A stretch of DNA of 64,000 nucleotides from Marsupella aquatica (Eukaryota > Plantae > Marchantiophyta). The position numbers and the translations under genes were made by a program. The notes under the pieces were generated by a model. It worked only from the letters and a program-made list of their open reading frames with translations. It was not told where the DNA came from and did not search any database. This document shows positions 1 to 64,000 of this stretch, piece by piece; positions within the stretch are counted from its first letter, which is position 1; each line of letters opens with the position of its first letter. The stretch spans positions 5,955,241 to 6,019,240 of the forward strand of contig OZ316899.1 in the NCBI GenBank assembly GCA_973895155.1. The letters are read 5' to 3'.

Positions 1-655
1 CCTCAGGTTGCTTACGCTTATTCCTGGGACCTTTCGCTTTCCCAGCTTCCCCCTCGGATCCCTTTCCACACACCTTCGCCAAGTGTGGCCGGTTATGCAC
101 CAACGTAGTGGCCTTGTCAAAGGCATCAGAAAGCGTTTTGAACTCTTGACGCTTTTCCTGTAACTTTTCCCTGAGCAACGGCGGGAGCTTCACTATAAAG
201 TTGTGAAGTTGCGTATGTAGGGTCTCTTGCCCCGCCGGGATACACGCTAACTGGTTTTGGTAATAAGTGAGGAACTTTTGGATATCACCCCTTAAGCTCA
301 TTTTCGTTACACATTTTTGCGCTTGCCGCTCCGGGTACTTGGTGGTGACATGAGCACGGAGATCCTCAACCAGGTTTTCCCAAGTTAACGGCAAGGAGGA
401 GTCCTCTTGCAACTTCTTCCACGACTTGTACCAAGTCAAGGCATAGTCCTTCAGGTAAGGAGCGGCTGTAGTAGCCCAAGTGGAATGCTCAATGCACGCT
501 TGGAGATGAATATATCTCCATCGTGGAGAGCCAACTCAGGAACTTTTGTCCACTTTGCTCATAGGCCCCGTCAGGTTGGGGGACGGTAGCTGGTTCACTT
601 GGAACATACTCTCTCCAACTACCATTCCCCCCTTGGGACGCGTCGCACTCTGACT
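1..655 (-). pseudogene. gag: Ty3/Gypsy retrotransposon gag (element G1), 3' part, frameshifted; runs off the window
   Basis: Manual minus-strand translation gives FLSWLSTMEIY...APYLKDYALTWYKSW...LTWENLVEDLRAH, the retrotransposon gag capsid pattern. Interrupted by the MULE insertion at 656-663. Confidence 0.75.
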
Positions 656-1329
656 ACCCAGACGGGTATAGCCACCAAGACAAGAAACAGGATAACAAGA
701 ATTCTGGTAGCATAATTTTTTTTGCTGTTATCAGGATTATGTTGTTGTTACCAGGAAAAGTTAGTCATTGGAACAGGATAATACTTCATTACTTCAAGCC
801 AGATACATCTGAAAAAAAGCAATATGCATTGCGCTTCATTTACATTCTAGAGCATAGAACCAACTAACACGGCAACAATTGTTGTCTGATGATAAGTGAG
901 TCCGGAATCACCAACATACTTCTGGAAAATAGTGTCCCAAAAACCACAGACACACAAACATTTACTAGTGAATGCCATGGGAAAAAACATTGACATGGTA
1001 GGTCCCACCATAAGTAACATAATATTATAGGCCAACAATAAGGCAGAAAACCACTAATGAAAACTCCGAACAATTTGAAAGACCACCAAAGATGGGCTAG
1101 CGCCTGGCGCTAGCTAAAATGGAAACAACCAACACATTTAGAAAATGACATTGGATGAATGCAGAATGTGGGAAACAAAAATTAAAAATATCATTTGTAG
1201 TTATAGGATTACAATGAAGTAAATGATAATAAGGAAGACTTCCATCCCAGCGCCAGGCGCTAACATAAAACTATACCGTTGTAATACGACAAAAACTAAT
1301 ATAACTGTTTCAAGTATAGGACAATATAT

Positions 1330-3860
1330 CCTTCTCTATAAACCATGAGCATTCTCCCTCTCCAAGATCAGTCGGACTTCTCCAATTGTGAGAATTGGTT
1401 GGCTGGTCAAAGTAGATTCCTCAACGTCTAGTTTGAAAACAGTCTGGAAAACTCAATACAAATGTTTGCAAGGCATATATGGATGTTTGCGAGAATGTCG
1501 ACGATAGAAATCCTCACAAGAACAAGTCAGGAAAATACAAATCTGCACAAAGTAACTATTTGACGTCCTTAGATTCTTATGTGTTTGTACTTTGAATTGC
1601 TTCCCCCATGAGTTCCCAATAGAAACATCCCACTGTCCCTGGACGGACATGGTCTCTTTTCTTGCAGATTCAATCCTCTTCATCTGACCATGGGTCAAGG
1701 TCGATCGAGGAACCGTGTTCTTTCCATTCCGACTCCGGAGACGAACAGTGGGTTCCAAAAGATTGACTCTTTCTGGAAATAAGTTTACGTTGATTTGAAG
1801 CTCGAAAAGTGATGGTGGAGGTAGAGGACCGTCTCTTCCTCGGGCTATAGGTATTCCCTGGTCAACAAGATACTTCATCTCAGCTTCCGAAACATTTGTT
1901 CCTTTTATAACAGGAAGAATATCAGGAAAGGAGGGTAGGTTCACTACACCATGGCGGGGACGGCTCCGATAACATGTGTTGTTTGGGCAAAACCATATCA
2001 TTTTGGCTATGGGTTCTCCCCTGAACATGCGTTGTCCTTTGACAACAATGCCGAGGACACCGTTTGATGAGGGGAACCCAACTTTCTTCACTCTATTTCG
2101 ACACTCATCTCTCTTGGAACTACCGCCAAATGACGCGTTGCACTGTGGACCGACCCCAAATTTTGATGTCTGACGCAGATGCCATGAACCCTGCATGACT
2201 TATGTTTCAAGAACTGGAGATTGGAGCGATGTCTGCTGAAGTACAGTGGGAGCGCTTTGTGGGTATTGTGTTGAACGTGATTGATGTTGACCCTGCGGTG
2301 TACTAAAATCATCACATTTTGCATCCCTCGAATCATCACTTCCTGAGAGATTGACAACGGAAATGTCATCAGGTTTTTCTTCCGATACGGAAGCAAACAT
2401 TGTGTGGTGCAGATTTTTACGCTTGAGTGATCTGGTATTCGGCGATGTGATAAGGACTTTATCATGCCGGTGGGAGTCTTGTGGCGAGACAATCCCAGTT
2501 GCAGCTCCTTTCCTCTTGACAGACTTTGTTAGAACATCTCTGTTGAGAGGAACGCTTCTCTCCAAGTCAAACTCAACTGCATTGGAGAGGAGCATGTTCA
2601 TCGCATCCTCGAACAGCTTTGGGGAACCTGCCTGGTCAGCTAAACGGAAAGCCAGTTCTCATATTGCCTCTTTCTCTACTCAATCCTTTCCGATATGCGG
2701 TATATGCTGCAACCTGAGATATAGCTCGATTCTGATCCATTTCACATGCCTCGGAGAGCCCAACTTTTTTTTTCATTACCCATGCTTTCATTCCTGCATG
2801 AACAGACTCTGATCCGGTACAGTTAGGAATCCTAGCGCCTTCTTCAGCACTTTTGTCCTGGAATGACAAAGCATAAACACTAGTAAGAATCCGCAAAACA
2901 TTTCGACAAAACCATCAATATTATTGTGTAATCACATGTTTATGAAAATAAACAGGTCAACATTTGAGAATCAATTACATTATTTGGATTCTTTGGATGG
3001 AATGTTGAGGAATGTCATCTGAAAAATGTCCTTTGTAAATGTACTTCTACAAAGGAATCTGACTTGCATATTACTAGCGCCAGGCGCTATTACTCACCAA
3101 GCAAATAAAATTTCCCCATTGCCTCCAACGCACGACCCACCACAATATCCAACTCTGAAGCATTCAGAGCTTTCCAGGTAAGCAGTTACCCAACTGCCAC
3201 CATAGGTCAATCTCTCTTGAAAGTCGGTAAGCCTCTACAAATGTTGGTGCGTTCCGTAATTTATCCCATAGCATTCGATGTTCCGCCCGCTTCTCTTCCA
3301 ACACCCCTTCAACAGAATGGCGATGAAAAGCTTGGTAAAAATGAAAAGCATCCGTCCTCTCCCGTTCAAGGTTTGGGTGCCCTCCAAAAAAAACATTCCG
3401 GACTGCTAACCATCTGGCTTGGGCATTGTCTGCCATGAAGCCATGAATGTTGGATTATCTAACCCATTCTCTTTGGAAACCTCAATCATTAATCTCCAAG
3501 CCTTCTCGAACGACGCCGTGTCCTCAGCTTTTAGCTTGCAAGTAAATATTGTACACAATGCGCGGTAATTGTGATCGTAAACGTGTGCGCTGAAAGTCAC
3601 CCAATCCTTGGTCATTCATTTCATGACATCGAAGCTTACCCAAGCACCTTCAAGCATCCCTCCAGGTTGCATTTGCCGCAAAAGATCCACCCCAAACCCA
3701 TGGCCTTTGGAAGTCATCTTAAATATGTGAGGTCTGTCTTCTTGAGATCCTTGACCTAGAAGGATGTACCTTTGTAGAAAAGGCATGTTGATATTCTTTT
3801 GATATCGAACAAGAAAATCCAACTCTCCACGGCCTTTCTGGTCCTGCCTAACACTCCTCC
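1330..3860 (-). pseudogene. MULE (MuDRA-like) DDE transposase with C-terminal SWIM finger; 5' part deleted; intron 2858-3097
   Basis: ORF pieces carry WVSFDVM (D1), FMA/DNAQA (D2), DAFH, GSESVHA (E) and TCSCEDF...PCKHLY (SWIM). Colinear with 59060-61479. The GT-AG intron is at the same position as in the second copy. Several stops and frameshifts. Confidence 0.85.
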
Positions 3861-4555
3861 AAGTTTGCCAGGTAGGCCCTTACCTTCTTCCTATCATGGT
3901 ACCGTGCTTGAGACATTGAATTGGAAATTTTATCTGCAAGCCACTGTTCATCAATCTTTGCTCCATTTCGAAATGAATCTTTGATTTGACTCATTACTTT
4001 CCTCTGGTCTGCCTTGCTGAGTTTCCCCCACTCAACTCCTCGTGCAAAATTGGAGCGCACCATAAGCCTGATAGTGCTCTTTGCCCCGGTGTAGGCCAGT
4101 TCAGTAGGAATGCCTTCAATCAAGGCAATCATAGGCAGCTTCTTCATCTCTTCCTCCTTCTTTCGCTGCTCCTCCCGCTGTGCTCTTATCTCATCTCGTT
4201 CCTCTCTCCTCCTCTTCTTTTCTAGGGCAGCAGGTGAGACTACTCCTGCCTTGGCCCTCTCCTCCTTCTTACGCTTCTTCTCTCTTGCCTTCTGTTGAGC
4301 TGCACTCCTTTGCTCCTCCTACCTTGCAATGTTCCCTGCAGCTACTCTCATTTGCAAGGCTTGCCCTAGGATTGCACTCAAAGAAGCAATCCCTGCTGGT
4401 GTAGTCAAATCTAAGCGGCTCAACTGTGCTACATTGAGGTGCTCAGCCATCAAATCGGTCCATCGATTCCTCTCCTGCTCCCCATTGCCTTCATTCCCAT
4501 TGCCACTATCACTCACCCCTGCCCCAACACCTCCATTTGCTCCACTGGAATCCAT
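3848..4555 (-). pseudogene. CACTA accessory (TnpA-like) ORF, 5' portion; one in-frame stop; truncated
   Basis: ORFs 4319-4573 and 3848-4147 are in the same frame across a TAG. K/R/E-rich coil, then EWGKLSKADQRKVMSQIKDSF...EQWLADKISNSMSQARY, resembling the Ptta/En/Spm TnpA N-terminal helices. Transcribed divergently from tnpD. Confidence 0.55.
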
Positions 4556-5910
4556 AGCTAAGCCACCCCCCAAGCGCGCGCGAGCTCCCTTCTCCCTCCC
4601 TGCGCTTGAAATTTGTCAAATGCCGTTGAGTACGCCGCGGCCGAGTGCTAAAGTACAAGCGGGAAAGACTTGCAAAGCAACCCGTTTCGCAATTTGCGAT
4701 CCTTCTCATTTCGCATGTAGTTTCTCAATTTTGCGAAACCATTGCGACGTGAAAGGTTCGCAACACCTTCGCTCTCTCGCAGAAATGCTCTCGGACTCTG
4801 TTTTTCTGAAGGTCGTGCGAAAGCATATGCTTCGCAAAATCCAATTCTAATTTGTGATGGTATTTGCGAAGGAAGTGGCTTCGCAAGACATTGGCAACTC
4901 GTCGTGGGGGGAATGTTGGTTTCATTTGAAAGGGTTTTTTTCAAAGGTAAAGTGGACCCCTCTATACTCATATTTGGAATGCTTTTTGGCCATGGACCCC
5001 TCTATACTCATATTTGGAATGCTTTTCGGCCATGTTTTGGGTGTTAGATAATACTTGAAGGCAGGTTTGAAGGGTTACTTACTCGGTTACTTAGGCAGAT
5101 TTCAGGTTAATGGGTTATGTATGGTGTCGGTTTAGGCTAAGGTTTGGGTTTACATTAGTTTAGAAGAAATAAAAAAGGTGTGGGATTTGGTTTACAAGAA
5201 ATAAGTAAGGTTTGGGTTTAGGGTTTTAGGGTTTGGGGTTTTTAAATAGAAAGGTCTCTAGGGTTGAAGAAAGGTTTGGTTTTATGTGTAAGTCAGATTT
5301 AGGTTTAATAGGTAGGATGCGGTTTGGGGTTGAAGGTTTGGATAAGACAAAGCAAGGTTTCATGAGATTTATATTGCAGCCTTTTGGGTTTAAGAGAGGT
5401 TCATTGGATTTATGAATCAAAAAGGGATTGGCATGGGTTTTGCTAACAAAGGAGGGGAATATATGATAGCTTGCAGGGTGCGGCACTTTTTGATGATTTG
5501 ATACTAATGCATATGCATTGTGAGAGCCCGGGCATCTGAAAGGTAAACATTGCATGACCGGCTCAAGTGTTCCTTTCATGTACTTAACACTTTTGGTTGC
5601 CACTATGTATAAAGGGGACATGTATATAGGGTTTTTTGTTCTTGTCTGGTCCAGATTATTGTGCTTACATATACATGGAATGCTTGCAGCTTTTCCCTCA
5701 TACTTTCAGATTGGGTTCATTAATTATCTTAGAGCCACAAGACCTATTGGCACTGCTGAGCCCGGGTCTCATAAAGGTACCTTTTACATTGCTATGGTCA
5801 TTTTGGTTTGGGTTTCTTGTCATCATTATTTGGGAACTTTGATTTATATCATTTTGTGGTATGTTTTGGTCATAACATGCCCATTTTAATTATATCTTGT
5901 TACAGGGGAT

Positions 5911-6144
5911 ATGTCTTCATCTTCTGAAATCTCCACCACAGACTCGTCCTCCTCTGATGAAGATACACCACCTCCACCTCAACATCACACGACCGCACCT
6001 CCTCCTCGCGGTCCACCCCGTCAACTTTGTGAATGTTCCAGATGTGTGGGTCAGGTTTCCCAAAAATCTTACATATGTGCCCAACATATTGAGAGATATG
6101 GGCGTTGTGGACGTCATACGGCAGGGGCTTCTTCATCTCATATG
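5911..6144 (+). CDS. Exon 1 of the CACTA C1 gene(s): transposase-associated Cys/His domain
   Basis: ATG at 5911. LCECSRC...ICAQHIERYG resembles the CxCxxC...H..G transposase-associated domain of TnpD. Strong donor ATG|GTAAGT after 6144 (phase 0). Confidence 0.75.
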
Positions 6145-6247
6145 GTAAGTGTTATGCCTTAGTTTTCCTACCCTATTCCCATTACTCAATGGTTGAAGGT
6201 TTTTAATTTCACACCTACTTTTGTTTGTTTTGGTTTCGGTGGAATAG

Positions 6248-7062
6248 GTATCCAATAGGCCTAGATCTGCGGCACAAGCACCCTATGTCCCATCACAAGG
6301 TGTTCTAGATGCTATAGGCAATGCATTCTCACAAGCCTTGGGTCTAGCGGCAAGGCCTACCAGTCCTAGGGAAGTTGGGGTTGAGGCTATTGTCCCAAGA
6401 GGGAGAAAGCGTTCCAAGAGGCGGGCCCGAGGGGATACTGATTTGTACAAGGCAGTGGTTATGGGTAGGTGGGGTGATTGTGAGTTCACTGGCAGATGTG
6501 TCCCTATCATCAAGGACTGGGATCCTGAGACTCTTGGTTTGCCACAACAGCTTTCCTATGGTGAGGAGGTAGAGGTTTGGGGTAGACGTTGGGTTATCAA
6601 ACCTTCCACACTTGGGGTAGACATGGCTATGGAGTTTTTGCCTGTGAGGACATCATTGTGGACGCCGAGAGTGGTAGAGGTGGACGCGGCCGAGAGGGGC
6701 CTACTTTGTTTCCTTATGGTGGACCCATCTACAAGAGAAGACATTGGAACATGATCCTTGCACAACACCCTGAGTGGAAAACTTATGCATTGGACATGGA
6801 TACTTTTGATGGAAACACTAGAAGGTATAGTGAGCAGCGTGTCATAGATGGGGACCCCATACGGACTGGGAATATTGCTGGTTTCATAAACAGTACCGTG
6901 GGGACTCGCCCTAAGCGTAGGCAAAATTGTGAGTGGGTCTTCATTGAGGGTCCTCCGCCAACACCTTATGGCCAGACATATCATCATGACCATTGCCTAG
7001 TTGTAGCGATGAGGACCATTAACTCAGGGGATGAGTTATTTACTCACTATGAGTGGGATTAG
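6248..7062 (+). CDS. SET-domain protein exon (putative lysine methyltransferase) with one 1-nt frameshift at about 6614-6617
   Basis: Acceptor AATAG| at 6247 is in frame with ORF 6338. SET motifs in order: VIKPSTLG/RHGYGVFA, LFPYGG, YALDM, VIDG...GNIAGFINS, QNCEWV, VVAMRTINSGDELFTHY. Basic NLS-like RGRKRSKRRAR. Confidence 0.85.
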
Positions 7063-7238
7063 GGTTAAGTTAAGGGTCATAGGTGGTATGTTGCATATCA
7101 AATGACACTACATATGGCCTTTGGCCATGTTTTGTATTTGCACCACAACCAATATTATTTCATTTTTGCACACCCCTAGCCCATTTTTGTGTGTGTTCTC
7201 TTTGCAATATAACTTTCAATTGTTTGCTTTGTTTTTAG

Positions 7239-10200
7239 AATGTGCGACCCTCTCCAAATATGTTACCACGGAGATTGAGAGCAACATATCGAGAAATGGG
7301 TATGTCAGAAGAAGGACATGGATCAGAGTCACACTCCTCATCAAGTGCTAGTGGAAGCAGTAACCCTGATGAAGAGGTACCTCGGACGGATGAACAAGTA
7401 ACTGATGACCAGGATAGAGCCATGGATGACTTTATGGTTGATTGGTTTGGTGCCGACAACCCTGGTGATGACCTTCCCAATGAAGGGCAGGTGCCCCCCA
7501 ATGATCCACGCCCAAGACATACCCCTGAGGGACAACGCCAATGGGAAGAAGCAGAGGAACATGCCCGAACACCTATCTATGAGGGTGCTCGTTTGAGTCG
7601 TCTTTCAGCCATCTTGGGGTTGATGAACTTACAGGCCAAACACAAGGCAAGCAATGCCTTGTTATCTGATATGTTTGCACTTTGCCATGACCTTATGTTA
7701 CCCACTGAGAATGTGTTGCCAGCAACTTGGAAGGAGGCAAAGAGTGTTCTCTCATCTATTGGCATGGAATATCATATTGTTCATGCATGTGTGAATGATT
7801 GCATGTTATTTCATGGGGCCAATGCAAACATGACACAATGTACAACATGTGATGAGCCTCGCTATGACCCCAACATGCTAACAAAGAAGGTACCAAGGAA
7901 GGCTGTTCGTTGGTTTCCCATCATTCCTCGGTTGTTGCACATGTATCGGTGTTCTGACTTGGCGGAGTTGATGGTATGGCATAAGACTCATCGATCAGAG
8001 TCTGGTGTCATGCGGTTGCCACTTGACTCCCCTGCTCACAAACATATTGAGGCAACATGGCCAGACTTTGCACATGATCCTCGCCATGTGAGGCTAGGAT
8101 TGGCATCTGATGGAGTTAGCCCTCATTCACTTGGAGGAAATGGGCAACCTACATCAGTTTGGCCTGTGGTTGTCATGAATTATAACCTCCCACCATGGCT
8201 ATCCATGAAGAAGGGGTTCCTTTTATTGTCTTTGATTATCCTAGGTCCAAAACAGGTGAAGAACTTTGACACTTACTTGGCACTATTGGTTGGAGAACTT
8301 CAAAAATTATGGGATGGAGTGTGGGCATATGATGGCAGGAAAATTACAGGAGGTTTTCCACGTGTCTTTCAATTGAGAGGGATCATTTGTTGGACAATGC
8401 ATGACTATCCTGGTAAGATGACTTCCATGCCATTTGCAACCCTTCGATAATGTGTAGTTCCTATTGTTGTTTCTCATGTGACAACCCTAACATAAAGTTT
8501 GCATGGTTTGATTTCTTCTGTGTAAGCAGGGTTTGGTTTTGTCTCTGGATTGCAAACTCAGGGGTACAAAGCTTGCTCTACTTGTGGCCCAAGCTTAGAG
8601 GACATGGCCACATATTGTTCATGGATTAGAAAGATTGTTTATATTGGGCATACAAAGTTTCTTCCCATGGGGCATGAGATGAGGTTTGACCCACTTCTAT
8701 TCTCCTTCTTTGACATGCCATTTGGTGATGAGCGTGAAATTCCTGATGCAACAAGTTTTGCACATTGGAAGTCACTAGCTAATAGGGTGGCAGACCCAAA
8801 TGATTCCTTCACCTTTGATAGGACAGGTTTGACCAGGTGGAGTATACTAGCCACTTTGCCCTATTGGTCTGAGTTGAAGATCCGCCATCTCTTAGACCCC
8901 ATGCACATAGAGGGAAATGTGGGGAAGGCTTTGATAAAATATTTTTATGGGGAGAAGGACACTAATTTTAGGGAGGCATGCGAGGAGATGGAAATGCATC
9001 CAGATGTTTGGGTGACAATTGATCCTATCACAGGTGTGGAGAATCGTCCTTCTGCTCCTTGGGTGTTGAGTGTTGGCCAAAGACGTGAATTTAAGAACCG
9101 TATAGGAGAGATGCGGTTTCCTACAGGCTATGGTGCCAACCTTCGGAAAGCTTTTGGGATGGAGGACAATCACAAGTGGCCATGATATCTGAAGACACAT
9201 GACTATCATCGCCTATTGTAGCATATATTGCCAGTGGCAATTATAGGTATAGGGAGCGAAGAAGTGCAAGATGTCATCTGGTCATTGGGTCGTTTGTTGA
9301 GATGGATATGCTCAAAGGAGATATATATAGAAGAGATCCCTGGGATGGAGGTATTGGCAGCTGAGGTGGTATGCAAGTTGGAGAAAGCCCTTCCTCCTTC
9401 CTTCTTTGATTGTCAGGTTCATTTACTTGTGCATCTTGTGCGGGAGGTTGCCATTGCTGGTCCAGTGCATTGTAGATGGATGTATTGGCTTGAGCGTTAC
9501 ATGGCGGTGTTGAAGGCTTATGTACGTAACCGTGCACGGGTGGAGGAAAGCATAGCTACAGGATACTTGGCAGCAGAGAGTATGTTTTATTGTAGTAACA
9601 TCTTGGCCACCATTGATCTTACTTGTCCACGTACTTGGATGGAGGAAAGAGAAGAGGAGGAGGACCATTTAACAGGTGCCACAAAAACACGCATGTTGAC
9701 ATCAACAGAGTGGTCACAGTTGACAACATTTATGTTGAGTAATAGTAATATCATGGAGAAATGGAGAGAGCTTTATGAGAATGCCAAGAGAACAAGTCAA
9801 AGAGCAAGAATTTATCCTAAGATGCATGAGTATATGAAGCAAAAGTTGCTTGAGTTGGATGACATGGTGACCCAAGGAGGAGATGTGTCCCACTTTCCTA
9901 CCATCACAGATGACGTTCGGACCATTGTTCATGGCCCTTTGAGAGTGGTGACATCCAAGACGGCTATGTGGACACAAGGGAGACACTTCAGGTCCACTAG
10001 TACCTAACCTTTCTTCCTCCATTAATTCATGTAGACCTTATTTTGATTAGTTATTTCTATTGTTTAAAAACTTTCTATTATCATTAATGACATCCATAAC
10101 TGTAATGTTGGCTTCTATATTTATGCCATAGGCCATGTGGGTTTTTGCTATTTAGGGATGGGTGTCATATTTTGATGATTATTACATTAATGGTATCTTT

Positions 10201-10720
10201 TGTGTAATAAAAATTTGTGGGTTTTGTTAATTTTAGGGTTTCTTCCCTTGATGAGAAGAGGGGTCGTACTTTTGATTGTGGAGTTCAAGGGGAATTTTCT
10301 TTAGACTCCAGAAGCAGCCGCCATGACAGGAACATTGTTAGAGATGTTGTGCCACACTATGGGAAGATAGAGGAGATCTTGGTGGTATCATATGACAACC
10401 ATTCAAAGTTTGAGGAATATGTCTTCAAGTGCAAGTGGTTCAAAGTGAACCTTGTTGGTCAAAATTGCACTGTACTTCAAGATGAGAGTGGGTTTACACG
10501 GTTGAAGACAAGTGCCACTAGTGTTCAAGCATCTCATTGGCAAATATCAGAACCATTTGCTTTCCCATCACACTTGGAGCAATGTTTCTACATTCCATAC
10601 CCCTTAGACACCGAGTGGTCAATTGTCATCACCTATGTGCCACGTTCTCGTTCCATCTGAGAAGCCAGATGTTATTGTATCAGACCTAGATGACCTTGAG
10701 GCCGATGAGGACCAAGTGCG
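7239..10720 (+). pseudogene. tnpD: CACTA TnpD (Tnp2) transposase, exons 7239-8412, 8530-9991 and 10237-~10720
   Basis: HACVNDCML, RWFPIIPRL, RLGLASDG, SVWPV, YNLPPW, TMHDYPG, LDPMHIEGN, KTHDYH, PPSFFDCQVHLLVHL, GPVHCRWMYWLERYM, FKCKWF. GT-AG introns keep the frame. In-frame stops at 9183 and 9219. Confidence 0.95.
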
Positions 10721-10979
10721 AGGGACATATTTATATGCACTTGGGTCCAGCCTAGACATTTGTTCATGTTATATTTGATTTGTTCATGTTTGGTGATATA
10801 AAAAAAAGTATTGTCTATATTTATATTTGTCATTCACTTTTGAATGAGTCATACTCATGACATGTATTGTATTGTTTTATTGTGATCACTTGTGAATTTT
10901 ACATGCAACTTTCTATCTAACCTCTGTTGCTCAATATAACTTTATTTCCTACTTATTCCATAATTTTCATTGTCACCCT

Positions 10980-11165
10980 CATGTTTCCCTCCTCCGTGGT
11001 ACGTCTGTCCCTCCTCCTCCCTTCCTCTTTCTCCTTTCTTCCTCTTTCTCCTCCCTCCTTCCTCTTCCATTGTACTCCCTCCCTTTTCCATCCTTCATTG
11101 TACCGGCCTCCTCCATCCTCCCTTCCTCTTCCCTCCTGCCCCATCCATATATTGGACCATCCACC
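10980..11165. repeat. Pyrimidine-rich (CT/CCT) low-complexity tract
   Basis: Runs of cctc/cttc; the ORFs called here are compositional artefacts. Confidence 0.7.
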
Positions 11166-13052
11166 CTCTTCATTGTCTCACCTCACAACAATCTGAATTT
11201 TTAGTTTGCGAACAATTTGCGAAGCTCACAAAATCTCACCGGACTCACAATTTCTATGAAGCTTTTCGTTTCTCAATATTTTTATACTATACTATTCGCA
11301 ACCTTGTGATGCAAATTCAATCACAAATTTCATATTCTCACCGTTTCGCAAATCTTCCATCCTCTGACATTCTTAAACTTGTCAAACAAATACTATCGCA
11401 AAACAATTTCAATCCAACCTTCTTCGCAAATATTTACATCAGTTAGTTTCGGCATCGGCGAGTGATTTTGGCATCTTCAGAAGGCGCCTTTCCATTCGGC
11501 GTGTTTTGGTAAAACTTGCAAAATAATTTACTTTGCAACGTATTAGCGATATAATGCGCTTCAAGTATTATCTTTGCGATAGAGATAGAATGGCAAATTG
11601 CGATGCGGGTTGATTCGCAAATTATGCCAAGCGCCGCGCATTGGAAATCCAAGAGCGTCGATAAAAATACCTTCACAAAAGTGTCAAATATGTTGTAGTG
11701 ATCAATTTTTGCAGCCATTTTCCTCTCTCTTGAATTCAATCTGAAACTGCATCATTCTCTATTGGATTCGAATGGCAGCAGGTCTATTCCAATCAACAGC
11801 ATCAAGGCAGCCAGCCAATTCTGATCAACATCCCATGCCTAAAGCTATAGCAGCTCAACTCAATTTCATAGCTGCCTCTTGATCCCAATTCGAAGCAAGC
11901 TTCTCATGTATTGACCCTTATGGTGTTCCTGACCTCGTGCTTGAGTAGCCCCGGCCTCGTGCTTAAGTCGTGGTCGCCGCCGACGCGGTTGACACTTAGA
12001 AAAATTTTGGATTTTTTTGTTGGGAAAATAGTATTTCCAGGCCATTTTCGACCGCCCCCAAAAATCACACATGAGTCCAAAATGACTTCTGAGTATATAT
12101 ACATATTCTCTGGACATAGAACTATGTCCTGGTTTACTAATATCTAAACAAAACCTTATCACCGATTTTCTAAAATTAGGTAAAGTGGGTCAATTATTAT
12201 GTTTTCCAAAATTCTTCTCACCTTTGAGATGCTCCCAAAAAGTAACCAAAGATACCCAGCTTCTACCACAAGTTTCCAAGGATAAAATTGACCATATTTA
12301 ACCCACTTCCAAACTTGGAACTCCTAAATTTACTCATCAGCTATTTTTCCCGGGACCCGCTATTTTGTTAATTTAAGTCCCACCAAAACACAAGGAAACC
12401 CTAGGTTGAGACCCCACTTGACATCTAACTTTTTAGGGGTGCTCTAGGGACCTCCTAGCATCTATGGGAAAAATATGAACCAAAACTAAGACTTCAAGTG
12501 TCGGGTTGTTTCCCCGGCTCGGAATAGTCACCTAGTCTAAATAAGGACGGAACGTTGTATGCCTCATCATAAAGACCTTTCTTATCCCTTGTCACTTGCT
12601 TAGAACTCATTAACCTTCCATTCCACTATCTTTCCTATTCTACCTACTTAAGTTCCTAAAACCTAGTTACTCCGATAGCACTTAAAACATCTTTCTTACT
12701 ATTCCTTGTTCAAAAAGCAAAAAAATGACAAGTTTCTTACATAAACCTATATCGAGCCATTCCACACACAGCGCCCGGCGCTAGCAATAATCGTGGAGAG
12801 TTCCTACCGCTACGAGTTTCTTATATTTACTCCTGTTTGTTTTTTTGGTGTCTTTTAAAAAAACCTCGCCTTCGGCGCTATTTTTTGCAGCGCCAGGTGC
12901 TACCAGAATTTTTTTTCAAAAGTAACTTGTCAGAAAAACATGCAAGAAAGAGCCATCAATTTTCCTGTTACCAATCTTTTTCCCTGTTACCAGTTTCCGT
13001 TATGAATGCGTGTTTCCTGTTTTCCTGCCTTTTATAAACACCTCACCCAGAC

Positions 13053-14350
13053 TAAGCAAGGACTTAATCTGGGCCCCCTTGTTGTGGTCCAACTTCTCAT
13101 AAATGAGTCCTTGGTCTTGAGTCAACGGACCCAAACCATCGTGCCCCTTGCACCAACCCGCGGCCCCCCCCATACAAAGTCGCACTTGCTCACCAACCTA
13201 ACCGCTACTCAACGATCCTCACTGCCTGCATAAGCAGCCAAGCACCTTGGTAAGTAACCCTTCAGGATCTAGAACTTGCCAAGTCTAGCATCCTAACTCA
13301 TGCTCAATAGACGTTGGTAAATAGGCCAGCCATAGGTCCTCCCGATGCCATAAGTCGGAACCACAACCCATGCCCACTGTTTGTCCAGAACAGCCCCTTC
13401 CTTGGGCGCGGCCTGGGTTCCCCCTTGTTCCTATCCATCACCAACTGACCGCCCTGACCCAGGATATGCTCATGGCCCAAATAGCATAGCTTATCCTAAA
13501 GCTTGTCCCAACGCGTCGGGACCAGAATGACCCTCACTCTAGCAATCAACTCCCGGTTCTTTCCCCACTAATGGTCCAGGGGCTAAGCATCCTTGAAACT
13601 CTACCTCCATGCCTACTTGGCCTTGCCTCCCCAACGCAAGCTCCCTTGGGAAACTGAACGCGGCTTGGCTGTTATTCGGCAGGATTTGGCAGTGAGCGAG
13701 CTAACACCCGCAAACCTCAAGAACTTATGGCATCCTTATACCTAGCTGATCTCAGGGGGACATAGCCCTCCTTGACATCTTTCCAACGCACCCAAGAAGT
13801 CCTCCAATGGACTTCCCATTGGGAAGATATTGTCATTTCTGTTTGACGCTTCCCCTTAGTGTCGCGTCCGCCGCGGCTCACAACTTTGGCTCGCCTTTGG
13901 CCCCCAAGGAGACACCACTCCCTTCATATATGCTTCTGGAGACCTGCCACCCACGGACCAAATTTGGTCCCTAAACTTTTGGCCTCCACCCCAGAACCTA
14001 TCGCGCATATTGGGCGCGCCATTAACTGACAATGCCCATAACTTTCTCGTTAGGCGTCCGCAAGCAGAGTGCCTTAGCCCGTTGTGATCAGGCTGACCCA
14101 GTGCTCATGCCTAGGCTGTCAGGTCTCATCGTCGCTTGGGGTCCCCGATCGGCCAAACCCGGATCAGGCCATAACTCACCCTGTCGTGAGGACTTAAAGT
14201 TATGGGCTCCTCGAGCAAACTGCGCGTTTTTGGCTGCGATTGGGACAGGCGACAAGCACTTTTCGGAGCAAACTCTCACTCCTTTATATTTTTTCTTTTC
14301 TCACAAAGGTTACAATAGGTGCCCTTGAGTAAGCTTGCCCGCAAGAGTCT
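13053..14350 (-). mobile_element. G1 retrotransposon leader and degenerate gag 5' region
   Basis: Continuation of 1-655 across the MULE-1 TSD. Same GC-richer composition; no long intact ORF. Confidence 0.55.
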
Positions 14351-14386
14351 GGTAGCTGGCCCTACGGCGGGCCGCTACCTCTAACT

Positions 14387-16729
14387 TGTCGAGTAGAACT
14401 CCTCGAGTGACTAACTACTCAAAATCTGAAGGAAAAACTATCCTCCTTAGCTCACAAAACCAAAACTCGACTAGCTACTTCACTAGTCTAAAACAGCTCA
14501 CACGGAACTCGGGCCTAGACCAACAAGGCTCCAAACTCGAGAAATCCTGGTCTAGATCAACGAGACTCATCAATGAGCGTTGTCATGAGGTTTCCATCCT
14601 AAAGGAGGAATCCTCATGTTTTGTGAAGGAAGTTGAAACCAATTTTGCTTCTAACTTGGGCAAGTTGACTTGACTTGAGCTAACTTGACCAAGGTGAAGG
14701 AGGAAGTAAAGTTATGAGGGTCAAGGTAGGGATGAGGTCGAGCCTATCCACCCTTGTTACTATTGTGGGGTATGTTTTTCATTTGTGACCAGCGATTAAG
14801 TTATCATTTGGCGGATCGGCGGAATGGAGGTTGCTTGCTCGACAAGCAAGGTATTTAGGGTTTTGGCAACATGGTGACCAGGTTCATTGAATACATGGAG
14901 GAGATGACCAGGTTCAAGGCATGTAAGAGGGTTTGGACCAAGTGCATCAGTTTTGTGAGATTTGGACCAGATTCAGATTTTTATGTTAAATGGACCAGAT
15001 TCAATGTATCTACTTCAACGGTGGATCTTGGTTTTGGTTAATGGATGGTTTGGATTGAAGGTGGAGATGTGAGTTAGGGCTTGGTGGAGGTCGTGGCTTT
15101 TTCAAAAAGGTCGAAGCTCTTTTGGTTTGCAAGTTACTAAGGAGGGGTTTTTTGGCTCATTTTTTGCCGTTTGATCTAATTGGTGTGAGATCGAGGACTG
15201 TGATTCAACGAGGATTAAAACCATAAGTGGAGGAGCTTGTGGGTGCCCTGGGCCTTCCCACGTGGATACTAAAGGAGGAAGTTTGAGTGGCCAAGGGTTC
15301 GGAGGTTAGATGCTGCTGAAGTGCTGCCGTTTTGCCGTTTTGGAGTGTTAAGTCCCATTTTTAGTTGAAGGAGCGAACCTCTTGAGGGGAGCTCGAGCAT
15401 GAGGCATGAGTGAAGGGGGAGCCTTGGCCATGGCCTTAGGATTTTGAGGGTAGGAGATGTAGAGGCAATTTTGTGAAGAGATAGATGGAGTAGAAGCTTT
15501 GAATGTGAAGAGATTGAGTTTTGTGACGGTTTTTCTAGGGATTTGGAGAGAGGTTTCGAATGTAGGAGAGGTTGACTTGAAGCCTTAGGAAGGAGGTAGG
15601 ATGTGAGTAGGAAGTATAAGGAGCTTGCATGAGAGATTGCCCACAAGAAGGCATACTCGAATGTAGGTTTGTTGCTTCAAGTTTTGAGGAGAATGGACTT
15701 GTAGGAGATTTTCAAAAGCTTAGAGGAGATGAGACCTAATCTTGTTGAAGCTTGGGAGTCTTGCATTAGAGATGGCTCACTAAGAAGGCCTACTCTCTTG
15801 TAAACTCCTTGACTTGAAGCTTCGAAAGTAGATTTGGTTGATAGAAGGAAGTATGAGAGAAGGAGACTAGGGTTTTGAAGCTTGGATAGGCTATGGAGGG
15901 ATTTTGAATGCTTGGTTGATGATTAGACTTGGTGATGATTCATTTTTGCTAGGAGGGTCTTGCTTGTGACCCATGTTTTTACTTGGAGGCCATGATGCTA
16001 CATGTGCCTTCTTGCTATGCATTTAGAGGAGAGGTATCCTCGTTTTTGAGATGTGTGTTGATGCCTTGCTTTGGCTATGAGTGATGGAATGGTTAGAATG
16101 AATGTCTTCATGCCATTTTCGAATGTTGTTGTGAGCTTGAAGGTGTTTTTGAAAGTAGATGGGTTGAATGAAGGTACTTTTGAAAGTAGTTATTATGCAT
16201 GAGGGAAGTTGCAAGAGTAAAGAGTGAAGGCATTTTCGATTGATGAAATGGGTTGTTTGTGGATTATACTTGGTGGTTCTACTAGAGGAAAGGACTAAGG
16301 TCAATTCCATGTTTGTTAAGGAGTTTGTTGACCAACCCTAGGTCACTTTTCGAAAGTAGTTTCCCATGTTTTGAAAGTTGGATGTTTGAATGGTCCATAG
16401 AGATGCCTTGCATACCTTTGGATGTCCCACTTGTCTTAGCCACAACCAAGAGTGACCCTTAACTTGACCACATTGAATGTACACTTGAACTTGTGTACCT
16501 TAGAAGGTTGCAAGGGATTGTGTGCAATCAAGTGTTGGAAAAGGAATGGTGACCAATTGAATGTTGGGCTTAGACTTATGAGGATTACATTGGGAAGCTT
16601 GAACTAGTTATTTTGATTGTGATTGGATATGAGTATGTAAATGGCTTGAGTTTCGAAAGCATGCATGCTTGCTTGCTTGTGATAATGTGGATGAAAGGAA
16701 GTGCTTAGGGTCTACTTTATCTTGTTTGC
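14387..16729 (-). mobile_element. Probable long 5' LTR of G1 (boundaries tentative)
   Basis: Non-coding and strand-skewed, with an internal ~170-bp imperfect duplication (about 15530-15900). Lies upstream of gag, with candidate TG..CA ends. No partner LTR in the window. Confidence 0.4.
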
Positions 16730-16814
16730 AACCGTTTCCTATCTCAAGCAGCCATACACCCTGCGTGTCCCTTGAGCCTCTTTTCCCACCTCTTTGCTTA
16801 TCCTCAGGACAGCG

Positions 16815-18860
16815 CTCTTGGTTGGGGAACTCCATAAATTATGGGGGGGTGTATGGGCATATGATGGTCGGACAACTACAGGAGGGTTACCACGTGTCTT
16901 CCAATTGAAGGGAATCATTATGTGGACCATGCATGACTATCCAGGTGAGTGGTATGGATTTGTATTTTTTTCATGTATTGGAGATCAAGTTTGTTTGGAA
17001 GGAAGTCCCTCTTTAATTCTATGTACATGAACTTTTCAATTCCTTTGACTCTAATTGAGAATGTTATTTTGTGAGCAGGGTTTGGGTTTGTTTCTGGGTT
17101 CCAAACTCAAAGGTACAAGGCATGCTCCACTTGTGGTCCAAGCCTTCACGATATTGCCAAGTACTCAAAATGGCTGCACAAGATAACCTACCTTGGTCAT
17201 ACCAAGTTTCTTCCACTTGGGCATCACATGAGGTCTGACCCCCTTTTGTTTTCAGACTTTGACATGATCAATGGTGATCAGCGTGAGATACCTGACCGCA
17301 CAACATTTTCGTATTGGAAATCCATAGTTGATAGGGTGGCAGACCCTGAAGATGCCATGGGATTTGATGGTAGTGGATTGACAAGGTGGAGTATACTGGC
17401 CACTTTGCCCTATTGGCCTGAGTTGAAGATTCATCACTTGTTAGACCCCATGCATATAGAGGGAAATATTGGGAAGGCTTTGATCAAGCACTTTTATGGG
17501 GAAAAGAACATTAATTTTAGGGAGGCATGCCAGGATCTAGAACGACATCCAGATGTATGGATAACAGTTGATGAATCCACAGGGATGGAACATCGTCGTT
17601 TACTACAACATATACTTCCTGTGGCAATCATAGGTTTGGGGAGTGAAGAAGTGCAAGACGCCCTTTGGTCACTGGGCACTTTGTTGAGATGGATATGCTC
17701 AAAGGAAATATATGAAGAAGAGATACCACGGATGGAGGTATTGCAGCAGAGGTGGTATGCAAGTTGGAGAAGGCCCTCCCTCCTTCCTTCTTTGATTGTC
17801 AGGTGCATCTTCTCGTTCATCTTGTGAGGGAGGTTGCCATTGCCGGTCCGGTGCATTGTAGGTGGATGTATTGGCTGGAAAGGTATATGGCCGTGTTAAA
17901 GGCTTATATATGGAACCGTGCACGAGTGGAAGGGAGCATGGCAACTGGATACTTGGCAGCTGAGAGTATGTTTTATTGTAGTAACATCTTAGCTACCATT
18001 GATCCTAGTTGTCCACGCACTTGGATGGAAGAGAGGGAAGTGGAGGAGGACCGTTTAACAGGTGCAAAAAAAACACGCTTACTAACCGCAGTGGAGTTGA
18101 CACAGGTTAGTACTTTCATGTTGAGTAACAGCACTGTGATGGAAGATTGGAGAGAGTTTTATGAGGATGCAAAGAGGGAGAGTCGTCGCCCAAGGATCTT
18201 TCCAAAGTTCCTTGAGTATATGAAGGAGAAAGTACTTCAGTTGGATGCTATGGTGGCCCAAGGTGAGAATGTATCACATTTTCCAGATATGACTCCTGAG
18301 GTTTGAACAATTGTTCATGGTCCTTTAAGACTTGTTCAGACCAGAACAGCAATGTGGACACAAGGGAGGCATTTCAGGATTTCTGACCTTGATGAGAAGA
18401 GGGGAAGAACTTTTGATTGTGGAGTTCAAGGGCAGTTCATGCAAGATTCACAAAGTAGCCGTCATGACACTAATGTGATCAGAGATGTGGTGCCTCACTA
18501 TGGGAAGATTGAGGAGATCTTGATCATATCCTATGATGCCGATTCCAAATTTGAAGAGTATGTCTTCAAGTGTAAGTGGTTCAAAATTCACCTGGTTGGT
18601 GATAATCGCACGGTACTTCTTGATGAGTGTGGGTTTACTCAATTGAAGACATCAGCAACTAGCTTTTAACCATCTCATTGGCAAACATCTGAACCATTTA
18701 CATTCCCAAGTCACCTTGAGCAGTGTTTCTATATTCCGTACCCACCAGACCCAGAGTGGTTAGTTGTTATACCGTATGTGCCACGGTCCCGTTCCATTAT
18801 CTCGGAAAAACCTGACGTTATTATTGTGTCAAATGGAGGAGAGGATGAGGACCAGGTTTG
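16815..18860 (+). pseudogene. tnpD: CACTA TnpD transposase, 3' two-thirds
   Basis: WTMHDYPG, LDPMHIEGN, PPSFFDCQVHLLVHL, RWMYWLERYM, FKCKWF. Internal deletion near 17590, plus frameshifts and stops. Confidence 0.92.
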
Positions 18861-19615
18861 ATGCACTAGTAGTAAAACTTGTTGTGGGCCCAGAATTTGA
18901 CCCTAAACTAACTATCATGGTTTTATTTATATTAACATATTAATTTTCTTCTTTTGTTTTACAAACACTTAATTGGACTTTGAAATTTCATCTCACTGTT
19001 ATATATGCAACCCTAGCCGTTTCCAAATCTATCCTCATGCATGCCACCTTTTTGAAAACCCTAGCTGTAACCTAAACACATGCATTCTCCATCTTGTAAA
19101 GAAACTCTCTCAAACATTTCCATTCTACAAACTTTTCAAACAACTCTCTTTGCAAAACATTTTCAAGCTTGTCAAGAAGCAACTTCTGAACACTTTGTGA
19201 ATAACACACCATCGGTAATTGTGATGCCAATGGGTTCTCAACTTTGCGAATCAACTGGCTTCGGTAACTTGCGACTATTTATACTTCACAATATTGTGCG
19301 AAGCTAATAGGTTCACAAGTATATTTGAGTACATTATTATCGCTAAATTATGAAACAAAAGAGATCCAAATGCAGTCGCGATGGTCGCGGATCCACAAAT
19401 ACTTTGCGAGATGAATAGTATCTAAAAGAGTTGCGAATTCAATTTGATCTCAAACAAATTGCAAGGTATTTAGCTTCGCAACACTACGTTGCGAACCTTT
19501 GAGTATGGTTTATTGTGATGCGTGTTTGATCACAAAATATCTGAAGTCGATGACATGGCAAGACCATCCCGGCGTAAAAAAAAAGCTTTGCAAAAGGGGC
19601 CAATATGTAGTAGTG
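16815..19615 (+). mobile_element. CACTA transposon C2 (relative of C1); right end intact, left half deleted; inserted in the 3' LTR of G2
   Basis: Terminus ...ATATGTAGTAGTG at 19615, followed by AATAGTGCAATCC, which is uninterrupted at 31978 in the other LTR. TTCGCAA subterminal repeats. Confidence 0.85.
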
Positions 19616-20250
19616 AATAGTGCAATCCTTTCGAGCTTCTCCTGTGGGAGTAGACAGTCTCCATACCAGTAGAGTTGACTGAGGTAAGCTGGGAGGTATG
19701 TTGGCTTTCCATTCTGTACAACATTGATTTGACTGAGGATGGTGTGTCTCAGTAACAATCCCCAATTAACTTCAGCAAGTCCTTTCCATGAAGTAACAAA
19801 TGTGTTTGCTAAAGATACAGGTACCATATATGGTCGAGTGGGATGAAAAATTGGTACCCGAAACTCAAGGATGATCTGGAAGGTATAATCAATACATTGA
19901 TTAAGCTTCCATCCAGCTTTTGTATTTCTTGTCCCAGCGAACATTGGATCAGATAAAGTACTCTTTCCAGATTGTAAACCACAGCCTTCTAATGAACAAC
20001 TAAAAGCGTCGGCCACGAACTCTAAGTCCCACTTCTCGGGATCTGCTCGAACAGTCTCATGAAACACTTCTGGAATTTGTGACCCATCAACGAACTCGCG
20101 CAAGTAGGTAGGACACACAGAAGACCACGGAATGGATAGAAGTTTTCCCAGGTGCATAACTTCTAGAGCATCGGTCAATAACATCAAATCCCTCTCGAGT
20201 GCGGGGTACTTCACCGGTATAGCTCTAGGAACAGGGAAGTCGCAACTCAT
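19616..20250 (-). CDS. LTR-borne accessory ORF of G2 (uncharacterised), truncated by C2
   Basis: Open frame MSCDFPVPRAIP...LLSIPW...REF...LEFRVPIFHP...VNWG...YLPAYLSQLY. The same ORF is present in the 5' LTR. Confidence 0.65.
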
Positions 20251-20769
20251 CTCATCCACGCCCACAGCTATGGTTCTTGAAGTTGAGTCACTTACAAAAA
20301 TCTAAGTCGCAAAACGATGACGCGTATTGGCGTGATCGCACATGAGCGTATAAATGCCACAACGCTCAAGCGTCTTTGCGTATGGGCGTGAATGTCGAGG
20401 CCTTTGGTAGCAAACAGGGAAGTGAAAATGTTTGTCGCGAGCAGGTGGTCTAGTGAGTCACTCTGTTACTTCCTCCTCATCGTCGACGGCTACTTTCAGT
20501 TTCCGGCAGGGTGGGCTGCATATACGCGTCTGAGCACATTAGCGCATAAGTGCCTACGCGTTGGAGCGTCTTAGCGGATTAGCTACTACTATGACTCCGA
20601 TTTGACATGGCTGTAAAAGTAACTAGTTTTAGGAGACTACAGGGATGTACTTGAGGATGGCTTAACTACTCTAATGCTCCTAATTAATATAGATAACATG
20701 AGGCGAATCACTACTTATCTCAAAAAGTTCAAAGTTTTCACATAAATTCTGAATAACTGCTATATCACA
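19616..20769 (-). repeat. G2 3' LTR (truncated by CACTA C2)
   Basis: Starts TGTGA right after PPT+CTA. Near-identical to 31978-32823 apart from 275-bp and 40-bp indels. Confidence 0.85.
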
Positions 20770-20772
20770 TAG

Positions 20773-20782
20773 CCCCTTCTTC
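20773..20782 (-). other. Polypurine tract of G2
   Basis: GAAGAAGGGG followed by CTA|TGTGA, just after the end of integrase. Confidence 0.8.
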
Positions 20783-20807
20783 AAATGGCGATGTGTCCTC
20801 ACAAGCC

Positions 20808-23800
20808 TTAATATTGAGGGACGAAATACTTCTTACCACGAAACCCATTAATTCTGGTATCGAGTTCTTGTCTGTCCAGGGTGGTGAGAGTAAGAGAGCC
20901 ATTTTCCCATATTTTAGTGACATGATATGGGCCGAGCCAATGAGTATGTAACTTTCCAGGGAATAACATATATCTTGAATCAAAAACAAGAACCAAATCG
21001 CCTGTTGTGATATGTATTGTCTTTAGTTTTTGATCATAACTCAGTTTTCTTCTGGACTGTTGAGTATTAGTTTCTTGAAGGGCAAATAAATGCTCTTCTT
21101 CCAATAGATCCAGGGTATCATATCGACAGTTTAAGCTGTCCTCTTCGTTCATCCTCTTCTCATCCAAAATTCTATGAGTAGGAATCTCAAATTCAACTGG
21201 GACAATACTATCTAATCCATATGTAAGAAAAAATGGAGTTTTCTTGCTGGTTATCTTTTCTGCTGTTCGATATGCCCACAGTGCTGAGGCTAATTTGGTA
21301 TCCCAATCAACCTTGTGAGCAGAGACCATTTTATTCAAAATCTTACCCATATGCCGTTGGCTCTCTCTGTTAATCCATTGGCTCGGGGGTTGTATGGTGT
21401 GGTCTTTCGATGCTTAATAAGGTATTTGGAAGTAATAAGCTCAATAGTTTTATTCAAGAAATGTAAGCCCCTATCACTCACCAGTAATAATGTGGTCAAA
21501 TAGGAAAGCAGCTGCAGTGTCTTCGTTGTTCAGCCTAGTATGTTTAGCTTCAACCCATTTTGTGGCATAGTCCGTTGCTAAAATAATATACCGACTTCTG
21601 CTATATCTAGCTGCAGGAGTTATGGGTCCAATCATTTCTCAAAGGGGGCAAGAGGTAATATTGGAGTCAAAGGCCATTTGGAGGATGCAGTTGGTTTACC
21701 TATCCGTTGGCAGGGATCACAACTTTTAATGAACTGATAAGTATCCTTGTGCATCGTCGGCCACCAAGAACCGGCATCTTTAATTTTTTTAACAATGGTA
21801 TTAACCGCAAAATGCCCTCCACTTTGCTCTGTGTGCATAGCAGGAATTACTCGGGATATTTCTCGGTTTTCCAAACACCGGTGCAACTTTTGGTTGGGCA
21901 GTAATTTAAATAGAATTCCTTTAACTAATGTATAAGGACCAACTTTATGCATAAATACTGATTTCTCTTCAGCCGTAAGTCCAGGTGGATAAGTTCCATG
22001 AGTGAGCATTTGAACTATATCATAATATTTAGATTCCTCTCCTTCAATATGCCAGATATGCCCATCAGGGAAATTATCTTCTAGAGGTTCTGCACTCTCT
22101 TGACCAGGTAAGCGGGAGAGAAAGTCAGCAATATCATGATGCTTACCAGCTCGGACTTCAACCTCATAATCGAATTCTTGTAGAAGGAGTACCCACCTTG
22201 CTATCCTGCCACTTAAATCCGCCTGATTGACTAAGTATTTAAGGGAAGAATGATCTGTATGAAAGATGGTCTTATAGCCCAACAAATAGTGTCTGAATTT
22301 CTTACAAGAAAATATTACCGCCAAGGCTTCTCTCTATGTTACTGTATAGTTCTTCTCAGCAGAGTTCATTTGTCGACTGGCATAATAAATAGGGTGGTCC
22401 TTTTTATTTTCGTCAAGCTGACTTAAGGCTACTCCAACACAAAAAGCAGACGCGTCTATATATACATGAAAGGGTTTTTCCCAATTTGGTGGCTGAAGTA
22501 TGGGGGCAGAGGTCAGTTTGCTTTTCTAGGCATCGAAAGCTAGCTGACGATCCTCAGTCCACATATAATCTATGTCCTTTTTTAATAGCTGGGTGAGGTT
22601 CATGGCTAACTCAGCATATTTATGAATGAAGCGTCTATAATACCCAACATATCCGAGGAATGCCCGAAGCTCTTTCAAATTACCTGGAGGTTGTAAGGCT
22701 TGAATAATGTGAACCTTTTCAGTATCCACCTCAATTCCTCTTTGTGATATGACATGATCTAGAAGAATTCCTTCCTTCATTCTGATAAAGCATTTATCTG
22801 GGTGAAGGCATAGCTGGGACTCTCGACATCGCTGAAAAGTTTGCTCAAGATGATGTAAATGAAGTTTTGCAGCTCCATAAACACAGAAATCATCTATGAA
22901 TATTTCTAAAAAAATTCTGAGAAAATCCTGGAAAATAATCATCATGATTCTTTGAAAGGTGCCTGGTGCATTACATAAGCCAAATGGCATCACCCGAAAT
23001 GCATAAGTTCCCCAATCTGTGGTAAAGGTTGTTTTATCTTGGTCCTCTTCCCTGATGGATACTTGATTGTAACCCGAGTAGCCATCTAAAAAGCTGTAAA
23101 GTTCATGAAGAGCCACCATATCCAATACCATATCAATGAAAGGTAAAGGGTACTAATGATCCTTCCGGGTGGCGTCATTAAGTTTTCTGAAATCCTGACA
23201 TACTCTGATCTTTGGTTTACCATCAGGTCCAGGCTTCTTTGGAACAATTACAATTGGTGATACCCATTCACTACTGAGTACTGGATAAATGAAGCCGGCT
23301 GATAGTAACTTATCAAGCTCCTCCTTAACCATAATGGAATACTTTGGATTTAGTCGATACTGGCATTGTCTTATTGGTATAGCCCCTGGTAACAGATCAA
23401 TTCTATGTTCTCCCAGTTTAGGGTGTATACCTTTAAGGTCAGTATGACTCCAGGCAAAGACATCTCGATATTGTTGTAGCAAGGAAATATACTTCTCTCT
23501 TAATTCCCCTTGTATATGGTCACTAATATTTAAAAACTTTCCTGGCTCAATCTCCACATTCTGACACTTCCGCGGGTCAACAATCACATCAGTTAAATTA
23601 GCAGGGGTTTTCTCCCATGATCCCTCCAAGGCTAGTAGGTCACTGTCAGATCCCGACCCCCTGGTTAATTGTCATTTTGGAACTGACCCAGTATTTTCTT
23701 CTTCTGTCTCAAATACTGAGAGATAGTTAACCTCTGAGAATTTGTGAGTAGTAGTTAGTAGATTAGAATCCAAAAAATCAGAGGTATATCCGTCATCACT

Positions 23801-24708
23801 TTGTGTTTCTCCTGATATTGGTCATTTACCCAGCGTAAGGTCACTTTAGGACTCCCAAAAGATAATTCCTGATTCTTCCAGTTCACGTTTACCTTGGCTT
23901 TATATAACCATGGCCTGCCTAGGAGTACTGGGAAACTAGAAGGTATGTCTGGGTTAATCACAATATAATCCAATAGAAAAGTAAGGCCAGTGATGTCAGT
24001 GGGTACCTTCAACAATCGCCCTTTAGGAACCACTCTGGATTGATCAGCCATTCTCAATATCTTAGGTGTATGCTCAAACTTAGTGTAACCCAATTTAAAT
24101 GCTGTATCTTGAGTCATAAGATTCACACTTGAACCTCCATCTATAGGAACTCCAGAAATTACACAACCATTAATTTGAATATCAACTTCAGGGGGTCCTT
24201 TATCAATCCATTCCAGTCTTCTCACATCAACCTCCGGCAATTTCCTCCTCCGCCGGGGTCTGGTGACGAGGCTTTTAAGCTGTTTCCGATAAATAGGATT
24301 GTCTTCTAATAATTCTCCCATAGTGATGTTAGCCAAATGATTTTTGACGACTTCAACAATATCATATGCACTCTTTTGGGGTACTATCTTGTCCATATTT
24401 TTCTTAATAAATTCTTGTGTTTCAGCAGGTTTAACTTTCACAGTAAGTTCCGCAATTTGAGCTTTTACCTCATCAGAGATATCTGGGGCGTAATATTTTG
24501 GGTCATTTCGGTCATAATCAGGGTCTTGTTCTTTTGGTAAACCTTCCTCTGCAGGTCTCCTTTCCTTTTTCTCCGGTGATTTGGATTGCCGCTTCTTCTT
24601 CCCTTTCCTTGAATCTGATACTTCTTTCCCCTTAGTGTGGGATCTGGTAGTGGCAAAAATATCTAAAACCCTATCTCTCTCCTGGATTCTCTTATTGGGA
24701 GTACCCAC
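20808..24708 (-). pseudogene. pol: G2 pol: protease, RT, RNase H, integrase
   Basis: PIDGGSSVNLM...VLLGRPWL; WVSPIVIVPKK, LDGYSGYNQ, MPFGLCNAP, IFIDDF; TDHSSLKYL, RWVLLLQEFD; H..GGHF...CDPCQR; TPFFLTYG, KLHTHWLGPY. Several frameshifts and stops. Confidence 0.95.
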
Positions 24709-24736
24709 AACATTTGGTTTAACCAGCTGACTTACT

Positions 24737-26854
24737 TCAACATCTGGTATGGTTGCAACAAGCTAGGGGTTGATTAAACACAGGATGATGAGCTGATGCT
24801 TCTGACCAAGAGATGTGGTGAACATCTTCCAGCTGAATAAAATTACAATTCTTGGTCTGTTCAGAATATACCATTTGCACATTAGCTTCCCCTTTGGTTG
24901 GCTCTTTAGTAGGGTCTTGAGCAAATCTGACCATCATCTTTGGTTTGGGCGGGCTTGGGCATTCCACTGGTAAATGGCCTTCCTTTCCGCAGTTACCACA
25001 GATAGGGGTATAACCAACTTCTTGCTTAGGATAAGGGCATTGAGGAGAGTAATGGCCCTTTTGGCCGCAATTCCAGCAGGTACCTTGTTCTCGTGGTGCT
25101 CCCCTTGGTGGGTATCCACCAGGCGGTCCCATAGGGGGTCTAGGTACAGGTCTATTATATGATGATATGGGTCTGTTCATCGGCTTTTGTGATGCCCAAG
25201 TCATAGGTGCAGTTGCGGATGGAAAATACTGAGCAGGCTGATTTGTCTCAACTGCATAGGTAGGCTCAAACTCATATTCTTCCCCTTCTTGCTCGTTAAT
25301 ATAATGGATAGATGTTTTACCAACAGGACATTCATGAGTATAATGTCCTTGTTGATTACACCTAGTGCACCAAACATTTGCTCTCTGTGAGGGTGGAGGT
25401 TTCCGATAAGGTTTAACCCCAGCAAGGTTTACCAAAAGTTTAGAGAGTTGACCGGTAATTGAATCCACTACCCGGCTTAAGTTCTTAGCTTTTGTATTTA
25501 CAGCTGGTTTTACCATTCTCTTTTTCTTTTTCTTTACCTCTTCCTCTTCTGAGCTGGATTCAGATCCACTGCTACTAGAAGTCGTGTCAGATTCATCCTC
25601 ACTGCTGGATGTAGAACTATCATCATCATCTTCTGATGTGGTGGGAGAACCAGATTTATTAGATTTCCTCTTGCTTTTCTTTGTTTTCTTCTTTTTAGTT
25701 TTCCTACCTTTTCTCTGTGCCATTTCTGCATCGACATATTTTTGAGCTGCCTCTTGGGCTTCATCTAAGGTGGTGCCTCCTTCTCGTCAAACATATACAC
25801 CAATATTTTTAGGCAGTCCATTTATAAACCAATCCCGCACTGTGGATTTGGATGTTGCAGGATTATACTTATCTACTAGATCAAGTAGTTTGTCTGAATA
25901 TTTTCTCACCGATCCATATTTCTTCATCCTCATTCTGGAGATTTTAGTAAATGCTCGTGCAGATGCCCCATCCTCTTTGAATTTCTCCAGAAAGGCTCTT
26001 TTAACTTTATCCCAGTCATTTTTATCAGGAAATCGATCATACCATTTTTGGGCATTTTTCTTCATCAAACCTCCAAAGATGGATGCCTTTTCTACATCAA
26101 CACTCTGTCCGTTGGAGGTTGCAGATGCTTCAAATTCTTTTAAATAAACCTCTGCATCTTCTTTAGATGTACCCATAAATTTATCATACCTGATATTATT
26201 GCGGACCATGGTGTTTGCAGGGGTTGGAGAAAATAAGTTGGCAAGAATAGACCCTGACGTGGAAAGTGTAGAACTTGAAGTGGACTTAGTTGAAGTGCTT
26301 GGGCTACCCTGTGAACTGATAGATGTAGGTGAGAGGTCTTTAGTTTCTAAAGAATCTGTGGTTATAGTCCTTTGTACATGAACAGGAGTGTTAGAGAATT
26401 CCTCTGAGGCGTCTGGAATTAATTGGTCATTTATTTCTTGTTGAGCATTTGCAACAATTCTTTCCCTTGCAGGTTCTGTGGAATTCTGTCCACTTTCCCA
26501 TGTGCCTTGATCTCCAAGTATTTTAAAACCAGGAGTTCCTCGGTATTCCTCAAAACTAATCGACCTTTGTCTATGAATACTTTTCTTTTTAGGCTTAGGT
26601 GGTACAATTAATTTAGGACCAAACCTCAAATTTACAAATAAGGGTCTACTAGTGGCAGGACTTTCCATAGTTCCACCTTGCGTACTTTGCTGTATTAATG
26701 ATACTCTGGCGCTAACACTTCCTGTCTGAGGAAAATCTGGTGACTGAAAATCAGTGAGCAAATTTCTGGGTTCGACCTCTGCTTCTGAGTGTTCACTTTG
26801 TGAGGATGAAGCTCTTTTCTTCTTCTGCCAAATTGGTTGGCTTTTCTCAGACAT
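24737..26854 (-). pseudogene. gag: G2 gag with three CCHC zinc knuckles; one in-frame stop at 25787
   Basis: YDKFMG...AQKWY...DWDKVKRAFLEKF, WFINGLP; CTRCNQQGHYTHEC, CWNCGQKGHYSPQC, CGNCGKEGHLPVEC. Confidence 0.9.
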
Positions 26855-27260
26855 TCCTCATCTCGTCCTCTGGTACTGTCTTACCCCGGTTGACTGCCTT
26901 TATAAATCACTGAATCCAAGATGTACTCAAAAGGATTCAGGGAAGGTGTGATTCCTGCGGTCTAATTACATAAAAATCCAAGTGATAGAGGTCATCACCA
27001 ATTTGAATTGGTACCGACTTAAGCTCCCCCACAGGTTTAATCAATTTGCCATTGATCCAAAACTGTGTGTAAGTAGCCAGAAGTGGTGCAAGTGCCAGGC
27101 TTTGAGCCAGTCGAGCCGAAAGTAGATTGATTCTTAATCCTCTGTCTATAGAGACTTCTTTGATCAAGTGCCCCGCAAGCCTGACTTGAGATTCAAAAGA
27201 ACTCTGAATGGATCTTGCGAACACATTGGAGGGATGCATCGTGGCTTTAACTGTGAACAT
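26847..27260 (-). pseudogene. Extra retropepsin-like ORF upstream of G2 gag
   Basis: VSIDRGLRINLLS...PVGELKSVPIQIG...LDFYVI...SHLP*ILLSTSW aligns motif by motif with the pol protease. Two TGA stops. Its final stop overlaps the gag start (AATGTCTGA). Confidence 0.7.
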
Positions 27261-27569
27261 GTCGTTTCAAAGCTTAAGCTCCGAAAAGCCTCTAGTTCCT
27301 GGTGACGAGCAGTCGCCTCTCCTTCTTCCCGGAGGTGCGTTCTGGATGGATCTCCCTTAGTTGAGGGCGATAGTTTGCGGTATACCGTAGCTCAGAGTCT
27401 CAAAGGATGCGCTTCTTCCGCAGTGGCGTCGGGAAGTTCGAGCAGGTGCGACAGTTCAGGTCTCCGAGCTCAGAAGCGTAGAGGCATCTTGGCGCATTAG
27501 CGCCATTTCACCCAGATACCACGTTTCGCTCTATCGACACCTCCTTACATCTGACTCACATACGTATTC

Positions 27570-30140
27570 TAAAAAAATCCTGTATACCATAACAATACTT
27601 ATCTGATTCTACTACCCCTCTGAACTTCACTTCGGAGTATTGCACTAGCCAATTCTGCAATGGATATTACAGTATACCTTTCTCCTGTAATCCTACCATT
27701 TAATTTTAGCATAACCAAATGCAAATTGGATCCTTCCCACCAAGTTATGGATAACCAATGCACTCCACATCTACCCCTCACACTTAAAACCCAAGTTTGC
27801 ACATATCTATTGTGTAGATTCCTAACTCGTAAGGACCCTAATGACCTAATGGGTGGGGGCATTCTACTTAAAATTCTACAACTTAAATTTTTGGCCACAC
27901 AGCCTAATTTCTTAATTTCCTAACATAATGTTTCTTCCTAATTCAATCCAATGTCTCCTATTATAAAAAGTTTTAACATATCTTGCATCAATGATTCAAT
28001 TCACAACTCTGACTCCTAATTTCTCACTCTTCCTCCTACATTAGGAAAACCATGTCTCTAGATTAAGTTCAGAATTTTCCCTTAACCTAAAAATTCACTC
28101 TTCCCTAACTAGCATAAATTTCTCCTAACTTGCTATAAAATTCCAAAGGATTACAAATTCTTCATTCCCTTAATTAACTAAGCACCCTTACATCTTTCTT
28201 TCTTGGCTTTAATTTCCCTCCTCTTTCTTCTTACGGATGGAAGGGCTTCCTCCCTTATCACCTCTACAAATGCTCCAGGGGCATTTTCCAGGGTGTATGG
28301 TCGCACTTCAAACACTGCAATTTGCCATTCCTCCAATACATCCAGTAGAATAGGACTGCCAAGAAAATTTAACTTTTAATTTGGCATCGACTGCTAGCCT
28401 CCCTCTTGTACTTCTTCTCAAAGAGGTTGATTAATTAGGACTTTGAGAAGGATGATCTTCCTATAGGAAAATTGGAGCTTCCTTGGTAATTCACCTCTCT
28501 CCCTTTTGTATACAAGGTCATTAAAAAGAACAGCACCAATGACTTCTTTGCAGTTGGATTCTTTCTCCTCCTTCTTGCATTGGTTCCTCTTCGTTCTTCT
28601 TAAAAATCCCTCTTCTACTTAGGGTCCACAATTAATTTAATCATTCACTGCCTGAATGAAAAATCATTCCTAAATCTGTTCCCCGGCAGCGGCACCAAAA
28701 ATTGTATGTAGTATCACACAAGGGACATAAATAAACATTTAAGATCCAAAACTCGGTATTCGTTCCCATGGAAGAACATGTAAGGAATGATTTTCTATGA
28801 TTTAGCACTTTTGAATGACTTAAGTAACAAAAACACAAAGGTGAGCCTTTTACTATGGTTGCTCAGCAAGACATAGTTTTGAATGTTTGCTTAACATTGT
28901 AAATAAATTAACAAATGGAAACAATTAACAAAACACAATGAAAATCTTGAGGTATGGTGAGGGAGTTAGGAAACAACCAAGGTGACTCATCAACATAACT
29001 TCATTTGATATGATTTAGGTGGTATATCCGCAAGAATATTTCTGGAAAGGATCACGGTACTAGGATGATTACTAAAATGTCGTCAACATGTCTCAACTTT
29101 TCCTTCCAAGGTACTGAGTGGAGACTAGTAATCAATCACTTCTGTATCCAATCGGTACTTTGTGTCACAAATAAGAGATACCATCATGATCAAATTTGAA
29201 GCCATAAGTACTTGGTAAGCAACAATCTTTGCATCCCGTGCACAAGCAATGTCACGTCAAAACCTATGCATCAAGAATTAAGGAATATGTGAAACATCAC
29301 CAACAAGGAATCTATTTCCACATACTCAACAGATTTAACAATCACAATAATTTTACTTCAAGGGTCCAAACTTCTCATTCATTTAGACTTGAAGAGGGAA
29401 GAATTCATTTGTATTAAGTACTCATATGCAATGGAGTGCTTGCTACAAATGGAGGTAACAAAGTTGCAATCTTGCAACTAAGCGCTCATGAAATTTCTTC
29501 ACACCATAAATGACATGAGAACTACTACTTATATGCTAGGAGGAACAAAAAGGGAAAACAAATAATGAAAGGACATGCCCTTTCTTATCTCAAGGGTCAT
29601 GGTCAAAGTAAAAGTAACAAAAGTGTACTACAGGAGTACTTATGGTTCAGTGGAATGTTACTGGAATGAAAAACTAACTAAAAGATATTTCAGGGGTTAA
29701 CTATTGTAAAAGGGAATTTGTGGTAAAGCTAATGAATAGGGGTTTTATCCAAATTTTAATTTCTAAACTAAAAGTCATAAAAAGGTGAGACTTTGCTGAA
29801 GTGGTCTCTGATGTATATTCTTCATGCTGGAAAAATATGAGACTTTTCTGAGGTGCCTAAGTGTCTCAATAAAATAGGTAAAAGTGTTAAAAATGTTACA
29901 GAAAACGAAAACCGGAAAATTATCTAAGTGCTGGGCGCATAAGCGCATTCGCGTCTAAGCAGAAAACAACAAAACAAAAATATTTTTAACTTTCAAACCA
30001 CATATCGGTTTGAGTTGAAATTTTCAGGGTAGGTTCTATTACATAAGGGCTACCTCCTGGAAAAAAGTATGAGATTTTTTTGACTACTTTAAATATTTAA
30101 CTAAAATTGTGTAGCTCTATATAACTTAACTATGGTCGCA
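27570..30140 (-). mobile_element. Athila-like retrotransposon fragment (LTR ~28703-30140, PBS and degenerate 5' internal region) nested in G2
   Basis: tRNA-Asp-type PBS next to ...TACA; AT-rich LTR-like sequence. Outer boundaries approximate; no TSD found. Confidence 0.6.
28680..28697 (-). other. Primer binding site, tRNA-Asp type
   Basis: TGGTGCCGCTGCCGGGGA; 16/18 match to the Athila-type PBS TGGCGCCGTTGCCGGGGA. Confidence 0.8.
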
Positions 30141-32823
30141 GTAGAGCTAATCTTGTTGGAGTAGTGCCGTCGGATCTGGTTGCTGAGCTCTGGTGTAGGT
30201 GCTGGTCTGCATAGCTTCTCGAATTGTATCCATATCTTGAGTGTGATGCCGATAGAAAGGTAAGGACTTCCGCTATCGTTCAAGATCAAGTACAGGAAGT
30301 GGCCTTCGGTGTAGCATGGTATTTACCTTGCTAGCTTGCATGTAAATACCAATGAAGTCGTAAGTGCAGCAAGTAGCATGGTAGTTTTGAGAAAACTTGG
30401 CCATGAATATCTCGGAGTCTCTGGCAAGTGGTAGAAATGAAGTAACTCTAGGTAGGAGTTCACGCCACTTCAGAATATACTTTGTTAATCGCTGAGAAGT
30501 AATGTTATTCCAGATCCTCTGCTTCTTAGAGACTGGAGTAACAAATCGTTGGAGGACAACAGGCTGGACTGGAGAAGCTTCATGATTCATCTGAAATCTC
30601 CTCTTGGTTTGTCTTAAGAAGACAATGATGAACTCCAGGACATAAGCAGGTAGATTCCCGAAATAAGCTAGAGCGAGATCTCCATTCTCCAATACAAGGT
30701 GTCCAACAAGGATCATGACAGCGAGAACAGGGCAAAAATACTCAGCTTCTGTCTAGATCTCATCCATTTATGCTATCTCCAAGCGAGTGACCTCTAGCAG
30801 ATGAAGTTTCAAGATATAAAGGCATTCAACCCTCTTCTTATGGTAATATTTCCAAAACTCTAAAATAGGAGGGGATCTAAGGTCTGAGACTCTAACAAAC
30901 TCAGCAAACTGTTTAATACTTTCCTGAGGGGTTTTTGGATCAATATGCAGGGTAGGGATAAAATTAACTTGGCATGATTTGTCTTGATTGGGTGGAAGAG
31001 TGTCAGGGAAAGAAATGGCAAGATGTGCACCTGCAGGAGTGATCTCAGGTTCTAGAAAACTAGGAAAAAGTTGGTTTGGTTGATTTGAAGGACTATAAGG
31101 AGAGGTAGGTGAATGGCTAGAAGGAGAACTAGAATAAGAAATGGGAGAGCCTGATGCTGAGGTATGATAGCGAACTGCAGAGTAAACTTGCTTGGTATTG
31201 CAGCCGAACATCTGAGTGAATCTATGGACGAGATCTTCACAGTATTCCAAGTGGTGGTCGTGGCTTGAAATACGTGATAATCTATACATAACCTCATCTA
31301 ATACTTCGATCAAATGATCAGGATCACACTCCAACATCTTGCAAATCTCACCTCCAAGATTAAAGTAGTACTCAGCTGAATGTCGGGGTGAAGTATTCAC
31401 AATTTGTTGAAGATCCGTTCCCAACGGTGGTAATCTCTCATCTATTGGGGATCCCATGATAGTGTCGAGATTCTCGATATCTGTTGGAGAAAGGTGATGT
31501 ATAGTCCTAGGGGCTTCTGATTGTCCTTTGATGAACGGATGTTTTGATTGGATAGGACTCTGGGTGGGTGAATAAATGGAAGTGGGACTGTATGGAGTAA
31601 TACAGTTACAGGTTGGCGAGGGTTGAGTAACAGAAGCAATCTTAATCTATCTACAATAGGGAGGATTTCTTCTGGATCACAGGTCAACATTCTAGACAAA
31701 CTGTCTACTATATCTCGATTAAAAACAACCTTCCCATCATCAATCAATTTCTCTGGATGATTATGTTTACTGGCAGGAATAACAGGGAGAGGAGTGTGGT
31801 CGGTCGGACTACTATTAGTATGGTAAGGTGTAATCTCAACGTGAGGATTAATATCCTCATCCATAAGTTCCAGAGCAGGTGGCATAATTTCTTGGTGACT
31901 AGCTTCGGATGTTTCCTCCATTCTCAGATCATTGAGTCTCGAATCAGTCTCCGAATGTTCCACATCTAATTCCTCCAATAGTGCAATCCTTTTGAGCTTC
32001 TCCTTTTGTATTTCTTGTCCCAACGAACATTGGATCAGATAAAGTACTCTTTCCAGATTGTAAACCACAGCCTTCTGATGAACAACTAAAAGCGTCGGCC
32101 ACGAACTCTAAGTCCCACTTCTCAAGATCTACTCGAACAGTCTCATGAAACGCTTCTGGAATTTGTGACCCATCAACGAACTCGCGCAAGTAGGTAGGAC
32201 ACACAGAAAACCACGGAATGGATAGAAGTTTTCCCAGGTGCATAACTTCTAGAGCATCGGTCAATAACATCAAATCCCTCTCGAGTGCGGGGTACTTCAC
32301 CGGTATAGCTCTAGGAACAGGGAAGTCGCAACTCATCTCATCCACGCCCACAGCTATGGTTCTTGAAGTTGAGTCACTTACAAAAATCTAAGTCGCAAAA
32401 CGATGACGCGTATTGGCGTGATCGCACATGAGCGTATAAATGCCACAACGCTCAAGCGTCTTTGCGTATGGGCGTGAATGTCGAGGCCTTTGGTAGCAAA
32501 CAGGGAAGTGAAAATGTTTGTCACGAGCAGGTGGTCTAGTGAGTCACTCTGTTACTTCCTCCTCATTGTCAACGGCTACTTTTGGTTTCCGGCAGGGTGG
32601 GCTGCATATACGCGTCTTAGCGGATTAGCTGCTACTGTGACTCTGATTTGACATGGCTGTAAAAGTAACTAGTTTTAGGAGACTACAGGGATGTACTTGA
32701 GGATGGCTTAACTACTCTAATGCTCCTAATTAATATAGATAACATGAGGCGAATCACTACTTATCTCAAAAAGTTGAAAATTTTAAAGTTTTCACAAAAA
32801 TTCTAAATAACTGCTATATCACA
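30140..32823 (-). repeat. G2 5' LTR (at least 2.7 kb; distal end lost) containing the frameshifted accessory ORF
   Basis: Homology to the 3' LTR ends exactly at TGTGA (32823). Consecutive minus-strand ORFs 31944-32351, 31442-32068, 30768-31457 and 30273-30716. The part left of 31978 is assigned by ORF continuity only. Confidence 0.7.
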
Positions 32824-33522
32824 CTAAATACATTCAAAGTGTGAGTAAATTGTGATATATAATTGACTATTGTTTATTAAAAGTAGTTTGTTGTGTGTGT
32901 ATGTGATGCATGTGTAGGATTAGTGGGAGGGAGTAGAGTAGGGGATGGCGGATTGGCAAATTGAGATTTATGCTCAATCAGGGGTTCAATTCCCCTCCGT
33001 CATGTGGACATCATCATGTATGAGTCTGTGAAGGAAGGTAGAGATGTGGACATCATCATGCGGGAGTTTGTGAAAAAAGGTAGAGTACCGATGCCTTGAA
33101 TAGGCAACCTATGGTGTTCGGTTACCTATTCATAGTATCTGGCACCCACCATGCTTCACTATTCAAGAGTGAGAACTACCATGTTTCACTATTCAAGAGT
33201 GAAAATTACAAGTTGTTGGGTGATGATGAATGCAATTTACAAGATATTCAGCTTCATGATGTAAATTCATTGAATGTATTGGAAATGCGCATCAATTTGC
33301 ACAATTGGCTCTACACTATTGAGGTACTTTACTTTCCTTAATAGGCATTTTTTAAATCATCATGAAACTTTCCATAAAGTCTTATAGGGGTAAACAATTC
33401 AAAAAATGGTCGCTTTTCAGAAAGTAAGGGAGTGGGGGAAAAAAAATTCACTTAAAAGTTAGAGGGTCCAGACCCTAAAACGTCGCACGTGATGTAGAGC
33501 CCTACATACAGTGACCCCCCCG

Positions 33523-35216
33523 AGGGTATGCCCTCCACATGATGGAACCACGGGGCAAAATATCCGCCGCCTAGGCCATACAAGTGGAGAACTTTTGGCC
33601 TAGGAAGTGGGTGTCCTTCTTCGTTAAGAAGTTCCACGAGGAGATGGAGCGGAGAAGGAAGACCTTATACCTTGGCGGAAAGGCGTACTTTGCAAGCCAC
33701 ATCAAGATCATCATCAAGTGGTACGCCCGTTTTGACGCCGAAGCCTTCCCCGTAGCAACGAGGTGTTTACAAAAGACAGCAAACAGGAAACAAGATTTAA
33801 TAACAGAAACTGGTAACAGGAAAATGGGTGGAAATGTTTTGAATTTTTTTTGAATTTTTTTTGAATTTTTTTTGTGAATTGTTTTTTTTTCGGTCGACCA
33901 GTTTTTTTTGCTAGCGCCCAGCGCTGCTAATAGTAGCGCCCAAAGCTAGCCAAAAATGTTGCATTGTTAATTTTTTTGGAAATAACATGTTTTAGGAGAC
34001 ATTTTTAAATTGACATTTTTCCTGGTAACAGCATATTAAAAACAGGAAAAAAATCCTGTTTACCTGTTTCCTGTCTCCGTTGCTATACCCGTAGCAACGA
34101 GACGGAATTGACTCCATCAAAGTGGGTGTTCCCGGCTTAGGAAAGGTGACTGCAGCCCGAGACCCAAAACCTGGCTGTCGCAAGACCTGCTTCCCCGACC
34201 CCGCCACCGCCCCGCCAAGCATACCCATGGACGCAGTTATCACGACCTTGGAAGCAATCAACCAGGTCAACGCAATCAAAGCCGGGCCGGCTGAGGCCAG
34301 ACCCGAACCCGATACTACGGTGGCTGAGGAAATCCCATCACCTCCCACGATTGCGCAAGAGGACCACCCAGCCCCTTTGACTGACTTACCTCAAGGGCTG
34401 GATGTTTCCACTCCTACTCCCTCGCGGGCTGAGGTCTGCCCGTGCCCAAATCCAGATGGGCATAGTCTAGATCACCCGAAACTCTTTGCGTCGGGCACGT
34501 TTCTAAACGGGTTGTTGGGAGATTTCTCTCAACAAATTGCACGGGATACCGGGGAATACATGGCACGGAAGGTGGCCTACTTCTTCAACCAGGAGTTGGT
34601 TGCGGCTATAAAGGCAGGACATGTGCAAGCTGAGATGACGTAGAGAATAGAGCAATACCGGGTTGAATCTGTCTACCTGAAGGACAAAGTGGCAGCCCTG
34701 GAGACTGAACTCCAGCAACTGCGACCTCAGGTTACGGCCACGGAGGATCAGGTTGCCGAGGCCAGGGCCCGGGCAGCCTTAGCAGAGCAGGCCGGGCTCA
34801 AAAAGGAGTCTGAGATCGCACGGCTCTGGAAGAAGATTGATGGTTTGAAGGGACAAGCCGTCACTTGGCAGAAAGATCTGGAGGAAGCTGACTCTCGATC
34901 TCAGTGGGACGTAGCCAAGATTGACACCCTAAAGACAGAGGTGGCGTGGCTTCAAGGAGAAGCCACGAAGCAGGCCCAGTTGGCAGATAAGCTGACGAGC
35001 GACGTCCAGCAACTGGAGGAGGCATGTCAGGAGGCTACGGAAGAGACAAACGCGGCAAAGCGTGAGAACAAATCTCTGCTGGACCAGGTCCAGCTACTCA
35101 AGCAAGATGCCAACAGGCTCAGGAGGCAGTGGGATAGTCGCTCCCACTCGGGCGGCTCTGGCAAGTGTGCCAGGCATTAGCGGCAAAGTAGGATTAAAAT
35201 AGAGTTAGGAGTAGCT
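33523..35216 (+). repeat. Fragment of a G3-family LTR (probable 5' LTR) with the C-terminal part of the accessory ORF
   Basis: Colinear with 54962-56342, with scattered substitutions and indels. Contains the MITE insertion. Confidence 0.8.
33760..34090. mobile_element. MULE-derived MITE, copy 1 (331 bp)
   Basis: Perfect 8-bp TSD GTAGCAAC (33752-33759 and 34091-34098). Ends GAGGTGTTTAC...GCTATACCC. Empty site at about 55205. Confidence 0.95.
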
Positions 35217-35280
35217 TTAAACACTAATTCTTCCCTACGATTAACTCAACATAACCCTTCTCTATTTGTTCATTTTTGCA

Positions 35281-36580
35281 TTAACCGATTAATCGTCCAA
35301 CAACAGAGTAATCTAGTAACTCGTTTTCATACTCTGAACCTGTAATTTCCGTTGAATGTTCTTCAATGTCTACTTCTTCTTTCCATTTCCTGGGTATGAT
35401 TGACTCAGTTAATACTAATCCTTCCCTATATACAATTTCTATAAATCCACACCACTCACGATAAGTGAAAATACAAATTGGAATACTCTCTTCCCTTAGC
35501 CAACGAGTAATTAGGTGCAAACCAATCGAACAGATCCACAATTCAATTGGCCTGAGCCTAGTTAGTGAGGAATTCTCCCTATCCTCGTTGTTAGTATTCA
35601 CACTTCCAGTGATTGTGATCTGATTAGATCCAATCGTCTCATCGATGCTCCCACCAGGAGTTCAATCAATTACTTATGCGATGGAGTAGATCAAGAAAAG
35701 CTATTTGTAAGTAGAATGTCAATTCAATGATTACTCCATTATGCTACAGGTGTATGACAATTAGATTGTCATTCTTGAAACACACACACTTCAGCCAGAC
35801 TCCACTACTTATGAGTTGTCTGTTGGTTTGATTCCGTAAGGTGTTACGCTGGCGTCTCCAATAACTCAGCCACTGTCAACTTCTTCCGGGGGTTATCGTC
35901 TCCAAACGATCTTGACCTCTTCAATGTGATCATCTTCATTTTCACTGGTAACGAATAATGATTAGCGTCAACTCTAGTCCACTTGAACTTCAGCTCTCTC
36001 TCATACCCACTCCACTCCGCTGTTGCTCTCAACTTCCTGGCTAGGCGTAGGTAAGGTCTCTGATTTAGTAATGCCCTTATAGTTGCCAAGGTCTCACTCC
36101 TCTTCCATTTTGCCCAACTTCCATGCGTTTTCAACAAAACATGCAACTTTCTTGTTAAGTGATTCTCAATATAGGGAATGGCATTGTGTTTGAGTACGGT
36201 ATCTGTGGCTATCCATGTTGAAGTGTACCCATTTGTGCAGCCTATAACCACCGCTTGATAGGGAAACGACTTTCTTCTTTCTTCCCGCCAATTGGTTGCT
36301 AAACACCTCCAATCATTAACATGAAAAATTTCAGACAGATCCTCTTTAGATAGTGTAATCGACTGCATCTGATACGGCTTGATATGAATTGAGGTTTTTA
36401 AACCCAATGTTGGCTCATTTATGTACCTTACCACTTCCTTGTTTTTCCCGTCCGGTTTCTTTCCCGTTAATCGTCGTGTCTCTTTGTATGATCATAACCA
36501 TTCTGTGATTTGTGCTGTCGTACCCTTTGCCTTCCTTTCGTGTGATAGCTTCCATTTCCTGTTTCTGTCCTTTACCTCTT
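35281..36580 (-). pseudogene. Unidentified degenerate coding sequence
   Basis: 196-aa and 106-aa ORFs; the first extends upstream through a TGA. No recognisable motif. Confidence 0.3.
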
Positions 36581-36619
36581 GCCGCCAAGATCCGGCCCAG
36601 GTAAGGCAATGCACTCTAG

Positions 36620-37702
36620 CTTACGTGGTTCCTCCACGGTTTGCCCACAAATAAGCAATTTTGGGTGCGCCAGAATAACCCAATTTCAATGCAAGCGGCC
36701 ATAGCGTGCGCCAAAACTTACAAGGAGTCCACTTATTACTCCCAGCAAAGCCAATGGGCACGCCGTAAGAAGGGCAAGTACGAGACCTTCAATGACAATG
36801 ACTCCAAATCTGACAATGAGAAGAAGAAGAAACGCAAGAAGAAGAAGAAACATCGTTCGACCTCATCCAGTTTGGAGAAAGAATCTAGTTTGGATTTGAC
36901 TTTGACCAGCGGATCCTCCACCTCCAGCTCATTGGGAAGTAATTTGGAGAGCAAGAGCCGGAGCAAGAAGAAGAAGCGGTGTGTTAAGAAGGATGGGAAA
37001 ATCAAACCCAGTGTTCGAAGAACGATACCTGATCCAAAGATGGCGGAAACAGACAAGCTCAACGAAATCACGGATCGTCTCAAAGCGCTGTCAGTACATC
37101 TCGCGGAAAAACTTGTGGAGAAGAAGAAGCCATCAGAGACCCGAGCACATGCGTGGTGTTCCAAGTGCTTCCAATCCGAGCATGTAGTGCAGGAATGCCC
37201 AAGATGGAAGAATCGAGTTCACCAAGTAGAATTAGATGATGTCGACAGCCCGGGACCTGAACCGGAGTCCACGGAGTATTTCTTTGAAGACCCTCCTGAT
37301 TCTGTGTATCAGATTTCAACGGTGGGTCTACGTAATTTAGCGGGTAGAACTGCATACCCCTACCCAAACAATGGCAGGAGTTTCCAGGTTATCAGTAACC
37401 CAAGCATTCCTCCTAAGCCAGGGATTTGGCGATCCCCGGTTTGTTACAACTGTGAGAAGCCAGGCCACTTTGCAAGGGAATGCACCAAACCAAGACGGCA
37501 GGGGGATGGCCGCGGCATGCCACTATGTCAAGTCTGCAAAACAAAAGCTCATTCCACGACCAACTGTCCATTGGTAATAGCCGCTCAAACAAACGCAGCT
37601 AGACCGGCCCCGGGTGGACCAGCCACGAGCAATGCAGTCGTCCAAATGATTGTTGTGGAATGTCAAGATGACAACATCGAGTGGGTAGATCCGGTGGATG
37701 TG
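36620..37702 (+). pseudogene. gag: G3 gag, C-terminal half with three zinc knuckles
   Basis: WFLHGLP, K/S-rich tract, CSKCFQSEHVVQEC, CYNCEKPGHFAREC, CQVCKTKAHSTTNC. Same layout as G2 gag. Confidence 0.9.
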
Positions 37703-38729
37703 CACTAGAAGAAAACTTGTGTTTTACTACTATAGGCCTTGCAACTACTTTGCCTAAACAACCCATATATGGTGTCAACCACTATTTCCTTACTGGGTTG
37801 TAATAATCTGCATTTTATGACTATACTTAGAACTTTGTTACCTTAATCATTGATTACAACTCTTCTTTTTGCCACTAAAACTTAGATCACTTGAATTAGA
37901 GTTGTATATTACACAAATTTACAAATCACTACAATCCACCATCCATTACACCATCGATGTTTACAACTCTATTTTCAACTAAGATTTTACCACTGGCCAA
38001 AACCACTACAAATACAAGTACCACCAATATTTGAATGGTAAAGGTGTTTTTTCAATCAACTCCCAATCAAGTCAATCATTTCCAAGTGACCTTAATTACT
38101 TGAAATAATGTCATTTGTGAACACACCTTTTGTTACTATAAATATCACCAATAGTGGAGTCACAAATGAATTTTGGCAAAATCACTTAAAATATTTGAGT
38201 GACAAGGACATTTTTACAAACAACTTAAGATTGAGTGGATTAGTTGTCACTGTCCAAAATCTCTTTAAATAAAGTCATTATTATCACAAATTGTACAACT
38301 ACAAATGCCACTAATATTAGAGTCCAGTAAATATTATTTGATGTAACTTCAGACCAAGTGCACATCCTCCATAGTCCAAAATCACTCTAAAGAATGTCAT
38401 TCTTTTCATACATTTTAGCGACTCCAAATGCCACTAAGAGTAGAGTGCCAGTGCGGGGCCTTGCAAATGACTTGAAATGAAGTGGATCATTTTCCATTCT
38501 CAAAAATCACTATGAATAATGTCATCATTTAAATACATTTTGCAACTACAAATGCCACCAACATTAGAGTGTCAAAACAGTTTTGACAAATGACTGAAAA
38601 TTCAACGGATTATTTTGTCATGTCCAAAACCTCTCCCAATGAAGTCATTATCAAAAAACATTTTCAGTCAAGATATGAATGTCACCATAATATAGTTGCA
38701 AATAAATTTTATTTTACAACTTGTACCCA

Positions 38730-41700
38730 AACCACTACAGAACAAGTGGTTTGAGGGTTTGGGGCACCTGTCACTTGAAATACCACCGTGTTTTGAGTTG
38801 GGAAAATTATGTGTTTAAACTTGCAATCAAGTGCATTTGTAACTACCAGCCCAAACCACTTAACATAAGGTCCTTTCGGGCCCTCATCTTCTTGTGACTA
38901 CAAACTGTGCACCCATATTTGAGTCATGCAACACACATTGGTGCGACCACTTTCCATGAACTAGTGCTAAAAGGAGTGACTTGTGTGGACGCATCACATA
39001 AGCTCCATATTTGTAATTTCGTAGAGTCTTGGAGTGATTTGTGCGGAGTTCATGATGTTCCATCACTTGTGTGCCTCAAATCTCTTCACCTTGGCATTTT
39101 ATGTGTCACACCCTCATTGTCTTTGCTATAACTAGTTGGCGCATGTGATGGGGGTGTTCCATGGCTTCACCATGGGGGGGATAACATGGAGGAATTGTTA
39201 TGGCGGTGGGCCCAACCCTCCTCCTTTAGTCGTGGCCCTCCATGAATTGCCGCAAGGTGGATCCACTTCTCATTATCCATTGTAAGTTTGTCACTCCCAA
39301 AATCACTAAAAACTATGTTCTTTAAAGCCTTCATTTCTAGCGACTACCACTATCACTCAAGCTAGGGTGGTACATCACACATCCCTCTAAAAAACTTCTC
39401 ATGAAGTGGTAGTCTGAGGGTGATTGTTGTTCCCAGACCACTACAAATGAGGTGGTTTTAGAGTTTAGGGCAAAAACAACTTAAGATACCACCGTTATTT
39501 GAGTTGAGAAGTAAATTGGGTGTGAACACTTGCAATGAAGTGATTTATTTTATATGTACCAACCCAAATCACTTGACATAAGGTCATTTCGGGCCCTCGC
39601 CTTTTGGTGACTACAAATTGCACCCATATTTGAGTCATGCAACACACTCTGGTGCGACCACTTGCTCTGAACTAGTGCTAAAAGGAGTGAATTATGTGGG
39701 CGCATCACATAGGCTCCATATTTGTAATTCCATAGAGTCTTGGAGTGATTTGTGTGGAGTTCATGATGTTCTATCACTTGTGTGCCTTAAATCTCTTCAC
39801 CTTGGCATTTTATGCGGCACAACCTCATTGTCGTTGCTATAACGAGTTGGCCCACGTAATGGGGGTGTTCCACGGCTTCACCATGGGGGGCTAACACGGA
39901 GGAATTGTTATTGTGGTGGGCGCAACCCTCCTTCTTTAGTCATGGCCCTCCGTGAATTGCCGCAAGGTGGATCCACTTCTCATTATCCATTGTAAGTTTG
40001 TCACTCCCAAAACTCACTAAAAACTATGTTCTTCAAAGCCCTCATATATTTCTAGCGACTAACACTATCACTCAAGCTGGGGTGGTACATCACGCATGGA
40101 CCCTCTAAACAACTTCTCATGAAGTGGTAGTCCTAGGGTGATTGTTGTTCCCAAACCACTACAAATGAGGTGGTTTTAGAGTTTAGGGCAAATGCAACTT
40201 AAGATACCACTGTTATTTGAGTTGAGAAGTAAATTGGGTGTGAACACTTGCAATGAACTGTATTTATATATACCAACCCAAACCACTTGACATAAGGTCC
40301 TTTCTGGCCCTTGCCTTTTGGCGACTACAAATTGCACCCATATTTGAGTCATGCAACACACTTTGGTGCGACCACTTGCCCTGAACTAGTGCTAAAAGGA
40401 GTGAATTGTGTGGACACATCACACAAGCTCCATATTTGTAATTCTGTAGAGTCTTGGAGTGATTTGTGTGGAGTTCATGATGTTCTATCACTTGTTTGCC
40501 TCAAATCTCTTCACCTTGGCATTTTTGGCGTCACAACCTCATTGTCATTGCTAGAACTAGTTAGCACACGTGATGGGGGTGTCCCACGGCTTCACCATGG
40601 GGGGGCTAACATGGAGAAATTGTGATGGTGGCGGGCCCAACCCTCCTCCTTTAATCGTGGCCCTCCGTGAATTGCTGCAAGGTGGATCCACTTCTCATTA
40701 TCCATTGTAAGTTTGTCACTCCCAAAAATCACTAGAAACTATGTTCTTCAAAGCCCTCATTTCTAGCGACTAACACTATCACTCAAGCTAGGGTGGTACA
40801 TCACGCATCCCTCTAAACAACTTCTCATGAAGTGGTAGTCTGAGGGTGATTGTTGTTCCCAGACCACTACAAATGAGGTGGTTTTAGGGTTTAGGGCAAA
40901 TGCAACTTAAGATACCACCGTTATTTGAGTTGAGAAGTAAATTGAACACTTGAATGCAATGAAGTGCATTTATATGTACCGGCCCAATTGACTCAGGGAA
41001 TGAAACTCCCTTCAAGCCCTCACCTTTTGGTGACTACAAACTGCACTCGTATTTGAGTGATCAAATGCAAGATACATTGGTGCGACCACTTACCATAAGT
41101 GCTAAAAGGAGTGAATTGTGTGGACGCATCACACAAGCTCCATTTTGTAATTCCGTAGAGTCTTGGAGTGATTTGTGTGGAGTTCATGATGTTCCATCAC
41201 TTGTGTGCCTCAAATCTCTTCACCTTGGCATTTTATGCGTCACAAACTCATTATCGTTGCTATAACTAGTTAGCACACATGATGGGGGTGTCCTATGGCT
41301 TCACCATGGGGGGCTAACATGGAGAAATTGTGATGGCAGCGGGCCCAGCCCTCCTCCTTTAATCATGGCCCTCTGAGACTCTCTGCAAGGTGGATCCACT
41401 TCCATTAGCCATTGTAAGTTTATCACTGCCCAAAAATCACTAGAAACTATGTTCTTCAAAGCCCTCATTTCTAGCAACTAACACTATCACTCAAGCTAGG
41501 GTGGTACATCATGCATCGCTCTAAACAACTTCTCATGAAGTGGTAGTCCTAGGGTGATTGTTGTTCCCAAACCACTGCAAATGAGGTGGTTTTAGGGTTT
41601 AGGGCAAATGCAACTTAAGATACCACCGTTATTTGAGTTGAGAAGTAAATTGGGTGTGAACACTTGAATGCAATGAAGTGCATTTATATGTATCGGCCCA

Positions 41701-42450
41701 ATTGACTGGAATGAAACTCCCTTCAAGCCCTCACCTTTTGGTGACTACAAACTGCACTCATGTTTGAGTGATGCAAGATACATTGGTGCGACCACTTGCC
41801 ATAAACTAGTGCTAAAAGGAGTGAATTGTGTGGACGCATCACATAAGCCTCATCTTTGTAATTCCATATATTCTTGGAGTGATTTGTGTGAAGTTCATGA
41901 TGTTCTATCACTTGGGTGCCCCAAAGCTCTCCACCTTTGCATTTTATGTGTCACAAATCCATTGTTGTTGCATGAATGGTTGGCACAATAGATGGGGGTC
42001 TCCCATGACTTCACGATGGAGGGGCTAACACGGAGGAGTTATTATGGCCACTGGCCCAACACTCTACCTTTTGTTGTGGCCCTCTGAGAATGTCGCAACA
42101 AACATCTACTTCTCATTGTACATTATAACTTTGTGACTCCCAAACAGCCACTCTAAACAATGTCCTTTAAACTCTTATTATGAGTGACTAAAACTACCAC
42201 TTAACCTTGGGTGCTACATCAGAGAATCTTGTAAACAACTTCCAATGAAGTTGTGGTTCTTAGCTAACAATTGTGCCAAAACCACTTGGAATGAGGTGAT
42301 TTTAAACCCCCACCCCAACCCTGCCCCCACCCACATGCAACTTGAAATACCACTATCTTTTGGGTTGGGAAGTAAGCTGTGTACGTGTACCACTTACAAT
42401 AAAGTGCATTTTTATGCAGCGGCCCAAACGACTAAAAATGAGGTCCTTCC
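38730..42450. repeat. Tandem satellite, ~710-bp unit, five full copies plus a partial copy
   Basis: The ACCACTAC...GTGG anchor recurs at about 38731, 39437, 40156, 40863, 41571 and 42281; near-identical short ORFs repeat with it. Confidence 0.95.
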
Positions 42451-43569
42451 AAACCCTCATTTTTGTACAACTGATATATGTGATATATGCAAATGATTCT
42501 CAGACAAGTCATTTAATTGTCAATGTCCTTGTTAGTTAAGCAGAGCACAATATGACTAAATAGGGCCTATATTTCTGGTCATATCCACCAAATAAAGTAC
42601 CGGTCATTAATTAAAGATGTCATGGGAGTAGTCATTGCGGTTGGGATTGCGGTCTCATTGGAGATGGTGTTATCTACCCCCTAGCTAGAGTCTTTTACCA
42701 ACTAAATATTAAAATGTGAATTCCTTAATTTAAATGCACACATAAAAGGGAGAAGAGAGGGCATAAAATTTTCTGTCTTTTTCTCCAAACATTAAAAGAA
42801 AAATACATGATAGTTTGATTTTTTGCATATTTGACTTAGTTAATGGAAAACTCATTGAACTGTCAAAACTAAGGGTTTTAACTTGAAGTAGTCAGGGTTG
42901 ATTAAAATGTGGGAAAGGAGTTTAGAGTGTGACTTGGGGGGAATGACATCGCAATATTGCACTCTTGAGGGGTCCTCATGCTCTGGTGGCACAATGTTTT
43001 AACAAGTACCCCAAATCCAAAAATACTCTAATTTGCCCTAAATCCCGGCCCCCTCCCCCCTCTTCCAAACGTTTGGCAAGGAATTGGCCATAATTCACAT
43101 ATCTAGTTCAAAAATTTCACCTTCAACTAGCTAATCCACCTCACGGTACAAAATTATTACTCGCTTAGGACATTTTAGGGTTTAGTGTCACAAAGCTGCC
43201 AGTGCATTAACAGGTCATTTACATGCCACTTACATCTTTTTACACCTCTTTACAGGGTCCGAAGTTAAACTTACACCCTGTCAAATTTCCTCACCTATTG
43301 TCTTTTCTAACTCAGCTTGAGTACCCAACCCTGGTCATCCAAGTTTGACTTGGGTGTCGACAACAGGGTTCTAAAACGCGGCTTTACAAGCTATATTACA
43401 CTCTAGTTGTTTCTTACAAGTCTGTAAACCCTACTCACTTCCCTCCTTCCTAATTCAAACTCTAGCTCTCTCCACGTAGAAACGTTGCACGCGCCCACAC
43501 CACCGCCTTTTTTTTCCTAAACTTTCTAGCCATGTGTTTGTTTCAACTCTATCCCGAACACTCTCCACA

Positions 43570-46500
43570 AATGTCGTGCTCATGCATCGCCTTGTGTTCT
43601 AAGCTTTCTAGCTATGGCTTCCAGCCCTTCAAAACTTATAGAGCTCTTCTCTCGACTCAAGTACTCCAGATCAAATGTAATTAAGCTCTCTTTGGAATGT
43701 TTCCTGGATCTATTTGTTTCGTCAGTTGTTTCCTTGAACAGTGTGTTGCCTTTCTGATTTCTTGAATTTGAATGGCAGATTTTGGAGGAGCCAACTCACA
43801 TGGTTTTGATTCTTTTATTAATCGGCTGCTCTTTCCCTCTTTAATTGAATCTTCAAAGAGAACCGAGCGTGCTGCTATCTATGCTCACCTTATTAAATAT
43901 TTTTTTCAGTTTTGACTTCTACATTGATACTGCCAAACGTTCGCTCGATCTTCTTCGAATGATTTTCCTCCCCCGTGACCACTTCGCCTCAGTCTTGCTT
44001 GCTGTGCTCTGCGCCCAAGCTCCGTTGATGTCATAATGAGCCAGTGAGTATCAATTTCTTTAATCCACATCTCTCTTGCTTAGTTTTTGCCTCCACGTAC
44101 CCCGGCTCTTCTGCCCATTTTTCTGCTTCAATTCATTTCCCAAAAATTCCGCTTTGCCCTTGATTTCTCAAATGCTACTTGAATGGATTGACTGATTCCA
44201 ATTAACCCCGTTGTTCCTTGCACTCCAGCTAAGTCTTGCTTTGTGAGTTCAATTTCCAAGATCCGTTGTTGTCTTCTTCTGGATTTTGCACTCCACTGGC
44301 CTACCTCTTGAAATGTATATGTGAATTTATTTCTACCATCATGAACTGCCCCAATGGACCTTGATTGCATTTTTCACTTTCTTGTCTATTGCGCTGATGC
44401 TGCCGTCTACTTCTGTGCCTACCAAAAACTCACATCCCCTGGATCAAAGTTCATATTGGGCTGACGCGCGGTGCATGACTTGTTCTCATCGGAGCCAATT
44501 GCAGTAGTGATTATTGTATTCCTTTTGTTTGGATTCAAACCGTCAAGAGGTCTGTATAGGTCAAAACATGGAGACGTAGATTTTACAACACGCACCTTTT
44601 GCCATTTATTGCTTGCCTTTTACAATTTGCATGTTGTTACATGATCGTGCTTTTTGTACACATACAGAACACTAATTCTACTTGACACAAGGATTTACGT
44701 TTTTCTTTTTAGGTGCAATCATTGGCGAATCGAGTCATCTGGAAGATCAAATTCATTATTCCTCAAAGTACTTTATGGAGCTACTTCATACCAATTGGTG
44801 ATCTCGTTAGCAGGTCCAGGTGGGAGTGGCAATGAGGAACTTGCAAAAGAATTATTAAGTAGTTCAGTATGCATATGACTTGCAAATCTAGGTAGGCACC
44901 TAAAGTTTTGATTCCTTTCATTGAACTTTTGATGATTATTCTATGCATTCTGCCGGCAGCCAATAGAAAAGGAGAATATATGCAGACATTGCTAGCTACA
45001 AACAAAAGCCTTTACAAACAAAAGCCTTTTGACCTGTTACGTAGACTGAAGCATTTTCTCTGTCCTTCTGTGGCTTTTCTATTCAGGTGAAATCAAATTA
45101 TATCTATGTCCTTGTCTTTTGTCTCAAGAGAGAAGCAAGTGGCCGGTACTAGACCTTAAAGCCAGCTTAGACAAACTAAGGGATGCCTACGTACGCCACT
45201 TCAGGTAATGCTTTCTGCTAGGTTTACCTCAATTTCCTTTCTTGCGTATGTTGTTCTGTGTAGATGTGCCATTGCTGGTCACTTAATCAGTTACATGGGA
45301 ACTTTCTTGAATTATAATATCTGACCCTATTGATGGTGTAAACCTATTGTGTAACCAGTCTAATGCTTGTTGTCTCCACCTGGTTACTATCTCCCTCTCT
45401 CCTAAAGTGGACTAAAAAATGTTGCTTTCAAATCTACCGTGTTGTATTTAATTACTAAGACATACATCGTGCAATTATTTATGTGTGGAATTCATTTCCT
45501 GTAGTATTGGATGAGAGCTCAAATGTTTCTCTGTCCAATTCATTTCCCGTAGTATCAAATAAGGGCTCAATTGTTTCTCTGTGCAATTCATTTCCGGTAG
45601 TATCAAATAAGAGCTCAATTGTTTCTCTGTGCAATTCCCTTTCTGTAGTATTTAATTAATAAGAGGTAATGTGTGTTTCAATTATAAGAAAACCTTCATT
45701 GAAGATTCAAAGTGTCTTGCACTCATGAAATGTCAGTCATTGTGCTTTATTGATATAAATCACAAATGAAACGCACCTGAAAACACTAGAGCTACTTTCT
45801 TGGAGATTAGCCACGTTTATCTTCCTAATCCAATCAAGCTTGATTGTCCTTCATGGTATAAACATGTAGAGAAGTATGGTCGGTGGATGGCCCACATATG
45901 GTATGAAAATGTCATTCAGTTACAAGTATTCTTGTATTTGAAGCTGAGCTTAGCGCTGTTGACATAGATTCTCTGGGTTTTGAATTTTATCAATGGTCGA
46001 TGCATCATAAGCAAGGGCTCTTGACTGACTATGACATCGATGAGCACTTTTTAGATTTTTGGGGTGTGGTAGGGTCTAAGTGAATGTCCTCCCTACATGG
46101 AATTTGAAATTTGCATATGATTGAAATGTGTATTGCATATCATATTGTTCTGCTCATTTGAAATTCTTACAAAAGAATGACATGGCCTCTGCAGACAAAG
46201 ACAAAGAAAGACATAGAGAACAGCTGGGATCCCAACAGGCAACTTACTTACCCAAAGGGATATTGTCTGTTCACGATACCTTGTCTTACTGTACAGCTTG
46301 AGCAATAACATAATACTTTTTGTTGGCGTATTTTTATAGTTGAATTCAACAATGGCACAAAGATCAACTACAACGGGTTCTTCAAGAGCACATTTGGGGA
46401 TTTCATGGATTTAATGGCTTGTATTCACTTCAATACTGAGGTATACTAATAATTATAATAAATCTTGCAACCAAAAGACTTCAGCAAGTGTTTGCATGTG

Positions 46501-47780
46501 CACGGACTGCAATGATTTCTATTCTGACAGATTTTGATTCTTATGGTGACTCATCTTTCCAGCTTTTAGTTCACATGCCCCTGAAACCTGTTGTATTTTT
46601 GGGTTTTTTTTTTCAGGGGGAGATTGATTTCAAAAGTCAGATTCTTTATATTCTAGGGATGGCTCCTTTCAATGTACCAATGATATTTTGAGTCAAAAGT
46701 TAAAAAACTTTACATCAAGAGTCTTCATCTCTGACAAGTGTGATGATTGGGGAACTGGTAAAGACAACTGCCCCTTACTTTATATTTTTCTTTCAGAGTT
46801 TCTGTCCTATGTCGCCTAGCTATGTTTTTTGGTTGTACTCAGCATCTTTACAGGCAAAACTTCTATGGAAGACCTATATCCTGTGGGCAGAGATACCATG
46901 AGGACATGTTCATATTACAGATCTATAACTCAGCCAATGACTGCCTTGCATGCAAGCTGCATTTTCTCATACTAGACATTTGTACCGGTGATACTAGAAA
47001 TTAATCAGCTTTGCCTACCTGGAACTAATTACTGAATTGTGCGTCCATGCAGTTCCCTGGATTTGTAAGGTTTTTGAAAGGAGTGGTTGATTCAAATCAT
47101 CTTCCATTGAATGTCTCCAGGTAGTCACAATGTATTCAAATCGTCTCTTTCTGCCAATTTAGGGTTTGGGCCTCCAAAGTTGTTTTTGAATGTACATGCT
47201 TCTTGACTTTTCACATCATTCTAGCTTCTAAAGTGATAACTGGTTTTCCACTCTTTCTTTCTATACTTGATAGAGATACCATTCTTGAGTCAGGATGTGG
47301 TTTGAATCTGGATAGGTACAATGATCTTCTTAAAGAACTTTCTGGTCATCCAAACATGCTCGATCCAGGATACATGTCTCCAGGTAGTCACAGTGTATTC
47401 CACATGGGGTGCACTAGATGCGGCTATTTACCCTGCCTACTTTGTTTCATATGCTTAAATAATATATCATCTTTCCTGGGTCTGCTGGCATTAACTTACA
47501 ATTCCCTGGCCCTTGGTAAAATTTACTTGCAGGAGGCATGACACAGAGTTTATTTCAAATGTATAGTTCTAACAGAAAGTGGAATATAGAACATCTACCT
47601 ACCATTGAAGAGCTGGTTGAACAATGAGATGAGAAGCCAACTATCTCATGGTTTAGCTCTACATGCAAACTAAACCATCAGTTATATATAGCATTGAGAT
47701 TAGACGAAAAGGCATGGATGTGCCCAAATCTAGACTACACTTACTTATCATGTCCCCAAGCTGTCCAGGATCTGTAATAT
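43570..47780 (+). pseudogene. Exon/intron-structured cargo of unknown identity inside C3
   Basis: AG/GT-bounded open segments at about 44713-44870, 45088-45204, 46340-46440 and 47533-47777, separated by T-rich intron-like DNA. Confidence 0.35.
45489..45655. repeat. 48-bp minisatellite, about 3.5 copies
   Basis: Unit AATTCATTTCCnGTAGTATCAAATAAGAGCTCAATTGTTTCTCTGTGC. Confidence 0.85.
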
Positions 47781-48197
47781 GAGCCATCTGATCCATGGTG
47801 ACATTTAACTTGTGGTTTTTTTAGTGTCTTTGTGTTTTAGGCACACATTCTTGAAGGAGAGTTCATAGTGATGATTTTCAATGCTTATGGTGAACAAATG
47901 TTCTAATTGCCATAGTATGACACAGAGTTAGTGTCTGGATGTACAACATGTGAGTTAATAAATTGTTTGCATTATTCCATGTGATATGATTGTATGTGTT
48001 GGCATTTCCTGTGGATCATTGTTCAGCATAATATTATACTCTTTGAATTCTTGTTCTCTTTGCTTCATGAATGATATGATTGGTTGTACGTGACATGACT
48101 CATGTAGCACTGCCAGCAAAGGTTATAAAGTTATAACTTCAATTCCAGTCATATAACATCTACCAAATATGCAAAGGATGTATTGTTATTACTTCAA

Positions 48198-48345
48198 ATC
48201 TAGTTGTGTCACCAGTTGTAAAGGTTGTCTGGATACAACTGGGGTTTCTAGTTGTGTAACCAGTTGTAAAGGTTGTCTGGTTACAATCGGGTTTCTAGTT
48301 GTGTAACCAGTTGTAAAAGTTATCTGGTTATGACCAGGGTTACAA
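48198..48345. repeat. ~47-bp subterminal tandem repeat of C3, three copies
   Basis: Unit TCTAGTTGTGTAACCAGTTGTAAAGGTTGTCTGGTTACAA... Confidence 0.85.
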
Positions 48346-48945
48346 CTTCAATTTTAGTTATATAACAAGTATTGAAAGTGTATAACAATGCATCTTTATG
48401 ACCCCAAATCTAGTCATATAACAAGTAATAAAGATTTGTCTACTTACTACTTTAACTTTAGTCATAAAAAAAGTTCTAAAGGTGTCAAAAGATATATGGT
48501 TGTCACTTCAATTCTAGTTGTTTTAAGGCATCATGTCACCCTCCAACTTTAAAGAAACGTACAATGCCCATATCACATTCCAATGTTTCTGGAGAAGGGA
48601 CATTGACCAGGTGTGACATTTGACACATGTCACCCTCCAATGTTTTTGGAGACTGCCACATGTCTAGTTATCATTTGTCAATAAAAGTCATGATAGTAGT
48701 TGTTTTGGATGAAACCTAAAGAACTGTTTTTTTCTAGTTGTTTAAGACCGTCGGGTTTGAAAACAACGGTGACATAAACAACTCAATATTTTTTAGTACT
48801 TGTTGTAAATAACTCTATGCTCAATATCACTGGTTGTCTAAAGCGACTGACATTAGTGCACTCAAACCGTTGAGTTGTAAATTGTCCGTTAGTACTCTAA
48901 AACAAGTTAATGAGGTAGTGATAAAACACCGATTTCCTTCTAGTG

Positions 48946-51900
48946 GTGGTGGAGCACCCTAATCCATCAGATGAGGCCGAGTGCTACCGCGTGTCAACAA
49001 GAGCCAAGCGGAAGGAAGAGAAACAAGAGGAGAAACGCCGGAAAAAGCAAGATACTATGCCGGTGCAGCCAGCGATAGATATACCCCCGGAGAAGGACGA
49101 TGACTATCGTCGGGACAACCCAAAGCTATTTTAACCCCGCATTGAAGAGTTGGTAAAGAAACAGTTGGAGGCCTACGAAGCACAATAATACCAAAAGGCA
49201 ATCGATAAGGACATCAAAGCAGCCGAGGCCGCCCAACGACAGGAGCAAGAAAAGCGGGAGGAGGAAGCCAAGCAGCAGCCAAAGGAAGAAAAGAAGGAGG
49301 ATTACGATATTAAGAAAGACGTGAAGAGTTGCCCGGTTACAGCAATGGTAGGGAAACTGCTGCAGAACAATCCTCAGTGCCGATGGCAATTGAGGGAGTT
49401 GCTCATGGGTTGGCGACGGAGACAACTACCATGAGTTGGGATTGCGGACTGCAACATGATATGCGAGGACCTAGGAGCGCTGGACATCTCGATTGAGATC
49501 AATAATTGTACCATCAAGATGGTTCTTGTGGACGGGGGAGCGGGAGTCAACATCATGACTGAGGAAACATCAATCAAGTTGGGGTACCTCACGTATCAAC
49601 CCACAGCGCGTGCTATCAGGTTAGCAAATGGGGCCAGGGTCCTTCCATTGGGCACACTTACCAAGGTGCTCACTCTTGTAGGAGGGGTGGATTTCTATCT
49701 CAATTTTGTAGTCATGAGGCTGGTTTGGCCATCCTCTTATCCGGTCCTTCTGGGCAGGCCTTGGCTGTACAAGGGCCGTGTAGTCACGGATTGGGGAAAG
49801 GAGCTGCGATTCGGAACACCCACGGTACGAGTATCTTGGGCAATGGATGATTATCAGGGTGAAACCCCACAGTGACCCGAGGAATACAATTCGGAGACCT
49901 CGGAGGAGGAAGAGCTCAACATGATAGAGCTCATCTTGTCCCTTTTCCGAGGAAGATGTTTTTGGAGTGGAAGCAACACAAGAAACCCATCTCATGAACT
50001 ACCCGAAAGAGGATATACCCGACATCACCCCAAGTTCCTCCGACGCCTTAGTAGAGGTACAGTCCAACCAGGTCATCAGCACGGAAACCACGAAGAGTAC
50101 AACTACAGCAAAACAGGGAGCCGATGTCACAATCACGAGTGATGACTCTCCTAGTCATGGGCCTATCAGCCCATTGACCAAAGCCAAAATTCCGATGACC
50201 AAGCACAAAAAACGAGTGTCATGGGATCCCTCCATTTGGCAAGAAGAAGAAGTAGTCTCGACCCCGGAGCCGATCCCGACCGCACCAATGTACGGAGGAG
50301 TTCGCCTAGCAGAGGTAGATGCTAGCCTGGATCCTAGCCTGCGGAACCAAGTGGAGGTCATAAGGAAAGAACACTACAGGAAGTATACCATCGGGATGGA
50401 TAAGACTTTCAACTTAGGTCACGTCTTAACAGGCGAGGCAGAGAAATCTATCCAATCACTACTTAGGGAGTATAAAGACGTGTTTGCATGGAGCCATCAT
50501 GACCTGACTGGAGTCTCCCCCGAGTTAGGAGAACATACGATTGATTTGAACTTAGGAGCGCACGCTGTACGACAGCGCCAGCGTCGCATGAACCCGAGAT
50601 ATTCCATCTTGGTAAAAGAAGAGATTGATCGTCTCCTAGCCGTGGATATCATCTACCCGGTGATGGCTAGTGATTGGGTGTCCCCTATTGTCATTGTTCC
50701 AAAGAAGGGAGGAACGGATGGAAAACCTAAAATCTGCATCTGTTAGGACTATCGTAAGCTGAACGACACTACCAGAAAAGACCACTACCCGTTACCATTC
50801 ACGAATATGGTTCTGGATATGGTAGCCTGAAACAAAATTTATACATTCCTTGATGGTATTCGGGCTATAATCAAATATGGATCCGCCTTGCAGATCAACT
50901 TAAAACAATGTTCACTACGGAATGGGGGACATTCACATTTCGGAGAATGTCGTTCGGGCTGTGTAACGCCCCGGCCATGTTTCAGCGACTCATGATGAAT
51001 GTCTTCCATGATTTCCTACGGGAATTTCTGGAAATATTTATCGACAACTTTGCCATCTTTGGGACCGTTGCCATGCACCCCAAACATCTATGGCGTATGC
51101 TACAACGATGCCGAGAGGTTAATCTCAAGCTACATCCCGCCAAATGCTTTTTTGGGGTAGAGGAGGGAGTGCTACTTGGGCATCGTGTGTCCAAATGGGG
51201 TATCAAGGTGGACCAGGAGAATGTCGTGGCCTGGATGGCGGTGGTGTTCCCCGTAGATCAAAAGGCGGTACGTTCCTTCTTGCGCTGCGTAGGGTATTAT
51301 TGCCGACTCATTAAAGATGTTGCTAAAATTGTGCTCTCCCTCACGGAGATGATGAAGAAAGATGTTGCAATCGAGGAGATGCCACGGAGATGGATTGCTT
51401 TCGAGGAACTCCGGCAGGCGACTCATCACAACACTCATCATGGTTACCCCGGATTGGAATAAAGAATTCCATGTATACGTTGATGTTTCTGGTTTCTACA
51501 TCGGGTCCGTACTGAGCCAGCTTGACAAAGACGGTCGTGACCACCCCATCTATTACGCTAGTTGTCAGTTATTCGCGGCAGAGAAGAATTACTCCCCCAC
51601 CGACCGAGAGGCTCTTGGTATTATCTACTCGGAGGATTATCTTGAAATTCCGACAATATCTGCTCGGATATAAAGTCATCTTCCACACAGACCATGATAG
51701 TTTGAAGTATATGGTAAACAAAGCGGATGTGATGGGACGGATAGCCTGGTGGGTGCTACTCCTCTAGGAATTCAACTACAAAGTTTGGGTTTGGCCAGGA
51801 AAGGCACACCTCAACGCCAACTTCTTTTCAAGGCTGGACGACGTACCTGTTGATCAGTCAATTAATGATACTTTTCCGGATGAGGAGTTATTCCACGTAG

Positions 51901-53159
51901 GGGCGGGAATGCCTACCTGGTATGGCTCAATGATCACCTTCCTCTTAACAGGCCGCATCCCCGAAGGGATCAATCAGGAGGCTGCCGCTGTGTTTTTACG
52001 GAAGGTCGGGCCATATATCATGATACAAGGACACTTACACAAGGAAGGAGTTAACGAGAGGCTACGGCGCTGCCTAGAATACAAGGAGACTCTCATCGTT
52101 ATGCGAGCCCTGCACGAGGAAGAAGCTAGAGGCCATTTTGCAGCCATCACGACAGCCCAAAAGATCTTGGATTTGGGATATTGGTGGCCTACGTTGCATA
52201 GAGATGTACAACGCTTTATCAAGGGATGCGATTTGTGCCAACGGGCTGGTGCCCTGAGGAGAGCCCATAACCACCCCCTCACTTCTGTGCTTCCGCTAGC
52301 ACCATTTGAGAAGTGGGGCATTAATTACATTGGGCCTTTCACTCCAGTTACCCAAAGATGTAGATGCAGGTACATCGTGCTAGCCATCAACTACTCCACT
52401 AAATGGGTCAAAGCACGAGCTACGGTAAAGGACGACGCCGCAACAAGCGTCGGGTTCTTATATGAACAAATTTTTACTCGCTTCAGGCCACCTCTAGAGC
52501 TAGTCAGCGATCGGGGAACGCATTTCATCAATGACACCATCGCGCGCCTCACGGAGCGATACCTAGTCAAGCACCACAAGACCACCCCGTACCACCCAAA
52601 GGCAAATGGGCCGACACAGAGAGAAAATGGTATTATTGGGAAAATTCTCAACAAAACCGTAGCCGCGCATAAGACCGATTGGGATGACAAATTATATGCT
52701 ATTTTTTACTCATACAATTTGGCGTACAAGACTACCACAAGTCACAGTATGTACTTCCTTGTGTTCGGGCAACATTCGTTGGTCCCAGTCGAGTTTGAAA
52801 TCCAGACACCACGAGTTAGCATCCGGGATCGTTTATCCCAAGCCGATAGTTCCTCGGATAGGGCTTACCAGATTGAAGCCCTAGAAGAAGCTCGACTACT
52901 AGTAGCCAGGCACGCGGGAAAACAGCAAGCAGCTTCCAAGAAGCAGCACAACAAGGGACTACGGAAGGTAGATGTTGTGACGGGCGACCTGGTCCTTCTA
53001 TACGATAGTAGGTACATGCAATTTTTGGGGAAACTTCATACTCGCTGGCTGGGCCCGTTCTTGGTCAATCAAATCTACCCAAATGGATCTCTCGACCTCG
53101 CAACGTACGTCGGCGATTTACTTCCCACGCGAGTTAGTTACGATTGTGTGAAGAAGTAG
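48946..53159 (+). pseudogene. pol: G3 end of gag plus pol: protease, RT, RNase H, integrase
   Basis: LVDGGAGVNIM...VLLGRPWL; WVSPIVIVPKK, MSFGLCNAP, IFIDNF; FHVYVDVS, TDHDSLKY; H..RGHF...CDLCQR, LVSDRGTHF, KLHTRWLGPF. Stops and frameshifts. Confidence 0.95.
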
Positions 53160-53212
53160 CATCACCAGGACGATGACGCCAATAGTGATGTTTGCGAGGA
53201 TGCTTCACAATT

Positions 53213-53222
53213 AAGCAGGGAG
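53213..53222 (+). other. Polypurine tract of G3
   Basis: AAGCAGGGAG followed by CTA|TGTGA; same context as the G2 PPT. Confidence 0.7.
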
Positions 53223-53581
53223 CTATGTGACGCCGCCAGCATGGCGGTTAATGATTGATTCGACCTAGTCGTGCTTAGCGTGCCCCTTTAGGAGCACCGT
53301 AGGCCGTAGTTATTAGTATAACGACACTAAGTAGGTAGTACTTATGACTAGGGAATCATTAGTTAATAAGGGGCATTTATGTTTGGGATGGCGGCGTAGC
53401 GCCATTCGTACTCTCGGGTTACAAGCGTGTAAGGGGACACTTCGGGTCCGTATAACAAATTCTTGGAGGCGGCTGCTGACACGCTCTGAACCAGACCCGT
53501 GAGTGGCCAGTACACTATGAGTGTGAAAATCTTGGCCTATTGGAAGGGAGGAGGGGCTGGTCGGACGATAAGCCCTTAGAG

Positions 53582-53588
53582 TATAAAA
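53582..53588 (+). promoter_or_regulatory. TATA box in the G3 LTR
   Basis: TATAAAA about 355 bp into the LTR, followed by a pyrimidine-rich initiator-like stretch. Confidence 0.55.
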
Positions 53589-54129
53589 GGAGGGTCATTC
53601 TCTCGCATTACACTCACACTCCATTCTGCGCGCTAGCTTTGACCTCAGCCACTTCGTCCCTCCTTAGTCACCCACAGTCACTCCTGGATGTCTGTCACAA
53701 TATTGTCTAGTTTGGCCCTTTGATTTTGGCTGCAATTCCTATCCGTAGGAAGTCACTTAGCCAAGTCCTTAGCCAAAGTCAACCCGCGCCGATACGAGAC
53801 CGAATGAGCTTACGAGAGAGCCATTTGTTTAGCCGGCCAAAATCACTATAACCACAACTTTGCCCTCCCTTTTAGAGTGAGCTTTGCCGATTCAATGAAA
53901 TCAGCAAATTCTTCTTTGTCGACGAGAAGTACGTCAGATTTTTGGAAGCACTTCTTCAGCTTCCGGATAAGGTTCACCATCTCCCGGGCACAATAGACTT
54001 GCAGCCACACCATTACGACCATATCCCTGCCCGGGTTCAAGCCTCCATCGACTGTCAGTTTGGCCCTGCTCAAACAAGTGAGACTCCTATCCTAACATCA
54101 CTCGACTTCCCCAGGAACTACTTGAATCT

Positions 54130-56306
54130 CATGGCGCCTCCACCAGTCGCAATTGGCACCAACCCATCCGTGACCGCACCAACACCGCCTCGGCCTCAGC
54201 CAAGTTGATCTCCACCACCAGTAGCACCACCTCTCCGAGTGTGATCCGTGGTAAATGCGGTGAATATTAGCTCTAGAGACAAGGAAGCTCATCCTCCTTT
54301 GAATCGACGGCCGCGGGGTACGACTCAATAGGCGCCAAGCAACCCGACGCCAAGCAACCCGACGCCACTCCAACAAGCCCGAGGGGATAACACGGTGACT
54401 CTAGCGGCCCCGATACCAATACTCACGGCAGTAGAACTACCGCCGCCGGATCGGGGGGTGGGGAGATATCCCCCTCTTCTAGTCACCCCGGGAATCAGTC
54501 TTGGGGTAGAAAGAGAAAGGAACCCGCAGCTATATCCGGGTTGCCTTTAGCCACGGTTGCAGTGGCCAAGCTGACCATGCATTGCATCGGGGAAAACGTT
54601 CACAAGAACATCCTCCGCCCCAAGCATGCATGCTACCTGAAGACCCAAGGGTTTGAGCTCCTTGCCTCTCTCCCTTGGAATGGAAGCAGGTACTACGGGC
54701 AAGATATGACGGAGTTCATTCAGAACTTTGACGAGGCCCGTCAACAAACCCGGGCGCACAAGAGGGTGATGTGTCTCAATGAGGCACGTTTGAAGATGAT
54801 TTTCGGCCTACCCGAGGGGATAAACCGGGTAGAGTCTCGGGCTCCTGGGGGCAAGGGAGCTAAATACCAGTCCTCTAGCTTCCCGGTCAAAGGAGCAGTG
54901 GACAATGGCTTTTTGATGAGCACATACCTCATCTCGGAGGTTGTAGAACGCTTGGAGTTCCAGCGGTATGCCCTCCACATGATGGAACGGGGAAAATGAT
55001 GACGGGGCAAAATATCCGCCACCCAGGTCATACAAGTGGAGAACTTTTGGCCTAGGAAGTGGGCGTCCTTCTTCGTTAAGAAGTTCCACGAGGAGATGGA
55101 GCGAAGAAGGAAGACCTTATACCTTGGTGGAAAGGCGTACTTCGCGAGCCACATCAAAATCATCATCGAGTGGTACGCCCGTTTTGACCGTCGAAGCCTT
55201 CCCTGTAGCAACGAGACGGAATTGACTCCGTCAAAGTGGGTGTTCTCAGCTTAGGAGAGGCGACCGCAGCCAGAGGCCCAAAACCTGGCTATCGCAAGAC
55301 CTATGCCACCGGCCCCGCTACCGCCCCGCCAAGCGTACCCATGGACGCAATTATCGCGACCTTGGAAGCAATCAACCAGGTCAACGCAATCAAAGTCGGG
55401 CCGGCTGAGGCCAGACCTGAACCCAATACTCCAGTGGCGAAGGAAATCCCGTCACCTCCCACGACTACGCAGGAGGACCACCCAGCCCCAGTGGAACTAG
55501 CCCCTTTGACTGACTTACCTCAAGGACTAGATGTTTCCACTCCTACTCCCTCACGGGCTGAGGTCTGCCCGTGCTTGAATCCAGATGGGCATAGTCTGGA
55601 TCACCCGGAACTCTTTGCGCCGGGCACATTTCTAAACGGGTTGTTGGGAGATTTCTCTCAACAAATTGCACGGGATACCGGGGAATACATGGCACGGAAG
55701 GTGGCCTACTTCTTCAACCAGGAGTTGGTTGCGGCTGTAAAGGCAGGACATGCGGAGGCTGAGACAACGGAGAGAATAGAGCAGTACTGGGTTGAATCTG
55801 TCTACCTGAAGGACAAAGTGGCAGCCATGGAGACTGAACTCCAGCAACTACGACCTTAGGTAACGGCCACGGAGGATCAGGTTGCCGAGGCCAGGGCCCG
55901 AGCAGCCTTAGCAGAGCAGGCCGGGCTTGGAAAGGACTTCAAGATCTCACGGCTCCGGACCAAGATTGACGGTTTGAAGGGACAAGCCGTCATTTGGCAG
56001 AAAGATCTGGAGGAAGTTGACTCTCGATCTCAAGCGGACGCAGCCGAGATTGACACCCCAAAGACAGAGGCACGGCTTCAAGGAGAAGTCACGAAACAGG
56101 CCCAGTTGGTGGATAAGCTGACGAGCAACGTCCAGCAACTGGAGGAGGCATGTCAGGAGGCCACGGAAGAGACAGACGCGGCAAAGCGTGAGAACGAATA
56201 TCTATTGGACCAGGTCCAGCTACTCAAGCAGGATGCCGACAGGCTCAGGAGGCAATGGGATAGTCGCTCCCACTCGGGCGGCTCTGGCAAGTGTGCCAGG
56301 CATTAG
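54130..56306 (+). pseudogene. LTR-borne accessory ORF of G3: globular domain, Pro-rich linker, coiled coil
   Basis: ORFs 54541-54999, 55036-55254, 55236-55859 and 55974-56306 are consecutive. LLASLPW...TEF...LEF...RKWASFF...YFASHI. Start position uncertain. Confidence 0.65.
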
Positions 56307-57214
56307 CAGCGAAGTAGGATTAAAATAGAGTTAGGAGTAGCTAAATCGGGCTATAGGGACAAGCGCGTGCCTAGTTAAAGCGGTGCTGCCATACTGTCTA
56401 GCCTGCGTAGATTAGAATCTTCTAATAAGACAAGCCATTTTCTAGCCTGACAACCAGCTTAGGTAGGATCTTAGTTAGTGAATATTTGGGCTCGAGGCCA
56501 CTGTGGTCCTCGACCCTTGGTATTTAGTGCACCCCTGGTTAGAAGCAGGGGGTTTTAGTCTTAGAGTTGGACATCCGCGGTATGTGCGGGGAGTCCCGAC
56601 CTCTGTGAGTGAAAGAGTACCAAGGGGAGGGGGTAGGACTAAGGTTGTTGGGCAAGTGCGGAGCCGGGCTCCGTTGTAGTGTACACCCTCGGCCTTGGAC
56701 CTGTTCATTCAGGAGCTTTTGAGTCAACTAAGTGTACTTGTATGTCCCCTATGTAGTAAAATCCTTTCCCATTATTTCCTTTGTGTAAATCGAGATTGTA
56801 TGCTTGCGTGTGTGCATATGTGTGAATCTTGTGTATGGGTGCCAATGCTTGGCCGAACGCACTACCCGAGCCGTGCACGGGGTGCAGCTTGCGGGTAAGT
56901 GGTTGCGAGCACGGGTTGAGTAACCGTATCATCAAATCCGGATCGAAGGTGGGCAACATGAAGGCTTAGAAGCCCGTAAGCCAGGGTCGATCCCGCTATG
57001 GACTAAGGTACGTTCCGGCGACAGAACATAAACCATACCTAGGAGGTGTCCGTAAATAACAGTAGACGCACTTAGCGCTAGTTTACGTGAGTTAGGTGCA
57101 TTTTGTGTATCCCTCCCTGCCCAAACCCTCATATTTACAAAGGATGTGCGTGTCTAAGCCGAAGCCCGGGTTAAGGCCTAGGTTGACGATGTGACACTAG
57201 CGCCTGGCACTAGC

Positions 57215-57554
57215 GAGGTGTTTACAAAAGACAACAAAATAGGAAACAGGAGTTAATAACAAAAATTGGTAATAGGAAAACAAATTGGTAACAGGAAAAT
57301 GGGTGGAATTTTTTTTTGAATTTTTGTTTTTGAGAAAAAAAAAGTTTTTTTTTCGGTCGACCAGTTTTTTTTGCTAGCACCCAAAGCTAGCCAAAAATGT
57401 TGCATTGTTAATTTTTTTTGAAAATGACATGTTTTAGGAGACATTTTTAAATTGCCATTTTTCCTGGTAACAGTGATTTTTTCTTGGTAACAGCATATTA
57501 AAAACAGGAAAAAAAATTCCTGTTTACCTGTTTCTTGTCTCTGTCGCTATACCC
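57215..57554. mobile_element. MULE-derived MITE, copy 2 (340 bp)
   Basis: Same ends and interior as 33760-34090. 8-bp TSD GCACTAGC/GCGCTAGC with one mismatch. Confidence 0.92.
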
Positions 57555-58032
57555 GCGCTAGCAAAGAGAACTTGGAACATCGCATCATCTCAGATGATGC
57601 GTGTCAAAACAAATATTACTATGTGCATGTGGAGCTTGAAGTTTTCTTCTCAATTACTTAGCGCCAGTCGCTATTATATGTGTGACTCAAAATTTATGTT
57701 AAAAGATGGGTCGATAAGCCTTTCTGGGTAGCTTTGGTTTTATTGCCATATGTAATTCTGTTAGAAAATGACAAGCATTCATTACTGATATGTCACTTTG
57801 TCGTATTTGTAACGGTTTTCTTCAGCACAAATGAATTGAGGCGGCCTCACACTTCTGTACGCCATTTCCAATGGATTCATGAATTGTAATTTCTTGCTGT
57901 CCACCTGGAGACCTCGTGACAATCCTTCTCACAGCTCCTAAGAAATATGATGAAATTTTTGAGGAATATCTTGCCACCAGGTTTGGAATTCTTGGGGAAA
58001 GCATATAGCGAATAGTTATCTCAGGAGAGGAA

Positions 58033-61000
58033 GTGGTGGTTGATGTTTATTTCATTGAAGGAGTTTGGTATTGGAGGTTGTACGGTGGGGTGAAGTATGA
58101 CATCGTTAGTTTGGGGAAATTTGAGGTACCATCCTCCTCAAAGGGGAAGCTCAAAGTCGATTTGATTGACCTTTTAGATAGTAGCGATGATGAAGATTTG
58201 GCGAAGCTTCGTCTTTCTCAAGACAACGTGAAAGTGGAGACGTTCAATGGGCGGACGACCGATTTAGTTGTGTACCGGAGGAGTGCTCTTGATATGATTC
58301 TACAATCAAAAGGCCAGAGTGAGATCTCTAGATTCATGCGAATGAATGATTACCGACTTGAGCAAGTATCAAGCTTGCCTGGCATGTACAATGGGAATAT
58401 TGTTTTCAAACTGCCTCCAGTTGTTGGATTTTTCTCAAAAGGTGAACGCCTTTGGGACATGGATCGGAGCAAAGACTGCTACTATTGGACTCAAATTGTC
58501 ATGACTTCCCCAAATGTTCTCCCAAAAAAGGTGTGGGATTTTGGGAAAGTCTTCTGCACGGGTTCCGTGGAATGTCGTAACAATTCATGTGAGTTCTGGG
58601 CCGAACATAAAAGGAGGAACGCAAAGTTCTGGGCAAGAGTTCCTAAGATTTCTGGTCCGCACGTAGTCCGACAACTCATCCCTGAGGGTGGGATTGTCTG
58701 TCATTATTGTTGGGAGCGCCCATTTTGTGTTGAGTCCTGTCCAGCAATGATGTTCTACATGTACGCGTCTTCCAAAGTTGATGCCAAGTCTACTAAGCAT
58801 ATGTCACGGCTTGCCATTCCCATTGGACATCATAACACTCCTAGCAAGCAAGTTTTTTCTAGAGAGGCAGAGACGGTGGCAAAGATGCACATGGAACAAG
58901 GTTTGACTTTGAATTCGCGTGCAACTATGTCGGGTATGAAGAACACCGTCACCGGGTCTCTTTTTAAGGCAATGTGTGAGTCATCAGTTCAAGACATGAT
59001 CCCAATAGAATAGACAGATTTTTGAATCTCTTCAAGTCATCTCAATGCCTTAGAAATTTGTGAACCTCCAGAGAAGTATTTGTCAAGACCAGAAAGGAAG
59101 AGGTGAATTGGAATTTCTGGTAAGCATGCAGAAGAACATTGCATTCCCATTTCTGCAAAGGTTCTTGTTGTCGGGACAAGGGTCTCGAGATGAGAGTGCA
59201 CACATTTTCAAGATGTCCATTAAGGGTGAAGGCTCTGGTCTGGATCTTCTTTGAAAGATGAGGCTCGGAGGGCCTCTTGAGGGTGCATGGGTAAGTTTTG
59301 ATGTGATGCACCGAATGACAAAGGATTGGCTTACATTTAGTGTCCATGTTTATGACCATAACTATCGTGCAATATTCACTTGCGAGTTGCAAGCAGAAGA
59401 TACAAAATCCCTTGAGAGGGCTTGGCGTTTAATGTTGGAGGTGGCTGATGAGAATGGTCTTCACGATGTCCACATTCATGGTTTTATGGCGGACAATGCT
59501 CAAGCTGGATGGAATGCTGTCAGGAATGTGTTCTTTGGGGGACTTCCTGATCCCAAACGTGAGTGATCAGACGCATTTCACTTCTTCCAATCATTTCGGA
59601 GACACTCAGTTGAAGGCATTCTTGAGGGAAAGTAGGGTGAACATCATTCCCTATGGGATAGGTTGCGGAATGCAAAGTCATTTATCGAGGCATATCGTAT
59701 TTCTAGAGAAATTGATTCTTGGTGGAGGGCAGGGAATTGTTATCCTGGTAAATTATGAATGTTGCAAGGTTGGATTTCTTGGTGGGTTGTCCGATGGCGC
59801 CAATGGGGAAACTTTATTTGATTGGTAAGTATTCTAAACAATCATTAGTTAGCGCTTGGCACTACTCATACAGGTTCAAATTGATCACATGTAGTATTAT
59901 TTCTATATGTTTATTGGCTAGCGCCTGGCGCTATTCAACTCCTATTTCTAACCTTGTTGGATGGATTCTGTAGAGCAAGAGTGCAGAATAAGCGGCAATG
60001 ATTCCAAATTGTGGTGGATCCGAGTCGTCCCACGCGTCGATGATTGCCTGGCAAACAAAGAAGAAGGTTGGAGTCTTTGAAGGGTGTGAAACTGACCAGA
60101 ACAGAGCGATCTCTCAAATTGCAGCCTACACAGCTTACAAAAGAGGATTGAACAGAGGGAATGGTCCAACGGTGTTTGAGCTGGCTTTCCGCTCTACAGA
60201 TCTAGCGGGTTCCCCACGGTTGTTTGAAGAAGCTTCGAACCTTTTCCTTTCCAATGCGGCTGAATTCGATTTGGAAAGGAATTCCCCTTTGAACGGGGAT
60301 GTACATACGCAGTCAGTAAAGAGGAAGGGACATGCTACTGGAAACGTCTTTGCGCAGGACTCCCACAAGCATGACACTATCCTCATTACAACCCCAAACA
60401 CCCGAGGTTTGAAGCGAAGAAATCTCAATAGAACGGAATTCTCTATGATTCTGTCTGAACCAGGTCTTGAGTGCAGTTGTCAATATTTCAGAGAGCAATG
60501 TTTCAAATAGTCTTGAAGAGCGGACACCTCCTCCTCCGATGGAGACGAGGTCATCTGCAACTCCAATTACGCCCCCAGTACATGTGATTGAAGAAGTAAC
60601 CCCGTCCGTGTTGGAGTCCAATGTTCCTTCCGGATCATGGCATATTAGGAGAACTTCAAAGCATGGTGCTGGCCCAGTTTGCAATGGATCCCTTAGAGGA
60701 CAAGGACATTGTGACGAATGTAGAAATTGATTGAAGAAAGTAGGCTACCGGACGTCAAATGGAGTCGTTGGTATCGCAGTTCAAGCTGCGCGACGTTTCA
60801 AAGGGGAACCACATCCAGAACTGATCTAGTTCTGTCCAAATAATGTTTGTTACAGAAGTCATCCTCGAAAAGGTGTGGTGAATGTTCCCCCTCCTTGTGA
60901 TCACTTGCCCGTTGCATTGACTACAAATCTTTCTGCTGTGGAGGTTCAGTTTCTGAAAGACAACGGAATATCGATCGGAGGTGAAGGTGATGGTGTAAGA

Positions 61001-61479
61001 AATGCACCAAGTGGACTAGATCTCTGAATCGATGTCAATGTTTTCCTGGAAAGGATCAATCTACTTCAGTCAACAATTTGCTGTTATCTCAAAATGGGAG
61101 GACGTGCCTACAGAGAGTGCATCTAACTAAGTCGCACTATAAGAAGATTGAGGCTGTTGAGAAAGAAGAAATGAAAATAATCTGTTCCAGGGATGTTGCA
61201 TCAGAAAATGGATGGGGCAAACAATTTTGCATCCAATCACACATTGGTCACCACTCTATCATTGCCTATTGGGTTCAGATTTGTTGCTTCCCGTCCTGTT
61301 CTTGCAAAGATTTCTATTGTCGTCATGCCCACCAAAAACCCTTCTTGCCTTGCAAACATCTGTATTGGATTTATAAGAATGTTTTCAAACTGGACCTCCG
61401 AGAATCAACGTTGTCGAGTCAACCTATACTCACCGTTGGGAAAATACTTCTCTTGTTGGAACGACAGAGTTTAGGGTAG
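58033..61479 (+). pseudogene. MULE transposase: N-terminal GCM/WRKY-like Cys cluster, DDE core, SWIM finger; intron 59825-59973
   Basis: CTGSVECRNNSC...CHYC...C...GHHN; WVSFDVMH, GFMADNAQAG, DAFH, GSESSHA; PSCSCKDF...PCKHLYW. Many in-frame stops. Confidence 0.88.
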
Positions 61480-64000
61480 TATTTAAGTTGGTGCTTATTA
61501 CGTGGTTTATGTTAAATTGGTCAGTACTTTGTTGTTTTCCAACGGCATGATCATATAGAGAAGCTTATTTGGAATGAGTGCATTTGACAATGTTTGGTTT
61601 GGTAAAGTAGAGTTGGATCAATGGTAGCGCTTGGCGCTAGTATTATTTACATATTTTGTTCTAAATGTGTCTTTTGAGGTTAGGGCAATGCCCCATTTTT
61701 TATACAAATTTCCTTTTGAACACTCTTATAAGTGGTTGGAGAGACTTTGCACTCCCCTTTTCATGGCGTTTTTGAATGTTTTTTTGTTTGGTTTTGCTCA
61801 CAACAGTAAGGAGGATGACAATTCCATGAAAGTTTTTCCTGATGTGAGTAAAAACATTGCTCATAATAGTAAAACTTTCCTGATATGAGGAAAGTTTTTA
61901 CTCGTAACAGTTAAAAAATCTCCTGTTTCCTGGCACAGTGTAAAGCCTCATTGGCGACCCTTGCCGAGAGCATTTTCCAAGGCTTGACAAGTAGGAGTAG
62001 TAGTCTCTTGATGATGTCTTCTCGCCGAGCATTGCCAAGGAATGACAATATATGGGTTCATGCTACCTTTTCTTATAAGCTCTCTTATTGGACAAACATC
62101 TTGAGCTTCTGGTGGTCACAACTGATCCCAAGGATTCTACACTGCATCACAATTCTTGTTGATTACTTCTTTCAAGGCTGGCATCTCCAGTAGCCTAGTA
62201 GTAGTATCTTGATGATGTCTTCTCGTGCGGCAAGCATCGCAGAGGAATGACAATATATGGGTTGTAAAATGTTTTTCTAGTAAACATCATGTCGACATTA
62301 TGTCGGCGACCTCTTTGACATTCTGACTATGGTCACCTAAAACTGTACGGACACCGCATTTATGCTTATTGCTTTGCGTTTCAAGACCGTAAACCCTAAA
62401 TCAAAGATGTTTGCAAGTTTGCCGAGATCTTTGGGCCAATCTGAGCACAGTTGCCAACATGCAGGTAAGTGTTAAGCGCGACGAGCAATGACTGATATCA
62501 GTTATCAGTCATTGATAACTAATGATGTACCTTTACTCATTAATGTGTGTCTCTCAGTTTGACTTTTGGCTCTGCGGTTGCTGGTTTGGGCAATGCAACT
62601 TGCAATTTAAAGAGGCATTAGGGTAGCTCTTGCTGGTACTGATTGAGCGAGTGTGACTTGTTTAGAAATAGTGAGCTCAAATGCTATTGCAACCTTTGAG
62701 CTGATGTCTGCTTGTAATGGTACTGCAAGCTTGGCAGTGACCTGAACTCGTACCTTTATGCTACAAATTGCTGCAACGGTCTGTGAGGTTGTGCAAGGGT
62801 TATTGATTGCAACAAAGCCTAGGATGTGCGCATGCTGTTGCTACATCTGATTGAGCTGGTAAGTGCTATCTCCGATTGAGTTGCTACCTCCAATCGGGCA
62901 ATGTGAACTTTTGGGCAATGTTAGTGACATTTTTGCTGTTGAGTTTGACTTTTTGGGTTGCGCTAACATTGCTGCTTTGGGCATCTGAGCTACGACTTGC
63001 AGTTTTGACTGGGCTAGCTACATTTGATTCCATTGACGGAGCTACGCTTCTAGAAAGTTGGAGTTTGGGCAAAGGGCTGTGATCAAGCATTGTCGTTGTT
63101 GTGACACTGCGTGGTGCACACTGGACCTCCTAACTCCTTGCTTAGAAAGCTGTGACAAGGGATCCAAGCGAGCTTCAATAAAGGACATTGACCTCTAGTG
63201 AAGGTTGGATTTTCTATTTCTGGATCTTGTAGCCAGTGCTTGAAACCAGTGCTCTACAGTACGTTGTTCATTGTTGCGCTTTAGTGTTGGCTCTATCCTC
63301 CATCCCTCTACTACCCTGTTACATTTTATTAGTGCAACGTCTCTCAGAGCTTTTGATTTCTAACGTAGTATGGGCTTGAGATGTAAATGTCTCTCAGAGT
63401 TGGTTTATAAGTTTGCTAATGGGGCAATTGTTTTTGAGCTATGGAGGAGCTTAATCCTATGTCTGATACCGTGAATGCTTTGTTGCTTGGGCTTGAGAAT
63501 CTCATCCTCTATACCTTAGATTTGTTATGTCTTGTAATTCCCACATCTTGGCTGTTTTGGATTCGTGTCATCTCTGCTGCGTTCTTTTGGGCGAGTTGCA
63601 ATAGGGTGGATTTTCTGTTTTAGAGCTTATAACCAATGCTAAGTGTTTAGCTTCATTTCTATTGGCTCAATGCAGCTGATTTGTGGATAGTGGACCTATT
63701 TGGTTCACAGTGGAGTTGCAAAGGAGCTGGCCACAACATAGGTCACAACTTGGCATTGCGTGGTGGACACTGGACCTGCCAAACTCGTTGTCAGTGGTAT
63801 TTTGGAGCTGGGCAAGTTGCAAGAAGGGATTGATCAAAGCTGCAATAGTGGACGCCAACCTACAGTGAAGGTTGGATTTTATAATTTTGAAGCTTGTCAC
63901 AATTGCTGGGAGTTAATCTCTTGTTTGCTTCCTATTTGTCATAATTGTAAATGGCTTGTGTGCTCTGCGGTTGTTCACTGCTGCGCATTAGTGTTGGCCC

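What the first reader, a model, noticed from the sequence alone, without database searches (positions are those of the whole stretch)
6248..7062. CACTA transposon carrying its own SET-domain (methyltransferase-like) gene
Seen in sequence: between tnpD exons 1 and 2 lies an exon with all SET motifs in order (KPSTLG/RHGYGVFA, PYGG, YAL, IDG..GNIAGFINS, NC, AMRTI.SGDELFTHY) and an NLS-like RGRKRSKRRAR. There are no pre- or post-SET cysteines. One missing base in the G-run at about 6614-6617 is the only lesion; there are no stops. Established: SET domains are SAM-dependent lysine methyltransferases; minimal viral vSET methylates H3K27; some plant DNA transposons carry anti-silencing genes (VANC, En/Spm TnpA). 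Inference: this could be an element-encoded chromatin modifier of about 350 aa. The canonical NH motif reads NS, so activity may be altered. I do not know of a described plant CACTA-SET system, but I could not search.
Basis: partly seen in the sequence, partly recalled or inferred. Interest (0 to 1): 0.92.

Follow-up and report, generated by a model that had tools for sequence, protein, structure and literature searches.

The report
Bryophyte CACTA transposon with SET gene
A broken copy of a moss/liverwort cut-and-paste (CACTA) transposon carries, between the first exon and the body of its transposase gene, a conserved exon for a SET-type lysine methyltransferase, so this transposon family seems to bring its own protein or chromatin modifier, whose target is still unknown.

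Summary
Window 6248-7062 (+) is one coding exon read in two frames that meet at the G-run 6614-6617. Its second part passes Pfam's SET threshold. It lies between a Cys/His first exon (5911-6144) and the transposase body (from 7239). Both downstream exons are in frame with exon 1.

The same order, exon 1 - SET - transposase, recurs in every related locus long enough to show it: Sphagnum magellanicum, Calypogeia fissa and peat-bog metagenome contigs. Gene models in Riccia sorocarpa agree.

Between element lineages the SET core has dN/dS of 0.13-0.22, as constrained as the transposase. Within one lineage the copies decay neutrally. An AlphaFold model of an intact relative is a clear SET fold (Z 11-12) with no closest subfamily. 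"INS" in place of "NHS" is conserved across the family, so it is not decay.

This copy is dead: SET frameshift, a stop in a second conserved minus-strand gene, and a missing left end.

No RNA data were found, so shared-exon splicing and enzyme activity are inferred. SET accessory genes are known in HarbingerS, oomycete MuDR, Helitrons and red-algal Plavaka. I found no description for land-plant CACTA elements. This scan had already found the family many times elsewhere in this genome.

The parts
3848..4558 (-). Second gene of the element, divergently oriented. It is a roughly 235-codon ORF with an acidic/Gly N-terminus, a K/E-rich middle and a conserved C-terminal block, broken here by one in-frame TAG. 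The homology to related elements stops near 3869, which is where this copy is truncated on the left.
   Evidence: The minus frame is continuous except for one stop. tblastn finds 57-73% aa identity at the same relative position in L001, L002, L003, L006, L007 and L016. There is no Pfam family. L001 and L003 homology runs about 370 bp further than in the window.
4600..4900 (.). Internal cluster of 8 TTGCGA/TCGCAA motifs between the two divergent genes. This is the same motif as in the subterminal regions; it is a candidate protein-binding or promoter region.
   Evidence: Motif counts: 8 in 300 bp against 0.33 per kb in the rest of the window. The same three-cluster layout occurs in L001 and L003. 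Inverted-repeat pairs I1, I15 and I23 link this region to 11311-11620.
5911..6144 (+). Exon 1: 78 codons from the ATG, a Ser/Asp/Pro-rich head followed by the Cys/His motif LCxCxxCxGQ..(10)..C..H..YGR. It ends in phase 0 and is followed by the donor GTAAGT at 6145.
   Evidence: Sequence. The motif and the donor CATRTG|GTRAGTG are conserved in L003, L006, L007, L011 and L016. A weak profile match places it at the position of the PF13963 region of angiosperm CACTA transposases (hhalign E=0.0015, probability 16%).
6248..7062 (+). SET exon with its own stop codon (TAG 7060-7062). It holds a variable linker with a basic NLS-like patch (6398-6430), a structured pre-SET part (about 6455-6600) and the SET core (about 6600-7059). 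A -1 frameshift lies in the G-run 6614-6617.
   Evidence: The acceptor (A/G)ATAG|G is conserved. dN/dS results are.
7063..7238 (+). AT-rich spacer (GC 0.36) between the SET stop and the transposase acceptor. It does not align between lineages and has no conserved splice donor after the stop.
7239..10657 (+). Transposase body in several exons: 7239-8447 (Transposase_21), 8550-9182, 9228-10004 (DUF4218) and 10217-10657 (DUF4216). The acceptor CATAG|AAT is in frame with exon 1.
   Evidence: Pfam E-values of 4.6e-38, 1.1e-33 and 3.1e-8. Relatives are 50-80% identical in bryophytes and 33-44% in angiosperm CACTA transposases.
11150..11700 (.). Right subterminal region with 9 TTGCGA/TCGCAA motifs, and the right terminus. 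Its reverse complement starts CACTACAACATATTTGACAC (11678-11700).
   Evidence: The first 10 bases equal the left terminus of the complete element in L001, which also has a 3-bp target duplication CCA.

Best explanation
Window 3850-11700 is a decayed, left-truncated copy of a roughly 10-kb CACTA/En-Spm transposon family of bryophytes.

Shown: the transposase gene of this family has an extra coding exon, placed after its Cys/His first exon, that encodes a linker, a basic patch and a divergent SET domain ending in its own stop codon. The position of the exon, its reading frame, its flanking splice signals and its SET motifs are kept across lineages whose synonymous sites are near saturation. The SET core is as constrained as the transposase. 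In this copy the SET exon is frameshifted.

Inferred: one promoter and one first exon give two products. Exon 1 joined to the SET exon gives a nuclear Zn-motif-SET protein of about 350 aa. Exon 1 joined directly to the transposase exons gives the transposase. This parallels the TnpA/TnpD pair of maize En/Spm.

Further inferred: the SET protein is an active, or at least SAM-binding, lysine methyltransferase that serves the element. Most likely it methylates a histone or a transposition or silencing factor at or near the element, and the shared Zn module gives both products the same DNA or protein partner. Substrate and effect (anti-silencing or self-restraint) are unknown.
For: - SET identity: Pfam SET in the window piece and in 18 of 19 family members; in P0006 it covers profile positions 1-104 of 105.
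- Fold: AF2 model of P0006 has pLDDT 83 and pTM 0.72. Foldseek finds 290 PDB hits at E<=1e-3, all those listed being SET methyltransferases. VIA gives Z 11-12, rmsd 2.2-3.1 over 118-136 residues.
- Architecture: exon 1, then a roughly 130-bp intron, the SET exon, a 130-230-bp spacer and the transposase, in L001-L010 and L013.
- Genuine CACTA: the L001 element is complete, with CACTAC..GTAGTG ends and a 3-bp TSD.
- Selection: SET core dN/dS is 0.13-0.22 between lineages, with bootstrap 95% upper bounds of 0.22-0.37. The transposase gives 0.125-0.24. Within the Sphagnum clade values are mostly 0.5-1.1.
- Motifs: 26 members sharing 27-78% identity keep GxG, FPYxG, IDGDP, N..AGYINS, PN and GDEL...Y. 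The final Tyr aligns with the catalytic Tyr of EZH1 and MLL1.
- One polypeptide: in the distant lineage L017 the Zn motif and the SET domain lie in one uninterrupted 423-aa ORF.
- Independent gene models: annotations of Calypogeia (P0049) and Sphagnum jensenii (P0307, 343 aa, a cluster of 360 members) join exon 1 to the SET exon.
- Both acceptors are in frame with exon 1, and the splice signals are conserved.
Against: - There is no RNA evidence. No RNA run holds the stretch, and the contigs laid on it show no exon junctions. The gene models cited are predictions.
- In the Sphagnum and Calypogeia lineages the SET exon has its own ATG four codons in. P0018 is annotated as starting there, so a SET protein without exon 1 is possible.
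- The His of the canonical NHS motif is replaced (INS) throughout the family. In SUV39-type enzymes that His is needed for activity (from my own knowledge), so catalysis is not assured.
- The family profile finds no solved SET protein at E<0.01 by sequence, and the fold plateau gives no subfamily and hence no substrate.
- No conserved donor follows the SET stop, so how the SET mRNA ends is unknown.
- This copy cannot make the protein as assembled.
Confidence: 0.7

Rival explanations
1. The SET fold is kept but the protein is not an enzyme. With INS instead of NHS it acts as a binding module, for a lysine or methyl-lysine peptide or for SAM, that tethers the element's machinery to chromatin or titrates a host methyltransferase partner.
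For: The His of NHS is missing in all 26 diverse members, whereas the Ser is invariant. An insertion of about 8 residues separates INS from the PN motif compared with canonical SETs (the canonical spacing is from my own knowledge). Sequence similarity to solved enzymes is very low.
Against: The other SAM-pocket and catalytic motifs (GxG, YxG, the Asn, and the C-terminal Tyr aligned with the catalytic Tyr of EZH1 and MLL1) are invariant or nearly so. That pattern is expected for a working active site. dN in the core (0.10-0.15) is lower than in the transposase.
Confidence: 0.2
2. The exon makes a SET-transposase fusion protein (SETMAR-like) and not a separate product.
For: Two automatic gene models join SET sequence to transposase sequence: P0095 in Riccia (SET plus Transposase_21) and P0306 in Sphagnum jensenii.
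Against: The SET exon ends in a stop codon in all 10 loci examined, TAG, TAA or TGA directly after the last motif. No conserved donor lies before or after that stop. Both fusion models have to drop the conserved C-terminal SET motif or run on past it. Exon 1 already joins the transposase exon in frame without the SET exon.
Confidence: 0.06
3. The exon is an incidental capture of a host SET gene fragment that hitch-hikes without serving the element.
For: CACTA elements are known to capture host gene fragments (from my own knowledge). Copies within one genome evolve nearly neutrally, with dN/dS mostly 0.5-1.1. This copy is broken.
Against: The exon has the same position, frame and splice signals in lineages with dS of 0.5-1.5, and the core has dN/dS of 0.13-0.22. 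An exhaustive search finds no host SET clade; every hit with known context is linked to CACTA. Neutral decay of inserted copies is what any transposon gene shows; the transposase does the same.
Confidence: 0.04

Closest known systems
[quoted passage not shown]
   Same: A DNA transposon carries a SET-domain accessory gene next to its transposase. The presumed role is to manipulate epigenetic marks.
   Different: They belong to other superfamilies (PIF/Harbinger, Mutator, Helitron) and other hosts (oomycetes and others). In them the SET gene is separate, whereas here the SET exon lies inside the transposase transcription unit and can share its first exon. I could not compare sequences because those entries are not in the tools.
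Plavaka accessory gene 2 (PAG2) of the red alga Bostrychia moritziana (bioRxiv 10.1101/2025.02.11.637652)
   Same: The element belongs to the wider EnSpm/CACTA-related group and carries an accessory gene with a SET domain (PF00856).
   Different: [quoted passage not shown] The element here is a classical land-plant-type CACTA (Transposase_21, DUF4218, DUF4216) with a SET-only exon.
Maize En/Spm: TnpA and TnpD made from one transcription unit by alternative splicing
   Same: CACTA termini, a 3-bp target duplication, subterminal repeat motifs, and one promoter and first exon apparently serving both the transposase and a second, smaller nuclear protein.
   Different: TnpA is a DNA-binding protein without a SET domain, and here the alternative splicing is only predicted. 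The comparison with En/Spm rests on my own knowledge and not on a test run here.
SETMAR (primate SET-mariner fusion) and VANC of Arabidopsis VANDAL elements
   Same: Both link a transposon to chromatin or epigenetic control. VANC is an element-encoded anti-silencing factor (cited in PMC12730594).
   Different: SETMAR is a host gene that captured a transposase, which is the reverse situation, and it is a true fusion protein. VANC has no SET domain and acts on DNA methylation.
Solved SET lysine methyltransferases: LegAS4, SET8, SET7/9, MLL1/3, EZH2, ASH1L
   Same: Same fold: VIA Z 10.9-12.0, rmsd 2.2-3.1 over 118-136 residues. LegAS4 has the highest identity, 26-31%.
   Different: No subfamily stands out. 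There are no AWS, CXC, pre-SET or post-SET Zn clusters. NHS is replaced by INS, and an insertion lies between INS and PN. The family profile matches these proteins only at E of 0.03-0.5.

Membership tests
SET-domain lysine methyltransferases (PF00856) | Profile match above the curated threshold | tested here: met
   Window piece 28.5 bits against a cut-off of 22.4, E=2.1e-6. 18 of 19 family members match, best E=7.5e-8.
SET-domain lysine methyltransferases (PF00856) | SET fold | tested here: met
   AF2 model of the intact relative P0006 (pLDDT 83). VIA Z 11-12 to many solved SET enzymes, with 359 chains at Z>=8. The window's own broken protein was not folded.
SET-domain lysine methyltransferases (PF00856) | SAM-pocket and catalytic motifs: GxG, YxG, NH(S), ELxxxY with the catalytic Tyr | tested here: inconclusive
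   GxG, FPYxG and GDEL...Y are invariant or nearly so, and the Tyr aligns with that of EZH1 and MLL1. However, NHS reads INS in the whole family, so the His is absent.
SET-domain lysine methyltransferases (PF00856) | SAM-dependent methyl transfer to lysine | not testable with these tools
   Needs a biochemical assay.
CACTA / En-Spm DNA transposons | CACTA termini in inverted orientation and a 3-bp target-site duplication | tested here: met
   The window has only the right terminus (11678-11700); the left end is missing. The complete relative in L001 (6256-16662) has CACTAC..GTAGTG ends and the duplication CCA.
CACTA / En-Spm DNA transposons | Transposase of the Tnp2 type (PF02992) with DUF4218 and DUF4216 | tested here: met
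   Angiosperm CACTA transposases are 33-44% identical.
CACTA / En-Spm DNA transposons | Clusters of short subterminal repeat motifs | tested here: met
   TTGCGA/TCGCAA clusters lie at the right end of the window element and at both ends of the L001 element, with an additional internal cluster.
En/Spm-type two-product gene (alternative splicing from a shared first exon) | Transcripts that join exon 1 either to the accessory exon or to the transposase exons | tested here: inconclusive
   Both joins are in frame and the splice signals are conserved. Gene models show both joins, and L017 has the Zn motif and SET in one ORF. No RNA run or spliced contig was found.
Transposase-associated domain (PF13963) as the identity of exon 1 | Profile match to PF13963 or to proteins that carry it | tested here: inconclusive
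   No Pfam hit at E<=1. hhalign against 8 carriers aligns the CxCxxC...H motif at the same N-terminal position, with E=0.0015 but probability only 16%.

The most novel reading that the evidence does not exclude
The Zn-motif-SET protein is a transposon-encoded histone 'writer'. The Zn module it shares with the transposase takes it to the element's own TTGCGA-type repeat clusters. There it lays down a lysine methyl mark that counteracts host silencing, which in bryophytes uses H3K9 and H3K27 methylation, or that licenses transposition. The splice choice between the SET exon and the transposase exons would set the balance between chromatin preparation and excision. That would be the first histone-modifying anti-silencing system encoded by a land-plant DNA transposon.
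Probability: 0.2. Interest if true: 0.85.

Novelty: new variant of a known kind. Interest (0 to 1): 0.6.

Why it matters
Transposons that carry their own epigenetic tools are rare and informative: VANC in Arabidopsis, TET/JBP in fungal elements, and SET genes in HarbingerS and Plavaka. A SET gene embedded in the transposase transcription unit of a classical plant CACTA element, kept under selection across mosses and liverworts, would give a tractable system. Sphagnum, Marchantia-type liverworts and Physcomitrium can be transformed. The questions it opens are how a DNA transposon manipulates chromatin or regulates its own transposase, and how bryophyte silencing is evaded.

There is also a practical point for annotation. 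Hundreds of gene models labelled "SET domain-containing protein" in Sphagnum, Calypogeia and Riccia genomes are transposon genes, not host chromatin regulators.

Tried and rejected
- RNA evidence. The look-up of sequencing runs found no RNA run that holds the stretch. Contigs of four runs laid on 5800-11750 showed no exon junctions. A protein search across the exon 1/SET junction returned only genome-derived gene models and ORFs that read from exon 1 into the intron.
- Left terminus. The reverse complement of the right end and shorter CACTACAACA patterns found no left TIR in the window. The match at 1942 lies inside an unrelated ORF and was rejected.
- Sequence link to solved SET proteins. Family profiles gave nothing below E=0.01.
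- Origin of the SET domain. The exhaustive profile search returned only this family. Atlas, PDB and viral fold searches give a flat plateau of SET proteins with no closest group, so no donor lineage can be named.
- Minus-strand gene. No Pfam family was found, and the Atlas was busy twice.
- The ORF at 10970-11443 is not conserved in related loci and was dropped.
- Steps left out. I did not build or search a frame-repaired or spliced (exon 1 + SET) protein of this copy; pieces were searched apart, and naturally intact relatives were used for alignment and folding. In the dN/dS script the two window pieces were joined with an unknown codon at the break.

Full report
**The observation**

From the acceptor AG at 6246-6247, frame 2 is open from 6248 and encodes a linker, the basic patch RGRKRSKRRAR (6398-6430) and a stretch ending ...WGRRWVIKPSTLG. 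From the G-run 6614-6617 onward, frame 1 encodes RHGYGVFA ... PYGG ... YAL ... IDGDPIRTGNIAGFINS ... NC ... AMRTINSGDELFTHYEWD and stops at 7060-7062.

The second piece passes Pfam's curated SET threshold: PF00856, 28.5 bits against 22.4, E=2.1e-6. The ORF downstream of 7239 is a Tnp2-type transposase (PF02992, E=4.6e-38), followed by DUF4218 and DUF4216 pieces.

Exon 1 (5911-6144) ends in phase 0 before GTAAGT. Both 6248 and 7239 follow an AG and are in frame with it.

**The lesion**

Naturally intact relatives read KPSTLGERHGYGVFA through the break. Contigs from four public runs carry one more G behind 6613, which restores the frame as LGGRHG. In the best holder this form makes up about half of the summed depth.

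The depths run into the thousands, so this is a high-copy family. These contigs therefore show that intact sister copies exist. They do not show whether this locus is truly frameshifted or is a homopolymer error. None of the runs is on record as RNA, and no exon-exon joints were seen.

**The element**

The right end is ...AAAGTGTCAAATATGTTGTAGTG at 11678-11700. No left terminus is present.

In Sphagnum magellanicum, the related element in L001 is complete. It spans 6256-16662 with CACTACAACA...GGAGTAGTG ends and the 3-bp duplication CCA on both sides, so the family is a genuine CACTA transposon.

Complete relatives have three clusters of the motif TTGCGA/TCGCAA: one at each end and one internal, upstream of exon 1. 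The window has the internal cluster (8 motifs in 4600-4900) and the right one (9 in 11150-11700), against 0.33 per kb elsewhere.

Upstream of the internal cluster, on the minus strand (4558-3848), lies a second ORF that is conserved in six related loci at 57-73% aa identity. It has no Pfam family and one in-frame stop here. Homology to L001 and L003 ends near 3869, about 370 bp short of where theirs continues. The copy has therefore lost roughly its left 2 kb.

This copy thus has three lesions: the SET frameshift, a stop in the minus-strand gene, and the missing left end.

**Is the SET exon a fixed part of the element?**

A word-indexed protein search with the SET piece found 52 relatives, nearly all from Sphagnum species or peat metagenomes, and one from the liverwort Calypogeia fissa.

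I fetched 17 loci and ran tblastn with the window's pieces. Every locus that reaches far enough shows the same order: exon 1, an intron of about 130 bp, the SET exon, a spacer of 130-230 bp, then the transposase. The SET-to-transposase link is seen in 11 loci. Two decayed fragments (L012, L014) have no transposase downstream.

Splice signals are conserved:
- exon 1 donor CATRTG|GTRAGTG
- SET acceptor (A/G)ATAG|G
- transposase acceptor CATAG|AAT

Exons have GC of 0.45-0.53 and the two non-coding stretches 0.36. The latter do not align between lineages, whereas the SET core is the best-conserved DNA of the whole element: 81% between the window and Calypogeia.

**Selection**

Nei-Gojobori estimates give the following picture.

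| Comparison | SET core dN/dS | Bootstrap 95% interval |
|---|---|---|
| Window vs Sphagnum clade | 0.13 | 0.07-0.22 |
| Window vs Calypogeia | 0.22 | 0.12-0.36 |
| Calypogeia vs Sphagnum clade | 0.21 | 0.12-0.37 |

The linker gives about 0.5-0.6 and the transposase 0.125-0.24. Core dN (0.10-0.15) is below that of the transposase (0.15-0.21). Within the Sphagnum clade both genes mostly give 0.5-1.1, the usual neutral decay of inserted copies.

One oddity is unexplained: dS of the SET core is about half that of the transposase for the same pairs.

**Range and separateness of the family**

An exhaustive profile search of 1.84 billion representatives gave only 107 hits at E<=1e-3. The named ones come from Sphagnum, Calypogeia fissa and Riccia sorocarpa. 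No ordinary host SET family appears.

Several Riccia models carry the Zn motif upstream of the SET domain (P0058) or join SET to Transposase_21 (P0095).

In 26 members sharing 27-78% identity, the invariant or nearly invariant positions are the SET motifs: GxG, FPYxG, IDGDP, N..AGYINS, PN and GDEL...Y. The Ser of INS is invariant. NS in place of NH is therefore a family trait and not decay of this copy.

**Fold**

I did not fold the broken window protein. The intact relative P0006 (79% identical over the SET piece) modelled with pLDDT 83 and pTM 0.72; residues 61-260 are mostly above 90, including the conserved pre-SET strands.

Foldseek's listed hits are SET lysine methyltransferases. LegAS4 is first, at E=2.3e-7 and 26% identity. 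VIA gives a flat plateau of Z 10.9-12.0 for Set1, EZH2, SET7/9, SET8, ASH1L, MLL, NSD2 and LegAS4. Viral SETs are no closer, and the Atlas search agrees.

By sequence, the family profile reaches solved SET enzymes only at E of 0.03-0.5, through the C-terminal motif, where the conserved Tyr aligns with the catalytic Tyr of EZH1 and MLL1. The fold is certain; the subfamily, and hence the substrate, is not.

**One gene, two products?**

Support for a Zn-SET protein:
- both joins are in frame;
- the window lineage has no ATG near the start of the SET exon;
- the Calypogeia model P0049 and the Sphagnum jensenii model P0307 (343 aa, in a cluster of 360 members) join exon 1 to the SET exon;
- in the distant lineage L017 the motif LCDCNECKGQ...HIERYGRY and the SET domain lie in one uninterrupted 423-aa ORF.

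Evidence against a SET-transposase fusion:
- the exon ends in a stop in all ten loci checked;
- no conserved donor flanks that stop.

Because no donor follows the stop, the SET exon looks like an alternative terminal exon and not a cassette exon.

Exon 1 aligns weakly with the PF13963 region at the same N-terminal position of angiosperm CACTA transposases (hhalign E=0.0015, probability 16%). Pfam itself does not match it.

All of this is prediction, because no transcript was found.

**Comparison with what is known**

The paper library holds no description of a SET gene in a land-plant CACTA element or in Sphagnum or liverwort transposons. It does record SET accessory genes in:
- HarbingerS and oomycete MuDR (Kojima and Jurka 2014, cited in PMC12730594);
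- Helitrons, and PAG2 of red-algal Plavaka elements (bioRxiv 10.1101/2025.02.11.637652).

The kind is therefore known. What is new is the host group, the superfamily branch, and the embedding of the SET exon in the transposase transcription unit with a shared first exon.

This scan has already reported the same family many times in this genome. My tests here were run independently and agree with those notes.

**Verdict**

This copy is a dead, truncated member. The interest lies in the family. Enzyme activity, substrate and splicing remain to be shown.

Noticed in passing
window 3848-4558 (-); L003 7375-8400 (-); L001 about 8088-8710 (-): A second, divergently oriented gene is conserved in the CACTA family (K/E-rich middle, conserved C-terminal block, no Pfam family). 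It could be the element's DNA-binding, TnpA-like partner. In the window it has one in-frame stop and is cut off by the left truncation.
   Followed up: partly
window 4600-4900 and 11150-11700; L001 6296-6737, 8866-9108, 16134-16635: The 6-mer TTGCGA/TCGCAA is clustered about 50-fold over background at both subterminal regions and also in an internal block between the two divergent genes, which suggests one binding protein serves both the ends and the promoter.
   Followed up: partly
SET core against transposase in window, L003, L004 and L010: Synonymous divergence of the SET core is about half that of the transposase for the same element pairs (0.46 against 1.02; 0.86 against 1.04-1.49). Possible causes are synonymous constraint in an alternatively used exon, exchange of the SET module between lineages, or estimator noise.
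   Followed up: no
L017 (Logan contig of SRR33386717) 433-1704: A distant lineage (37% aa identity in SET) has the Zn motif and the SET domain in one intron-less 423-aa ORF, followed about 130 bp later by an acidic ORF that resembles the start of the transposase exon. The host organism is unknown.
   Followed up: partly
window 16812-18798 (+): A second CACTA transposase fragment, 69-86% aa identical to the first. It lacks the 5' part, so it cannot show whether it had a SET exon.
   Followed up: no
window 1453-3822 (-): A run of minus-strand ORFs abuts the truncated left edge of the CACTA copy. To my eye they carry SWIM-like and MULE-like motifs (CSCEDF...CKH), but Pfam gave no hit, so this identity is unverified.
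   Followed up: partly
window 19510-26854 (-), 36641-37708 (+), 49456-53159 (+): LTR-retrotransposon genes: gag, zf-CCHC, RNase H and integrase H2C2 on the minus strand; another zf-CCHC gag; and an integrase (H2C2 plus rve) on the plus strand. The window appears to consist of nested transposons with no obvious host gene.
   Followed up: no
public annotations: P0307, P0302, P0018, P0058, P0062, P0095: Many models in Sphagnum, Calypogeia and Riccia genome annotations labelled 'SET domain-containing protein' or 'hypothetical protein' are this transposon gene, sometimes mis-joined to transposase exons. They could inflate counts of host SET genes.
   Followed up: partly
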